64,000 nt of DNA from Nemertoderma westbladi. Taxonomy: Eukaryota; Animalia; Xenacoelomorpha. Of this stretch, positions 1 through 64,000 are shown piece after piece (the first letter of the stretch is position 1; every line of letters begins with the position of its first letter). The notes beneath the pieces were generated by a model, which had not been told where the DNA came from, searched no databases, and saw nothing but the letters and a program-made list of their open reading frames with translations. The DNA is taken from positions 52,590 to 116,589 of the forward strand of contig JAUCBJ010006780.1 of assembly GCA_032718475.1 (NCBI GenBank), written 5' to 3'. The translations under genes were made by a program, and so were the position numbers.

Positions 1-2071
1 ATTTAATTTCACCAGCGTTTCATTCCTCTGTAATGAAATCGATAAAGTTAATCTTGTGATGTCCCATACTTTACCTAAAATAGTGAAATTTTTAGTTTAT
101 TCACAGAGATGTAACTCAGCCTAATCACCCAGTTAAATGTAAAGCACGTTTGTGTTGCGTCATCGTATAAGACAATTAGTTTCATCTTCACTCCCTCAGA
201 AATATCATGACGGCCAATTGAAAATTGTCCCATACTTTACCATTAAAATGGCGATTATATTAGTGCACTGTATTAATGTAATATGTGAAGCCAGGAGTGT
301 CATAATACTCTAAGATCATAGTCGGTCGTAAGAATATGAGTCTATATTTGAACTGAGAATCATTCCTCAGTCAAGAACTCTTTTGGTTTTTGCATGTAAA
401 GTCCCATACTTTACCAAAAAATAGTGAAATTTTTAATTTATACACAGAGAAGTAGTCTAACTCAGCCCAATCACCCAGTGGAATGCAAAACAGGTTTGTG
501 TTGCGTCATCTTAAGAAACAATTACCTGTAGTTTCATAATCTACTCCCTCAGAAACATCATGATCACGGCCAATTGAAAATTGTCCCATACTTTACCATT
601 ATAATGGCGATTACATTTTAGTGCACTGTATTAATGTAATATGTGAAGCCAGGAGTGTCATAATACTCTAAGATCATAGTCGGTCGTAAGAATATGAGTC
701 TATATTTGAACTGAGAATCATTCCTCAGTCAAGAACTCTTTTGGTTTTTGCATGTAAAGTCCCATACTTTACCAAAAAATAGTGAAATTTTTAATTTATA
801 CACAGAGAAGTAGTCTAACTCAGCCCAATCACCCAGTGGAATGCAAAACAGGTTTGTGTTGCGTCATCTTAAGAAACAATTACCTGTAGTTTCATAATCT
901 ACTCCCTCAGAAACATCATGATCACGGCCAATTGAAAATTGTCCCATACTTTACCATTATAATGGCGATTACATTTTAGTGCACTGTATTAATGTAATAT
1001 ATGAAACCTGGAGGGCAGGAGTGTTATAATGCTTTAGGGTGATAGTAGTGGGAAGCATAGAAGTATGTATTTGAACTAAGAATCATTCCTCAGTTAACTA
1101 ATCTTTGAGTTTATGCATGTAAAGTCCCGTACTTTACAACAAATTTCAAAAAATTTAGTTTTTTAGCAGAAAAGAAGATCGGTAAGTACAGTAACTGATA
1201 CATTTTTAGAAAAATGGAAAGAATTTCTAAACTTTTCACAGACTACATGTGTACCAAGTTTGGTTATATTTCATCAATGATTGACGGACTTATTTCGGTT
1301 TTTATCAAAATTTTGAAACTATCGGTACCAACAGACAGAATGTCTGATATGTCACCTTTCATTCCTTAAACTTCAGATTATTTCCAAACTTTTGACAGAC
1401 TTCATACGTACCAAGTTTGGTTTAATTTCATCTATAAACTGAGTTATACAGTATTAGCGATCAAAAATTAGACAGATGACATACAACTCCTCAACGGCAC
1501 CCATATGCTAAGACTTCGGGTCAATTTGTGGGTCGCCCCACATTTTGCATCCATATCTTGGTTGGAAATACTTAGTTGCACTTTATTATCACTAATTATC
1601 CAGAAATTACTGTTAGGTTAAGTGTAAGAGACCATTTTGACCATAAAATTCGGACAGGTCCCGTACTTTACTTAGCAATGTCCCATACTTTACCACACAC
1701 ACCACACTATAAAAAATTAGCAATGTAGCAATTCGTCTGATATTTATATTTTTATTTAAGCTTAATAATACAGCTTTATCCTAAACATCAACTCAACACC
1801 GTACCTGCGCACAATTCGCTAAATTTTAGAATTGAAATCATAAAATAAAATAAAAAATTTCGTACGAATCCGTACTTTACCTTAATTGGACAAGCTGGTG
1901 TTTTCTCAAAAGTGACTAAGTCCCGCCATAAGCTTCGCGAAATCAAAGCTGATATTCGAAAGTTCAATCCAAGCACAATTTTGTGCACATATGTGCTGTG
2001 GATAACATTGTACAGGCAATCAAAGTTCAAAATTGGGTACGAATGTCCCGTACTTTACTTTGGAATGAGCC
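1..2071. repeat. Repeat-rich fragment with ~358-bp tandem units and many GTCCC(A/G)TACTTTAC motifs; probable end of a non-autonomous DNA transposon
   Basis: Near-identical blocks offset by 358 bp (e.g. 290 vs 648, 401 vs 759). The motif GTCCCRTACTTTAC recurs about ten times up to ~2060, then stops at ...TTTGGAATGAGCC (2071). The other end lies outside the window, so no TIR pair or TSD can be confirmed. Confidence 0.5.
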
Positions 2072-2289
2072 TACTATCAATATTTTTGTAATACATTACG
2101 CACCTATGCAGGGCAGCATCCTAATATCGAAAAACGAAACATTGAGCAAAGTAACGTTTGTACAATACAATATATACGTTCAGTATACAATACAATATAT
2201 ACATATACAATACAATACAATTGTATATATATATATATATATACTATATTGTACAGTACGTTAAAAAAACACTGTTTGTAGGAAATGTA

Positions 2290-3164
2290 TCTTCTATAGG
2301 CCTACAATTCTAAACGAAATAAAGCGAAATTTTGCAGAAAGCATATCATGTCCAATATATGCTCCCTATGGGGTGTCGTCAGAATTTTGATTGAGTCTAC
2401 GATTATGATCGGTCATTCTAGAATTTATTTCACTGTTGCTAGGCAACCAACAGGTACCTAGCAACCAAAACCTTGCATACACAACTACTGTAGGTCCGAT
2501 AACGAACCTATACTTGGGAACGGTATACTACACCATAGGCTGTGTGTTTGGGGCGGATGCTAACCAGTCTGCAGTTCTCCAGTATACTGCTAGAGGGTGC
2601 GAAATGTCTGAAAAGTGAAAACATTCTCACATTTATTTATTAAAAATGCTTTTAAGCTGATACTTGGCAGAGGTCTACTGTACTACATCATAAGCTGCGT
2701 CTTTGGGAAGGACGTTGACCAGTCTGCAGTTCTCCAGTCCGCCACTAGGGGACGAATTGTCTGAAGGTGAAATCCTTCTCCCATTTAAATTATTTAGAGT
2801 TTATTCTTGGCAGCGATCTAAAAGTACTGTACAGTACCTACTAAACTAAATAAACTATAGGTTGTGTTTACGAGGATGATAACCACCTGCAGTTCTACAG
2901 TTTAACCTTTTTCCATATTTTTACTATTTGTAATCCTTTGGAAATGATACTTGGTAGGCATTTACTATATACAACAAGCCTTATGTTGTACATAGTAGTT
3001 TGTAGTAAAATACAGTAGCTTCAATACTTTTGTTTGAGAGAACACTCAATCATGTGACGTTTTGTTAAGTTAAGTTAATTAATTAATTACAGAATTAATG
3101 TTTGGAATGGTGAATAGTCTTGTGAACTAGAAAGCCGTGGCCCGAAGGGCCACTGGCTTTCTAG
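2290..3164 (+). mobile_element. Non-autonomous Helitron-like unit A (5' boundary approximate)
   Basis: Ends in the hairpin CTAGAAAGCCGTGGCCC-GAA-GGGCCACTGGCTTTCTAG. Its 3' part is similar to unit C (about 6080-6904). Confidence 0.6.
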
Positions 3165-5226
3165 TCTATATATATAAATATCGATTGTCTGTCTGTGTGT
3201 TTGTCATCGGCTATACAATCGAACCCATCTCGATGAAATCTCGCTTGCTATATCTCGTTAGAAAGGTCTCGCCCTAACTCGTTGCAACGTAATACTCAGA
3301 GCCGTCGGAAGTTCGCCCGTCTGCCGCTGGGCGATTTTCGTGATTTTCGGGCGAAATTTATCGAATTATTTCGGTTCTTCTATCGGTAATTAATGATTTA
3401 GAGGGCTAACATTTATCCCACCTGGTATAAAATTAACATGGGTAGATTCGCCGTGTCCCATTCTCACAAAGTTTTTATTTTATTCGAGTGTTTAATATAA
3501 ATATGTATGATTATTTATTGATTAAAAAGCAAATAGTGTATAAATATGTCATATTCGCCAAGCACGATCGAATTGGCCTATTCTTATTGAATAGGGAAGG
3601 ATTTTTTTCTGTATCATAGCAACGTTAAGGTAATTATTGAACTCACAGCTAGCTGGCTGGGCACAGATAAGGAGCAAGCAGGCTGGAGTGTTGATTGGGG
3701 TGGGTTTGGGTTGTCTATTGCGAATTGCTCAAGAGTAATTCTGCTTTCTCAATCATTGGCTGCATGGAAGGAGAGGGTTATAACATTTTTGTTTTACTGT
3801 TATGAATATTAAAAGTAAAATAATTATTTCTGTAGGCCTACATATACTTACTGTATTATTATTTTATCTAATATTATACATCTAATCTCCATGAAATCTC
3901 GCTTACTATAGCTCGTTAGATAGGTCTCGCCCTAACTCGTTGCAACGTAATACTCAGAGCCGTCTGAAGTTCCCCCATCTGCCGCTAGAGGGCGAATTGT
4001 CCGATAGTGAAAACCTGATCTCATTGGGTTGTTTTTAATGCTTTTGAGCTGAAACTTGGTAGCTATATACTGCAGCATAGGCTGTATCTTTACTGAGTGG
4101 CAGAGTCGTCTACAATTCCCCAGTCTACCGCTAGAGGGCGAAATGTCTGAAAGTTAACATCTTCTCCAACTTTGTTATTTATAATCCATTTAGACTGAAC
4201 TTGGTAGGCATCTACTACAGCATAGGCTATATCTTTACTGAGTCGCGCAGAGTTGTCTACATTACCCGCGTCTGCCTCTAGAGGGCGAAATGTATGAAAG
4301 TTAACATCTCCTCCAACTTTCTTATTTACAATCCTTTTATACTGAAACTTGGTAGGCATCTACTATAGCATAGGCTATATCTTTGCGGAGTAGTAGAGTC
4401 GTCTACAGTTCTACAGTCAGCCGCTAGAGGGCGAATTTTCTGATAGTGAATACCTCATCCCATTTGGTTCTTTTTAATCATTTTGAGCTGAAACTTGGTT
4501 GGTATCTACTACATCATAGGCTGTATCTTTACGGGGTTGCAGAATCCTATTCACTTCCCCAGTCTACCGCTAGAGGGTGAAATGTCTGAAAGTTAACATC
4601 TTCTCCAACTTTGTTATTTACTAACGGTTTAGACTGAAACTTGGTAGGCATCTACTACAGCATAGGCTGTACCTTTACGGAGTCACAGAGTTGTATACAG
4701 TCCCCCCATCTGCCGCTAGAGGGCGACATATCTGATAGTGAACACCTCATCCCATTTGGTTCTTTTTAATCCTATTGAGCTGGAACTTGGCAGGAATCTA
4801 CTACAGCATATTCTGTATCTTTACGGAGTCCCAGAGTCGTCTACAGTTCTTCAGTCTACCGCTAGAGGGTGAAATGTCTGAATGTGAACATCTACACCAA
4901 TTTTGTTATTTACAATCTGTTTAAGCTGAAACTTGAAAGGCAGGCATTTTACTTCACCATAAACCCCATCTTTACCAAACTGCAGCGCCGTCTGCATTTC
5001 ACCAGTCCGCAGGTAGAGGGTGGATCTGAAAGTGATCATTTTCTGGAAATTTTGATATTTACAATCTGCCTAAAGTTGAAACTTGACAGTTATCTCTTAT
5101 GGGGGTGGTGTTTTATTTAATGATGGTGTCTGTTCCGTATGCAGTTCTCAAATCTCCCACACATATTCATATATCATCTGCACGTGCACTAGAAAGCTGT
5201 GGCCCGAAGGGCCACAGGCTTTCTAG
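3165..5226 (+). mobile_element. Non-autonomous Helitron-like unit B
   Basis: Starts TCTATATATATAAA followed by a (TGTC)n microsatellite; ends in a GC-rich hairpin plus CTAG; no TSD; close paralogue of 6905-9130. 5'-TC, 3'-CTAG and a subterminal hairpin are Helitron hallmarks. Confidence 0.8.
3900..5050 (+). repeat. 146-bp tandem repeat inside Helitron unit B
   Basis: Core CCGCTAGAGGGYG (or a one-base variant) at 3982, 4128, 4275, 4421, 4567, 4713 and 4859, i.e. 146-147-bp spacing. Confidence 0.85.
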
Positions 5227-6904
5227 TCTATCTATATATATAAATATCCTCTGTCTGTCTGTGAGTCTGTGAGTCTGTGAGTCTATGAGTCTGTGAGTCT
5301 GTCCAAGCTATACGCTCCGACACACGAGCACCAATCTGAGCGAATGATACATCGATCGAAAGCTCTCGTCCCGAGCACGTAAACTATCGCTATCTCGAGG
5401 CTTATTTTACGCGTTTGCTTGCGTGAATGCGTATTTTGTATTCGCTACAACATGTTGTGTGATAAAATCTCAAAGTGATTCGAATATTCCTTTTGGCAGT
5501 ACAGGCCTGGCAAAGCTGAGAGTTAGTTAGCAAGGCAGCTAGCTACTTGCAGACCAATCATAGGTGGCCTGCAGCAGGCTGGGTTGGTTAAGTAGTAATC
5601 TCAATAAATAGGACCCAGCAGGAGAGTGGAGTGGATCTACTGTGATTGGTTCTTGACTTACATTGGTAAGAACAAGCAGTAAATCTTAGATTAGCTTTTT
5701 TTCAGTTCACATATTGTTTATAATCATAAACACAAAATGATTCAATTATTCATTTTTGCAATGTACCGGATGGGTGCTAGCGAGGTAGGCCTAGCAGGTC
5801 GTCAGTCCGTCATCCTACAAGTTGGATCTTGACTCTATCATGTGCGTGCACCTATATAATGCAGACCATCCTCAGCCCGTGAACATGAATTGTAAAGGCT
5901 ATCTCGAGGCTGATTTTTTACACATTTACTTGATACTTGCATGAATGCGTCTTTGAGGAAAATTGCATTATTCTGCAGTTGTTTTGTTATCGGAGAAATT
6001 ACTGATCAGCAAGCAGGAAATTATAACAGCAGTTATTGCATCATCGTAACCACTCTGCTGACACTTTGCAGAATAAATTCTACCTGACCATAGCTGCGTG
6101 TTGGGAGGACGCCGACCAGTTTGCAGTTCTTCAGTCTGCCACTAGGAGGCGAAATGTCTGAAAGTGAAAATCTTATCCTATCTTGTTATTAATAATGATT
6201 TTTAGCTGAGACTTAGGTCCTTTACACAATATGTTTATAATGTTTTTTTTGCTGATACCAAGCAGAGTATACTACACCGTAGGGTGTGTATTTGGGCTTG
6301 GGGAGACGATGACTAATCTTCAGTTCCCCAGTCTGCCGCTATTAGGGGATGAAATGTCTGAATGAGGAAACCTACAATTTTGTTGTTTATGAATACTTTT
6401 TTGCTGATACTTGGCATTTGGCAGAGGACTACTACACCATAGTCGTCATGTTTGGGGAGGACGCTAACCAGTGCATAATTATGCAGTCTGCCACTAGGGG
6501 GCGAAATGTCTGAAATTAAAACCTTCCATTTTAATACGATAGAGTTGCTGCAGTGACCTACTGCACTATAGGTTATGTTTGCGAGGACGCTAACCACTAC
6601 TCTGCAGTTATACAGTTTTCCACTAAGGGGAAAATATTACACACAGTTTAAACCTTTTCACATTTTATTATTTGTAATCCATTGGAGGTGTTACTTGGAA
6701 GGTATCTACTACAACATAAAGCCTTATGTTTATTATTGTATGTACTGTAGCTGCAACTAAAACGGGATCAGTCTGTTAGTCTTATGTAAAGTTTTGTTAA
6801 GTTAATTAATTTATTTATTTATGTTTGATATTGTCCATTGATTGATTGATTGTATAGAAGCTTGTGAACTAGAAAGCCGTGGCCGAAGGCCACGGGCTTT
6901 CTAG
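5227..6904 (+). mobile_element. Non-autonomous Helitron-like unit C
   Basis: Starts TCTATCTATATATATAAA with (TCTGTGAG)n; ends CTAGAAAGCCGTGGCC-GAA-GGCCACGGGCTTTCTAG; contains degenerate versions of the 146-bp repeat. Confidence 0.75.
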
Positions 6905-9130
6905 TCTAATATATATAAATCTCGATTGTCTGTCTGTCTGTCTGTCTGTGTGTTTGTCATCGGCTATACAATCGAACCCATCTCGATGAAATCTCGCTTG
7001 CTATATCTCGTTAGAAAGGTCTCGCCCTAACTCGTTGCAACGTAATACTCAGAGCCGTCTGAAGTTCGCCCGTCTGCCGCTAGAGGGCGATTTTCGTGAT
7101 TTTCGGGCGAAATTTATCGAATTATTTCGGTTCTTCTATCGGTAATTAATGATTTAGAGGGCTAACATTTATCCCACCTGGTATAAAATTAACATGGGTA
7201 GATTCGCCGTGTCCCATTCTCACAAAGTTTTTATTTTATTCGAGTGTTTAATATAAATATGTATGATTATTTATTGATTAAAAATCAAATAGTGTATAAA
7301 TATGTCATATTCGCCAAGCACGATCGAATTGGCCTATTGCTATTGAATAGGGAAGGATTGTTTTCTGTATCATAGCAACGTTAAGGTAATTATTGAACTC
7401 GCAGCTAGCTGGCTGGGCACAGATAAGGAGCAAGCAGGCTGGAGTGTTGATTGGGGTGGGTTTGGGTTGTCTATTGCTAATTGCTCAGAGTAATTCTGCT
7501 TTTTCAATCATTGGCTGCAGGGAAGGACAGGTTTATAACATTTTTGTTTTACTGTTATGAATATTAAAAGGAAAATAATTATTTCTGTAGGCCTATACTT
7601 ACAGTACTGTATTATTATTTTATCTAATAGTATACATCTAATCTCGATGAAATCTCGCTTACTATAGCTCGTTAGATAGGTCTCGCCCTAAGTCGTTGCA
7701 ACGTAATACTCAGAGCCGTCTGAAGTTCCCCCGTCTGCCGCTAGAGGGCGAATTGTCCGATAGTGAAAACCTGATCTTATTGGGTTGTTTTTAATGCTTT
7801 TGAGCTGAAACTTGGTAGCTATATACTGCAGCATAGGCTGTATTATTTCCGGAGTCACTGGGTTGTCTACAGTTCCCCAGTCTACCGTTAGAGGGCTAAA
7901 TGTCTGAGAGTTAACATCTTCTCCAACTTTGTTATTTACAATCCGTTTAGACTGAAACTTGGTAGGCATCTACTACAGCATAGACTGTATCTTTACTGAG
8001 TAGCAGAGTCGTCTACAATTCCCCGGTCTACCGCTAGAGGGCGAAATGTCTGAAAGTTAACATCTTCTCCAACTTTGTTATTTATAATCCATTTAGACTG
8101 AACTTGGTAGGCATCTACTACAGCATAGGCTATATCTTTACTGAGTCGCGCAGAGTTGTCTACAGTACCCGCGTCTGCCGCTAGAGGGCGAAATGTATGA
8201 AAGTTAACATCTTCTCCAACTTTGTTATTTACAATCCTTTTAGACTGAAACTTGGTAGGGCATCTACTATAGCATAGGCTATATCTTTGCGGAGTAGTAG
8301 AGTTGTCTACAGTTCCACAGTCAGCCGCAAGAGGGCGAATTGTCTGATAGTGAAAACCTCATCCCATTTGGTTCTTTTTAATCATTTTGAGCTGAAACTT
8401 GGTTGGTATCTACTACATCATAGGCTCTATCTTTACGGAGTTGCAGAGTCCTATACACTTCCCCGGTCTACCGCTAGAGGGTGAAATGTCTGAAAGTTAA
8501 CATCTTCTCCAACTTTGTTATTTACAAACGGTTTAGACTGAAACTTGGTAGGCATCTACTACAGCATAGGCTCTACATTTACTGAGTCGCAGAGTTGTAT
8601 ACAGTTCCCCTATCTGCCGCTAGAGGGCGAATTGTCTGTTAGTGAACACCTCATCCCAATTGGTTCTTTTTAATCCCTTTGAGCTGGAACTTGGCAGGAA
8701 TCTACTACAGCATATTCTGTATCTTTACGGAGTCCCAGAGTCGTCTACAGTTCTTCAGTCTACCGCTAGAGGGTGAAATGTCTGAATGTGAACATCTACA
8801 CCAATTTTGTTATTTACAATCTGTTTAAGCTGAAACTTGAAAGGCAGGCATTTTACTTCACCATAAACCCCATCTTTACCAAACTGCAGCGTCGTCTGCA
8901 TTTCACCAGTCCGCAGGTAGAGGGTGGATCTGAAAGTGATAATTTTCTGGAAATTTTGTTATTTACAATCTGCCTAAAGTTGAAACTTGACAGTTATCTC
9001 TTATGGGGGTGGTGTTTTATTTAATGATGGTGTCTGTTCCGTATGCAGTTCTCCAATCTCCCACACATATTCATATATAATCTGCACGTGCACTAGAAAG
9101 CTGTGGCCCGAAGGGCCACAGGCTTTCTAG
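6905..9130 (+). mobile_element. Non-autonomous Helitron-like unit D
   Basis: Starts TCTAATATATATAAA; ends in a hairpin plus CTAG followed by T; paralogue of unit B with one extra internal repeat. Confidence 0.8.
7650..8950 (+). repeat. 146-bp tandem repeat inside Helitron unit D
   Basis: Core motif at 7738, 7885, 8031, 8178, 8325, 8471, 8617 and 8763. Confidence 0.85.
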
Positions 9131-11790
9131 TAATAATAGAAATAGGAGTAAATATTAAACAATAGGCCTACACAGATAGGCCTACAAAGCATGCAAATTA
9201 ATTTCACAATTTTTGTAAGGAAAGGAGCAGGTTACATAGGCAGGCTTTTCTAACCGATACAATAAACGGCCCTTTTACCAATTGCTGAATTGTGGGAAAG
9301 GAGCAGGTTGCAGATAAACGATCACTGTACCATATGGTCAGACAGTCGGTCAGACTGTAAATGGCGATGTTAAATTCGGTCGATACGTAATAACTATGTT
9401 ACATTCGATCCTGATTACGTTCGGTCATGTAGGCCTACCACGAAAATTTAATTGTCAACTACAATGTTTTGTTCTTTCATAGATCGTTCAGGGAATATTT
9501 AAAGCTCTTTGAACATTAATTGAATATTTTAAGTTCAAACAAATTTTACCATGAAAATTTAATTATTAAAAATAATTAATAATATGGACACAGGAATAAG
9601 AAATTGATAGCAGCGTTTGCCAATATTATCGTTCTCTTAGTTTTACACGTTTACGGTTAGGTTTAGGTTACGGTTAGGATAGGTTTACTTACATACAATG
9701 ATTAAACAATAATTACAACAGATAAAGAAAAACGAAAAGAAAAAGAACAACATAATATTATAATAAATTGAAACACGTTCGTGGGGCCATCGCGCAGGAC
9801 GAGGCTCAGTTATCAGATACAGATTAAAATTGAGCGACAGTATCACAAAATCAGGTTTTGAGAAATTTACCCATACCACCAATCAATCAAAGAAAGGGGG
9901 ACAGTATGTGTTCACCCCTTTTAATCTGCCTTGACGTGTTCGATTTTGGAATTTACTTAAAGGCTTACTAAATTTGTTAAGTCCAAACAGTCAATAAAAG
10001 CTGTTTTTCATTTTCCAGCTCTAGCTGTCTAGTAAACAATGCAGTATCCTAAGGTACTGTATGATTGGAAGTTACCATGTAGATCCATGGTTGGTTACTG
10101 GTTCTAAGTATTCCTTGCATTTGATTGCTGGACGCCATTTTAGTTTTATACTGCAGTGCGACATGCCTTTGTTCAGTATTCTTCTTTAACAGTTAGCTAG
10201 AAGACGTGTTTGCCTTTTAACATCTGGCTTAGAATCCGGAGAATTATAGTAAATTACCGTGGTACAGTGTGCTGCCGTTTGTTGCACACTGTAACGCAGT
10301 GCTGGGGTACACTCAAAGTACTGAAACACCATTAAACACTCTATTGCACTGATTTACTGTTGTAACTGTTAAATTATTATATTTGATAGGCAATTATTGT
10401 ATATTTGGTAATGATATGGAGGGAGATGCTGCAAGATTAATACCGCATAACTTCGAACTATCGAACTTCGAATTTATATTCATATTTAACGCAGTAAGCT
10501 TTTAGGGGGTTAATTAGCAGTCTCGGTTCACAATCAATTGCAGTGTATGAGAATATATGTTATCAGATAGCCCCAGTGTGTGTGCCTGTCTACTCCTTAT
10601 ACATGAATAAAATTGCCTCAAGTGAGCAAGTCAGTGTCCAGAGTGTATTTCATCCGGTCCATAATACCATGCTTATAAAGAGTATGCAGGCTAGTTCTTG
10701 TTAACAATCTGTTGTAATTACCAAGAGGGCCATCCAACGCCCATGTGATGTGAAGTATACAATATAGTAGTAGTGAAAAACACAGGTTACAGAATGGCTG
10801 AATCTAACCAAAACAATAAACGAATAAGTATCTATACAGGTTATAAGACAGAAATAAGCGCTATAAAACACTTAATAAAGATAAATTTAAAAAAAAATAA
10901 AAATCTTTATATATAAAATTCCAATACAATCCAATAATTTATTTCATTAAACGTCCGTGGTAAAACAACCTACAGTAATAATAGCCTCTACATAGATTTG
11001 AATTCATTACAAACCTCCTACAAACTTACGGAGTGTTGTTCTATGGGGAAGCGAAGGTGTTCTGTCCGAATTGAAATCGATTAAAGAAACACTGGATTAG
11101 ATGTAAACACCATCTATCATTCATGGCCTATCAATATGGATTCTTTTGTGGTGTTTAAATTGCCGCACAGAGTGTTAATGCCTATTATTATCACACATGT
11201 GTTCATTCATTCACGACTAATATATTTAATGCACAATGGATTAACTTTTTTAGGCCAAATAATATAATACACCATCGTGATACCAATTCATATTCATACC
11301 TTGAACAGTTCGAAATTATTGCGAAGTAACAATTTAGTAAATAAAATAAAAAAACTTTACATTTAATTTGCCGTTTTAATGTATAAAGTTGCCGAGCGCG
11401 AGTTTCAGTGATCGTAAGCGCGTGAGGTCATTTATACTTCGATAGGTAAATGTAGGTAAAACGTTTTTGGTACCGTTTTTAATGTAATGTGAAATTGAAT
11501 TGTTAAAATTCCTTTCAAGATGAAGTATACAGAATGATGTGGGATGTGGTCATTCTTCGTTCACCGAAAGTAAAAGTAGACCACTGTGGCACATACATGT
11601 ATGTACCAGCAGTACTCGGTTTTTCTAGAAGTGACGTGTAAGACAGGGCAACACAATACAGCTAAACGCCTATGAATACAGCCTATGCACATCACAGTAA
11701 TGCTTGGTGCTACCTTAGTACAACGGATACAACTAAATCACATGTCTATAGGAATATTTTCCTCGAACTGATATTTAAAGATAAATCTTT

Positions 11791-14002
11791 TGTTACGGTA
11801 TATGGCGCTGTATCCACATTATTAGTCGTTATACTGTATGCATTATTAGTCCGTTATGCAGTATGCAATATTAGTCCGTTATACTGTACGTAATATTAGT
11901 CCATTGTGCAGCATGGTATTTTAGATAAGGCATAATAACGCAGTGGTATTTAGATAGGGAAATCGAAACACCCATATATTTGAATCCATCCATTTTGTAT
12001 AGTATGTAGCCCTACCTACGTAATTTTGTATTAGGATATATGTAGATAGTTCCAGGGTAGCGAGTTTATTCGGACCCTGGATTTTGTGCTTGCTGATATT
12101 AGCATCGATAGGGCTAGCATATAGGGACGCTGTCCTGGCCATTCAGCAGCCAGGGACGTGAACCATTACCATATATGGTAATAATTTGAGGTTTGGGCAA
12201 GCGATAGGGCTACAATCCGGCCTCCTTATTGGACTAACTGCTTCCAGGTTGGTCTAATGCTAGCACGGACTGGAGAGCCAATAGGAGAGCGATTGAGTCA
12301 CCCTATTGCATCACCCCATCCGGATCACCTATAAATTGGCGGTGTGCCGGTAGAGCCTCACATGACACCTCACATGATCTGCTATCACCTTTGTACTTGT
12401 TGAGCTGTCTCTATTCAATTTTGACGGATATTTTAGCGTATTTTCTGCAATTTGCTAATTTTGATTAATTTCTTGGAATGATTTGCTAGTGCGATTACTC
12501 TCGATTGTGTTTCTCAATTAATTCCTTCAATTACTGCTAATTACAACTGAACTATGATTTCTACTTTTTGATTAATGGTTCTATGTGATTCCTTTCTGCG
12601 CAATAATCCTAAGGGATTTCTGAGACTGTCAGACTTTGTGATTTGCATGCGCCGCTACGGTAGCTATTAGCATAATGGAGGGCTAAGGTGCCAGTGGGCG
12701 GTGGGCACATCGGGAGGTTGAGCGACTAGGAGAGAGCGGAGGATTCAAGGCGGGCAACGCTGGCTAGGGTCACCGTTGCGGGCGGGTATCTTGCACTGTA
12801 ACACGCAGACCATTCGCCGATACAGTAACTAGGGGGCTGATGATCCAGATTTTGTCTCTATTTAGTATTAGGGGGGCAGGAATCGGGTTAGTTAGGAATC
12901 CTAGATGTATTCGGGAGAGGCCTGCGCGTACTACAACGTTGAGTGTAGAGTACGAGTAGTGAATCGCATAATTGTGGGCTATACAGTAGTTAACTGCATA
13001 ATTGCGAACTGTGATTGCTGACGCTGATTGGTGTGTTATTGAAGTGTGCCTATGATTATGAATGTTTAGGTAGGCGCCCTTTTCTTTTGATTGATTTCTA
13101 TTTCTTAGTTACAATAATTAGTTACTGATTAGGTCAAAGTAATACGGCAATTTAGGCTATTACTAGCGAAACCTGTTGCGTAATAAATTAGAATTACGTA
13201 TTCTGGAACTCTTAGTAATTAGTACGCTGTTAAATATTTGTGACTGTAATTGATTAGTAAAAATTAAGAATTAGTACGCAGCATAGCGGAGAGTAGCTAA
13301 GGTAATAATTAGAGTACTGTAAACTATTCACGCTGAGCGGTTATTTGCATTAGCGGGCAATCAGCTAGATCGCACTATTCGGTACGCACGATACGCTAGT
13401 AATTTGCTGGCCTAAAGCCAGCCGCAGGCAAGTTTCGACCCAGAGTGGTACTATCCACGTAGAAACAATTACTGTATCATTTTGATTATTTTAAATATTC
13501 TCGCATTCACACATTACGTTAGGGAACCTCCAGTATTCGCGATTAGAAAGACGTAGACAATAGCGTGTTTTAATAGTGATAGAATTAGGCGTAAGAATAC
13601 TCTGAGTGCAAGGCCTCTCGTACTCGTCTTAAGTAAGCTTAGGGAGCCGACTCGGGTTTATTGTTTTGGTTATTCCCGCGTGGCTCATAGATTCGAACAG
13701 TTAGCTCTCTATCGAGCGATCGGTAGAGAAAGGAACAAGCGATTTTGCAGGAGTTGTGTAAAATTAGTAAAATATATTAGCGGACGGCAGATTAGCGCCA
13801 TCCAACGGTAAGTAGCGGTTTTGTATTTAGCCACCTTTACAATTTAGTAATATCACGCTCCTGATCCCCTTTACTTAACAGTAGAGCATTCTTTGTGTCT
13901 TATTGGTTAGGCGAGAGCTCATTAGGTTGACAGAAGGATATTAACGGGTATTGGTCTGTTCAACAGTTCTGCTGTTAGTATAGAGGTCGCGGTTGTTTAT
14001 CA
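11791..14002 (+). repeat. 5' LTR of Bel/Pao copy 1
   Basis: TGTTACGG...GTTTATCA; only about five substitutions seen by eye versus 29667-31878. Confidence 0.95.
12228..12335 (+). promoter_or_regulatory. LTR promoter: CCAAT boxes and TATA box
   Basis: ATTGG 12228-12232, CCAAT 12278-12282 and TATAAA 12330-12335, conserved in all four LTR copies. AATAAA at 13182-13187 is a candidate poly(A) signal. Confidence 0.55.
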
Positions 14003-15185
14003 GTAATACGCGCATTATTGGCTGTTGCTTGCAGCAGTCAATAGTGTATTCTTAGGCTGATTAGTAGTATCACAGTATTAAGTAATAAGTTGGAGCACGT
14101 GATCGTCTGCTGTAGGCTATAGGCTAGCGTACGGTAGAACATTAAGTATATTCTTTTAGGCTGTTAGTTTAGATTACTGTATTCACTGGCTGCGTACAAT
14201 AGTACAGTAGTACATTAGGCTGATTGCTGTTACTGCGTACGGTAGAAGGGACATTTGTTTTGCCGTACCACACATAGTATCATTAGGCTGTTAGGTTGGT
14301 GTACTGTTTTACTTACTGTACTGCATACAGTGAATGTACGGTAGTGCGTTTTGCTAATTGCGAATACAGCAGTTCCTTAGGCCTTAGGGCAAATTGTAAT
14401 TAGTAAGTTTTTTGAAAATTATTAGCTAGGTTTGCGAGAATTCAGTTTCGGTCAAAATTATTTTGTAAAATTCTAGAGTTTTGTACCGGTATGTTAGGTA
14501 ACCGCTTAGTTATTTTATACCATCTGGAGATACATGGCAAGACGGAACTTCTGAGTTTGGGGTTCGTGTGGGTCTGCGGGTTCAGTTTGCAATCAGCGAA
14601 GGGCCTGAATCTTTGGACGCGGACGTGGAATCTCACAGCAAACAAGGTTAGTTGTTCTGTTGGCACCATTTTGTTTGTGGAAGCAGTAAAAAATTATCGG
14701 TTGTTTAACTGCGAAGCTGAACTCAATTTATTAGTTAGGATATTTAGGTTTAGGTTTTTTGAATCGCTCAAGTTAGAGAGAGAGTTAGAGAGAGTCGCAA
14801 CCCGAAGATGTAGCCACGCGCTAGTGGATACATATAATATTTGAAATTAAAATTACGTTAATTAGAGCTATATATATATAAAATTAGAAATATTCGGGCG
14901 GCAAGTATATTTTGAATATTTTGTATTAGATTCAAAGTTATTTTGTGCTATACCGGTATTTAATGCTATATAGTAGCTATATAATAATATTTTTGTTTAA
15001 ATATTGTGTTAGTATTTGCTATAACTATATACCCCATTAAATTCACAATATTGCATTGCGAATTTATTTTGACATTTTGGACCAACTGATATTAGACAAA
15101 TAATTTAACCGTATTTCGGTTAAATTATAATTATATCTCGAACCTTTGCGAGATATTTTGCCGGAAGGCAAACATTATTTAGACT

Positions 15186-18100
15186 ATGAGTGTCTCAGAC
15201 AAAGAGGCACTAGAGGACAGCTATGAAACGGCGGCTGGACCGCCGACTGACGATAGCGTAAACATTACTGTTGATGACAATGCCGACTATGACGACGCAG
15301 CGAGCGACGCTGACGTAAGTGAACAGGAGGATGAGACAGTGACTAGTGAGGAAGAACAACAACCTCAAGTAATAGTATTAGGATCCCTTACCGCTACTGA
15401 TAGGAAGGACTGTACGGCAGCCCGGACAGAGGTGAGTGATAGGGAGGGTAGTGTAGCAGAAGCGAGAGCCCGGAGCCCGGTTTCCAGACCTGTGGGTATG
15501 GTAAGTGCCGTGGTCCCAACGGCTGTAAGGAGTACCCGTAGTTCCCGAAATAATCCTTCAAGTCCACCGAGTGTGAGTCAGGTAAGCGAGAGAGAACTAG
15601 ACATTGCGATAAAGAAGAAACTTCGCGCGCATGCCGGACATATAACTCGGACGGTGGACAAGGTAAGGAAGATGTTAGCTGACTCAGCGAACATCGGGAG
15701 GGTAGAGTTAGTAGAGATTAGAAGAGGATATAACTCAGCGTTATTCAAGCAGACGGAGGAGCTTGCAGTCCTAGCGAAGAAGGCAGTAGAGTCTCAGTCG
15801 AGCGACATGGCGACGAGGATTTACGACAGGGTTTTAGCAGCCTTGTTGGAGCACCGCGAGTTATCGGAGCGATTCCGACGAGTTAGGACGGAGAACTGGC
15901 TGCTATGGGCATCACAAGCGCAGGCGACTCAAGTGAGTGATGCAGAGTTGAGAGAGTTAGTGGAGCGAGAAGAGATCCAAGACAAGGAGGAGCGCAGTTA
16001 TCAAAGGGAAGTTACTAGCTGGCTGATGCAGAATGGAGTGGTGGTACCACGCCAGGTGCTACCGACGACGGAGAACATCCAACAGAGGACGTTGACTCCA
16101 CCCGACGACGCATCTAGAGACAGCGGCGATTCCCAGGTTAGTCACGCGCGAGGTAAGGTAATATGTGCTAGATCCCTTGTTTCGCACAACTCGGCGGAGG
16201 AGAGAAGACGCCGACTGGACGAACAGCAGGCGGAAGTTTTGCGTGCATCGGAAGCACGGAAGGAAGCCGAGCGGGAACGGGAGCGAACACGTAAGTTAGA
16301 CGCGAAGTTGCGCGAATTGGAAGAGAAAGGTAAGCGTGAGCGAGCGGAACGCGAGCAGAAGGAACGTGAACTTCAACTTGAACGCGAACGCAAGGAACGC
16401 GAACTCGAACTTGAACGCGAGCAGAAAGAACGCGAACTCCAGCTCGAACGCGAACGCAAAGAACGCGAACTCCAGCTCGAACGCGAACAGAAGAAACGCG
16501 AACTCGAACTTGAACGCGAACGCAAGGAACGCGAACTCGAGATCGAGAAAGAGCGACAAGCGTTGTATGAAGAAAGGGCGCGTGTGGAAGAAGAGGGCGC
16601 AGCGAGACGAGCGAGGGAAGAAGAAGAACGTAAACTGGCGCAGTTGGAAAGTGCGAGATTAAGTTTAGAGAGCGAAGAACGGACTAGGAAGGCGAATGAA
16701 ATCGCCGAGAAGGGGATGCGAATGATCAAAGAATGTGGGGCGAGTGTAGGGACTGAGTTGCGAGAACTGTTCGCACTGCAGAAGGCCAAACAGGAAGCGA
16801 GAACTCCGACTATACGCGAGTCGACGACGACCAGAATTCCTATACCCGGTCCAGCTATTACGAGTACACGGATCGCTAAACCGTTCTCTACATATCGCAC
16901 GCCAGTTGGTATTAGTGCTTCACCCATCGCCCAGGATCTACGTCATCGGAACACCGCACCACTATATACCGAACGCGACAACGGAGAGTTTAGAGAAACT
17001 CCGACAGGACGAGTACTTGGCGAACCGAACCCGCGGGTTTGGAATACACGGACGGAGCGCCGACCCTGTTCGACGGAGAACTTCTGGGTTAAACCGGAAG
17101 AGGGATCATATGAGAGACAGCGGATTACTCAGATAGAGCCGACTATACAACAGAACCCTAGCCAGGAATTTATTACGAGAGATGAGTTAAGTGCTAGTTT
17201 AGCGCAAGCTATATCGCCGCACATCCAACCTATAACGGACATGCTTAGCAACCTACGGTTAAAGGAAGCAGCCCAGGTAAGAAGTAATTCAAATCCCAGC
17301 AGGCCTGAATTAGATAAAGTCCAGCCTAGTCAACGAGTACGTATATCGGAGGAGACTATACCACATAGACCTCAGGTAAGGACGCCTGATCCCTGACGCC
17401 ATAATCCCAATTTCGAAAATTCGGCGGAAAGATTTATTGAGGAAGCTTGGGTCAGGGCCTCGGCGCGCAAACCATCGCGAGCGCTAAGGACTGACACCGA
17501 GTCAAGCGATGAAGAGGAAGAAATGAGACGTCAGAAGTCCCGAAACTATAAGGAAAGAAGGACCGACGCGGAGCAGGTAAGTTGGAACCACCGGGAAAGG
17601 ACCAGACTTAACAACCCTGCGGAACTAAACCATTTGTTAACCCGGAACGACGCAACCCTTAGAGACATAGGTAAGTTTGCTGCTAGGCAAGGACTGCCGA
17701 CGCAACAACCCCAGAAGTTTATGGGCAACCACAAGCACTGGAGGACGTTTAAAACCTATGTCGACGAGCAGCTAACCAACAGCACCTTTACTCCCAACGA
17801 GAAGTTCAACTATTTGCTTCAGATGCTCCATCGAGAACCTAGAGCCATTGCTGATAACTTCGTCGGCAATGAACGGGCATTCGAATTAGCGATGAAGACG
17901 CTTAGCGACATCTACGGGAATAAAACGAAGATGGCGCAGTCGATAGTAGAAGACTTGGGTAAGGGCGGAAGGATTACAACTCCGTTAGAGCTGTTGAACT
18001 TAGCGAACGCTATTTCGAACGCATTGGACATCTTGAGGACGGTGAATCTACCTCATCATGGTGATCACGCCGAAGTTTTAAAGAGCGTAATAAGACGTTT

Positions 18101-21100
18101 AAACATGCGTTATCGACAGAAATGGCGCAAATTAGAGAATAAGTTGGAGGGCCAAGGTAAGGTATTGACACTTCAGCATATTCATGACATGATAGCCACA
18201 GACGCAGTAGCAGAGATGAAATCAAACTTCTCAGAGGAGAACATGAGGGAGTCTAAACCTGTTATCGGTAAGTCTATGGTAAGATGACAGGACCACTGTG
18301 ACATTTAACTCAGTAGACAGATATAATTCGAGTACCCCAGCCTTTAGATCAGACTCGCGAGTATGGTCAGGTGAGCGGTTAGATAGACCTAGGTTAAAGC
18401 AACAGGAGTTGCCGGATGGATTTGTAGGTTGCCAATACTGTTTACTAAAGGAGGTAAGATCTGACGACCATAAGTTAGATAGTTGCAGACGGTTCAAAGA
18501 ATTAAATTCGGAACAGAGAAGAGTTCAAGTGCGGACGTTGGCCACCTGTTGGGCATGTCTTGCGCCAGGACATGTACGGCGGCAGTGCCCGAACAGCAAG
18601 GACGGATGCATGGAATGCGGCAGACTACATCACAAGTTGCTACATGCGGATTTCCACACCCCAACGGACCGTTACTTACAGCGAAATCCTCACAGGAAGG
18701 GGAGCAAAGAACCCGTATTGATAAGGAGGAATACGTACACCGGCATTCAGGACGATGGTTACCAACCAGGTTCGTCGGACGAGGATGGCGAGTCGAGCGC
18801 GAGAGAAGTGACCTGCCAAGGTTTCACCGCGGATAGTTCATCGACCAGCGCGCGGACGTATTTATCATCGGCCACGTCGGAAATATTCAGCGTAATTCCG
18901 GTGAAACTCACTGGCGATAAGGGATCGAAGCGAATATATGTGATGTTGGACACTGCGTCCACATTATCATATATCGACGAGGAAGTGGCGAGAGCCGTTT
19001 CTAGCTTCCAGGACGCCGAGGAGATCCAAATAGAGTTGAAGTCTATGCACGGGGTAGGAGACCTCAAGGGACACAGAATTTCGGTGGAACTAGACTCCCT
19101 ACTTCCGAGAGACCAACACACTCGACAAGAACGGAAAGCTTTGCCATTGGACGGATTTAAGTGTCTAGCTATGAAGGGATTCGGCAGGCAGTTAGGTAAG
19201 GTGCCGCCGATGAGTCCCATAGCACAGGAGTATTTTGACAAGCTCAGGATACCCAGACACCAGGTAGGTTATAGGAATGTTTCTATGTTGATTGGTGCAG
19301 AACAGCTGATCGCACACCAAATATGGGAAACGAGACCAGCTGAGCCGCATGTCAATGGACCACATGCCCATAGGACCATACTAGGTTGGTATACACGAGT
19401 ACCCATGTCTTATGAGTTTACAGGTGGCGACAAGCCAATAAACAGATACGACGAATTACAGCCTATAATTCAACCACCGTTAGTAGAACCACCAGACATA
19501 GACGAGTTTAGGAGAACCTGTATTGACCACTATAGTGACTTTAGCGAGTCGGACGAGGAGTTGATTCCCGATAATGTTAGGTTGTCGGAACCACTTCATA
19601 ACGACCAGACAGATAGTGAACCCGAGGACTACTGTTATCAGACCCGTGGGTCTGGTTCAGCGGCCCACGCTACCTATTTGACTAATGTTTTGACTTATAC
19701 AGACATAGTGGAGGGTCAAGTGGCTAAATATCGAGACCTAGACATTTTCCAATACAGTGAGGAGGAATTACAGAAGGAATTGATACGCCAGGACCTCGAG
19801 ACAGGAGCCAGAACCGTCGAATGGCTGGATAGGGACGCAATGGAACCCGGTGGATATGACCTAGCCATGTCTACTGATGAGAAACGGTCGCTGGAGATGA
19901 TGGAAGATACCATACGTCTGCTACCGACTGGACATTTTGAAGTTGGAATGTTGTGGCGTCGACAACCACCTAAGTTGGAGAACAACTACAACTTAGCCTT
20001 GAAAAGATTAAACGGAGTAAGGGCTCGGTTGTTGAAGAATCCGGACATTAGGGAGAAGTATTGCGCCCAGATCAACAACTATTTCGCCAAGGGATTTGCT
20101 GGGAAGGTAGAGGACCCTGACTTAGTGACAGACCAGACTTATTACCCTCCACACCACTATGTGACTCACCCTGACAAGCCAGACAAAGTCCGAGTAGTCA
20201 ACGACTGCGCAGCAGTCTATAGAGGTATGTCCCTGAATTCAGAGTTGATGGATGGTCCCAACCTGAACAACTATTTGATTGGAATACTGTTGCGTTTTAG
20301 ACAGCGGCGATTCGCATTTACTTGTGACATCGAGGCGATGTTCCACCAGGTAAGAGCCTGTAAGGCAGACCAGGATAGCCTTCGCTTTCTCTGGCACGAG
20401 AATGAAGACTTATCCGGCCCAGTGGTTACATACCAAATGTACGTAAGGATATTTGGCGCCCGCGATAGTCCGAATGGCACGCTGTTCGTTTTAAAGAAAA
20501 CGGCAACAGCCCAAATTGGTAAGTACCCAGTAGAAGTAATCGAGTCCATCTTGAGAAACTTCTACATGGACGACGGATTGGTGTCCAAGGACACAGCGGA
20601 ACAAGCCATAGAAGTGGCTCACGGCCTGCAAGAGTGCTTGGCTACAGGGGGATTTCCTCTAACCAAGTTCACTACGAACTCGGAGGCCCTATTAGAATCG
20701 TTCCCGGTGAAAGATCGCGGGAGCGGAGACATAGAATTGGGGGTAGAACCAATCCCCATGGCGCGAGTACTGGGACTCGCTTGGAACCCGAACTCAGATA
20801 AGTTCCAGGTAAGAGTTAGATTTGAGCCCAGTAGCCCAGACAAAGTTTTGACAAATAGGATTTGCTTATCGACATTAAGTAGACTATTTGACCCGATGAA
20901 TTTTATCAGTCCGGTTATATTACAGGCACGAGCGTGCATGAGGAAAATTTGGTTGTCCGACTTAGAGTGGGACGAACCGATATCTCCTATACATGCAAAG
21001 CAGTGGAGGGAGTGGGAAGCCGAGTTACATCTATTGAAAAACATAGACGTACCCCGTTCCTACTTTCCGAATCAGCTGGTATTTCCAGCTGATCTCGAAC

Positions 21101-23538
21101 TGCATTTGTTCAGTGACGCAAGTGACACCGGCTTTGGTATGGTAGCCTACCTTCGCCGAGAGGTAAGTCAGGACAAGTTTGAGACGGCCTTTGTAACTTC
21201 TAGATCAAAGACAATGCCGGTAAAATACATGACTGTCCCTCGTGCAGAGTTACAGGCGGCTGTAGTTTCGGTCGAGGTAAGTAAGCAGATAATTGAGGAG
21301 TTAGACACGACATTGACCTTATTCTATTGGACGGACGCATCCTTGGTGTTAGTATACATTGCGGCCGACAATATTGCACTAAAGACATTTGTGGCCAATA
21401 GACGCGCTCAGATCGTCGACTTTTCGACGAAGGAACAATGGAGACATTGTCCGGGAGTGTTGAACCCGGCCGACATAACTTCGAGAGGTGCAATGCCGGC
21501 GGAATTCTGTCAGGAAGAGTCGCAGGAGTTTTGGTTGCATGGACCTGATTTTCTAACGAGGACCCAGGAACATTGGCCAGAGCGACTAAAGATTGTGACC
21601 AATCCGATGCCTGAAGATGCAGAAGTCAAGGTGGAGAAAGTCTCTAAGTCGAAGTCTAAAGCCAAACTCAAGTCATTGGAGCGGCCTGAAGAGTCATTGG
21701 AGCGGCCTGAAGAGTCATTGGAGCGGCCCGGAGACCTGTCAGACCAACAGACTTACGTGACTACTAGGTCCGGAAGGGTAAGTTACGACGTAAAACCACC
21801 CTTACAGACTAAACCGGAGTCACAATTGGTAAGTGACGGACAGAAAATGACCGACACAATGGAGTCTTTGGTTTCCAAACCTGCGGGTTTGGATTCGAAA
21901 CTTCCATTAATTAGCGGACAACCGTCGCTGGCATTAGAGTCATGCAGTATTTATGACAAATTACTAAATTCGTCTGCCTCTTGGCTGACAATTTGTAAAA
22001 GAACTGCGTGGTTAAGCCGATACATTTTGTACCTTTGTTTAAAACATTCGAAACATTTGAGAGAACCATTGAGCACCAATAGTGAGCGAATTCGGAAATT
22101 GAAACAACCTCTGACAAAGGATGAGATTGATCAAGCGGAATTAAAGCATTTGAAACATTATCAAGTGTGTGCCTTCCCAAAGGAATTCCATCTATTATCG
22201 GCTCAACGACCAGTTCTCTATAAACCCCTTAGAAAATGGAGTCCATTAATCCATAAGGGTTTAATTTGTCATAGATCGAGAATCCAGACTGTCGACATAA
22301 ACTCACAGTTTCGGTTCCCAGTGATAATCCCTAGTCACCCAATAGAATTGCAAAGAGCGATTCTATGGGATATACACAAGAGGTTGCATCACGCGGGAAA
22401 GTTACACTGTCTGTCGGCAGCGAGACAGCGATTCATTCTATTGCAGCCAAGCAGGGCAGTCGGCACTATGTATGACGCCTGTCTGGTTTGCAAGAGGGTG
22501 AACGCCAGAGTATTGGAACAGGAGATGGCTGAACTCCCGGAAGCGAGAGTGCAGGCATATGACCCACCCTTTACGAACACAGGGGTGGATTGTTTTGGTC
22601 CGATTGAAGCAAAGAGTGGACGGCTGACCCACAAGCGATGGGGTCTGCTACTGATATGCATGGCTAGTAGAGCCATACACATTGAGCGTGTGGCAGACAT
22701 GTCGACCAAATCTCTGCTCCTGGCCTTAAAGAGATTTATGGCCAGGAGAGGACTAGTAAAGGCGTTCTACTCTGATAAGGGTACAAACTTTGTCGGAGGG
22801 AATAGCGAGTTGAACGCGGCTCATAAAGCGGCACAGAATAAAGAAATTTCTGCAGCACTTTTGCCGCAAAGAGTAGAGTGGAGATTCAATACTCCAGAAA
22901 GTCCTTGGAGAGGAGGAAGTTGGGAGAGTTTAGTTCGCTCTGTAAAGCAGGCCATTGCCAAGACGTTGCCTGTAAACAAACAACTTACCGACGACGAACT
23001 GGTCACAGCTTTCATTGAAATCGAGCATACCCTAAACTCGAGGCCGATAGCTATGTTGCCAGACGGTGTTGCATTAACGCCGAATCATTTGCTAATGCAG
23101 AGTCCAGCATTTCTTGTGCCGGCATCAGAACCCGTTAGTGCCGACCTATATAGTCGTAAGAGCTGGAAAATGACTCAATTAGTCGCGTACACATTCTGGG
23201 AATATTGGCGGGAATACTATCTTCCCACCATATCCACCAGAACAAAGTGGTACAAAACGGTTCGGAGTCTCCAAAGGGGAGATTACGTACTGATAACCGA
23301 GCCGATTGTCAAGAGAAAGTATTGGGAGACTGGAGTGATCTTGCACACACACCCAGAAGTGCAAAACATAGTGCGCACAGTCACTGTGAAAATTAGGTGC
23401 AAGTGTCCGCACCCAAAAAAGTGTAAAACTAATGGTTTACACACCTTGGACCGACCGGTCCAAGATATTGTGTTATTAGAGGAGACACGTATCGAGACGG
23501 GAGATTATAATTTGTCTCCTGCCTCTAAACTGAATTAG
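15186..23538 (+). pseudogene. gag-pol: Bel/Pao gag-pol polyprotein, disrupted (ancestrally one ORF of ~2790 codons)
   Basis: E/R/K coiled coil; Pao-type gag core (FMGNHKHWRTF...EKFNYL); Cys/His knuckles (CWACLAPGHVRRQC, CMECGRLHHKLLH); protease MLDTAST; RT CDIEAMFHQV and FYMDD; RNase H LHLFSDAS, VPRAELQAA, WTDAS; integrase HKRLHH..CLVC, GVDCFGP, SDKGTNF, GGSWE. Lesions relative to copy 2: TGA at 17394-17396 and an 8-bp deletion at ~18283. Confidence 0.95.
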
Positions 23539-24304
23539 TGTTGGGCGCAACTCACTTCGTATGCATTCCTCGTATGCAAATACAAGGAAATGCATAGGAG
23601 CGGGGTTGTGGTGATTTGCGTTGAGTTTTGTCTAGTGGGTATCAAAACAAAATTTTATTCTCAAAATTTTTGGAAAAAATTAAAATTTTAAAAAATTAGA
23701 AGTGAACCCAAGACAATTCCAGACGCTGTGTATAGACGCATTTTGAATTCGTCTATAGATAAACAGTAATTTGAAAAGTCGTGAAGCCTGGAAAATAGCA
23801 TTTAGAAACCATGGTGACGGCTATATTACGTAGGAGTGTAAATTGAGTTTAGCAACTTCCACAGATTGGTGCCAACAGTGCAACTAAGGTGCTAAAGGTT
23901 AGTAGCACTAGAGGCGTACATGGACCCCACTCAGTAGTTTGCAGGATGTGTGATGTTCGATTATCAAACCTGTGGGTTTGGTATAGTCGAGTATTGTGGC
24001 TATAGTCCTTTCTAACTACTGTAGTTTAGTACGAGTAATGGGAGTAGTTTGGGCATCAAAAAGTGAGTTGGTCACGGCCAGTTTATCACCAAAGTTTTTG
24101 CGCTATGCATGGGAATAGGTTAGAGGATAGTTAGTTAGGAAGAGACGGGATCTAGAGAGTCGAACCTGAACTGCTGGAAGGCGGGGGGGGGGGTTCGGGA
24201 GGTCTGTCCTTCGGCGACATCTAACTGATTTACCCACAGTGTAATTGGTTACGTAACGGCACTTATTGGGATATATATATATATATGTATATACGCGAGG
24301 CATA

Positions 24305-27300
24305 ATGGAGAGGGATATTAGAGCGCAACCGCGCAGAGGATTTACTGCCAGAGAGGAGGCGGAGCTACCATTCGCGCGACCAGGATGTAAAGACTCTAAC
24401 GTTTACTACCATGGGCGGTCCGTGATGGAGCTAAACGGGAAATACAAGCCGAGTTATGATAAAGAATTACGGAGGGAAAGAATGAGAGCGTTGGGGGACC
24501 GGATGGAAGTTTTGCGGAGAGAGTATCGCACGCGGTATCCCTACGACTTCGCTTTGGACGAATGTGACATTAGCGCAGATCCGGACGAGGAAATCGCACG
24601 ACTATACCATATGAATATGTATTTACGACACGAGGAGCCTCTACCTGCAGTCCGAGATCAGTTCGACGGAATGCATCTGTACCGGAGGACTCGAGGTGAG
24701 GATCAGGAGACGCCGAAAGTCTTCAGCGTGTACAAGCTGTTCTACAAGTGTGGTGAATGCATGAATAAGCAGGACGTGGCGATTCCCGACCGATTAGATG
24801 AGCAACATCCAGAACCGATATTAACGCGATGTCCAGCTCACCAATTCCTTAGATACAACGAGGGAGGTTACCCGATGAGCAACCCGATGATCAGTATCGA
24901 CTTCAGCGGAAAGCGACCTCCGAGACCCATTACGCCGACCGTTACGACATTAGATCCGTATACGGAGATTAAACCCTGTTCGACACCCAGTTTGATAGAG
25001 ACGGCAGCGGCCATTTCGCTGTACCGAGCCTACAAGGATCTAGAGGCGCGGCGCGAAGCGGCGCGGGACTCGGGTACCAAACCCGCGGGTTTGGAGCTCT
25101 CGAGTCCCTGGACTGCGTTTACTTCACCTCACCGAGTGAGAAGCCTCACGCCTGAGCATCAGGACGACATAGACGCGTTGCGGCAGGAGGAGCGAGCGGC
25201 GAAGGCGAAAGAGTTATTTGAGAACAGGATAGCGGAGTATAATAAGACCGCGGATAGACATCAAGAGGAGACGAGGAGAGTGACCGGATTTGTTCCACAG
25301 GTCGTATCTCAACCCGGACCGGTGTATTATTCCGACGGCACCGAACCTGCGATATTAGTAGATCATCCGGAGTCGCGAGAAGCGATACGATTCTTGCCGA
25401 TGGTAAGGATGGCGGACCATTGGAACGTTGACTGTCTACGGGAAGTTTTATGCGCGAAGTTCTTGCGTGATGTCCCAATGCAGATCACAGATTACGACAC
25501 GTTGGATAAGATTGGAGCTCCGGGGAAGGAGAGTAAGCTATTCGGATGGTTGGATAAGTACATCAAGGTATGGGTCGCGGTGGCTACATTCCCAGATGAC
25601 GAGGAGGTAGACCAGACGTGGCTGAGGAGGAAGGGTTCTTATACCCGATATGATGACCACAAGGCTATCGAGCGCATGTGGACCCCATCAGACGAGATTC
25701 AGCGTCAGTGGAGGAAAACGGAGGAATCACTGCAGGATTGGAGGGTGATGTTCTACGACAATGAAGGAGGGTCCCATCAGGAATGTTTGACCAGCAAGTG
25801 TATTCAAATTCGTGCGGCCGATGGTGTGACTCATGTGTTTATGCGTGTGAGGGCGGATCAAGAGAGACCGGAGCCCATCATAACGACACAATATCGGAAG
25901 GGGAAGGATCCTAGGGAACAGATTTTGGAGGTATGCAGGCGAGGAGGTATGCACGGAGCGGAGCGTATCGACGCCAGGATGTTACCCAAGAAAGTTAGAG
26001 AGGCTATTCTCAACCAAGATTACGTCAAGGTGGGATCGGGAGTCCAGAGCGATTTGGAGAGTGACTTCAACGCCATGACTGATCTGGAAGATAGATTGCC
26101 GAGACCGTTTGTCGACACCAAGCTATTGTTGCTATGGGCACAGGATATTGGAATTTATAGGGAGTATCCCAACTCTGCCAAGACTGGTATGGGCTTTATA
26201 GCACACTTGTTGTATAATTGGGACTTTAAGTTAAAGACGCAGAAGAAGTACGAGGAGGCGTATGGCGAATACAACACGCCACCGGGAGCGGAGTTCAAAT
26301 CCCACTTCAAGCGGCAAGCGTTAGTGTATTGGAACATTTGCGCACCACCCCGTGCGTCGCTACAATATTATTTGGTGCTTGAGTCGAACACGGTGACTTG
26401 TTTATTAGCGGATATCGTTGCGCGAGTTTTGAAGCGTCATCCATTGGTATTCGGAGGAGATCAATACGTTCGCTCGAAAGGGGGAATCCAATCCGACGTG
26501 ATGAAGCGTTTCTTAACCCCGTTCTTCAACCAATCGTTAGAGAATACGTCGATGGTTAGGAGAGGATTAGCGATATTCGAAGGAGTATATCGACAGAACA
26601 TCGGAGATTTGGGAGACCGACCGTCGATGGAATATCCGACGCCAGAAGCTTTGGAGAAGTGGTTCGGGAATCAAACCCGCGGGTTTGGTACTCCCTTCCA
26701 CTCGGAGGCTGATAGACCTGTTAAGGAGGGCTGGCCGGAGACGTTAGTAGAGGTGTTCGGAGTAGATCTTCCGGTGGAGAAGACATATCCGAAACGAACG
26801 CGGGAGGAAATATTGGAGATAGAGGACAAGGGCGAGGATGTTTACTTTGTTCCGGATCGACAACCGTTGACCGGAGAGGACGACATCGTATTAGACATTG
26901 GGAAGGAAGGAAGTGCAAAACCGATTGGAGACCTCATATACGAGAGGGCCTGGTTTCCACAAGCGCGTAGGTGCAAATTGTGCGGCAGCACAAGGCACAA
27001 TCTAAAGTCGTGCGACGCGGTAGTAGAGGCGGCGCATAAGGTCTGTCGTTGGTGTAATGAGACCGACCATTCGTTTCACACGTGCACCGTCTTCATTTCT
27101 CAATGTGGATATTGTGGGGTAAAGGGACATCGTAGCGTGAGATGTCAGCTGCGAGATGATTCCTTTCAAAACCATAGCGCTAACCTACTTCGGGAGATGT
27201 TAGATAAGTGGGAGGGTGTGGCCGATTACCATATTCAAGCGCAGATGCGTTGGTTACCATTTAAAGCGGGATATGGGTTTTGGGCGGTAGACCCATCGCA

Positions 27301-27763
27301 TGTTGCGTACGAGCCATATCTACAATCGCTACCACAATATCAGGAGCTCATCCTAACTGCTCAAGACCTTCCACAGAACACTGGAGTTATCGTAGTCCGA
27401 GAATACTTCAGACAATTGAACATGGACAATAAGTACACATGGAACTTCGTTGCTATTTGCGATCGCATCACGAAGGGTGTATTTACGGAGACTAGAAAGG
27501 TGGTACGCGCACGAGGTGATTGGAGGATGGCGGCTATACAATACCGCAACGAATTCTTGTTGACTCATGTGCCAGTGGGTTCATTGACCGCTGAGAGGAT
27601 ACAGGAGCAAAGGATCGCAGCGACCACAGCGACGACCGCTGGAGCTCAAAGCTCGCGGAAAGAACCAGGAGGAGAGGTCCAAGACAAGCATCAAGTCAAG
27701 GACGACCACTACCACTCTATTATAGAAGCACAGAGGTTACCTAAAGAGGTGAGGTCTCTATAG
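24305..27763 (+). CDS. Accessory ORF3 of the Bel/Pao element: unknown protein with three CCHC zinc knuckles; C-terminus displaced by an extra segment
   Basis: Open frame of ~1150 codons from ATG 24305 (same start as copy 2 at 58893). CKLCGSTRHNLKSC, CRWCNETDHSFHTC and CGYCGVKGHRSVRC are CX2CX4HX4C. No signal peptide or TM segment is evident. The C-terminus seen in copy 2 resumes at 28897-29170. Confidence 0.85.
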   Translation: MERDIRAQPRRGFTAREEAELPFARPGCKDSNVYYHGRSVMELNGKYKPSYDKELRRERMRALGDRMEVLRREYRTRYPYDFALDECDISADPDEEIARLYHMNMYLRHEEPLPAVRDQFDGMHLYRRTRGEDQETPKVFSVYKLFYKCGECMNKQDVAIPDRLDEQHPEPILTRCPAHQFLRYNEGGYPMSNPMISIDFSGKRPPRPITPTVTTLDPYTEIKPCSTPSLIETAAAISLYRAYKDLEARREAARDSGTKPAGLELSSPWTAFTSPHRVRSLTPEHQDDIDALRQEERAAKAKELFENRIAEYNKTADRHQEETRRVTGFVPQVVSQPGPVYYSDGTEPAILVDHPESREAIRFLPMVRMADHWNVDCLREVLCAKFLRDVPMQITDYDTLDKIGAPGKESKLFGWLDKYIKVWVAVATFPDDEEVDQTWLRRKGSYTRYDDHKAIERMWTPSDEIQRQWRKTEESLQDWRVMFYDNEGGSHQECLTSKCIQIRAADGVTHVFMRVRADQERPEPIITTQYRKGKDPREQILEVCRRGGMHGAERIDARMLPKKVREAILNQDYVKVGSGVQSDLESDFNAMTDLEDRLPRPFVDTKLLLLWAQDIGIYREYPNSAKTGMGFIAHLLYNWDFKLKTQKKYEEAYGEYNTPPGAEFKSHFKRQALVYWNICAPPRASLQYYLVLESNTVTCLLADIVARVLKRHPLVFGGDQYVRSKGGIQSDVMKRFLTPFFNQSLENTSMVRRGLAIFEGVYRQNIGDLGDRPSMEYPTPEALEKWFGNQTRGFGTPFHSEADRPVKEGWPETLVEVFGVDLPVEKTYPKRTREEILEIEDKGEDVYFVPDRQPLTGEDDIVLDIGKEGSAKPIGDLIYERAWFPQARRCKLCGSTRHNLKSCDAVVEAAHKVCRWCNETDHSFHTCTVFISQCGYCGVKGHRSVRCQLRDDSFQNHSANLLREMLDKWEGVADYHIQAQMRWLPFKAGYGFWAVDPSHVAYEPYLQSLPQYQELILTAQDLPQNTGVIVVREYFRQLNMDNKYTWNFVAICDRITKGVFTETRKVVRARGDWRMAAIQYRNEFLLTHVPVGSLTAERIQEQRIAATTATTAGAQSSRKEPGGEVQDKHQVKDDHYHSIIEAQRLPKEVRSL

Positions 27764-28896
27764 GGGTGACCTTAACAGGCGGCGGCGGACTCGCGAGGGT
27801 CTGGGGGCACGTTAAACAAGTGCTTAAAGTGCAAGGGAGATACTGATGGCCCTCGTGTCTAGCGAACCATGAATTGCCATGGTGCCGTGGTACCGTCTAG
27901 TCGGCATGTTGCCGTACTGCCAGTCCTGTACACAGTAGGGGTGGTGGCATGGCGTGATTTGTGGTTCATGTGGTGTGAACTGTGATTTGTATGTGGGCGA
28001 TCAGTGGCAGTTGCTTGGGGCTCGGATGGGTTCCTTTGGCTATCAGCTGTTCCGTTTTTTTGATACTATATGTTATTGTCTCCATGTTCAGCTGATTGGT
28101 TTTTGGGATTTGTTTGGGCCTTTGAGTTTTCTGTTGCTGTGGGTACGTGAGTACACGTGATTGTATGTATGGCCACTGCGAGTGAGTGTGGGAAACCTTG
28201 CCAGTTGGCTCAGTCGCCGCTGGTATTAGTAGGACCATATTTTACTGCGCCCTAGCATACTTTGTGCACACAAAGTTATTTTGCCCTGACGGCAAAATAA
28301 GGTACTCTCGACTCTCATGTTCTCTCTAGTCGATACAACTAGTCCCTCCCGATTTTGACCCCGATTTTGTCTTTACCGATTATGTCCTCTGTGTGTGCAT
28401 GGTATGTGTCCAATTTGTGTACTTGATATTGTGAACATCTGTTGAGTACACATGTACAGTGACTGGTAAGTGGTTACTTGTTCAGTAGCTTTTGAGCTAC
28501 AGACAGTATTGTTTCTTCAATACTGCCGGCGAGGCAGGTGAAAATGAGTCAAAATTCCATGTTGGGTAGCGCAAGCCCACATGGGACAAGGCCGTCGGTT
28601 AGGCCCAAGGGCGACCTTGGTGCTCGATCGCTATCGACTGGTCCACCTGCCGGTTGACTCTCTGAGTTGGCTCAATGTACAGTCAGGCCACAGTAAGTTG
28701 ACAGTAGCCGCCCATCTGGCTACACGTTCGACGAGCTGTGCCGGTGTGATCGGGGAATTGAAAATTGAACCCGGGAAGCATCGGGCCATCCCCCGGCCCG
28801 TCTGATAATAACATCTGTCGGACTGGCCCCAGGGGTGGTGGAAAAGTGTCCGCCTCGTGGGTGCGCCTCGGGGAGGAGCCCAGAAGGATGTAAGCG
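27739..28896. other. 1158-bp segment present in ORF3 of copy 1 but absent from copy 2
   Basis: Copy 2 reads CAGAGGTT|GCAGCGCAAGG contiguously and in frame (~60314); copy 1 has this segment between the two halves. No TSD or TIR seen. Confidence 0.8.
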
Positions 28897-29666
28897 GCAG
28901 CGCAAGGCGCAGGGGGCGTCGGAGAAGGCGCGAGTGCAACTGCATAAGGAAGAGTTGGCGGAAGCGACCACGGGAGCGCGACAATTGGGACAAGGCCGAG
29001 GAAGAAGCACAAGCCGGGAGTCTGTCGGGGCTCAGGGAACGTCGTCGCCGGTTCCGGGGAGTGATGCCTCACGGACGCCGTCAACGGAGTCGACTAGAGG
29101 ACGACTGGTGTATCTGGGAAGAGGGCGAAAGAGAGGAGCGAGCCCAAAGAACCCAGGAGCGGGTCGATAATACATTATAGCACAGGGCGACAGACTCTAG
29201 ATATATACATCATCGTCGCTCTGATGTATATTGTAGCATTTGGAAATCTTCGACTAGACTCATATACACTAGTTGAGTTATTTTGGAATTTATATTATGA
29301 GAGAGGCGAAGGAAGTGATTGGGGAGACAAACCTGCGGGTTTGGCTTACTCCTTTCACTTGCCCTAGCCAATTTTTATATTTGATTTTGTATGTAGTAAT
29401 CATTATGTAGTAAGAATGAACGAGAAACAATATTTTGTAAATTTAATTTGTATGTAATAATCGTTAAACAATGAGAGAGATAATATTTTTGTAAATTTAA
29501 TTTGTATGCAATTCATTATGCAATATCTATAGCAATATTTGTAAATAGTAGGATTTATAGTATCAAGTGTTTAGATTGGTTGGAAGAAATTTATTTTGTT
29601 TTGTATACATCACCTTATACTCTTCTACAATTGGAGGGAAACATTGTATGATTTCCCTTGGAGCGG

Positions 29667-31878
29667 TGTTACGGTATATGGCGCTGTATCCACATTATTA
29701 GTCGTTATACTGTATGCATTATTAGTCCGTTATGCAGTATGCAATATTAGTCCGTTATACTGTACGTAATATTAGTCCATTGTGCAGCATGATATTTTAG
29801 ATAAGGCATAATAACGCAGTGGTATTTAGATAGGGAAATCGAAACACCCATATATTTGAATCCATCCATTTTGTATAGTATGTAGCCCTACCTACGTAAT
29901 TTTGTATTAGGATATATGTAGATAGTTCCAGGGTAGCGAGTTTATTCGGACCCTGGATTTTGTGCTTGCTGATATTAGCATCGATAGGGCTAGCATATAG
30001 GGATGCTGTCCTGGCCATTCAGCAGCCAGGGACGTGAACCATTACCATATATGGTAATAATTTGAGGTTTGGGCAAGCGATAGGGCTACAATCCGGCCTC
30101 CTTATTGGACTAACTGCTTCCAGGTTGGTCTAATGCTAGCACGGACTGGAGAGCCAATAGGAGAGCGATTGAGTCACCCTATTGCATCACCCCATCCGGA
30201 TCACCTATAAATTGGCGGTGTGCCGGTAGAGCCTCACATGACACCTCACATGATCTGCTATCACCTTTGTACTTGTTGAGCTGTCTCTATTCAATTTTGA
30301 CGGATATTTTAGCGTATTTTCTGCAATTTGCTAATTTTGATTAATTTCTTGGAATGATTTGCTAGTGCGATTACTCTCGATTGTGTTTCTCAATTAATTC
30401 CTTCGATTACTGCTAATTACAACTGAACTATGATTTCTACTTTTTGATTAATGGTTCTATGTGATTCCTTTCTGCGCAATAATCCTAAGGGATTTCTGAG
30501 ACTGTCAGACTTTGTGATTTGCATGCGCCGCTACGGTAGCTATTAGCATAATGGAGGGCTAAGGTGCCAGTGGGCGGTGGGCACATCGGGGGGTTGAGCG
30601 ACTAGGAGAGAGCGGAGGATTCAAGGCGGGCAACGCTGGCTAGGGTCACCGTTGCGGGCGGGTATCTTGCACTGTAACACGCAGACCATTCGCCGATACA
30701 GTAACTAGGGGGCTGATGATCCAGATTTTGTCTCTATTTAGTATTAGGGGGGCAGGAATCGGGTTAGTTAGGAATCCTAGATGTATTCGGGAGAGGCCTG
30801 CGCGTACTACAACGTTGAGTGTAGAGTACGAGTAGTGAATCGCATAATTGTGGGCTATACAGTAGTTAACTGCATAATTGCGAACTGTGATTGCTGACGC
30901 TGATTGGTGTGTTATTGAAGTGTGCCTATGATTATGAATGTTTAGGTAGGCGCCCTTTTCTTTTGATTGATTTCTATTTCTTAGTTACAATAATTAGTTA
31001 CTGATTAGGTCAAAGTAATACGGCAATTTAGGCTATTACTAGCGAAACCTGTTGCGTAATAAATTAGAATTACGTATTCTGGAACTCTTAGTAATTAGTA
31101 CGCTGCTAAATATTTGTGACTGTAATTGATTAGTAAAAATTAAGAATTAGTACGCAGCATAGCGGAGAGTAGCTAAGGTAATAATTAGAGTACTGTAAAC
31201 TATTCACGCTGAGCGGTTATTTGCATTAGCGGGCAATCAGCTAGATCGCACTATTCGGTACGCACGATACGCTAGTAATTTGCTGGCCTAAAGCCAGCCG
31301 CAGGCAAGTTTCGACCCAGAGTGGTACTATCCACGTAGAAACAATTACTGTATCATTTTGATTATTTTAAATATTCTCGCATTCACACATTACGTTAGGG
31401 AACCTCCAGTATTCGCGATTAGAAAGACGTAGACAATAGCGTGTTTTAATAGTGATAGAATTAGGCGTAAGAATACTCTGAGTGCAAGGCCTCTCGTACT
31501 CGTCTTAAGTAAGCTTAGGGAGCCGACTCGGGTTTATTGTTTTGGTTATTCCCGCGTGGCTCATAGATTCGAACAGTTAGCTCTCTATCGAGCGATCGGT
31601 AGAGAAAGGAACAAGCGATTTTGCAGGAGTTGTGTAAAATTAGTAAAATATATTAGCGGACGGCAGATTAGCGCCATCCAACGGTAAGTAGCGGTTTTGT
31701 ATTTAGCCACCTTTACAATTTAGTAATATCACGCTCCTGATCCCCTTTACTTAACAGTAGAGCATTCTTTGTGTCTTATTGGTTAGGCGAGAGCTCATTA
31801 GGTTGACAGAAGGATATTAACGGGTATTGGTCTGTTCAACAGTTCTGCTGTTAGTATAGAGGTCGCGGTTGTTTATCA
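29667..31878 (+). repeat. 3' LTR of Bel/Pao copy 1
   Basis: Direct repeat of 11791-14002; preceded by a short purine-rich tract GGAGCGG; followed by TSD TCTTT. Confidence 0.95.
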
Positions 31879-32075
31879 TCTTTAATTCGGAAACTTCATC
31901 GCGAACGGATCAAAACAAATCAATTGGCACATAAAATTATTTTCTAAAATAAGTGTAGTCACTTACATCAACAATATATTACCTGAAGAAATAATTAGAC
32001 GAAACATTTAGCCTGAAATATTATTTACTTTTTTGTATATGTAGGCCTATTTCTTAGGTATAACACTTTGTTTAA

Positions 32076-32311
32076 GGCGGGGTAGCTCAGTTGGTTGAGC
32101 GCCGGGCCTGCAATCTAATGGTTGTAGGTTCAGCCCCGCCAGGGTCCACTCAGCCTTTCATCCACTGGGGTCGATAAAATGAGTACCAGTTAAATAACTG
32201 GGAGCAAATCTTGGGATAGGAGTAGCGCCCACCCCTACCCTCGGGTAGCAGCTATCGAAAGAGGAGCCTTCGGGTCGCCTCCAGCTTCGGCCGACTGTTT
32301 GCTTGCTTGCT
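32076..32311 (+). mobile_element. tRNA-derived SINE
   Basis: Head GGCGGGGTAGCTCAGTTGG (A box) and GGTTCAGCCC (degenerate B box); central CTCAGCCTTTCATCC...GGTCGATAAAATGAGTACCAG resembling conserved metazoan SINE core domains; (TTGC)n tail. Confidence 0.75.
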
Positions 32312-33953
32312 ATAGTTTCGGTCACAACAGCTCATTGCTTCATGTTTACCACAATTTTAGATCTAAGTGTTTTGAGAAAATTTCGACAAGTAGTTGTTGT
32401 TGTAAGATTTAATACTGAATCTGAATTAGTATTAGACTTGGTTCCTACATGCATACACAACATGTCTTGGAATATAGACTAGTTAGACATTCAGTGGCTT
32501 GGCGAACCCCAAAATTTTCTACAAATCTTAATGAGATTGCATGAAATTTGAAACATTCAGAATTTTTTGGTCCGCTAAGCGAGACCTCTACTGTTCAATC
32601 AGTTTGTTGTCGATTTCCACTTTGCTTTTGCTTACGGCACTTTTCGTAATTAGTAGAGCGTTGAACTTGGAATTCGAGATACCGGGTTCAATCCCACATT
32701 AATGTTTTTCAAATAAAATATTTCTGTTACGTAAAATCCTATATATCGTGAATTAATTCGTGACTAGGGTAATATTTGTTTAAATTTATATAAAATTGGC
32801 ATAGGTATAGATTCCCCATATCCCATTCTACTTAAATTAATTAGTTTTGTGACGGGATCCAGGAGTTGGCAGTCTGAACCCCGACCGGTGTGTTGTTTGG
32901 GCTATACGCGTTGCCGCGTCCGTTGGCTGCTGAAAGGCTGGTGTCTGAATATTAAGGCCTAAGGCCGTTTGAATATCTGAGTTTTTAGTGGCAGTTGTTC
33001 GTAATGTCAGAATATAATAATAGCACAATCAGAATATAATAGCACGGTAATGACAACGGTTTTAAACCGTTCCGGTCTCACAACTCTATAGATACCAACT
33101 GAATCACAATCAATAAGCACAACGGATATATTACTAGCACATAATGAATATTCCTACTGCTCTAAGTGGCCTGGCCAATGGGTGCATTTCAATCACCTGT
33201 TTTCCCATCCCATCATTGGCTAACCTAATTAATCTCTATCTCAGCGCTCCCTGTTGCCGCTATCCCCAATTGCTAGCCCCTTTGTCCCCTTGAGATAGTT
33301 TATGACCTCTCTACTCTGTTCGTGGCTGGCAATGTGTATTGCCTAAGTTGGTTATTAGGTGACATTATATTAGTAATGTCACCTTCTCAACTGTAATTGG
33401 TAAAAAGCCACTTTCCCCATTTTCCGCTGGGTAGTGCAGGGAATTGAATCCGCTTACAAGTTTAAGGGATTTATGTTAAGAACTGTTTATAATTGATTGA
33501 AATACAATGTACAGTTTTCTACGAATTTTACCAAACCGAAACGAGTTGTCAAGGAGGAGAGCCATTTCGCGCTTGTATTTTTGCTTTCAATCTTTAGATA
33601 GAAGTGGAGCTAGAAGCCGTATCGGTTGACATGGCACCAGTGACACTGTTATGCTTCAACCTTATAGTGATTTGATTGGTACTGATGGAAAGCTGGCCAG
33701 TGAAAATTCAGACAAAGGAGGAGGTACGACGAGGTGAAACTATCTCTATGTAGTAATGGAACGGTTCAGCCAGTCCAATCTAACCAGACTGCCGTCAAAC
33801 CGGTAGCCGGCCTATATATTCGGATGAGTCTAATATACGCTACGCGTATATCACACATACCCCTTGGGGGGTTGATTGTGTGAGTGTACATTATATTACT
33901 ATTTATAACATGTTACTAGTTAATGTTAATAGTAAATGTCCTATTGTGTAGGG

Positions 33954-36404
33954 CTAATTGGATTGTTTGCTATAGTTACTATTCGCGTAGCGCGATGGGG
34001 GCCTGACTGCCCTCCCAGACCTGGAGGTGTAGGGTGCTTCTGGCATCGAGACCGAGCCCTCTGGTGTTGGTTGGCTGTGGTCTGCGGCTGGCGGGGTGGT
34101 GGTTGGGTGCCCCGCAATGTGTGCCCAAGTTGGTCGCGGTAGGGCTGGTGAGGTCGGCGTCGTGCGTACTGGTAACGGTGGCTGTGGCATCGGAGTGGGT
34201 TGTTGCGGTGGTTGGCCGCTGGGGGGCGCTGCAAAATTCCGGACCCGGAGGAAGACGCGGTTGCGCTGGACGGTACGACCGCTTTCTTGGCACACGAGAT
34301 AATCGTGGTTGGGGAGGACCTCCACCACGGTGCCATAGCCTGTCCAACGCTTGGTCGCTGGGTTCTGAATGAGGGCTGGTTGGCCAATGGAGAGCGCGCG
34401 TAGGGGGCATGTATGGCAGTCGTAATTGGCGCACAGCTCGGATGAGTTTTCGGCGGCGATTTCGTCGAGCTCCCGAAAAGTGTGGCGCCATTTTGGGTCG
34501 AACGATGAGAAGTGGGCGGGGAGGGCCTTGCGGATATTCCTCCCGTACAGAAGTTCCGCTGGGGACCGGCCGCCGTAACGTGGTGTATTCCGGAATGCGA
34601 GGACGCCCTGTGTGATGCCGTCAGAGTCGTGGTTAGCGCCCCGGATAATTTTCTTCATGGCCTTCACGGCCACCTCCGCTCATCCGTTTGTACGAGGTAG
34701 GTGGGGGCTGGATGGCTCCAGACGTACTCCCCAGCGCTGGAGGAACTGGCGCACCGCGTCCGACACGAGTTGCGGGCCGCCATCTGGGTGTAGGATGGTT
34801 GGAACGGCGGTGGCGAGGAAGAGACGTCGGAGGTAGGGAATAATCGCCCCTGATGTGGTGTCCGCGCCGAGGCAAAATAGTGTGGGCCAACCCGTGTACT
34901 CGTCTGTGCAGACGAGGTAGTTCACAGCGGCAACTACGCAGAGGTCCACGTGGATGCGCTGGAACGGTTGGGTGGCATCTGGGTTGTGTTGCAGTGGCTC
35001 GGGGGCGTGGGATGGGAGGACTGTCTGACACGACTGGCAGCGTTCGACAGCCTGTTTCACATCATTCGCAATGGTGGGCCACCAGACTGCCCGGTTGGCC
35101 CGTTCCCGAGTTTTGTTAAGGCCCTGGTGCGATGGTGCGAGGCATGGAGTTGGCTGAGTGTATTGGCCCACATCTCAGTTGGTATGTATAGTTGAGGACC
35201 ATGTAGTATGAGCCCATCTTGGGCCATCAGGTCACACCTGAACTGGTAATAGGGGCGGACCCAGTCGTTAGTGACGTCGTGTTTTGACGTGGGCCAGCCC
35301 TCGGTGATGGTGGCGAGGAGGGCGTGGTATGTCGGGTCGCGTTGTCCCGCCTCACGGATTTCTTGGAGATGGGCGTCCCGGGAGTCGAGGGTTGGGATCG
35401 CGCTGATGGCCGCGTTTATTATGTATTCGCGGTCCGTCTCGTCTTCCTGGGTCAGGATTAAGTCGGTGGCGACCGGGGGGTGGATTGCGGCCCGGGAGAA
35501 GGCATCAGCAACCACGTGTTTAGCCCCCTTCTGGTGTCGGGCGGTGAAGGAGAACCGTGATAAAGCCGTTTTGAGTTTTAATAACCGGTCATTCGTGATT
35601 TGATCCAATCGTCGCTCGTTTAGAATCGGTATCAGGGGGCTGCAGTCGGTGACGAGATCGAAATGACGGAGGCCGTCGAGAAAGTAGCGGCACTTGTGGG
35701 CCGCCCAGGCCGCCCCGAGGGCCTCCAGCTCGGCCATCCCGGACCAGTTGGCCTCGTGTTTGGCGAGGGTCTGGGAGCTGCACTGGACCGTTAGCCAGCG
35801 GTTCGTGGCCGAATCCCACTGCCGGAGGAGGAAACCGAGTCCGTTGAGGCGGGAGGCATCGGTGAGCAGCTCGGTTCTGCGGACCGGCTGGAAACAAGAC
35901 AAGTAGTGGGGGGCAGACAGCGTGGACCGGGTGGCCTCGAACGCCGCCTGGTGTTCAGGGAGCCACAACCAAGCTGTGCGGCTTGAGTTCAACCCACGTA
36001 GTGGTTCCACGAGGCGGGTGATCTCGGCCGTGGAGTTGCCCAACTGTTGGGCTAGGCCGAGGAACGACCGGAGTTGGTGTCGGTTCGAGGGGACCGGGAA
36101 TTGGCGGAGGTCTTCGGTGAGGTCTGGGTCGATGCGGTATAGCCCTTTGGAGACGATATATCCACCGAATTTAACCTCTGGAAGGCAGAACTGCACCTTC
36201 TTCGGGTTTAAGGATATATCGGCCTCATCGCAGGCAGTCAGGACTTTGGCTACCGCCTCGTTGTGTTCCTCCGTCGTTTCCGTGTAAATTATAATGTCCT
36301 CCACGATGCGGCCGATGTTGGGGATCCCCCGGATCCCCCAGTTCTCTGTTGAAGGCCTCCTCCAGGTTCGCTGGGATGGCCCGATTGGCATATGAGTTTT
36401 TAGG
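33954..36404 (-). pseudogene. pol: Gypsy pol (partial RT, RNase H, integrase), frameshifted, with an RT deletion
   Basis: IVEDIII at the YxDD position; LRSFLG; LLTDAS; ELEALG; LHASH..C..C; RIHVDL; DGGPQL; FRNTP. Split across ORFs 35057-36442, 34680-35171 and 33954-34673. The N-terminal half of RT is missing at ~36330. Confidence 0.88.
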
Positions 36405-38021
36405 TTACGCGCCCGGAGTGAGTTTGATAGTAATGTCCCCACCCTTCATCACCCTGCAGACACCCGATAGGGGGCGCGGGAAGCGGGTTTCCAGGGCCCG
36501 CCAAGCTATATCACGGTCTACAGTAGGTGTGGTAATTGTAGCTTTGGATGGGGTAGTAAGCTCTGTCGGTGGCGGTGTGGTGGGGCCTGTGGAGGACGCC
36601 ACGGCAGGGGGAGCCGGCGACCCGCCTCTAAGGATTGGGCTGCTGAGAATCCTTAGGGTAAAGCAGGAGTTGCGGGACAGGAGTGGCTGCTGGAGTCCCT
36701 CCAGCACCCAGATGTCGGTTGTACAGGCGGTGTGGAGGTCGTGGCACTGGATCGTAGTGGTGAACAGTCCCTTGAATTCCCACCCAGTCCGGCTGCTGTT
36801 GGCGAGTTTCGGTGCTTGTGGATTGGGGAAGGGTTTGCGGAGGTTTCCGATCTGGCCACCAAACGCGGTGAATATCCGGAACGGAATAGCCGAGATGTTG
36901 GCCCCAGAGTCCGGAAGAAACTGGAGTTCCGGAATTCCAAATGCCGGGTTCTTGTAGACTTGGAAGCCCAGGGTGACGGTCTCTAGTGACTCGAGTTGTT
37001 CGGTTGATGAAACAACCGGGGCGTTCTCGAGTTCGGTTCCAGCTAGGACCGACCAGACTTCGGCGTTGTTGGTTGCGGTGTGGTCCTCCATGTAGCATGG
37101 TGCCGGGCGTGCGGCCGCTGCGTGGGCCTGTGGTGGGCGGGGTCCAGGACACATCCTGTCGTAGTGTCCGACCAGTTTACAGTGGCGGCACCGCGCATCC
37201 GTGCCGGGGCAACGTTGGCCCGGTCCGTGTGGGGGATAGCTGCATTTGGTGCAGGTCGGGCCCGCTGGGGTAGCGTTGGAGCGAGGGCTCCGGTTCCCTT
37301 TCCGTCGTTTATCCGACCTTGCCTCCGCCTTAGCTGCCGTAGGTGCCGGTGTGGAGGAGAAGGATAGTGAGGCTGCATCCTTCCGCGCGGTCCACACGGT
37401 TTGGGCGAGGTTCAGGGCGTCGGTGATCGAACTTCCTGCGGGGAGCCGGAGTAGGTGCTCAGTAACCTCTGTATCGCCGAAGCCGGCGATAAATTGGTCG
37501 AGCAGTCTGTCGTTGCGATGGGCATCCGGAGTCGGGAGTGCTTCGAATCCGCATTTCGAAGCGATATCCTGGAGGTTAACCAGGAATGTCTATGGGGTTT
37601 CCTCAAGTAGGCGGGATCGGCGCGCCAGTTCCTGCCGGTGGACGCGTTTATTGGTCCCGCCGTCGATATGGACGCCGAGATGTTGGATGATAACATTGGT
37701 GTCTGCGTTGTCGATGGCGGACAGTCCCAAACCCTTGACGACTGCGTTCGTTGCACGGGAGAAGGCGGTGGTCAGAGTTGCCCGCCGTATGCGGTTTGTT
37801 GCCGCTAGAAGAGCTGCCGATATGGTTGGGTCAGGTGGATCGGCTGAGTCAGTGACGCGCAAGTTTCCAAGTCCAGAGGTGACGAGGAAAGCGTCCCACT
37901 CGTCTCGCCACAGCTCCCAGGTGGAGCGTTCCGATTTCAGGTCGAATGGGGGTGGCGAGTTTCGTAGAATGAAGGAGAATGGGTTGCGGTTGTCGTTTGC
38001 TCTTGCCATATCCAATATCAA
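36405..38021 (-). pseudogene. gag: Gypsy gag-protease, disrupted
   Basis: PPPFDL..WELWRDEW gag start; knuckles CTKCSYPPHGPGQRC and CRHCKLVGHYDRMC; protease FLPDSGANISAI; stop at ~37590 and a frameshift. Confidence 0.85.
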
Positions 38022-38194
38022 ATATCCGTATCAGGTATCAGCAAATAGTTTACAGGTTCAGGTTTATTACGATATTAATTGCCGATATTATTTTTTAAGG
38101 TAATAAAGTGCGGTAGCAATTGAAGAGTTGTAAGTTAGGCCGAGTACAAAGTGCAGTACTGCTGTACTGCATGGGCCAGTAGGTAAGTACTGAA

Positions 38195-38203
38195 ACTGCG
38201 CCA
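38195..38203 (-). promoter_or_regulatory. Primer-binding site TGGCGCAGT (tRNA-Ser-like) of the Gypsy element
   Basis: TGG starts 2 nt after the 5' LTR on the minus strand; complementary to a ...ACTGCGCCA tRNA 3' end. Confidence 0.7.
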
Positions 38204-38518
38204 TATGTAGTAATGGAACGGTTCAGCCAGTCCAATCTAACCAGACTGCCGTCAAACCGGTAGCCGGCCTATATATTCGGATGAGTCTAATATACGCTAC
38301 GCGTATATCACACAATCTCTGTTTCAAATTTCATGCAATGTCATAAAAATTGTGGTGGGATGGGGGGTGGGGGGGGGGGGGGGGGGGGCAGGGGTGGGGT
38401 CCCAGTACAGTGTACTGTACATACAAGTCTATTATGTTTATTACCTGCTTACATTCAATCTTAATTACAAATAATCCACTACTGGTTCGTAAATCAGTCA
38501 TGAATATCACCAACAATT

Positions 38519-41500
38519 GATATCACCGGTAGTGTCAGCCTGTTTGCGTCCTTGTACTACTCTGATATCACCGGTAGTGTCAGCCTGTTTGCGACCTTGT
38601 ACTACTCTGATATCACCGGTAGTGCCAGCCTGTTTGCGTCCTTGTACTACTCTGATATCACCGGTAGTATCAGCCTGTTTGCGACATTGTACTACCTGAT
38701 ATCACCGGTAGTGTCAGCCTGTTTGCGACCTTGTACTACTCTGATATCACCGGTAGTATCAGCCTGTTTGCGACATTGTACTACTCTGATATCACCGGTA
38801 GTGTCAGCCTGTTTGCGACCTTGTACTTCTCTGATATCACCGGTAGTGTCAGCCTGTTTGCGACCTTGTACTTCTCTGATATTACCGCTAGTGTCAGCCT
38901 GTTTGCGACCTTGTACTTCTCTGATATCACCGGTAGTGTCAGCCTGTTTGCGACCTTGTACTACTCTGATATCACCGGTAGTGTCAGCCTGTTTGCGACC
39001 TTGTACTTCTCTGATATCACTGGTAGTGTAAGCGCCTGTTTGCGACCTTGGACTACTCTGATATCACCGGTAGTGTCAGCCTGTTTGCGACCTTGTACTA
39101 CTCTGATATCACCGGTAGTGTCAGCCTGTTTGCGACCTTGTACTTCTCTGATATCACCGGTAGTGTCAGCCTGTTGGCGACCTTGTACTACTCTGATATC
39201 ACCGGTAGTGTCAGCCTGTTTGCGACCTTGTACTACTCTGATATCACCGGTAGTGTCAGCCTGTTTGCGATCTTGTACTTCTCTGATATCACCGGTAGTG
39301 TCATCCTGTTGGCGACCTTGTACTACTCTGATATCACCGGTAGTGTCAGCCTGTTTGCGACCTTGGACTACTCTGATATCACTGGTAGTATAAGCGCCTG
39401 TTTGCGACCTTGTACTACTCTGATATCACTGGTAGTGTAAGCGCCTGTTTGCGACCTTGGACTACTCTGATATCACCGGTAGTGTCAGCCTGTTTGCGAC
39501 CTTGTACTACTCTGATATCACTGGTAGTGTCAGCCTGTTTGCGACCTTGTACTACTCTGATATCACTGGTAGTGTAAGCGCCTGTTTGCGACCTTGGACT
39601 ACTCTGATATCACCGGTAGTGTCAGCCTGTTTGCGACCTTGTACTACTCTGATATCACTGGTAGTGTAAGCGCCTGTTTGCGACCTTGGACTACTCTGAT
39701 ATCACTGGTAGTGTAAGCGCCTGTTTGCGACCTTGTACTACTCTGATATCACTGGTAGTGTAAGCGCCTGTTTGCGACCTTGGACTACTCTGATATCACC
39801 GGTAGTGTCAGCCTGTTTGCGACATTGTACTACTCTGATATCACCGGTAGTGTCAGCCTGTTTGCGACCTTGTACTTCTCTGATATCACCGGTAGTGTCA
39901 GCCTGTTTGCGACCTTGTACTTCTCTGATATCACCGCTAGTGTCAGCCTGTTTGCGACCTTGTACTTCTCTGATATCACCGGTAGTGTCAGCCTGTTTGC
40001 GACATTGTACTACTCTGATATCACCGGTAGTGTCAGCCTGTTTGCGACCTTGTACTTCTCTGATATCACCGGTAGTGTCAGCCTGTTTGCGACCTTGTAC
40101 TACTCTGATATCACTGGTAGTGTAAGCGCCTGTTTGCGACCTTGGACTACTCTGGTATCACCGGTAGTGTCAGCCTGTTTGCGACCTTGTACTACTCTGA
40201 TATCACCGGTAGTGTCAGCCTGTTTGCGACCTTGTACTTCTCTGATATCACCGGTAGTGTCAGCCTGTTTGCGACCTTGTACTACTCTGATATCACTGGT
40301 AGTGTAAGCGCCTGTTTGCGACCTTGGACTACTCTGATATCACTGGTAGTGTAAGTGCCTGTTTGCGACCTTGTACTACTCTGATATCACTGGTAGTGTA
40401 AGCGCCTGTTTGCGACCTTGGACTACTCTGATATCACCGGTAGTGTCAGCCTGTTTGCGACATTGTACTACTCTGATATCACCGGTAGTGTCAGCCTGTT
40501 TGCGACCTTGTACTTCTCTGATATCACCGGTAGTGTCAGCCTGTTTGCGACCTTGTACTTCTCTGATATCACCGGTAGTGTCAGCCTGTTTGCGACCTTG
40601 TACTTCTCTGATATCACCGCTAGTGTCAGCCTGTTTGCGACCTTGTACTTCTCTGATATCACCGGTAGTGTCAGCCTGTTTGCGACATTGTACTACTCTG
40701 ATATCACCGGTAGTGTCAGCCTGTTCGCGACCTTGTACTACTCTGATATCACCGGTAGTGTCAGCCTGTTTGCGACCTTGTACTACTCTGATATCACCGG
40801 TAGTATCAGCCTGTTTGCGACCTTGTACTACTCTGATATCACCGGTAGTGTCAGCCTGTTTGCGACATTGTACTACTCTGATATCACCGGTAGTGTCAGC
40901 CTGTTTGCGACCTTGTACTACTCTGATACCACCGGTAGTGTCAGCCTGTTTGCGACCTTGTACTACTCTGATATCACCGGTAGTGTCAGCCTGTTTGCGA
41001 CCTTGTACTACTCTGATATCACCGGTAGTGTCAGCCTGTTTGCGACCTTGGACTACTCTGATATCACCGGTAGTGTCAGCCTGTTTGCGACCTTGTACTA
41101 CTCTGATATCACCAGTAGTGTCAGCCTGTTTGCGACCTTGTACTACTCTGATATCACCGGTAGTGTCAGCCTGTTTGCGACCTTGGACTACTCTGATATC
41201 ACCGGTAGTGTCAGCCTGTTTGCGACCTTGTACTACTCTGATATCACCGGTAGTGTCAGCCTGTTTGCGACCTTGTACTACTCTGATATCACCGGTAGTA
41301 TCAGCCTGTTTGCGACCTTGTACTACTCTGATATCACCGGTAGTGTCAGCCTGTTTGCGACCTTGTACTACTCTGATATCACCGGTAGTGTCAGCCTGTT
41401 TGCGACCTTGTACTACTCTGATATCACCGGTAGTATCAGCCTGATTGCGACATTGTACTACTCTGATATCACCGGTAGTATCAGCCTGTTTGCGACCGTG

Positions 41501-42418
41501 TACTACTCTGATATCACCGGTAGTGTCAGCCTGTTTGCGACATTGTACTACTCTGATATCACCGGTAGTGTCAGCCTGTTTGCGACATTGTACTACTCTG
41601 ATATCACCGGTAGTGTCAGCCTGTTTGCGACCTTGTACTACTCTGATATCACCGGTAGTATCAGCCTGATTGCGACATTGTACTACTCTGATATCACCGG
41701 TAGTATCAGCCTGTTTGCGACCGTGTACTACTCTGATATCACCGGTAGTGTCAGCCTGTTTGCAACATTGTACTACTCTGATATCACCGGTAGTGTCAGC
41801 CTGTTTGCGACCTTATACTACTCTGATATCACCGGTAGTGTCAGCCTGTTTGCGACATTGTACTACTCTGATATCACTGGTAGTGTCAGCCTGTTTGCGA
41901 CCTTATACTACTCTGATATCACCGGTAGTGTCAGCCTGTTTGCGACCTTGTACTACTCTGATATCACCGGTAGTATCAGCCTGTTTGCGACCGTGTACTA
42001 CTCTGATATCACCGGTAGTGTCAGCCTGTTTGCGACCTTGTACTACTCTGATATCACCGGTAGTGTCAGCCTGTTTGCGACCTTGTACTACTCTGATATC
42101 ACCGGTAGTGTCAGCCTGTTTGCGACCTTGGACTACTCTGATATCACCGGTAGTGTCAGCCTGTTTGCGACCTTGTACTACTCTGATATCACCGGTAGTA
42201 TCAGCCTGTTTGCGACCTTGTACTACTCTGATATCACCGGTAGTGTCAGCCTGTTTGCGACCTTGTACTACTCTGATATCACCGGTAGTGTCAGCCTGTT
42301 TGCGACCTTGTACTACTCTGATATCACCGGTAGTGTCAGTCTGTTTGCGACATTGTACTACTCTGATATCACCGGTAGTGTTAGCCTGTTTGCGACCTTG
42401 TACTACTCTGATATCACC
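38519..42418. repeat. 45-bp tandem repeat array (~86 units)
   Basis: Unit CTCTGATATCACCGGTAGTGTCAGCCTGTTTGCGACCTTGTACTA, with 47-bp variants (GTGTAAGCGCC) confined to ~39020-40410; no unique spacers. Confidence 0.97.
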
Positions 42419-42512
42419 TTCTGACTTGAACGACTGATGATTCGAATATTCGACCATTGCAACTGAGATAAATCGATGATTATTTGAACAGAAGATAAAT
42501 TATAAACGCACA

Positions 42513-43055
42513 ATGTACTTTGGTATACAACTGTTGGTTATTTTCAGCTCAATCTACAAGGTATCGGCTCCGCTAACACAAGTTTACCACAGACTGGGAT
42601 GCTGCGCCTGTCCCACTAAGTGCTTATTCGATCGTCCTCTTCTTCTTTCACAACGACTGATCAATAATAATAATTGTACTAATTACAGCGACGTAATAGC
42701 ATTCATAACTCTATCTAATGATCCAATAGAATTCTCTGGGGTTGAATGGTGTTGGTATTGCTACGCCTGTTGCGATTATAGTCCAACACAGGCTTCTTAT
42801 TTACATAATATTACAGATGGAATTGTTCCTAATTTTGGATACGTTTGTTACTATTATACATTAAAGTTTCAAACACATTGCCTGGCAAAGGACACTCCAA
42901 CCATATCAACCGGAGTATGTGACGCAATGCTTCTAGATTGTGTTTATGGCCAGTGTTGTGATTATGCTTGCGATGAAAATGCGTTAGTATTTTTATTATT
43001 ATTATTATTAGCTTTCATACCTAAACTAAATATTGTAATATCCTCTATTAATTAA
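42513..43055 (+). CDS. Putative secreted or GPI/membrane-anchored cysteine-rich protein, 180 aa, intronless
   Basis: ACAATG start context; N-terminal hydrophobic signal-like peptide ending VSA; 16 Cys; NxS/T sequons (NCT, NYS, NIT); C-terminal hydrophobic ALVFLLLLLLAFI. A 540-nt open frame is unlikely by chance in such AT-rich DNA. Confidence 0.65.
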   Translation: MYFGIQLLVIFSSIYKVSAPLTQVYHRLGCCACPTKCLFDRPLLLSQRLINNNNCTNYSDVIAFITLSNDPIEFSGVEWCWYCYACCDYSPTQASYLHNITDGIVPNFGYVCYYYTLKFQTHCLAKDTPTISTGVCDAMLLDCVYGQCCDYACDENALVFLLLLLLAFIPKLNIVISSIN

Positions 43056-43339
43056 TTGTACATATAAATTAATTCATGTATTGAAATATATTTTGAGAAA
43101 CCCCATACGGAAGGTAAGGATAATGCTATAAACTGCGTGTGAAACAGCATCCATAGAATATTGCATTTCAGTTAGTCAAATTGCAAATACACGCGGTGAA
43201 CGTACAGCTAGATTTTCCATTACTTTCATTTCAATGTCCATTTGTCTACTTTTTTTTGTTTACTTTTTTTTTTAATAGTGAATCGAATGAATAAATGAAT
43301 AAATAGTAGTACTAGTTTGGGCGGCTTTGAAACAGTTAG

Positions 43340-44088
43340 ACCTCACTGACACCCATTGGGTGTCATATGACAACCTATGGGTGTCATTGGGTGTCATAGC
43401 GCAGAGTGTCTGGGTGACACCTATTAATTAGGCTAATTAGACCCTAATTGATAGGTGTCATCAATTAATTATTACAATTAAACCATAATAGGTGTCTTAT
43501 GACCCTTCATTATGGTTTAACCTTATTAAACCGGGGGGGGGGGGTCAATATGACCTCCTTTGGTATATTCTTATAACTCTGAAACAAACGTAGTTGGGAA
43601 TCTGAAATTTTATGACATTTCCTAAATATCTATTGTCTTCCTAATAGTGAAAACCGTTTTCAAAAATATTGGGAAGTTTTCGAGATATAGCACCATTTTT
43701 AACCCTACTTTTGGCACTTTTTTGAGACTTTTTTTTGAAAATTACATTTCATGAGATATGATTAGTAACATCTATATTTTTGATTTACTCCGGTTTTCTG
43801 GTGTTTGCAATTAGATGGAATTCATATAAATTAATTTAGAAAATTCAAACTTGTTTTTTTCGGCGGGTGCCAAATTTTGGTGCCAGCACCAAATTTTGAA
43901 ATATATCAATTTTGTAAATTGATTGTTTGAACCTGTTTTTTGCTCAATACGGGTTATTTGTGGTTCTGGTTTCGTTGGAATATATACGAGTTGTACCAGG
44001 CATATCAAACTTGTATTTTTCGGTGCTGTGTGCAAAATATGGCGCCAGCACGAAATTTTGAAATTTATTCAATAGTTCACTTGCTTGT
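43340..44088. repeat. MITE-like or DNA-transposon-like fragments that form the target of Bel/Pao copy 2
   Basis: Repeated and inverted GACACC/GGTGTC motifs (43340-43510); TTAACCTTATTAAACCGGGG terminus-like sequence at ~43518; repeated GGYGCCAGCAC-AAATTTTG motifs. The second terminus is not in view. Confidence 0.35.
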
Positions 44089-46271
44089 TGTTACGGTATA
44101 TGGCGCTGTATCCACATATATTAGTCCGTTATACTGTACGCAATATTAGTCCGTTATACTGTATGTAATATTAGTCCGTTGTGCAGCATAATATTTTAGA
44201 TAAGATATAATAGCGAGGTGATATTTAGATAGGGAAACCAAAACGCCCATATATTTGAATCCATCCATTTTGTATAATATGTAGCCCTACCTACGTAATT
44301 TTGTATTAGGATATATGTAGATAGTTCCAGGGTAGCAAGTTTAGTCGGACCCTGGATTTCGTGCTTGCTGATATTAGCTTCAATAGGGCTAGCATATAGG
44401 GACGCTGTCCTGGCCATTCAGCAGCCAGGGACATGATCCATTACCATATATGGTAATAATTTGAGGTTTGGGCAGCAATAGGGCTACAATCCGGCCTCCT
44501 TATTGGACTAACTGCTTCCAGCTTGGTCTAATGCTAGCGCGGACTGGAGAGCCAATAGGAGAGCGATTGAGTCACCCTATTGCATCACCCCATCCGGATC
44601 ACCTATAAATTGGCGGTTTGCCGGTAGAGCTGTATCTATACCTTACAATCCACACCCTTGTACTTGCTGAGCTGTCCCTATTCACCTTTTGACGGATATT
44701 TTAGCGTATTTCTGCAATTTGCTATTTTCGATTAATTTCTCAAAATGATTTGCTAGTGCGATTATTCTTGATTGTGTTTCTCAATTAATCCCATCGATTA
44801 CTGCTAATTACAACTGGAACTATGATTTCTACCTTTTGTTAATGGTTCTATGTGATTCCTTTCTACGCAATAATCCTAAGGGATTTCTGAGACTGTCAGA
44901 CTTTGTGATTTGCATGCGCCGCTACGGTAGCTATTAGCATAATGGAGGGCTAAGGTGCCAGTGGGCGGTGGGCACATCGGGGGGTTGAGCGACTAAGGGA
45001 GAGCGGAGGATTCAAAAGCGAGCAACGCTGGCGGGGGGTCACCGTTGCGGTCGGGTAGTTCACGCTGTGGTATGCAGACCATTCGCCGGTACAGTAATTA
45101 GGGGGCTGATGATCCAGGTTTCGTCTCTATTTAGTATTAGGGGGGCGGAATCAGGTTAGTTAGGAGTCCTATATGTACCCGGGAGAGGCCTGCACGTATC
45201 ACAACGTGGAGTGTGAAGTACGAATAGTGAGTCGCATAACTGTGGGCTATACAGTAGTTAACTGCATAATTGCGAACTGTGATTGCTGACGCTGATTGGT
45301 GTGTTATTGAAGTGTGCCTACGATTGTGAATGTTTAGGTAGGCGCCCCTTTTTCTTTGATTGATTTCTATTTCTTAGTTACAACAATTAGTTACTGATTA
45401 GGTCAAAGTAATACGGTAATTTAGGCAATTACTAGCGAAACCTGTTGCGTAATAAATTAGAATTACGCATTCTGGAACTCTTAGTAATTAGTACGCTGTT
45501 ACATATTTGTGACTGTAATTGATTAGTAAAAATTAAGAATTAGTACGCAGCATAGCGGAGAGTAGCTAAGGTAATAATTAGAGTACTGTAAACTATTCAC
45601 GCTGAGCGGTTATTTGCATTGGCAAGCAATCAGCTAGATCGCACTATTCGGTACACACAACACGCTAGTAATTTGCTGGCCTAAAGCCAGCTGCAGGCAA
45701 GTTTAGACCCAGAGCGGTACTACCCACGTAGAGACAAATACTGTACCATTTTGATAATTTTAAATATTCTCGCATTCACACATACGATAGGGAACCCCCA
45801 GTATTCGCGATTAGAAAAGACATAGGCAATAGCGTGCTTTAATAGTGATAGAATTAGGCGTAAGAATACTCTGAGTGCAAAGCCTCTCGCACTCGTCTTA
45901 AGTAAGCTTAGGGAGCCGACTCGGGTTTATTATTTTGGTTATTCCCGCATGGCTCATAGATTCGAACAGTTAGCTCTCTATCGAGCGATCGGTAGAGAAA
46001 GGAACAAGCGATTTTGCAGGAGCTGTGTAAATTTAGTAAATTATATTAGCGGACGGCAGATTAGCGCCATCTGACGGTAAGTAGCGGTTTTGTATTTAGC
46101 AACCTTTACAATTTAGTAATATCACGCTCCTGATCCCCTTTACTTAACAGTAGAGCAGTCTTTGTGTCTTATTGGTTAGGCGAGAGCTCATTAGGTTGGC
46201 AGAAGGATATTAACGGGTATTTGTCTGTTCAACAGTTCTGCTGTTAGTATAGAGGTCGCGGTTGTTTATCA
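44089..46271 (+). repeat. 5' LTR of Bel/Pao copy 2
   Basis: TGTTACGG...GTTTATCA, 2183 bp; nearly identical to 61064-62948 and clearly diverged from the copy 1 LTRs. Confidence 0.93.
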
Positions 46272-46433
46272 GTGATACGTGTTTTGTTTGCTGTAGGCTG
46301 TAGCGTACAGTAAATAGAGTACCGGTATTCTTAGGCTGTTAGTTTAGATTACTGATACTTCGTATCAGTGATACGTGTTATTGGCTGTTGCTTGCAGCGG
46401 TCAATAGTGTATTCTTAGGCTGTTAGTAGTATC

Positions 46434-48730
46434 TGTTAATCTAAAGATGACCAGATACTGTTGTACCGGTAGGTGGTGGTTGGTAGTATGCTCTGTAGGC
46501 CTATCGTTATTGACTGCTGTATTATAATATAGTAGCGTATGTTTGGTGGTGTGTAAATTGAGTTTACTGTCCCGGTTCTGCATACCGGTATCTTAACTAA
46601 CTGCCACATATATATATATATTATTATTATATTTCTCGATATTGATGATTAACAATTGGTAGCAGAGCGTTGTGAATTTATATTTGCGTAGCAAGCGAAG
46701 AAATTAATGCGAAGTAGTTAATTAAAGGGATAATTTAGCAAGCGACAATTTACGATAATTTGTGTCAGAGGTTAGTGTTTTAGTTGTTTAATTTCAGCGT
46801 TTAGTGTTTAGTACATGCAGTCATGACAGCCCCCAGTCCGTCAACGACAACCTTCAAAATAAACCCTCCAACATTTAATTCCGCCAGTAAGTCATATGAG
46901 CGATACAAGCAGGAGTTGCTCGCATGGAGAGAAATTACAGATTTACCAAAACCTAAACAAGCGATAGCTATTGCTCTCTCCTTTCCAGACAATGATACCT
47001 CGAAAATACGCGAGAAAGTTTTTGATGAAATTCCATTGGATAATTTAAAGTTGGTCGATGGGTTTGACACTCTTGTTAGATTTCTCGATCTGAAACTTGG
47101 GAAAGACGACCTGGAAGACTGTCTGGAGAAATTTGAAGATTTTGAAGATTATTTCAAATCTCAATCAGAAACAATTTTTGAGTATATATCAAACTTCGAC
47201 CAAAAATATCAACGAATAAAGAAGCATAACATCGTACTTCCTGCCGCAGTTTTGGCTTTCAAGTTAATTCGCAATTCGCGTGTTTCTAAAGAGGAGAAGT
47301 TGCTTGTAATTACCGGTTTAGATTATACAAGGAAAGATGAATTATATGATCAGAGTCAAAAATCACTGAAGAAGTTTATTGGCAAATCCATGACATCTGA
47401 TTCCACTACAACTTCAAATCCGGCAATAAAACTAGAACCGCTATTCTTGGCAGAGAATGAGGAGGCATTGGCAGCTGCGGGCTATTATCGTGGCCAGGGA
47501 TATCGGGGGTTTAGAGGCGCTGGTGGAACTCCAGGTGGAAGTAACTACTTCAATTCTACAAGACGAAATTATGTACCTTATAAGCCTAGCAATCTCGGTT
47601 CTTTTCGATCGGGTGTTAATTATCCAGGCGGAGGTGGGAACATTAGATCAAATTTGGTTCAAGAGAGGAAGGTTAACCCATCAGGTACTGACGGCCGTCC
47701 GCTTACTTGTCGATGTTGTGGTTCGTTTCGTCATCTAATAAAAGATTGCCCAGACACCTGGGAAAACATCGCGAAGGTGAATATAACAGACAATGAAAAC
47801 CATAGAACAGATTATGATAATGAACAGCCACTTTATTTTGATGAATCTGAAAATGTCTTGCTTAGTGTATTTGCTTCATCCAATGAAATGTGGCAGTTGG
47901 GGATCGAAGCAACAAATTGCGCAGTTTTAGATAGTGCTTGCACTAGTACAGTATGTGGTGAGAAATGGCTTAATACTTATCTCTCCTCTCTTAATGATGA
48001 TGACAGAAAACGTGTTGCATTTAATTCCAGTAAAAAAATGTTTAAATTTGGAGCTGGTTCCAAACTTGCTTCAAAGGGGGAGTATGTCCTTCCCGCAGTG
48101 ATTGCAGGCAAGAACGTTTCCATCAGAACAGATATTGTTGATTCTGAAATACCTCTTCTACTATCCAAAACATCTATGAAGAGAGCCCAAATGAAGATCG
48201 ATTTAGAGACTGATACTGCAGAAGTTTTTGGTAAAGTTATAGCTTTGAACATGACATCATCCGGTCATTATTGTCTTCCAATTAGTATTCCAGCTGAGGA
48301 GAATATGATTTTTGCTGTTGATTTTAATGGCCTTGAAAAATGTGAATTACACAAAGTTTTATTAAAAATACATCGACAGTTTGCTCATCCTTCATCAGTG
48401 AAGTTTATTAACTTATTACAAGATGCCGGAGTCTGGAAAGATTCATTTTCAGACATTGTAAACAATATTACAGATAATTGTGATGTCTGTAAGCGATTCA
48501 CAAAGACACGCCCAAGACCTGTTGTTGCTTTGCCTATGGCAAATAGATTTAATGAAGTAATCGCAATTGATTTAAAGGCATGGGAATCAGAATGGATTTT
48601 GCATATGGTTGATGTATGGTCCCGATATAATATATCTGTATTTGTTTCAAACAAGAAGACGTCTACAATTGTTGATAAGATTATGCGAAATTGGGTTGCA
48701 TATTTCGGTACTATGGGTGCAATTATGTCC
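46434..48730 (+). mobile_element. 3'-truncated Ty1/Copia (GalEa-like) retrotransposon nested in the leader of Bel/Pao copy 2
   Basis: 221-bp LTR TGTTAAT...ATTAACA (46434-46654); PBS TGGTAGCAGAGCG (46657-46669, tRNA-iMet type); absent from copy 1; host sequence resumes at 48731 (GTATTAAGTAATAA). Confidence 0.85.
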
Positions 48731-48778
48731 GTATTAAGTAATAAATTAGAGCACGTGATCGTCTGCTGTAGGCTATAG
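46823..48778 (+). pseudogene. Copia/GalEa-like gag-protease-integrase, truncated inside the integrase core
   Basis: Knuckle CRCCGSFRHLIKDC; protease VLDSACTSTVCG; integrase IHRQFAH...CDVC and IAIDLK follow the protease directly (Copia order); the last ~15 codons are read from Bel/Pao leader DNA. Confidence 0.85.
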
Positions 48779-49849
48779 GCTAGCGTACAGTAAGACATTG
48801 AGTATATTCTTTTAGGCTGTTAGTTTAGATTACTGTATTCACTGGCTGCGTACAATAGTACAGTAGTACATTAGGCTGATTGCTGTTACTGCGTACGGTA
48901 GAAAGGACATTTGTTTTGCTGTACCACATACAGTATTCTTTAGGCTGTTAGGTTGGTGTACTGTTTTACTTACTGTACTGCATACAGTGGATGTACGGTA
49001 GTGCGTTTTTGCTAATTGCGAATACAGCAGTTCCTTAGGCCTTAGGGCAAATTGTAATTAGTAAGTGTTTTGAAAATTTTAGCTAGGTTTGCGAGAATTC
49101 AGTTTCGGTCAAAATTATTTTGTAAAATTCTAGAGTTTTGTACCGGTATGTTAGGTAACCGCTTAGTTATTTTATACCATCTGGAGATACATGGCAAGAC
49201 GGAACTTCTGAGTTTGGGGTTCGTGTGGGTCTGCGGGTTCGGTTTGCAATCAGCAAAGGGCCTGAATCTTTGGACGCGGACGTGGAATCTCACAGCAAAC
49301 AAGGTTAGTTGTTCTGTTGGCACCATTGTGTTTGTGGAAGCAGTAAAAAATTATCGGTTGTTTAACTGCGAAGCTGAACTCAATTTATTAGTTAGGATAT
49401 TTAGGTTTAGCCGGCCATGGTTTTTTGAATCGCTCAAGTTAGAGAGAGAGTTAGAGAGAGTCGCAACCCGAAGATGTAGCCACGCGCTAGTGGATACATA
49501 TAATATTTGAAATTAAAATTACGTTGATTAGAGCTATATATAAAATTAGAAATATTCGGGTGGCAAGTATATTTTGAATATTTTGTATTAGATTCAAAGT
49601 TATTTTGTGCTATACCGGTATTTAATACTATATAGTAGCTATATAATAATATTTTTGTTTAAATATTGTGCTAGTATTTGCTATAACTATATACCCCATT
49701 AAATTCACAATATTGCATTGCGAATTTATTTTGACATTTTGGACCAACTGATTATTTGACAAATAATTTGACCGTATTTCGGTTAAATTATAATTATATC
49801 TCGAACCTTTGCGAGATATTTTTGCCGGAAGGCAAACATTATTTAGACT

Positions 49850-52800
49850 ATGAGTGTCTCAGACAAGGAGGCACTAGAGGACAGCTATGAGATGGCGGCT
49901 GGACCGCCGACTGACGATAGCGTAAATATTACTGTTGACGACAATGCCGACTATGACGACGCAGCGAGCGACGCTGACGTAAGTGAACAGGAGGACGAGA
50001 CAGTGACTAGTGAGGAAGAACAACAACCAGAGATAATAGTATTAGGATCCCCTACCACTACTGTAAGGAAGGACCGCACAGCAGCCCGGACAGAGGTGAG
50101 TGATAGGGAGGGTAGTGTAGCAGAAGCGAGAGCCCGGAGCCCGGTTTCCAGACCTGTGGGTATGGTAAGTGCCGTGGTCCCGACGGCTGTAAGGAGTACC
50201 CGTAGTTCCCGAAATAATCCTTCAAGTCCACCGAGTGTAAGTCAGGTAAGTGATAGAGAGTTCGACACTGCGATAAAGAAGAAACTTCGCGCGCACGCCG
50301 GACATATAACTCGGACGGCGGACAAGGTAAGGAAAATGTTAGCCGACTCAGCGAACATCGGGAGGGTAGAGTTAGTAGAGATTAGAAGAGGATATAACTC
50401 AGCGTTATTCAAGCAGACGGAGGAGCTTGCAGTCCTAGGGAAGAAGGCAGTAGAGTCTCAGTCGAGCGACGTGGCGACGAGGATTTACGACAGGGTTTTA
50501 GCAGCCTTGTTGGAGCACCGCGAGTTATCGGAGCGATTCCGACGAGTTAGGACGGAGAACTGGCTGCTATGGGCATCACAAGCGCAGGCGACTCAGGTGA
50601 GTGACGCAGAGTTGAGAGACTTAGTGGAGCGAGAAGAGATCCAGGATAAAGAGGAGCGCCGTTATCAGAGGGAAGTTACTAGCTGGCTGATGCAGAATGG
50701 AGTGGTGGTACCGGGTCAGGTGCTACCGACGACGGAGAACATTCAACAGAGGACGTTGACTCCACCCGACGATGCATCCAGAGACAGCAGCGATTCCCAG
50801 GTTAGTCACGCGCGAGGTAAGGTTATATGTGCTAGATCCCTTGTTTCGCACAACTCGGCGGAGGAGAGAAGACGCCGACTAGACGAACAGCAGGCGGAAG
50901 TTTTGCGTGCATCGGAAGCACGGAAGGAAGCCGAGCGGGAACGCGAGCGCACACGTAAGTTAGACGCATAGTTGCGAGAGTTGGAAGAGAAAGGTAAGCG
51001 TGAACAAGCGGAACGCGAACAGGAAGAACGCGAACTCCAACTCCAACGCGAACGCGAAGAACGCGAACTCGAACTCCAACGCGAACGCGAACTCCAACTC
51101 GAACGCGAGCGCAAGGAGCGCGAACTTGAGCACGAGAGGGAGCGACGGGCGTTGTATGAAAAGAAGGCGCGTGTGGAAGAAGAGGGCGCAGCGAGATGAG
51201 CAAGGGAGGAAGAAGAACGTAAACTGGCGCAGTTGGAAAGTGCGAGATTAAGTTTAGAGAGCGAAGAACGGACTAGGAAGGCGAACGAAATCGCCGAGAA
51301 GGGGATGCGAATGATCGAAGAATGTGGGGCGAGTGTAGGGACTGAGTTGCGAGAACTGTTCGCACTGCAGAAGGCCGAACAGGAAGCGAGAACTCCGACT
51401 ATACGCGAGTCGACGACGACCAGAATTCCTATACCCGGTCCAGCTATTACGAGTACACGGATCGCTAAACCGTTCTCTACATATCGCACGCCAGTTGGTA
51501 TTAGTGCTTCACCTATCGCGCAAAATCCACGGCATCAGAACATCGCACCACTACACACCGAACACGACGATGAAGAGTTTAGAGAAACTCAGACGGGACG
51601 AGTACTTGGCGAACCGAACCCGCGGGTTTGGAATACGCGGACGGAGCGCCGACCCAGTTCGACGGAGAACTTCCGGGTTAAACCGGAAGAGGGATCATAT
51701 GAGAGACAGCGGATTACTCAGATAGAGCCGACTATACAACAGAACCCTAGCCAGGAATTTATTACGAGGGATGAGTTAAGTGCTAGTTTAGCGCAAGCTA
51801 TATCGCCGCACATCCAACCTATAACGGACATGCTTAGTAACCTAAGGTTAAAGGAAGCAGCCCAGGTAAGGAGTAATTCTAATCCTAGCAGGCCTGAGTT
51901 AGATAAAGTCCAGCCTAGTCAACGAGTACGCATATCGGAGGAGACTATACCACATAGACCTCAGGTAAGGACGCCTGTCCCGAATATCCATAATCCCAAT
52001 TTCGAAAATTCGGCGGAAAGATTTATTGAGGAAGCTTGGGTCAGGGCCTCGGCGCGCAAACCATCGCGAGCGCTAAGGACTGACACCGAGTCAAGCGATG
52101 AAGAGGAAGAAATGAGACGTCAGAAGTCCCGAAACTATAAGGAAAGAAGGACGGACGCGGAGCAGGTAAGTTGGAACCACCGGGAAAGGAACAGACTTAA
52201 CAACCCTGCGGAACTAAACCATTTGTTAACCCGGAACGACGCAACCCTTAGGGACATAGGTAAGTTTGCTGCTAGGCAAGGACTGCCGACGCAACAACCC
52301 CAGAAGTTTATGGGCAACCATAAGCATTGGAGGACCTTCAAAACCTATGTCGACGAGCAGCTAACCAACAGCACCTTTACTCCCAACGAGAAGTTCAACT
52401 ATTTGCTTCAGATGCTCCATCGAGAACCTAGAGCCATTGCTGATAACTTCGTTGGCAATGAAAGAGCATTCGAGTTAGCGATGAAGACGCTTAGTGACAT
52501 CTACGGGAATAAAACCAAGATGGCGCAGTCGATAGTAGAAGACTTGGGTAAGGGCGGAAGGATTACAACTCCGTTAGAGCTGTTGAACTTAGCGAACGCT
52601 ATTTCGAACGCATTGGACATCTTGAGGACGGTGAATCTACCTCATCATGGTGATCACGCCGAAGTTTTGAAAAGCGTAATAAGACGTCTAAACATGCGTT
52701 ATCGACAGAAATGGCGCAAATTAGAGAATAAGTTGGAGGGCCAAGGTAAAGTATTGACACTTCAGCATATTCATGACATGATAGCCACAGACGCAGTAGC

Positions 52801-55800
52801 AGAGATGAAATCAAACTTCTCAGAAGAGAATATGAGAGAGTCTAAACCTGTTACCGGTAAGTCTATGGTAAGTTTTGACGATGACAGGACCACTGTGACA
52901 TTTAACTCGGTAGACAGATATAATTCGAGTACCCCAGCCTTTAGATCAGACTCGCGAGTATGGTCAGGTGAGCGGTTAGATAGACCTAGGTTAAAGCAAC
53001 AGGAGTTGCCGGATGGATTTGTAGGTTGCCAATACTGTTTACTAAAGGAGGTAAGATTTGACGATCATAAGTTAGATAGTTGCAGACGGTTCAAAGAATT
53101 AAATTCGGAACAGAGAAGAGTTCAAGTGCGGACGTTGGACACCTGTTGGGCATGTCTTGCGCCAGGTCATGTACGGCGGCAGTGCCCGAACAGCAAGGAC
53201 GGATGCATGGAATGCGGCAGACTACATCACAAGTTGCTACATGCGGATTTCCACACCCCAACGGACCGTTACTTACAGCGAAATCCTCACAGGAAGGGGA
53301 GCAAAGAACCCATATCGATAAGGAGGAATACGTACACTGGCATCCAGGACGATGGTTATCAACCAGGTTCGTCGGACGAGGATGGCGAGTCGAGCGCGAG
53401 AGAGGTGACCTGCCAAGGTTTCACCGCGGATAGTTCATCGACCAGCGCGCGGACGTATCTATCATCGGCCACGTCGGAAATATTTAGCGTGATTCCGGTG
53501 AAACTCACTGGCGATAAGGGATCGAAGCGAATATATGTGATGTTGGACACTGCGTCCACATTATCTTATATTGACGAGGAAGTGGCGAGAGCTGTTTCTA
53601 GCTTCCAGGATGCCGAGGAAATCCAAATAGAGTTGAAGTCTATGCATGGGGTAGGAGACCTCAAGGGACACAGAATTTCGGTAGAACTAGACTCCCTACT
53701 TCCGAGAGACCAACACACTCGACAAGAACGGAAAGCTTTGCCATTGGACGGATTTAAGTGTCTAGCTATGAAGGGATTCGGCAGGCAGTTAGGTAAGGTG
53801 CCGCCGATGAGTCCCATAGCACAGGAGTATTTTGACAAGCGCAGGATACCCAGACATCAGGTAGGTTATAGGAATGTTTCCATGTTGATTGGTGCAGAAC
53901 AGCTGATCGCACACCAAATATGGGAAACGAGACCAGCTGAGCCGCATGTCAATGGACCACATGCCCATAGGACCATACTAGGTTGGTATACAAGAGTACC
54001 CATGTCTTATGAGTTTACAGGTGGCGACAAGCCAATGAACAGATACGATGAATTACAGCCTATAATTCAACCACCGTTAGTAGAACCGCCAGACATAGAC
54101 GAGTTTAGGAGAACCTGTATTGACCACTATAGTGACTTTAGCGAGTCGGACGAGGAGTTGATTCCCGATAATGTTAGGTTGTCGGAACCACTTCATAACG
54201 ACCGGACAGATAGTGAACCCGAGGACTACTGTTATCAGACCCGTGGGTCTGGTTCAGCGGCCCACGCTACTTATCTGACTAACGTTTTGACTTATACAGA
54301 CATAGTGGAGGGTCAAGTGGCTAAATATCGAGACCTAGACATTTTCCAATACAGTGAGGAGGAATTACAGAAGGAATTGATACGCCAGGACCTCGAGACA
54401 GGAGCCAGAACCGTCGAATGGCTGGATAGGGACGCAATGGAACCCGGTGGATATGACCTAGCCATGTCTACTGATGAGAAGCGGTCGCTGGAGATGATGG
54501 AAGATACCATACGTCTGCTACCGACTGGACATTTTGAAGTTGGAATGTTGTGGCGTCAACAACCACCTAAGTTGGAGAACAACTACAACTTAGCCTTGAA
54601 AAGATTAAACGGAGTAAGGGCTCGGTTGTTGAGGAATCCGAACATTAGGGAGAAGATTGCACCCAGATCAACAACTATTTTGCCAAGGGATTTGCTGGGA
54701 AGGTAGAGGACCCTGACTTAGTGACAGACCAGACTTATTACCTCCCACACCACTATGTGACTCACCCTGACAAGCCTGACAAAGTCCGAGTAGTCAACGA
54801 CTGCGCAGCAGTCTATAGAGGTATGTCCCTGAATTCAGAGTTGATGGATGATCCCAACCTGAACAATTATTTGATTGGAATACTGTTGCGTTTTAGACAG
54901 CGGCGATTCGCATTTACTTGTGACATCGAGGCGATGTTCCACCAGGTAAGAGCCTGTAAGGCAGACCAGGATAGCCTTCGCTTTCTCTGGTATGAGAATG
55001 AAAACTTATCCGGCCCAGTGGTTACATACCAGATGTACGTAAGGATATTTGGCGCCCGAGATAGTCCAAACGGCACGCTGTTTGTTCTAAAGAAAACGGC
55101 AACAGCCCAGATTGGTAAGTATCCAGTAGAGGTTATCGAGTCCATCTTGAGAAACTTCTACATGGACGACGGATTGGTGTCCAAGGACACAGCGGAACAA
55201 GCCATAGAAGTGGCTCACGGCCTGCAAGAGTGCTTGGCTACAGGGGGTTTTCCTCTAACCAAGGTCACTACGAACTCGGAGGCCCTATTAGAATCGTTCC
55301 CGGTGAAAGATCGCGGGAGCGGAGACATTGAATTGGGGGTAGAACCAATCCCCATGGCGCGAGTACTGGGACTCGCTTGGAACCCGAACTCAGATAAGTT
55401 CCAGGTAAGAGTTAGATTTGAGCCCAGTAGCCCAGACAAAGTTTTGACAAAGAGAATTTGCTTATCGACATTGAGTAGACTATTTGACCCGATGAACTTT
55501 ATCAGTCCGGTAATATTACAGGCACGAGCGTGCATGAGGAAAATTTGGTTGTCCGACCTAGAGTGGGACGAACCAATATCTCCTATACATGCAAAGCAGT
55601 GGAGAGAGTGGGAAGCCGAGTTACATCTATTGAAAAACATAGATGTACCCCGTTCCTACTTTCCGAATCAGCTGGTATTTCCAGCTGATCTCGAACTGCA
55701 TCTGTTTAGTGACGCAAGTGACACCGGCTTTGGTATGGTAGCCTACCTTCGCCGAGAGGTAAGTCAGGACAAATTTGAGACGGCCTTTGTGACTTCTAGA

Positions 55801-58134
55801 TCAAAGACAATGCCGGTCAAATACATGACTGTCCCTCGTGCAGAGTTACAGGCGGCTGTAGTTTCAGTCGAGGTAAGTAAGCAGATAACTGAGGAGTTAG
55901 ACACGACATTGACCTTATTCTATTGGATGGACGCATCCTTAGTGTTAGTATACATTGCGGCCGACAATATTGCACTAAAGACATTTGTGGCCAACAGACG
56001 CGCTCAGATCGTTGATTTTTCGACGAAGGAACAATGGAGACATTGTCCGGGAGTGTTGTACCAGGCCGACATAACTTCGAGAGGTGCAATGCCGGCGGAA
56101 TTCTGTCAGGAAGAGTCGCAGGAGTTTTGGTTACATGGACCTGATTTTCTAACGAGGACACAGGAACATTGGCCAGAGCGACTAAAGATAGTGACCAATC
56201 CGATGCCTGAAGATGCAGAAGTCAAGGTGGAGAAAGTCTCTAAGTCGAAGTCTAAAGCCAAACTTAAGTCATTGGAGCGGCCTGAAGAGTCATTGGAGCG
56301 GCCTGAAGAGTCATTGGAGCGGCCCGGAGACCTATCAGACCAACAGACTTACGTGACTACTAGGTCAGAAAGGGTAAGTTATGACATCAAACCACCCTTA
56401 CAGACTAAACCAGAGTCACAATTGGTAAGTGACGGACAGAAAATGACCGACAAAATGGATCCTTTGGTTTCCAAACCTGCGGGTTTGGATTCGAAACTTC
56501 CATCGACTAGCGGACAACCGTCGCTGGCATTAGAGTCATGCAGTGTTTATGACAAATTACTAAATTCGTCTGCCTCTTGGCTGACAATTTGTAAAAGAAC
56601 TGCGTGGTTAAGCCGATACATTTTGTACCTTTGTTTAAAACATTCGGAACATTTGAGAGAACCATTGAGCACTAATAGTGAGCGAATTCGGAAATTGAAA
56701 CAACCTCTGACAGAGGATGAGATTGATCAAGCGGAATTAAAGCATTTGAAGCATTATCAAATGTGTGCCTTCCCAAAAGAATTCCATCTATTATCGGCTC
56801 AACGACCAGTTCTCTATAAACCCCTTAGAAAATGGAGTCCATTAATCCATAAGGGTTTGATTTGTCATAGATCGAGAATCCAGACTGTCGACATAAACTC
56901 ACAGTCTCGGTTCCCAGTGATAATCCCTAGTCACCCAATAGAATTGCAAAGAGCGATTCTATGGGATATACACAAGAGGTTGCATCACGCGGGAAAGTTA
57001 CACTGTTTGTCGGCAGCGAGACAGCGATTCATTCTATTGCAGCCAAGCAGGGCAGTCGGCACTATGTACGACGCCTGTCTGGTTTGCAAGAGAGTGAACG
57101 CCAGAGTATTGGAACAGGAGATGGCTGAACTCCCGGAAGCGAGAGTGCAGGCATATGACCCACCCTTTACGAACACAGGGGTGGATTGTTTTGGTCCGAT
57201 TGAGGCAAAGAGTGGACGGCTGACCCACAAGCGATGGGGTCTGCTACTGACATGTATGGCTAGTAGAGCCATACACATTGAGCGTGTGGCAGACATGTCG
57301 ACCAAATCTCTGCTCCTGGCCTTAAAGAGATTTATGGCCAGGAGAGGACTAGTAAAGGCGTTCTACTCCGATAAGGGTACAAACTTTGTCGGGGGGAATA
57401 GCGAGTTGAACGCGGCTCATAAAGCGGCACAGAATAAGGAAATTTCTGCAGAACTTTTGCCGCAAAGAGTAGAATGGAGATTTAATACTCCAGAAAGTCC
57501 TTGGAGAGGAGGAAGTTGGGAGCGTTTAGTTCGCTCTGTAAAGCAGGCCATTGCCAAAACATTGCCTGTGAACAAACAACTTACCGACGACGAACTGGTC
57601 ACAGCTTTCATCGAAATCGAGCATACCCTAAACTCGAGGCCGATAGTTATGTTGCCAGACGGTGTTGCATTAACGCCGAATCATTTGCTAATGCAGAGTC
57701 CAGCATTTCTTGTGCCGGCATCAGAACCCTTTAGTGCCGACCTATATAGTCGTAAGAGCTGGAAAATGACACAGTTTATAGCGTACACATTCTGGGAATA
57801 TTGGCGGGAATATTATCTTCCCACCATATCCACCAGAACAAAGTGGTACAAAACGGTTCGGAGTCTCCAAAGGGGAGATTACGTATTGATAACCGAACCA
57901 ATTGTCAAGAGAAAGTATTGGGAGACGGGAGTGATCTTGCATATACACCCAGACGTGCAAAACATAGTGCGCACAGTCACTGTGAAAATTAGGTGCAAGT
58001 GTCCACACCCAAAGAAGTGTAAAACTAATGGTTTGCACACCTTGGACCGACCGGTCCAAGATATTGTGTTATTAGAGGAGACACGTATCGAGACGGGAGA
58101 TTATAATTTGTCTCCTGCCTCAAAACAGAATTAG
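49850..58134 (+). pseudogene. gag-pol: Bel/Pao gag-pol of copy 2, disrupted
   Basis: Same motifs as copy 1; premature TAG 50969-50971, TGA 51197-51199 and a 1-bp deletion at ~54655; shorter ERE-repeat coiled coil. Confidence 0.93.
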
Positions 58135-58892
58135 TGTTGGACGCAACTCACTTCGTATGCATTCCTCGTATGCAGATACAAGGAAATGCATATGAGCGGG
58201 GTTGTGGTGATTTGCGTTGAGTTTTGTCTGGTGGGTATCAAAACAAAATTTTATTTTCAAAATTTTTGGAAAATTAGAAAATTTTAAAAAATTAGAAGTG
58301 AACCCAAGACAATTCCAGACGCTGTGTATAGACACGTTTTAGAATTCGTCTATAGATAAACAGTAATTTGAAAAGTCGTGAAGCCTGGAAAATAGCATTT
58401 AGAAACCATGGTGACGGCTATATTACGTAGGAGTGGAAATTGAGTTTAGCAACTTCCACAGATTGGTGCCAACAGTGCAACTAAGGTGCTAAAGGTTAGT
58501 AGCACCAGAGGCGTACATGGACCCCACTCAGTAGTTCGCAGGATGTGTGATATTCGATTATCAAACCTGTGGGTTTGGTATAGTCGAGTATTGTGGCTAT
58601 GGTCCTTTCTAACTACTGTAGTTTAGTACGAGTAATGGGAGTAGTTTGGGCATCAAAAAGTGAGTTGGTCACGGCCAGTTTATCTCCAAAGTTTTGCGCT
58701 ATGCATGGGAATAGGTTAGAGGATAGTTAGTTAGGAAGAGACGGGATCTAGAGAGTCGAACCTGAACTGCTGGAAGGCGGGGGGGTTCGGGAGGTCTGTC
58801 TTTCGGCGACATCTAACTGATTTACCCACAGTGTAATTGGTTACGTAACGGCACTTATTGGGATATATATATATGTATATACGCGAGGCATA

Positions 58893-60588
58893 ATGGAGAA
58901 GGATATTAGAGCGCAACCGCGCAGAGGATTTACTGCCAGAGAGGAGGCGGAGCTACCATTCGCGCGACCAGGATGTAAAGACTCTAACGTTTACTACCAT
59001 GGGCGGTCCGTGATGGAGCTAAACGGAAAATATAAACCGACTTATGATAAGGAATTACGGAGGGAAAGAATGAGAGCGTTGGGGGACCGGATGGAAGTTT
59101 TGCGGAGAGAGTATCGCACGCGGTATCCCTACGACTTCGCTTTGGACGTATGTGACATTAGTGCAGACCCGGATGAGGAGATCGCACGACTGTACCATAT
59201 GAATATGTATTTACGACACGAAGAACCTCTACCTGCAATCCGAGATCAGTTTGACGGAATGCATCTGTACCGGAGGACTCGAGGCGAGGATCAGGAGACG
59301 CCGAAAGTCTTCAGCGTATAAAAGCTGTTCTACAAGTGTGGTGAATGCATGAATAAGCAAGACGTGGCGATTCCCGACCGACTAGACGAGCAACATCCAG
59401 AACCGATATTAACGCGATGTCCAGCTCACCAGTTCCTTAGATACAACGAGGGAGGTTACCCGATGAGCAACCCGATGATCAGTATCGACTTCAGCGGAAA
59501 GCGACCTCCGAGACCCATTACGCCGACCGTTACGACATTAGATCCATATACGGAGATTAAACCCTGTTCGACACCCAGTTTGATAGAGACGGCAGCGGCC
59601 ATTTCGCTGTACCGAGCCTATAAGGATCTAGAGGCGCGGCGCGAAGCGGCACGGGACTCGGGTACCAAACCCGCGGGTTTGGAGCTCTCGAGTCCCTGGA
59701 CTGCGTTTACTTCACCTCACCGAGCGAGAAGCCTCACGCCTGAGCATCAGGACGACATAGACGCGTTGCGGCAGGAGGAGCGAGCGGCGAAGGCGAAAGA
59801 GTTACCAGATTCAAGCGCAGATGCGTTGGTTACCATTTAAGGCGGGATATGGATTTTGGGCAGTAGACCCATCACATGTTGTGTACGAGCCATATCTACA
59901 ATCGCTACCACAATATCAGGAACTCATCCTAACTGCTCAAGACCTTCCACAGAACACTGGAGTTATCGTAGTCCGAGAATACTTCAGACAGTTGAATATG
60001 GACAATAAGTACACCTGGAACTTCGTTGCTATTTGCGATCGTATCACGAAGGGTGTATTTTCGGAGACTAGAAAAGTGGTACGCGCGCGAGGTGATTGGA
60101 GGATGGCGGCTATACAATACCGCAACGAATTCTTGTTGACTCATGTGCCAGTGGGTTCATTGACCGCTGAGAGGATACAGGAACAGAGGATCGCAGCGAC
60201 CACAGCGACGACCGCTGGAGCTCAAGGCTCGCGGAAGGAACCAGGAGGAGGGGTCCAAGACAAGCGTCAAGTCAAGGACGACCACTATCACTCTATTATA
60301 GAAGCACAGAGGTTGCAGCGCAAGGCGCAGGGAGCGTCGAAAAAAGCGCGAGTGCAACTGCATAAGGAAGAGTTGGCGGAAGCGACCACGGGAGCACGAC
60401 AATTGGGACGAGGCCGAGGAAGAAGCACGAGCCGGGAATCTGTCGGGGCTCAGGGAACATCGTCGCCGGTTCCGGGGAGTGACGCCTCACGGACGCCGTC
60501 AACGGAGTCGACTGGAGGACGACTGGTGTATCTGGGCAGGGGGCGAAAGAGAGGAGCGAGCCCAAAGAACCCAGGAGCGGGTCGATAA
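58893..60588 (+). pseudogene. ORF3 of copy 2, with a premature stop and a ~2.0-kb internal deletion but an intact C-terminus
   Basis: TAA at 59319-59321. The junction at ~59804 joins copy 1 positions ~25216 and ~27229 across a TTA microhomology. C-terminus reads ...EAQRLQRKAQ...GRGRKRGASPKNPGAGR. Confidence 0.88.
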
Positions 60589-61063
60589 TACATTATAGCA
60601 CAGGGCGACAGACTCTAGATATATACATCATCGTCGCTCTGATGTATATTGTAGCATTTAGAAATCTTCGACTAGACTCATATACACTAGTTGAGCTGTT
60701 TTGAATTTATATTATGAGAGAGGCGAAGGAAGTGATTGGGGAGACAAACCTGCGGGTTTGGCTTACTCCTTTCACTTGCCCTAGCAAAATTTTTTATATA
60801 TTTGATCTTGTATGTAGTAATCATTATGTAGTAAGAACGAGAAACAATATTTTGTAAATTTAATTTGAATGAGAGAGATAATATTTGTAAATTTAATTTG
60901 TATGCAATTCATTATGCAATATCTATAGCAATATTCTGTAAATAGTAGGATTTATAGTATCAAGTATTTAGATTATTTGGAAGAAATTTATTTTGTTTTG
61001 TATACATCACCTTATACTCTTCTACAGTTGGAGGGAAACATTATATGATTTCCCTTGGAGCGG

Positions 61064-62948
61064 TGTTACGGTATATGGCGCTGTATCCACATATATTAGT
61101 CCGTTATACTGTACGCAATATTAGTCCGTTATACTGTATGTAATATTAGTCCGTTGTGCAGCATAATATTTTAGATAAGATATAATAGCGAGGTGATATT
61201 TAGATAGGGAAACCAAAACGCCCATATATTTGAATCCATCCATTTTGTATAATATGTAGCCCTACCTACGTAATTTTGTATTAGGATATATGTAGATAGT
61301 TCCAGGGTAGCAAGTTTAGTCGGACCCTGGATTTCGTGCTTGCTGATATTAGCTTCAATAGGGCTAGCATATAGGGACGCTGTCCTGGCCATTCAGCAGC
61401 CAGGGACATGATCCATTACCATATATGGTAATAATTTGAGGTTTGGGCAGCAATAGGGCTACAATCCGGCCTCCTTATTGGACTAACTGCTTCCAGCTTG
61501 GTCTAATGCTAGCGCGGACTGGAGAGCCAATAGGAGAGCGATTGAGTCACCCTATTGCATCACCCCATCCGGATCACCTATAAATTGGCGGTTTGGCGGT
61601 AGAGCTGTATCTATACCTTACAATCCACACCCTTGTACTTGCTGAGCTTTCCCTATTCACCTTTTGACGGATATTTTAGCGTATTTCTGCAATTTGCTAT
61701 TTTCGATTAATTTCTCAAAATGATTTGCTAGTGCGATTATTCTTGATTGTGTTTCTCAATTAATCCCATCGATTACTGCTAATTACAACTGGAACTATGA
61801 TTTCTACCTTTTGTTAATGGTTCTATGTGATTCCTTTCTACGCAATAATCCTAAGGGATTTCTGAGACTGTCAGACTTTGTGATTTGCATGCGCCGCTAC
61901 GGTAGCTATTAGCATAATGGAGGGCTAAGGTGCCAGTGGGCGGTGGGCACATCGGGGGGTTGAGCGACTAAGGGAGAGCGGAGGATTCAAAAGCGAGCAA
62001 CGCTGGCGGGGGGTCACCGTTGCGGTCGGGTAGTTCACGCTGTGGTATGCAGACCATTCGCCGGTACAGTAATTAGGGGGCTGATGATCCAGGTTTCGTC
62101 TCTATTTAGTATTAGGGGGGCAGGAATCAGGTTAGTTAGGAGTCCTATATGTACCCGGGAGAGGCCTGCACGTATCACAACGTGGAGTGTGAAGTACGAA
62201 TAGTGAGTCGCATAACTGTGGGCTATACAGTAGTTAACTGCATAATTGCGAACTGTGATTGCTGACGCTGATTGGTGTGTTATTGAAGTGTGCCTACGAT
62301 TGTGAATGTTTAGGTAGGCGCCCCTTTTTCTTTGATTGATTTCTATTTCTTAGTTACAACAATTAGTTACTGATTAGGTCAAAGTAATACGGTAATTTAG
62401 GCTATTACTAGCGAAACCTGTTGCGTAATAAATTATAATTACGCATTCTGGACTCTTAGTAATTAGTACGCTGTTACATATTTGTGACTGTAATTGATTA
62501 GTAAAAATTAAGAATTAGTACGCAGCATTGCGGAGAGTAGCTAAGGTAATAATTAGAGTACTGTAAACTATTCACGCTGAGCGGTTATTTGCATTGGCGA
62601 GCAATCAGCTAGATCGCACTATTCGGTACACACAACATGCTAGTAATTTGCTGGCCTAAAGCCAGCTGCAGGCAAGTTTAGACCCAGAGCGGTACTACCC
62701 ACGTAGAGACAAATACTGTACCATTTTGATAATTTTAAATATTCTCGCATTCACACATACGATAGGGAACCCCCAGTATTCGCGATTAGAAAAGACGTAG
62801 GCAATAGCGTGCTTTAATAGTGATAGAATTAGGCGTAAGAATACTCTGAGTGCAAAGCCTCTCGCACTCGTCTTAAGTAAGCTTAGGGAGCCGACTCGGG
62901 TTTATTATTTTGGTTATTCCCGCGTGGCTCATAGATTCGAACAGTTAG
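61064..62948 (+). repeat. 3' LTR of Bel/Pao copy 2 (interrupted)
   Basis: Matches the 5' LTR up to TTCGAACAGTTAG, then switches abruptly to unrelated sequence. Confidence 0.9.
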
Positions 62949-64000
62949 TGTTCGCGCTTTTGAAGACCTTTAGCAGTTTAACCTGCCAAAATTTATATGT
63001 CTTTTAGTTAATTAAAACACCTTTAGCATACGACAATATTTTATGCTAATAAACAAAACATTAGCCGAAGCCAGCCCATGCGCGATCATTCACCCGATGG
63101 ATACACCCGGGAGGCTGAATTCGGATGCTTAAATTTTATTATTGCAGTGTAAGGTTGCAGTGTAAACCTACTGTATTATTCGATTGATCGTTAATAATTA
63201 ATTTCTGACAGATATTATTGGCTTTCGGGAAATATTAACAGTTCCTTTTGGACGTGGCGCTCTATCTATTTAAACAGAGCTAGGACTTATACTAAACGCA
63301 ACGATAATGCTTATAATTAAAGTATAAGGCGCATTCTTTAGGAAATGCTTTGTTACCAATCACAATCATGCACACTATTCTGCCGACCGTCAGTATATTT
63401 GATCACACATAAAGAGAACAGCAATTGACTCATGTAGTGTCTGCTAAATAACATTAGATTCAATACACACCACATTGATATAAATCGCAATTGTTATATA
63501 TAGCCTGTCTCTCTAACCTGTAGTGTATCAAGAAAATTGGGAATTTTGGGTGATTTATCCGTATTCTCCAAAGGGCAATATTTCATCAACAAATCTATAC
63601 AATTAATAACTGACGGTAAATAACAGTACAATCAATATGATTAGTGCAGTTAAATTAAGTGAGATTAGTTAGGTAACAGTTATACTCTCTATAATTTAAG
63701 CAGTTTTACTAGAGTTCTTCCCAAAAGCCGGTGTTATGGCGAAAAATGGGAACACAACAACAGAATCATATGAAGAATCATATGACTACCTACTATACGA
63801 GGATACCAATTACCCTTATTCCCCGAAGCTCCCGTCCAACACAGAGGATGAGCATACAGATAGGAAATTCAGTTCAGTAGCTCTGGGATAGGTCAAAATC
63901 AACGCCCACTCAAATTCTATTGGCCGATACGGACAGCAGGGCTGAGGCAACCTCCCTAAGCTGGTTGGCCGATCGAACAGAACCCAGATACCTTCGTACA
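62949..64000. mobile_element. Insertion starting TGTTCGCG inside the 3' LTR; possibly the LTR of another element, perhaps antisense
   Basis: Sharp junction with a TG start; CCAAT-like boxes on the minus strand near 63920 and 63965; far end outside the window. Confidence 0.45.

Follow-up and report, generated by a model that had tools for sequence, protein, structure and literature searches.

How does an LTR element whose proteins are of the Bel/Pao type begin minus-strand synthesis when no tRNA site follows its 5' LTR? The ICTV describes the Belpaoviridae as having an 18-nt primer-binding site (PBS) for host tRNA-Arg or tRNA-Gly, LTRs of 0.2–1.2 kb and genomes of 4.2–10 kb (PMC8742986). Tf1-type gypsy elements have been shown to prime themselves, and a few plant lineages are predicted to do so; in the ICTV account Bel/Pao is tRNA-primed. 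We examined the question in a stretch of 64,000 nucleotides from a contig of Nemertoderma westbladi (JAUCBJ010006780.1; hereafter the window), in contigs of public sequencing runs and in related Bel/Pao loci. Coordinates are those of the window, and features lie on its forward strand unless stated otherwise.

Two copies of a Bel/Pao element and their primer-binding position

One LTR element is present twice in the window, as copy 1 at 11791–31878 and copy 2 at 44089–62948. Copy 1 is 20,088 bp (~20.1 kb) long and lies between two TCTTT target-site duplications (TSDs; 11786–11790 and 31879–31883). Its LTRs (11791–14002 and 29667–31878) are 2212 bp long and differ from each other at 5 positions; they have the TG...CA ends that, with a TSD, characterise a Bel/Pao LTR. 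In copy 2, the 3' LTR (61064–62948) is truncated, being cut at 62948, and the end of the 5' LTR (44089–46271) was placed by homology. For copy 1, the end of the 3' LTR at 31878 and the identity of the two LTRs set the end of the 5' LTR at 14002. This agrees with the sequence-only reading, which had taken the same end from the TSD and had seen no TGG after it. Two contigs of run X4 diverge from the reference directly after 14002/14003.

Pfam matches define a Bel/Pao-type Gag-Pol, comprising a gag region (DUF1759; 15183–18287) interrupted by a stop codon at 17394–17396 and a pol frame (18283–23538) with Peptidase_A17 (E 3e-38), Integrase_H2C2 and DUF5641, in which the integrase follows RT/RNase H. 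Pfam gave no chromodomain match in the element. The reading-frame breaks differ between the copies, each of which has its own set. Behind pol, copy 1 carries an extra frame of 1168 codons (24257–27763) with CCHC-like knuckles. The purine-rich run just before the 3' LTR (29660–29666 in copy 1) is only 7 nt long in both copies, as against a polypurine tract of ~10 nt in the Bel/Pao description. The element is like the Belpaoviridae in its LTRs, in a gag-pol with Peptidase_A17 and DUF5641, in an integrase placed after RNase H and in a 5-bp TSD, and unlike them in having no tRNA site, a 2.2 kb LTR, a length of 20.1 kb and an extra ORF that is not env-like by Pfam. It is Bel/Pao by protein, yet it lies outside the ICTV description for priming and size.

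The window also contains a ~2.3 kb insertion in the leader of copy 2 (46434–48730), with a 657-codon frame and weak integrase and zinc-knuckle matches, and, at 33941–37589 on the minus strand, disrupted frames that match RT, RNase H and integrase and are probably a separate gypsy-type element. Tandem arrays are found at 38518–42418 (45-bp unit, 86 times), at 3955–4942 and 7711–8846 (146-bp unit) and at 61–1144 (358-bp unit).

The 14 nt that follow the LTR end contain no TGG in either copy, and no 18-nt tRNA PBS was found at either. The first TGG of copy 1 comes 16 nt after the LTR, and the first leader unit of copy 2 has none within 60 nt. The TGG 14–16 nt into the leader was rejected as a tRNA PBS, having no tRNA-like continuation and lying too far from the LTR. 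The PBS position of copy 1 (14003–14014) is complementary at 11 of 12 positions to a segment of its own LTR at 12923–12934 (the main site, with the same sequence at 30799–30810 in the 3' LTR), the exception being a C·A mismatch at 12931/14006. In copy 2 (PBS position 46272–46283, main site 45191–45202) the two segments form 10 Watson-Crick pairs and one G-U pair, and the first 10 of these positions match exactly. Two pairs are changed on both sides between the copies, and the 3' base of the site stands opposite the first base after the LTR. These relationships, together with the positions of the four 12-mers, had been proposed from the letters alone and were reproduced here. The same holds for the distance of ~590 nt from a TATA box; TATAAA stands at 12330, 593 nt upstream of the site, which itself lies within the 5' LTR ~1.08 kb upstream of the PBS.

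Within each copy the 5' and 3' LTRs have the same site allele, which dates the changes to before insertion. One of the two double changes sits at a CpG. The PBS of copy 2 is shortened by 2 nt relative to the downstream leader, and because of this length difference the alignment of PBS positions 9–12 is ambiguous. Copy 2 also has an extra 96-nt leader unit and with it two PBS copies (46272–46377; the first 10 nt recur at 46368–46377), and the unit is well covered in both runs examined.

The pairing of PBS and site is far above chance. LTR complements of 11/12 or better occur at 58 of the 15652 internal 12-mers of copy 1 (~0.4% per position) and at 17 of the 1180 12-mers in its leader, and perfect LTR complements at 34 of 14782 internal 10-mers of copy 2. 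LTR substitutions between the copies affect 28 of 213 columns in CpG context and 101 of 1934 other columns; from these rates, the probability that both PBS changes were matched through drift alone is at most ~0.13 × 0.05 = 0.007. When LTR segments were ranked by duplex energy with the PBS, the main site came first in both copies. The converse ranking, of partners for the site, put the PBS first in copy 2 and in a tie with 13271 in copy 1.

Two spliced partners were considered and rejected. One was a junction of donor 12342 with acceptor 12436, which matches 9 nt of the copy 1 PBS; this donor lies only 12 nt past the TATA box, and copy 2 matches the junction by wobbles only. The other was the junction of a 74-nt intron-like segment near the LTR end (13808–13881), which has no pairing with the PBS.

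An LTR complement of at least 10 nt, beginning 0–5 nt after the LTR, is the operational mark of self-priming, and at this position copy 2 shows 10/10 and copy 1 11/12. The same arrangement is found in the plant lineages Tcn1 (gypsy) and TAR/Houba/Osr-1 (copia), for which self-priming is predicted in the accessible text of PMC6317226. The element differs from these lineages in superfamily and kingdom, and a movable or splice-made primer is not described for them in that portion of the source.

Family variation, RNA ends and folding

We read family variation from contigs of public runs, none of the seven being recorded as RNA (contigs of four runs were compared with the window for copy 1, then of two runs for copy 2). 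The family is very abundant in these contigs; run X5, which is RNA by guess only, gave a few short pieces. At 12931, another letter, which pairs, makes up 24790 of 24832 contig depth in run X1 and 24750 of 24961 in run X3, and the single mismatch of copy 1 is private to copy 1. At 14013 (PBS position 11) a second letter reaches 61% and 55%, with a G-U pair kept. At 45200, one of the double-change positions, the other letter reaches 54% and 35% among the rows listed.

In four rare types of contig, unrelated PBS cores stand between the same LTR end and the same leader, namely AGGGTATGTT, GGTATGTTT and GGTATGTTA in X1 and AAAGCACGTTT in X3 (depths 59, 76, 7 and 219, against ~15,000). These cores match the main site at just 3–6 of 10 positions. 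The X1 cores pair without a break, by 8 Watson-Crick and 2 G-U pairs, with a cap-proximal segment at 44637–44646 (TATA+33 to +42). When random GT-starting 12-mers were scored in the same way, 0 of 400 reached this score close to that start and 62 of 400 reached it anywhere, in a null built after the matches had been noticed and with the three X1 types amounting to one event. The X3 core, from PBS position 2, forms 10 Watson-Crick pairs and 1 G-U pair with 45831–45841, which 5 of 400 random 12-mers equalled anywhere under the same null. The corresponding segment of copy 1 (13562–13572; 9 Watson-Crick and 2 G-U pairs) is a third LTR site, ~640 nt beyond the main one. The PBS core is hypervariable in the family, and the variant cores, which come from short contigs of low depth (7–219) and were paired against the LTRs of the window and not against their own, are predicted to pair with other LTR segments. 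Since unrelated cores stand on the same LTR end and leader, one tRNA cannot explain them.

The block at 12228–12335 contains CCAAT at 12228 (reverse) and 12278 and TATAAA at 12330, which we take to be promoter motifs; one TATAAA is seen in the LTR and 1.08 are expected from its composition. From TATA+27 onward, a block of 30 nt around the presumed start (12357–12387) is hypervariable between copy 1 and copy 2, and 12364–12373 within it pairs at 8 of 10 positions with a rare PBS variant. The pairing of variant PBSs at TATA+33 to +42 suggests that the TATA box marks a real start. With a real TATA promoter the main site would be internal to the RNA, which favours a cut at the duplex edge. An internal primer had been proposed in the earlier reading, and the variant pairing supports it indirectly. 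Equilibrium folding speaks against it: in copy 2 the duplex probability is 0.0 for an RNA from the TATA-driven start, 0.52–0.55 for one that begins 40 nt upstream of the site (second PBS copy included) and ~1.0 for one that begins at the site. In copy 1 it is at most 0.08.

Directly after the PBS, copy 1 has a stable hairpin (14013–14046; z −4.8), and copy 2 has a hairpin of different sequence at the same place (z −4.7). The only AATAAA of the LTR is at 13182–13187, and its first base varies in ~60% of contig depth.

Related Bel/Pao loci

Among the matches listed, the closest proteins are 33–43% identical to those of the element, the named ones coming from cnidarians, nemerteans, echinoderms, a hemichordate, a mollusc and a brachiopod, and PF05380 occurs in every one of the 120 homologs listed. 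A 40-sequence alignment used as query yielded 80 metagenome and 23 genome loci (103). A direct repeat surrounds pol in 51 of the 103, and in 25 loci (20 families) the repeat end can be read as an LTR end; these 25 were chosen before complementarity was tested, and contiguous and splice-junction complements were both scored.

Complementarity of at least 10 nt to the locus's own LTR was found at 18 of the 25 loci under the stricter splice rules, as against 16 of 688 swapped pairs. In the lenient search, the PBS of 13 of the 20 families pairs over 10–15 nt across a GT..AG intron in the same element's LTR (for example L003, 7676–8094, L077 and L039), and most of the relatives' pairings span such introns, with predicted donors and acceptors of textbook form. 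Contiguous pairing over 11 nt is seen in L072 and L076, and L054 is ambiguous. The seven misses are three families with a TGG site (L045, L075 and L098), L004, whose acceptor did not pass the filter, L042, whose 3' LTR is changed on the donor side, L067, where the end is uncertain, and L083, which has a splice-junction pairing with one mismatch. In the sister pair L089/L091 two exon-end bases differ, and the PBSs differ in step. With the two window copies included, the pairing starts with GT in 18 of 23 scored rows. At L076, the PBS pairs with a joined form, lacking the intron, in the 3' LTR (6694–7103), whereas the 5' LTR (1–326) has an acceptor at the corresponding place; the contig is possibly chimeric.

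The window element is like these relatives (L002–L096) in that no TGG is present and that a PBS, mostly starting with GT and 0–4 nt after the LTR, pairs with the element's own LTR. It differs from most of them, in which an LTR intron must be removed to form the partner and LTRs are 0.3–0.9 kb long, in that its partner is one uninterrupted segment, like those of L072 and of the L076 3' LTR, and lies far from the presumed start. A hairpin after the PBS is not general in the relatives (z below −2 in 1 of 25). ARAGORN found no tRNA in the 8 loci scanned of the 103, the exact LTR-end pattern had no match in metagenome contigs, and no relative was found in viral contigs.

A careful tree separates the three TGG loci from the remaining 33 rows with support of 92/97 and places the window on the side of the self-complementary loci; a quick tree gave the TGG split a support of 97. 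The Pol of the window is a long branch, and an AU test on 16 rows did not reject a grouping of the window with the TGG loci (p 0.35). Eight loci with animal-type Bel/Pao (L082, L083, L086, L089, L091, L095, L096 and L098) stand in records of bacterial MAGs or endosymbionts, likely as host contamination.

How the primer may be made

The sequence-only reading had offered self-priming as a candidate mechanism. The hypervariable PBS with its LTR-pairing variants, and the excess of self-complementary relatives over swapped pairs, make self-priming of some kind quite likely. We also regard it as likely that priming dispenses with tRNA and that the PBS is rewritten from whichever LTR segment served as primer. 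Our more specific reading, towards which we lean, is that this family has no tRNA site and that the minus-strand primer is a segment of the element's own LTR, with which the 10–12 bases following the 5' LTR pair.

Transcription would start ~30 nt past the TATA box, so that the main site would belong to R, ~565 nt from the start of the RNA. It would fold onto the PBS, and cleavage at the edge of the duplex, most simply by the element's own RNase H as in Tf1, would free a 3'-OH at 12934, from which RT would copy ~1070 nt of LTR before jumping to the 3' R. Plus-strand synthesis in retroelements copies the attached primer, and the daughter PBS would here become the complement of the LTR segment that primed. 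Such rewriting would produce 'compensatory' changes instantly and make the primer site movable within the LTR. The third site is downstream of the only AATAAA, so its use would require a longer R.

The Tf1 primer is freed by RNase H, which cleaves between bases 11 and 12, according to the available sections of PMC7175516 and PMC4600332; the mechanism and the pretzel fold are treated in those sections and in excerpts of PMC5341516 and bioRxiv 10.1101/2022.12.06.519325. As in Tf1 and Tf2 of S. pombe, in Tj1 and in the Tf1/sushi group of Ty3/gypsy chromoviruses, the PBS of the element adjoins the 5' LTR and is complementary to 10–12 nt of its own LTR. Unlike theirs, its Pol is Bel/Pao and not that of a chromovirus. 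Its partner lies 593 nt past the TATA box, whereas the Tf1 partner is the first 11 nt, and the partner position varies among family variants. The three duplexes of the pretzel are also unsupported by controls here. Cofolding draws a second helix in both copies, and the third pretzel element is a local hairpin; the flanking helix is no better than controls, with 93 of 211 windows and 152 of 500 shuffles as good. Taken as a self-primer the element works like Tf1, but it is no member of Tf1/sushi.

A mechanism closer to that of Tf1, in which the RNA either begins at a second start that lacks a TATA box or is spliced to the acceptor at 12865, so that the site comes to lie at its 5' end or close to it and the primer is short, is to our mind improbable. 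It would account for the duplex predicted at ~1.0 when the RNA begins at the site, and there are GC boxes at 12696, 12780 and 12873 and an acceptor-like tract at 12850–12865, 57 nt upstream of the site. Among the relatives, the TATA box of L024 stands 29–31 nt before the start of pairing, and 8 of 19 rows begin pairing exactly at a pyrimidine-purine step, compared with a background of 26%; in Tf2, alternative starts include or omit the self-primer, as stated in the portion of PMC5341516 consulted. Yet no TATA is found at −30 from the main site, no convincing donor was found upstream of 12865, and variant PBSs that pair at three LTR positions would need three starts. Variation in partner position speaks equally against a purely structural stem, serving packaging, translation or export while another primer or site does the priming, and this we likewise consider unlikely. 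The strong hairpins after the PBS in both copies mark the region as structured, and selection on a stem would also yield compensation. Against such a stem, the pairing register is anchored at the base that directly follows the LTR, the partner in relatives is mostly formed only by splicing, and no alternative tRNA site lies near the LTR end.

Priming from the other end of the RNA is a still weaker prospect. Once trimming or cleavage had exposed it, the site's copy in the 3' R would prime on the PBS and circularise the RNA, with an exonuclease-like domain of the extra ORF as the trimming activity. The site is 259 nt upstream of the only AATAAA and hence present at both RNA ends, and a long R upstream of it would remain for strand transfer. 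Residues 455–730 of the extra ORF fall near atlas clusters of 3'-5' exonucleases (score 0.91; PF01612 in 24 of 30 matches), with the CCHC-like knuckles lying beyond this segment. On the other side, searches of Pfam, NCBIfam and PDB and two homolog searches gave no exonuclease match, and a single-sequence fold of the region has a pLDDT of 34. Copy 2 is without residues ~321–989 of the ORF, related loci have no homolog of it, and pairing between U3 and U5 is marginal, being equalled by 3 of 60 and 1 of 60 shuffles. That the extra ORF is an exonuclease-like gene is possible. Least probable, and by our estimate barely credible, is a host tRNA half or other small RNA as primer with an incidental LTR match. 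Half-tRNA priming is known in some copia lineages, going by the accessible text of PMC6317226, but unrelated PBS cores, four or more of them, are present within this one family, and every core has its complement in the LTR; Rfam found no match in the window.

Returning to self-priming from within the LTR, we suggest only tentatively that a large branch of animal Bel/Pao primes with its own RNA. In the present family, on this suggestion, the primer would be a segment from within the LTR, with a long tail at its 5' end and a position that can jump (cap-proximal, ~+565 and ~+1200), each PBS would be copied from the segment that primed, and the exonuclease-like protein might help to make the 3' end. 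What is new here is, apparently, the internal and seemingly movable primer site, together with the possible exonuclease-like extra gene. A self-encoded primer is said to have been proposed for a Cer element of C. elegans (Cer7). We found no description of a self-priming Bel/Pao in the literature searched, which omits most subscription papers, Repbase and supplements; none is named in the available portions of PMC554778, PMC8220671, PMC6934838, PMC3601003, PMC5443660 and PMC5445492, and the portion of PMC3118150 at hand has no mention of primer, PBS, tRNA or intron.

If this account is right, a third LTR superfamily escapes dependence on host tRNA, and many Bel/Pao elements of aquatic animals that lack a recognisable PBS, and are missed by tRNA-based annotation, would be explained. 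A primer both internal and movable would demonstrate that priming does not require the capped end of the RNA. Primer and PBS would then co-evolve in a single step, and the variants of this family would offer a natural series for tests of primer-making by RT/RNase H.

Follow-up and report, generated by a model that had tools for sequence, protein, structure and literature searches.

The retrotransposon and its coding regions

The window (the whole 64-kb stretch of DNA that was analysed) contains two copies of one family of BEL/Pao LTR retrotransposon (Table 1). Copy 1 is 20.1 kb long, and its two 2212-bp LTRs have TG..CA ends, with a 5-bp target duplication (TCTTT) on either side of the element. 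Consensus matches within the 5' LTR suggest a TATA box at 12330, a polyadenylation-type AATAAA at 13182 and a splice donor at 13807, and the element RNA is predicted to measure about 18.7 kb. The gag region of copy 1 is interrupted by an in-frame stop at 17394-17396 and changes frame near 18283. The pol region comprises an RT region, Peptidase_A17 (PF05380, E 3e-38), integrase (PF17921, E 4e-5) and DUF5641 (PF18701, E 7e-17), and the order DUF1759, Peptidase_A17, integrase, DUF5641 is that of Pao-type elements. PF05380 is present in all 120 relatives listed, among which the closest are about 40% identical in pol. A search of viral contigs with the RT region returned no loci. Copy 2 carries an unrelated element inserted in its leader, a frame change in pol and two deletions, corresponding to copy-1 positions 25217-27225 and 27739-28896. 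Both copies come from one genome and count here as one comparison.

Table 1 Features of the two retrotransposon copies in the window
Feature	Position	Strand	Remarks
5' LTR, copy 1	11791..14002	+	2.2 kb; 99.77% identity to 3' LTR; hairpin motif absent
gag region	15186..18287	+	coiled-coil N-terminus; DUF1759 (PF03564, E 1.7e-10)
Hairpin 1	15484..15501	+	loop UGUG; one G-A stem mismatch; weakest copy
Hairpin 2	17025..17042	+	loop CGCG; one stem G-U
Gag C-terminal Cys/His knuckle cluster, then BEL/Pao pol region	18283..23538	+	
Gag Cys/His knuckle cluster	18430-18660	+	
Hairpin 3	19638..19655	+	loop CGUG; two-sided stem change A-U to G-C; pol linker
Hairpin 4	21875..21892	+	loop UGCG; pol linker 5' of integrase domain
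Hairpin 5	23964..23981	+	loop UGUG; between pol and ORF3
ORF3	24305..27763	+	1152 aa; N-terminal 470 aa, predicted DEDDy exonuclease domain, three CCHC knuckles
Hairpin 6	25077..25094	+	loop CGCG; 10-bp lower stem; in ORF3
Hairpin 7	26671..26688	+	loop CGCG; in ORF3 between exonuclease domain and knuckles; deleted in copy 2
ORF3 CCHC knuckles (three)	26972-27145	+	
Hairpin 8	29327..29344	+	loop UGCG; 3' non-coding region
3' LTR, copy 1	29667..31878	+	AATAAA at 31058
Copy 2, same family	44089..62948	+	
Copy-2 hairpins (n=7), starts	50148, 51614, 54235, 56471, 58561, 59665, 60744	+	

Judged by profile matches and a fold model, ORF3 combines three CCHC knuckles with an exonuclease domain of DEDDy type, similar to EXD2 and WRN, an identity that the first-pass annotation had overlooked. 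The ORF3 family profile matches the Lin28 knuckle domain at the top of its list (E 3.5e-6) and EXD2 (E 6.7e-7). Pfam by itself gave no domain match in ORF3, and neither ORF3 nor alignment A2 had a match in word-index protein searches at near lengths. The fold was modelled first at pLDDT 42 and later at pLDDT 45; the profiles and the latter model together indicate ExoI, II and III motifs on an RNase H-like fold, with a putative catalytic set of D485, E487, D583 and Y689-x3-E693; at the last position, where the DEDDy set (D, E, D, D plus Y) has D, E693 stands as in P0122. Foldseek with this low-confidence model returned EXD2, NrnC, Egalitarian-BicD, Nibbler and WRN, and by both profile and Foldseek comparison ORF3 is nearer to EXD2 than to Egl. 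Between the two copies dN/dS is about 0.1, indicating purifying selection. A candidate spliced mRNA for ORF3 would join the donor at 13807 to an acceptor at 24239. In metagenome contigs none of 11 stretches found with ORF3 was confirmed, and ORF3-family patterns gave 0 of 25 in viral contigs and 0 of 215 in metagenome contigs. The bdelloid LTR retrotransposons Juno and Vesta and the Terminons also have an additional, third ORF that encodes a DEDDy-type exonuclease, its function described as unproven (PMC5408684, PMC6431247); these are rotifer retrovirus-like and Penelope-like elements, whereas the present one is BEL/Pao. The terms 'CCHC', 'hairpin' and 'stem-loop' are absent from the main text of the paper on the bdelloid DEDDy ORF3.

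The hairpin motif, its number and its spacing

Six dispersed copies of a single tetraloop hairpin had been noted in the first-pass annotation. All six were found where it had placed them; however, the total is eight, the copies at 15484 and 19638 having been missed. All eight lie within the internal region of copy 1 (14003-29666), and neither LTR has any. Copy 2 had been credited with five unchanged sites, and the 18-nt cores are indeed unchanged, but seven sites are kept and the eighth falls within a deletion. The sites are read in three codon phases as had been claimed, giving QTRGS/QTRGF, RPVGM/KPAGL and NPRVW. The earlier assignment of most loops to the UNCG/YNMG class, by contrast, does not describe the set. 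YNMG loops have the form Y-N-M-G closed by C-G, which five of the eight fit (CGCG three times, UGCG twice), while UGUG (twice) and CGUG (once) fall outside, so the rule is better written YGYG; G occupies positions 2 and 4 in every one of the eight. A ninth hairpin of the form ACC-N4-GGT, at 23450, was dropped from all counts because its loop (GACC) breaks this rule and its outer stem is another. Roquin CDE, Smaug SRE, IRE and RUNX/GCM sites, compared by eye, were rejected for mismatched register.

The predicted fold is a 7-bp stem with a YGYG loop, often on a bulged lower stem. In 316-nt windows the predicted pairing probability of the core is 0.89-1.0 at seven of the eight sites. Hairpin 1 reaches 0.16 in that window and 0.91 in a 70-nt window, and hairpin 2 reaches 1.0 and 0.12, respectively. 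The proposal that several copies sit on longer stems has modest support overall: P=0.021 when summed over the eight sites and P<0.05 at two of them (21876, 25078), against P 0.39-0.9 at 15485, 17026, 19639 and 29328. A search of 11700-32000 with Rfam 15 covariance models gave no matches at E up to 5.

The motif is far more frequent than in shuffled sequence: with two mismatches allowed, both strands together gave 26 matches (shuffle mean 0.05, maximum 2), and no 8-10-mer of the internal region is repeated more often. Synonymous-codon shuffling with the peptides kept (2000 rounds) gave a mean of 0.018 and a maximum of 1, compared with the six copies observed in ORFs. The remainder of the 64-kb window served as background control; no copy of the motif occurs there outside the two elements, and the single CC-YGYG-GG core present (37435) lacks the ACC/GGT stem. 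Gaps between hairpins span 1113-2656 nt, about 2 kb each (CV 0.29), which is more even than chance in 100,000 uniform placements (P=0.0017 for CV, P=0.0015 for largest gap), a regularity that the first-pass annotation had overlooked. A 17-nt pattern searched in viral contigs hit 32 loci with one match each, none having a pol or ORF3 relative, and these were taken as chance.

Constraint on the sense strand

That the nucleotide sequence itself is constrained, in the sense RNA, had been proposed beforehand and is borne out by the codon shuffles, the bias towards G-U, the identity of copy 2 and the variation among contigs. The palindromes comprise 72 pair positions, of which 59 hold Watson-Crick pairs, 11 G-U, none A-C and two mismatches; in the stem alone (56 pair positions) there are four G-U and no A-C. 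The 11 G-U against no A-C pairs point to the sense RNA as the acting strand. Variation at the sites is lowered: the seven shared 18-mers show no change, whereas the local rates of synonymous and non-synonymous change predict 4.9 (P=0.007). In the lower stem of hairpin 5 the copy-2 difference converts G-U to A-U.

Population variation, taken from contigs of four public runs, was readable at one of the eight sites. Contigs of all four runs match the segment 29298-29360, which holds hairpin 8, and nothing beyond it, their flanks being dissimilar; the sole substitution listed there at 1% or more, A29314G, replaces an A-U pair by G-U. However, 29376-29425 is likewise without a listed substitution, and low variation is therefore not peculiar to the hairpin. 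Among the 40 substitutions listed of 1121, none falls in a core, with 0.4 expected, which makes the count uninformative. Two of the 15 joints listed (of 110) bypass hairpin 6 or 7; summed contig depth was not equated with copy number. Given these joints and the lack of hairpin 7 in copy 2, single sites appear to be dispensable.

Possible readers of the hairpins

Our preferred reading, advanced tentatively and by analogy, is that the hairpins may be sites, set at even intervals, to which the zinc knuckles of Gag bind, and that Gag would thereby gather and package the RNA of about 18.7 kb. One strong site per 2 kb would nucleate Gag along the entire RNA and not at a single 5' signal. Many similar stem-loops dispersed over one ssRNA genome and read by a structural protein occur in MS2 and STNV; those sets are loose and degenerate and belong to small genomes, whereas here near-identical 18-mers lie in a reverse-transcribing element. 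The view that a YGYG loop with G at 2 and 4 suits zinc-knuckle proteins is supported by retroviral NC, which binds tetraloops with exposed G (HIV-1 SL2 GGUG and SL3 GGAG, RSV SL-C UGCG). HIV-1 NC contacts G2 and G4 (PMC7599994), the positions occupied in this element, and RSV NC contacts G in UGCG (PMC5035970), the loop of hairpins 4 and 8. Loop G2 and G4 could enter pockets of the Gag knuckles in the same manner, and all eight loops present these on a stem predicted to be stable.

In their placement the hairpins depart from retroviral packaging hairpins, which are single, unlike one another, grouped within the 5' leader and missing from RNAs that have been spliced. Here one sequence recurs eight times in steps of about 2 kb, from gag to the 3' non-coding region; the leader has none, and some 3.1 kb separate the predicted start of the RNA from the first. 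Three of the eight lie 3' of the candidate acceptor at 24239 and would be kept in spliced ORF3 RNA, which argues against a strict genome-selection signal, as such a signal should avoid this. In RSV, changing UGCG to GAGA did not lower specific Gag recognition in vitro, and packaging was unaffected by a 2-nt loop change (PMC5035970); both results count against a Gag that reads the loop. LTR retrotransposon RNA is selected by the element's own Gag in Ty1 and Ty3, where binding sites are imprecisely defined and scattered ones are suspected of contributing (PMC4974528). The signals mapped there are no more than a few hundred bases away from the RNA ends, the interior can lose as much as 5 kb, and the available part of that review does not mention a repeated motif, unlike the array seen here. 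Making, copying and packaging long RNA have been named as limits that hold retrotransposons near 10 kb (PMC6431247). The present element, successful at 20 kb, offers a countable, sequence-defined and evenly spaced candidate code. Among the literature titles and abstract openings covered, with most subscription journals and Repbase outside that scope, we found neither a hairpin array nor a DEDDy ORF3 in BEL/Pao.

An origin by chance, or as neutral remnants of a small insertion sequence, is largely refuted: coding copies do fall in linker-like stretches, where insertions could be tolerated, but the shuffle tests, even spacing, restriction to a single strand, flanks that are unrelated from site to site and conservation stronger than the synonymous rate predicts leave this origin extremely improbable. 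Very unlikely also is a function in DNA, as palindromes for a dimeric factor or as sites on single-stranded cDNA. Two cores are perfect 16-bp palindromes, minus-strand folds match the plus strand in stability at several sites, and an asymmetric G-rich site could account for part of the bias. The G-U and A-C counts nevertheless favour the plus strand as a single strand, symmetric CpG decay would yield TG and CA alike (A is found at 0 of 16 loop G positions), the LTR promoter has no copy, and site 3 has changed on both sides of its stem. Pairing between RNAs accounts for the YGYG rule as well as Gag does, because all sites that obey the rule also remain complementary to one another. Kissing loops would extend into 16-18-bp duplexes that zip two genomic RNAs together or fold one back. 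All loop variants (C or U at 1 and 3) still pair with G across the duplex, computed inter-site duplexes range from -16 to -36 kcal/mol, and the self-duplex beats two hairpins at all eight sites, so that by computed energies the sites are self-complementary enough for an extended dimerisation duplex; in MoMuLV, SL-D kisses through two G-C pairs only (PMC7599994). Pairing between identical sites, however, would be out of register and align nothing, the stability of local hairpins is a kinetic barrier, and any palindrome would suffice, whereas the constancy of the 3' G and of the CC/GG core hints at a reader. We regard pairing as unlikely.

ORF3 itself might be that reader, its Lin28-like knuckles binding the YGYGG loop while the DEDDy domain grips the stem uncut or trims the RNA; this too we consider doubtful. 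The hairpins would then label each RNA of the element as self, whether spliced or unspliced, so that it is protected, marked or transported. Purifying selection on ORF3, its Lin28 and EXD2 profile matches and the three hairpins retained in its predicted mRNA are consistent with this, as is the agreement of YGYGG with the Lin28 consensus NGNNG (PMC11011352), albeit a loose pattern. The pentapeptides encoded by the motif occur in none of 128 proteins, of which 120 are distant relatives of pol, weak evidence given a rough expectation of about two. Copy 2 has kept seven sites despite losing most of ORF3, although other copies could supply the protein. The host protein Egalitarian, with a DEDDy fold, binds bulged stem-loops of 40-65 nt, in K10 (TLS) and in the I factor retrotransposon, and recognises two elements per transcript jointly (bioRxiv 10.1101/2025.08.03.668247). 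As described there, it reads shape and leaves the loop untouched, and its signals share little sequence, whereas the motif here is fixed. By a further conjecture, of similarly low probability, a giant BEL/Pao lineage would encode both barcode and reader, with the hairpin tag on all transcripts and a captured DEDDy-plus-knuckle ORF3 that shields, trims or ferries self RNA, in the manner of an Egalitarian or Lin28 encoded by the element itself. If true, this would lift the size limit on retrotransposon RNA. For the DEDDy ORF3 proteins of retrotransposons, so far unexplained, the hairpin is a first candidate substrate. A host RNA-binding protein that exports the long unspliced RNA from the nucleus, stabilises it or transports it in the germ line is less probable again: no candidate host reader emerged, Rfam gave no match and the motif is absent from host DNA in the window. 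Even spacing per length would, on the other hand, fit coating for export, and donor-like GGTAAG words number 22 in gag-pol against 5.5 expected, from which the element RNA appears to bear more than one dispersed processing signal.

The hairpin set and its background

Each of the six tetraloop hairpins reported by the first-pass annotation in copy 1 of the BEL/Pao retrotransposon is present, and a relaxed search found two more, at 15484 and 19638. The resulting set of eight is a real, selected feature of the RNA strand that had been under-counted. The common pattern is Y-C-R-R-A-C-C / YGYG / G-G-T-H-T-G-G, from which site 8 departs with an A at the first position; in the loop, G is constant at positions 2 and 4, and positions 1 and 3 are C or U. 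Within the 64-kb window the motif is absent from the LTRs, the gypsy-like element and flanking DNA, and the one additional CC-YGYG-GG core, a shorter form at 37435, lacks the stem. A scan of 11700-32000 against Rfam gave no match at E up to 5.

Counting against shuffled sequence, a check proposed at the outset, gave 26 motif matches versus 0.05 in dinucleotide shuffles, and peptide-preserving codon shuffles gave 0.018 versus 6 observed. The coding sites occupy all three codon phases, in agreement with the several reading frames first described. Gaps between successive hairpins are 1541, 2613, 2237, 2089, 1113, 1594 and 2656 nt (mean 1978 nt, CV 0.29). When the two outermost sites were kept in place and the other six positioned at random, spacing as even arose in 0.17% of 100,000 trials; the motif definition predates this test, which was itself picked after the spacing had been noticed. 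A ninth ACC-N4-GGT hairpin near the pol end, whose loop is GACC and whose outer stem differs, is retained in copy 2, the second family member.

Strand, fold and conservation

Of the 72 palindrome positions, 59 form Watson-Crick pairs and 11 form G-U pairs; none is A-C, and 2 are mismatched. Because the G-U pairs are possible on the plus strand only, the plus single strand is the constrained one, most simply as RNA. At site 3 one stem pair is altered on both sides. In 316-nt windows, seven sites have a predicted core pairing of 0.89-1.0, and site 1 has 0.16; in 70-nt windows the weak site is site 2 (0.12). The longer stems described for several copies are modestly better than shuffled flanks when summed (P=0.021), with P<0.05 at only 2 of 8 sites, and lower-stem sequence varies from site to site.

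Seven of the 18-mers are identical between the two copies, two more than first noted, and differences number 0 versus 4.9 expected from local rates (P=0.007). Contigs from four public runs, aligned to 29255-29425, made variation readable at one of the eight sites. Six substitutions at no less than 1% are listed there; only A29314G (7-9% of depth, two runs), which turns a lower-stem A-U pair into G-U, lies within 29298-29360. The other five, and all the indels listed (12 of 13), fall just outside, at 29275-29288 and 29368-29375. Element-wide, 1121 substitution rows reach at least 10% across 15,698 bases, which gives about 4.5 expected per 63 bases, and the 63 bases 29298-29360 have none at that level in the four runs. 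However, 29376-29425 is likewise without a listed substitution, and may be another conserved signal. In every run some contigs match 29298-29360 only, with 3 differences and unlike flanks, which indicates that hairpin 8 is kept in related sequences whose surroundings have diverged. No full-length relative was found in the viral or metagenome contigs searched.

The element, its copies and ORF3

The Pfam domains of copy 1 (DUF1759, Peptidase_A17, Integrase_H2C2, DUF5641) are by sequence the BEL/Pao set, and the closest proteins are about 40% identical. Its LTRs, 2212 bp each, share 99.77% identity, with target duplication TCTTT. Synonymous divergence from copy 2 is 0.08-0.13, pol and ORF3 show a dN/dS of about 0.1, and gag-pol is broken in both copies. 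The TATA word and AATAAA would delimit a predicted RNA of about 18.7 kb. Given the missing TGG-type site and short purine tract, priming may be unusual; the post-LTR bases are unlike between copies. The recurrence of one copy 2 deletion in three runs, with several junction variants, suggests that a deleted subfamily has spread.

Features of the window
Feature	Position	Remark
Tandem array	61-1144	358 bp unit
Tandem array	3955-8846	146 bp unit, two blocks
Copy 1	11791-31878	LTR retrotransposon, 20.1 kb
TATA word	12330	
Candidate splice donor	13807	consensus, within LTR
After 5' LTR	14003-14030	no TGG-type primer-binding site
GGTAAG words	15500-21833	gag-pol
Ninth hairpin	23445-23464	
CTAAC + candidate AG acceptor	24219-24239	CTAAC branch-point-like; acceptor 65 nt upstream of ORF3 ATG
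ORF3	24305-27763	N-terminal 470 aa without an assigned domain
Copy 2 deletion	27739-28896	
AT-rich blocks	29376-29560	repeated; 3' non-coding region
Purine tract	29640-29666	short; precedes 3' LTR
AATAAA	31058	
Ty3/gypsy-like element	33747-38314 (-)	RT + RNase H; identical flanking 111-bp direct repeats; no hairpin
Tandem array	38518-42418	45 bp unit, 86 copies
Copy 2	~44089-62948	96.6% identity to copy 1 across 8.8 kb; two deletions
Gag-protease-integrase ORF	46805-48778	unrelated, truncated; inserted in copy 2 leader (46430-48730)

ORF3, the third reading frame, had no match by Pfam or word-index protein search. HMMER against 1.84 billion representatives returned 7 proteins (E 2e-10 to 2e-4), and a profile from those seven alone, run against all 667 frames of the window, recovered just ORF3, in two stretches (E 9e-37). 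Profiles including ORF3 match EXD2 (E 6.7e-7) and WRN, as well as Lin28 and retroviral knuckles. A low-confidence model (pLDDT 45) has EXD2 as top match, then NrnC, Egalitarian, Nibbler and WRN; a protein atlas placed three DNA_pol_A_exo1 clusters at 0.78-0.86, as a lead only. From the profile and model matches, ORF3 is a predicted exonuclease-type protein with a DEDDy-type domain, its final acidic position being E, and three CCHC knuckles. Its kin (P0121-P0127, 19-22% identity) form a small DEDDy and triple-CCHC family that shares a conserved extension at the C-terminus. Rotifer elements are known to carry DEDDy ORF3s (PMC5408684); the literature searched, in the parts accessible, describes neither one in BEL/Pao nor such a hairpin array. 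The candidate donor and the candidate acceptor with its CTAAC suggest a spliced ORF3 mRNA.

Possible readers of the hairpins

The element encodes two knuckle clusters, one in Gag and one in ORF3, and its loop design is like that of nucleocapsid-binding hairpins. HIV-1 nucleocapsid (NC) contacts G2 and G4 of GGAG and GGUG loops (PMC7599994), and a UGCG loop is bound by that of RSV, although the loop is dispensable for specific in vitro Gag recognition (PMC5035970). By this analogy our preferred, still tentative reading takes the hairpins as binding sites for the element's Gag. One strong hairpin per 2 kb would nucleate Gag over the whole length of an RNA that is close to double the usual retrotransposon limit of about 10 kb (PMC6431247); from fold to function, each step is one we infer. 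ORF3 as the reader is rather unlikely; it would account for the three sites retained in the predicted spliced ORF3 RNA. The boldest version, in which the hairpins form a barcode of self that the element recognises through ORF3, is equally doubtful. No more probable are RNA-RNA pairing points, which account equally well for the C/U loop rule, given that all sites remain mutually complementary.

A host export or transport factor is a distinctly unlikely reader. DNA sites are more improbable still, and chance is scarcely credible. For Ty1 and Ty3, signals map to the RNA ends, and scattered sites are no more than suspected (PMC4974528), whereas the hairpins here are spread internally at about 2-kb steps. 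Unlike a retroviral packaging signal, they fail on position, lying outside the leader and not being limited to unspliced RNA (splicing predicted). The closest concept is that of packaging signals dispersed through the genomes of small RNA viruses.

Donor-like GGTAAG is the top-ranked hexamer of gag-pol, occurring 22 times where codon shuffles predict 5.5 (z 8.2), in two codon phases and on the sense strand only; ORF3 has one occurrence and copy 2 has 21. As a second dispersed signal, these words may recruit U1 snRNP and so guard the long transcript.
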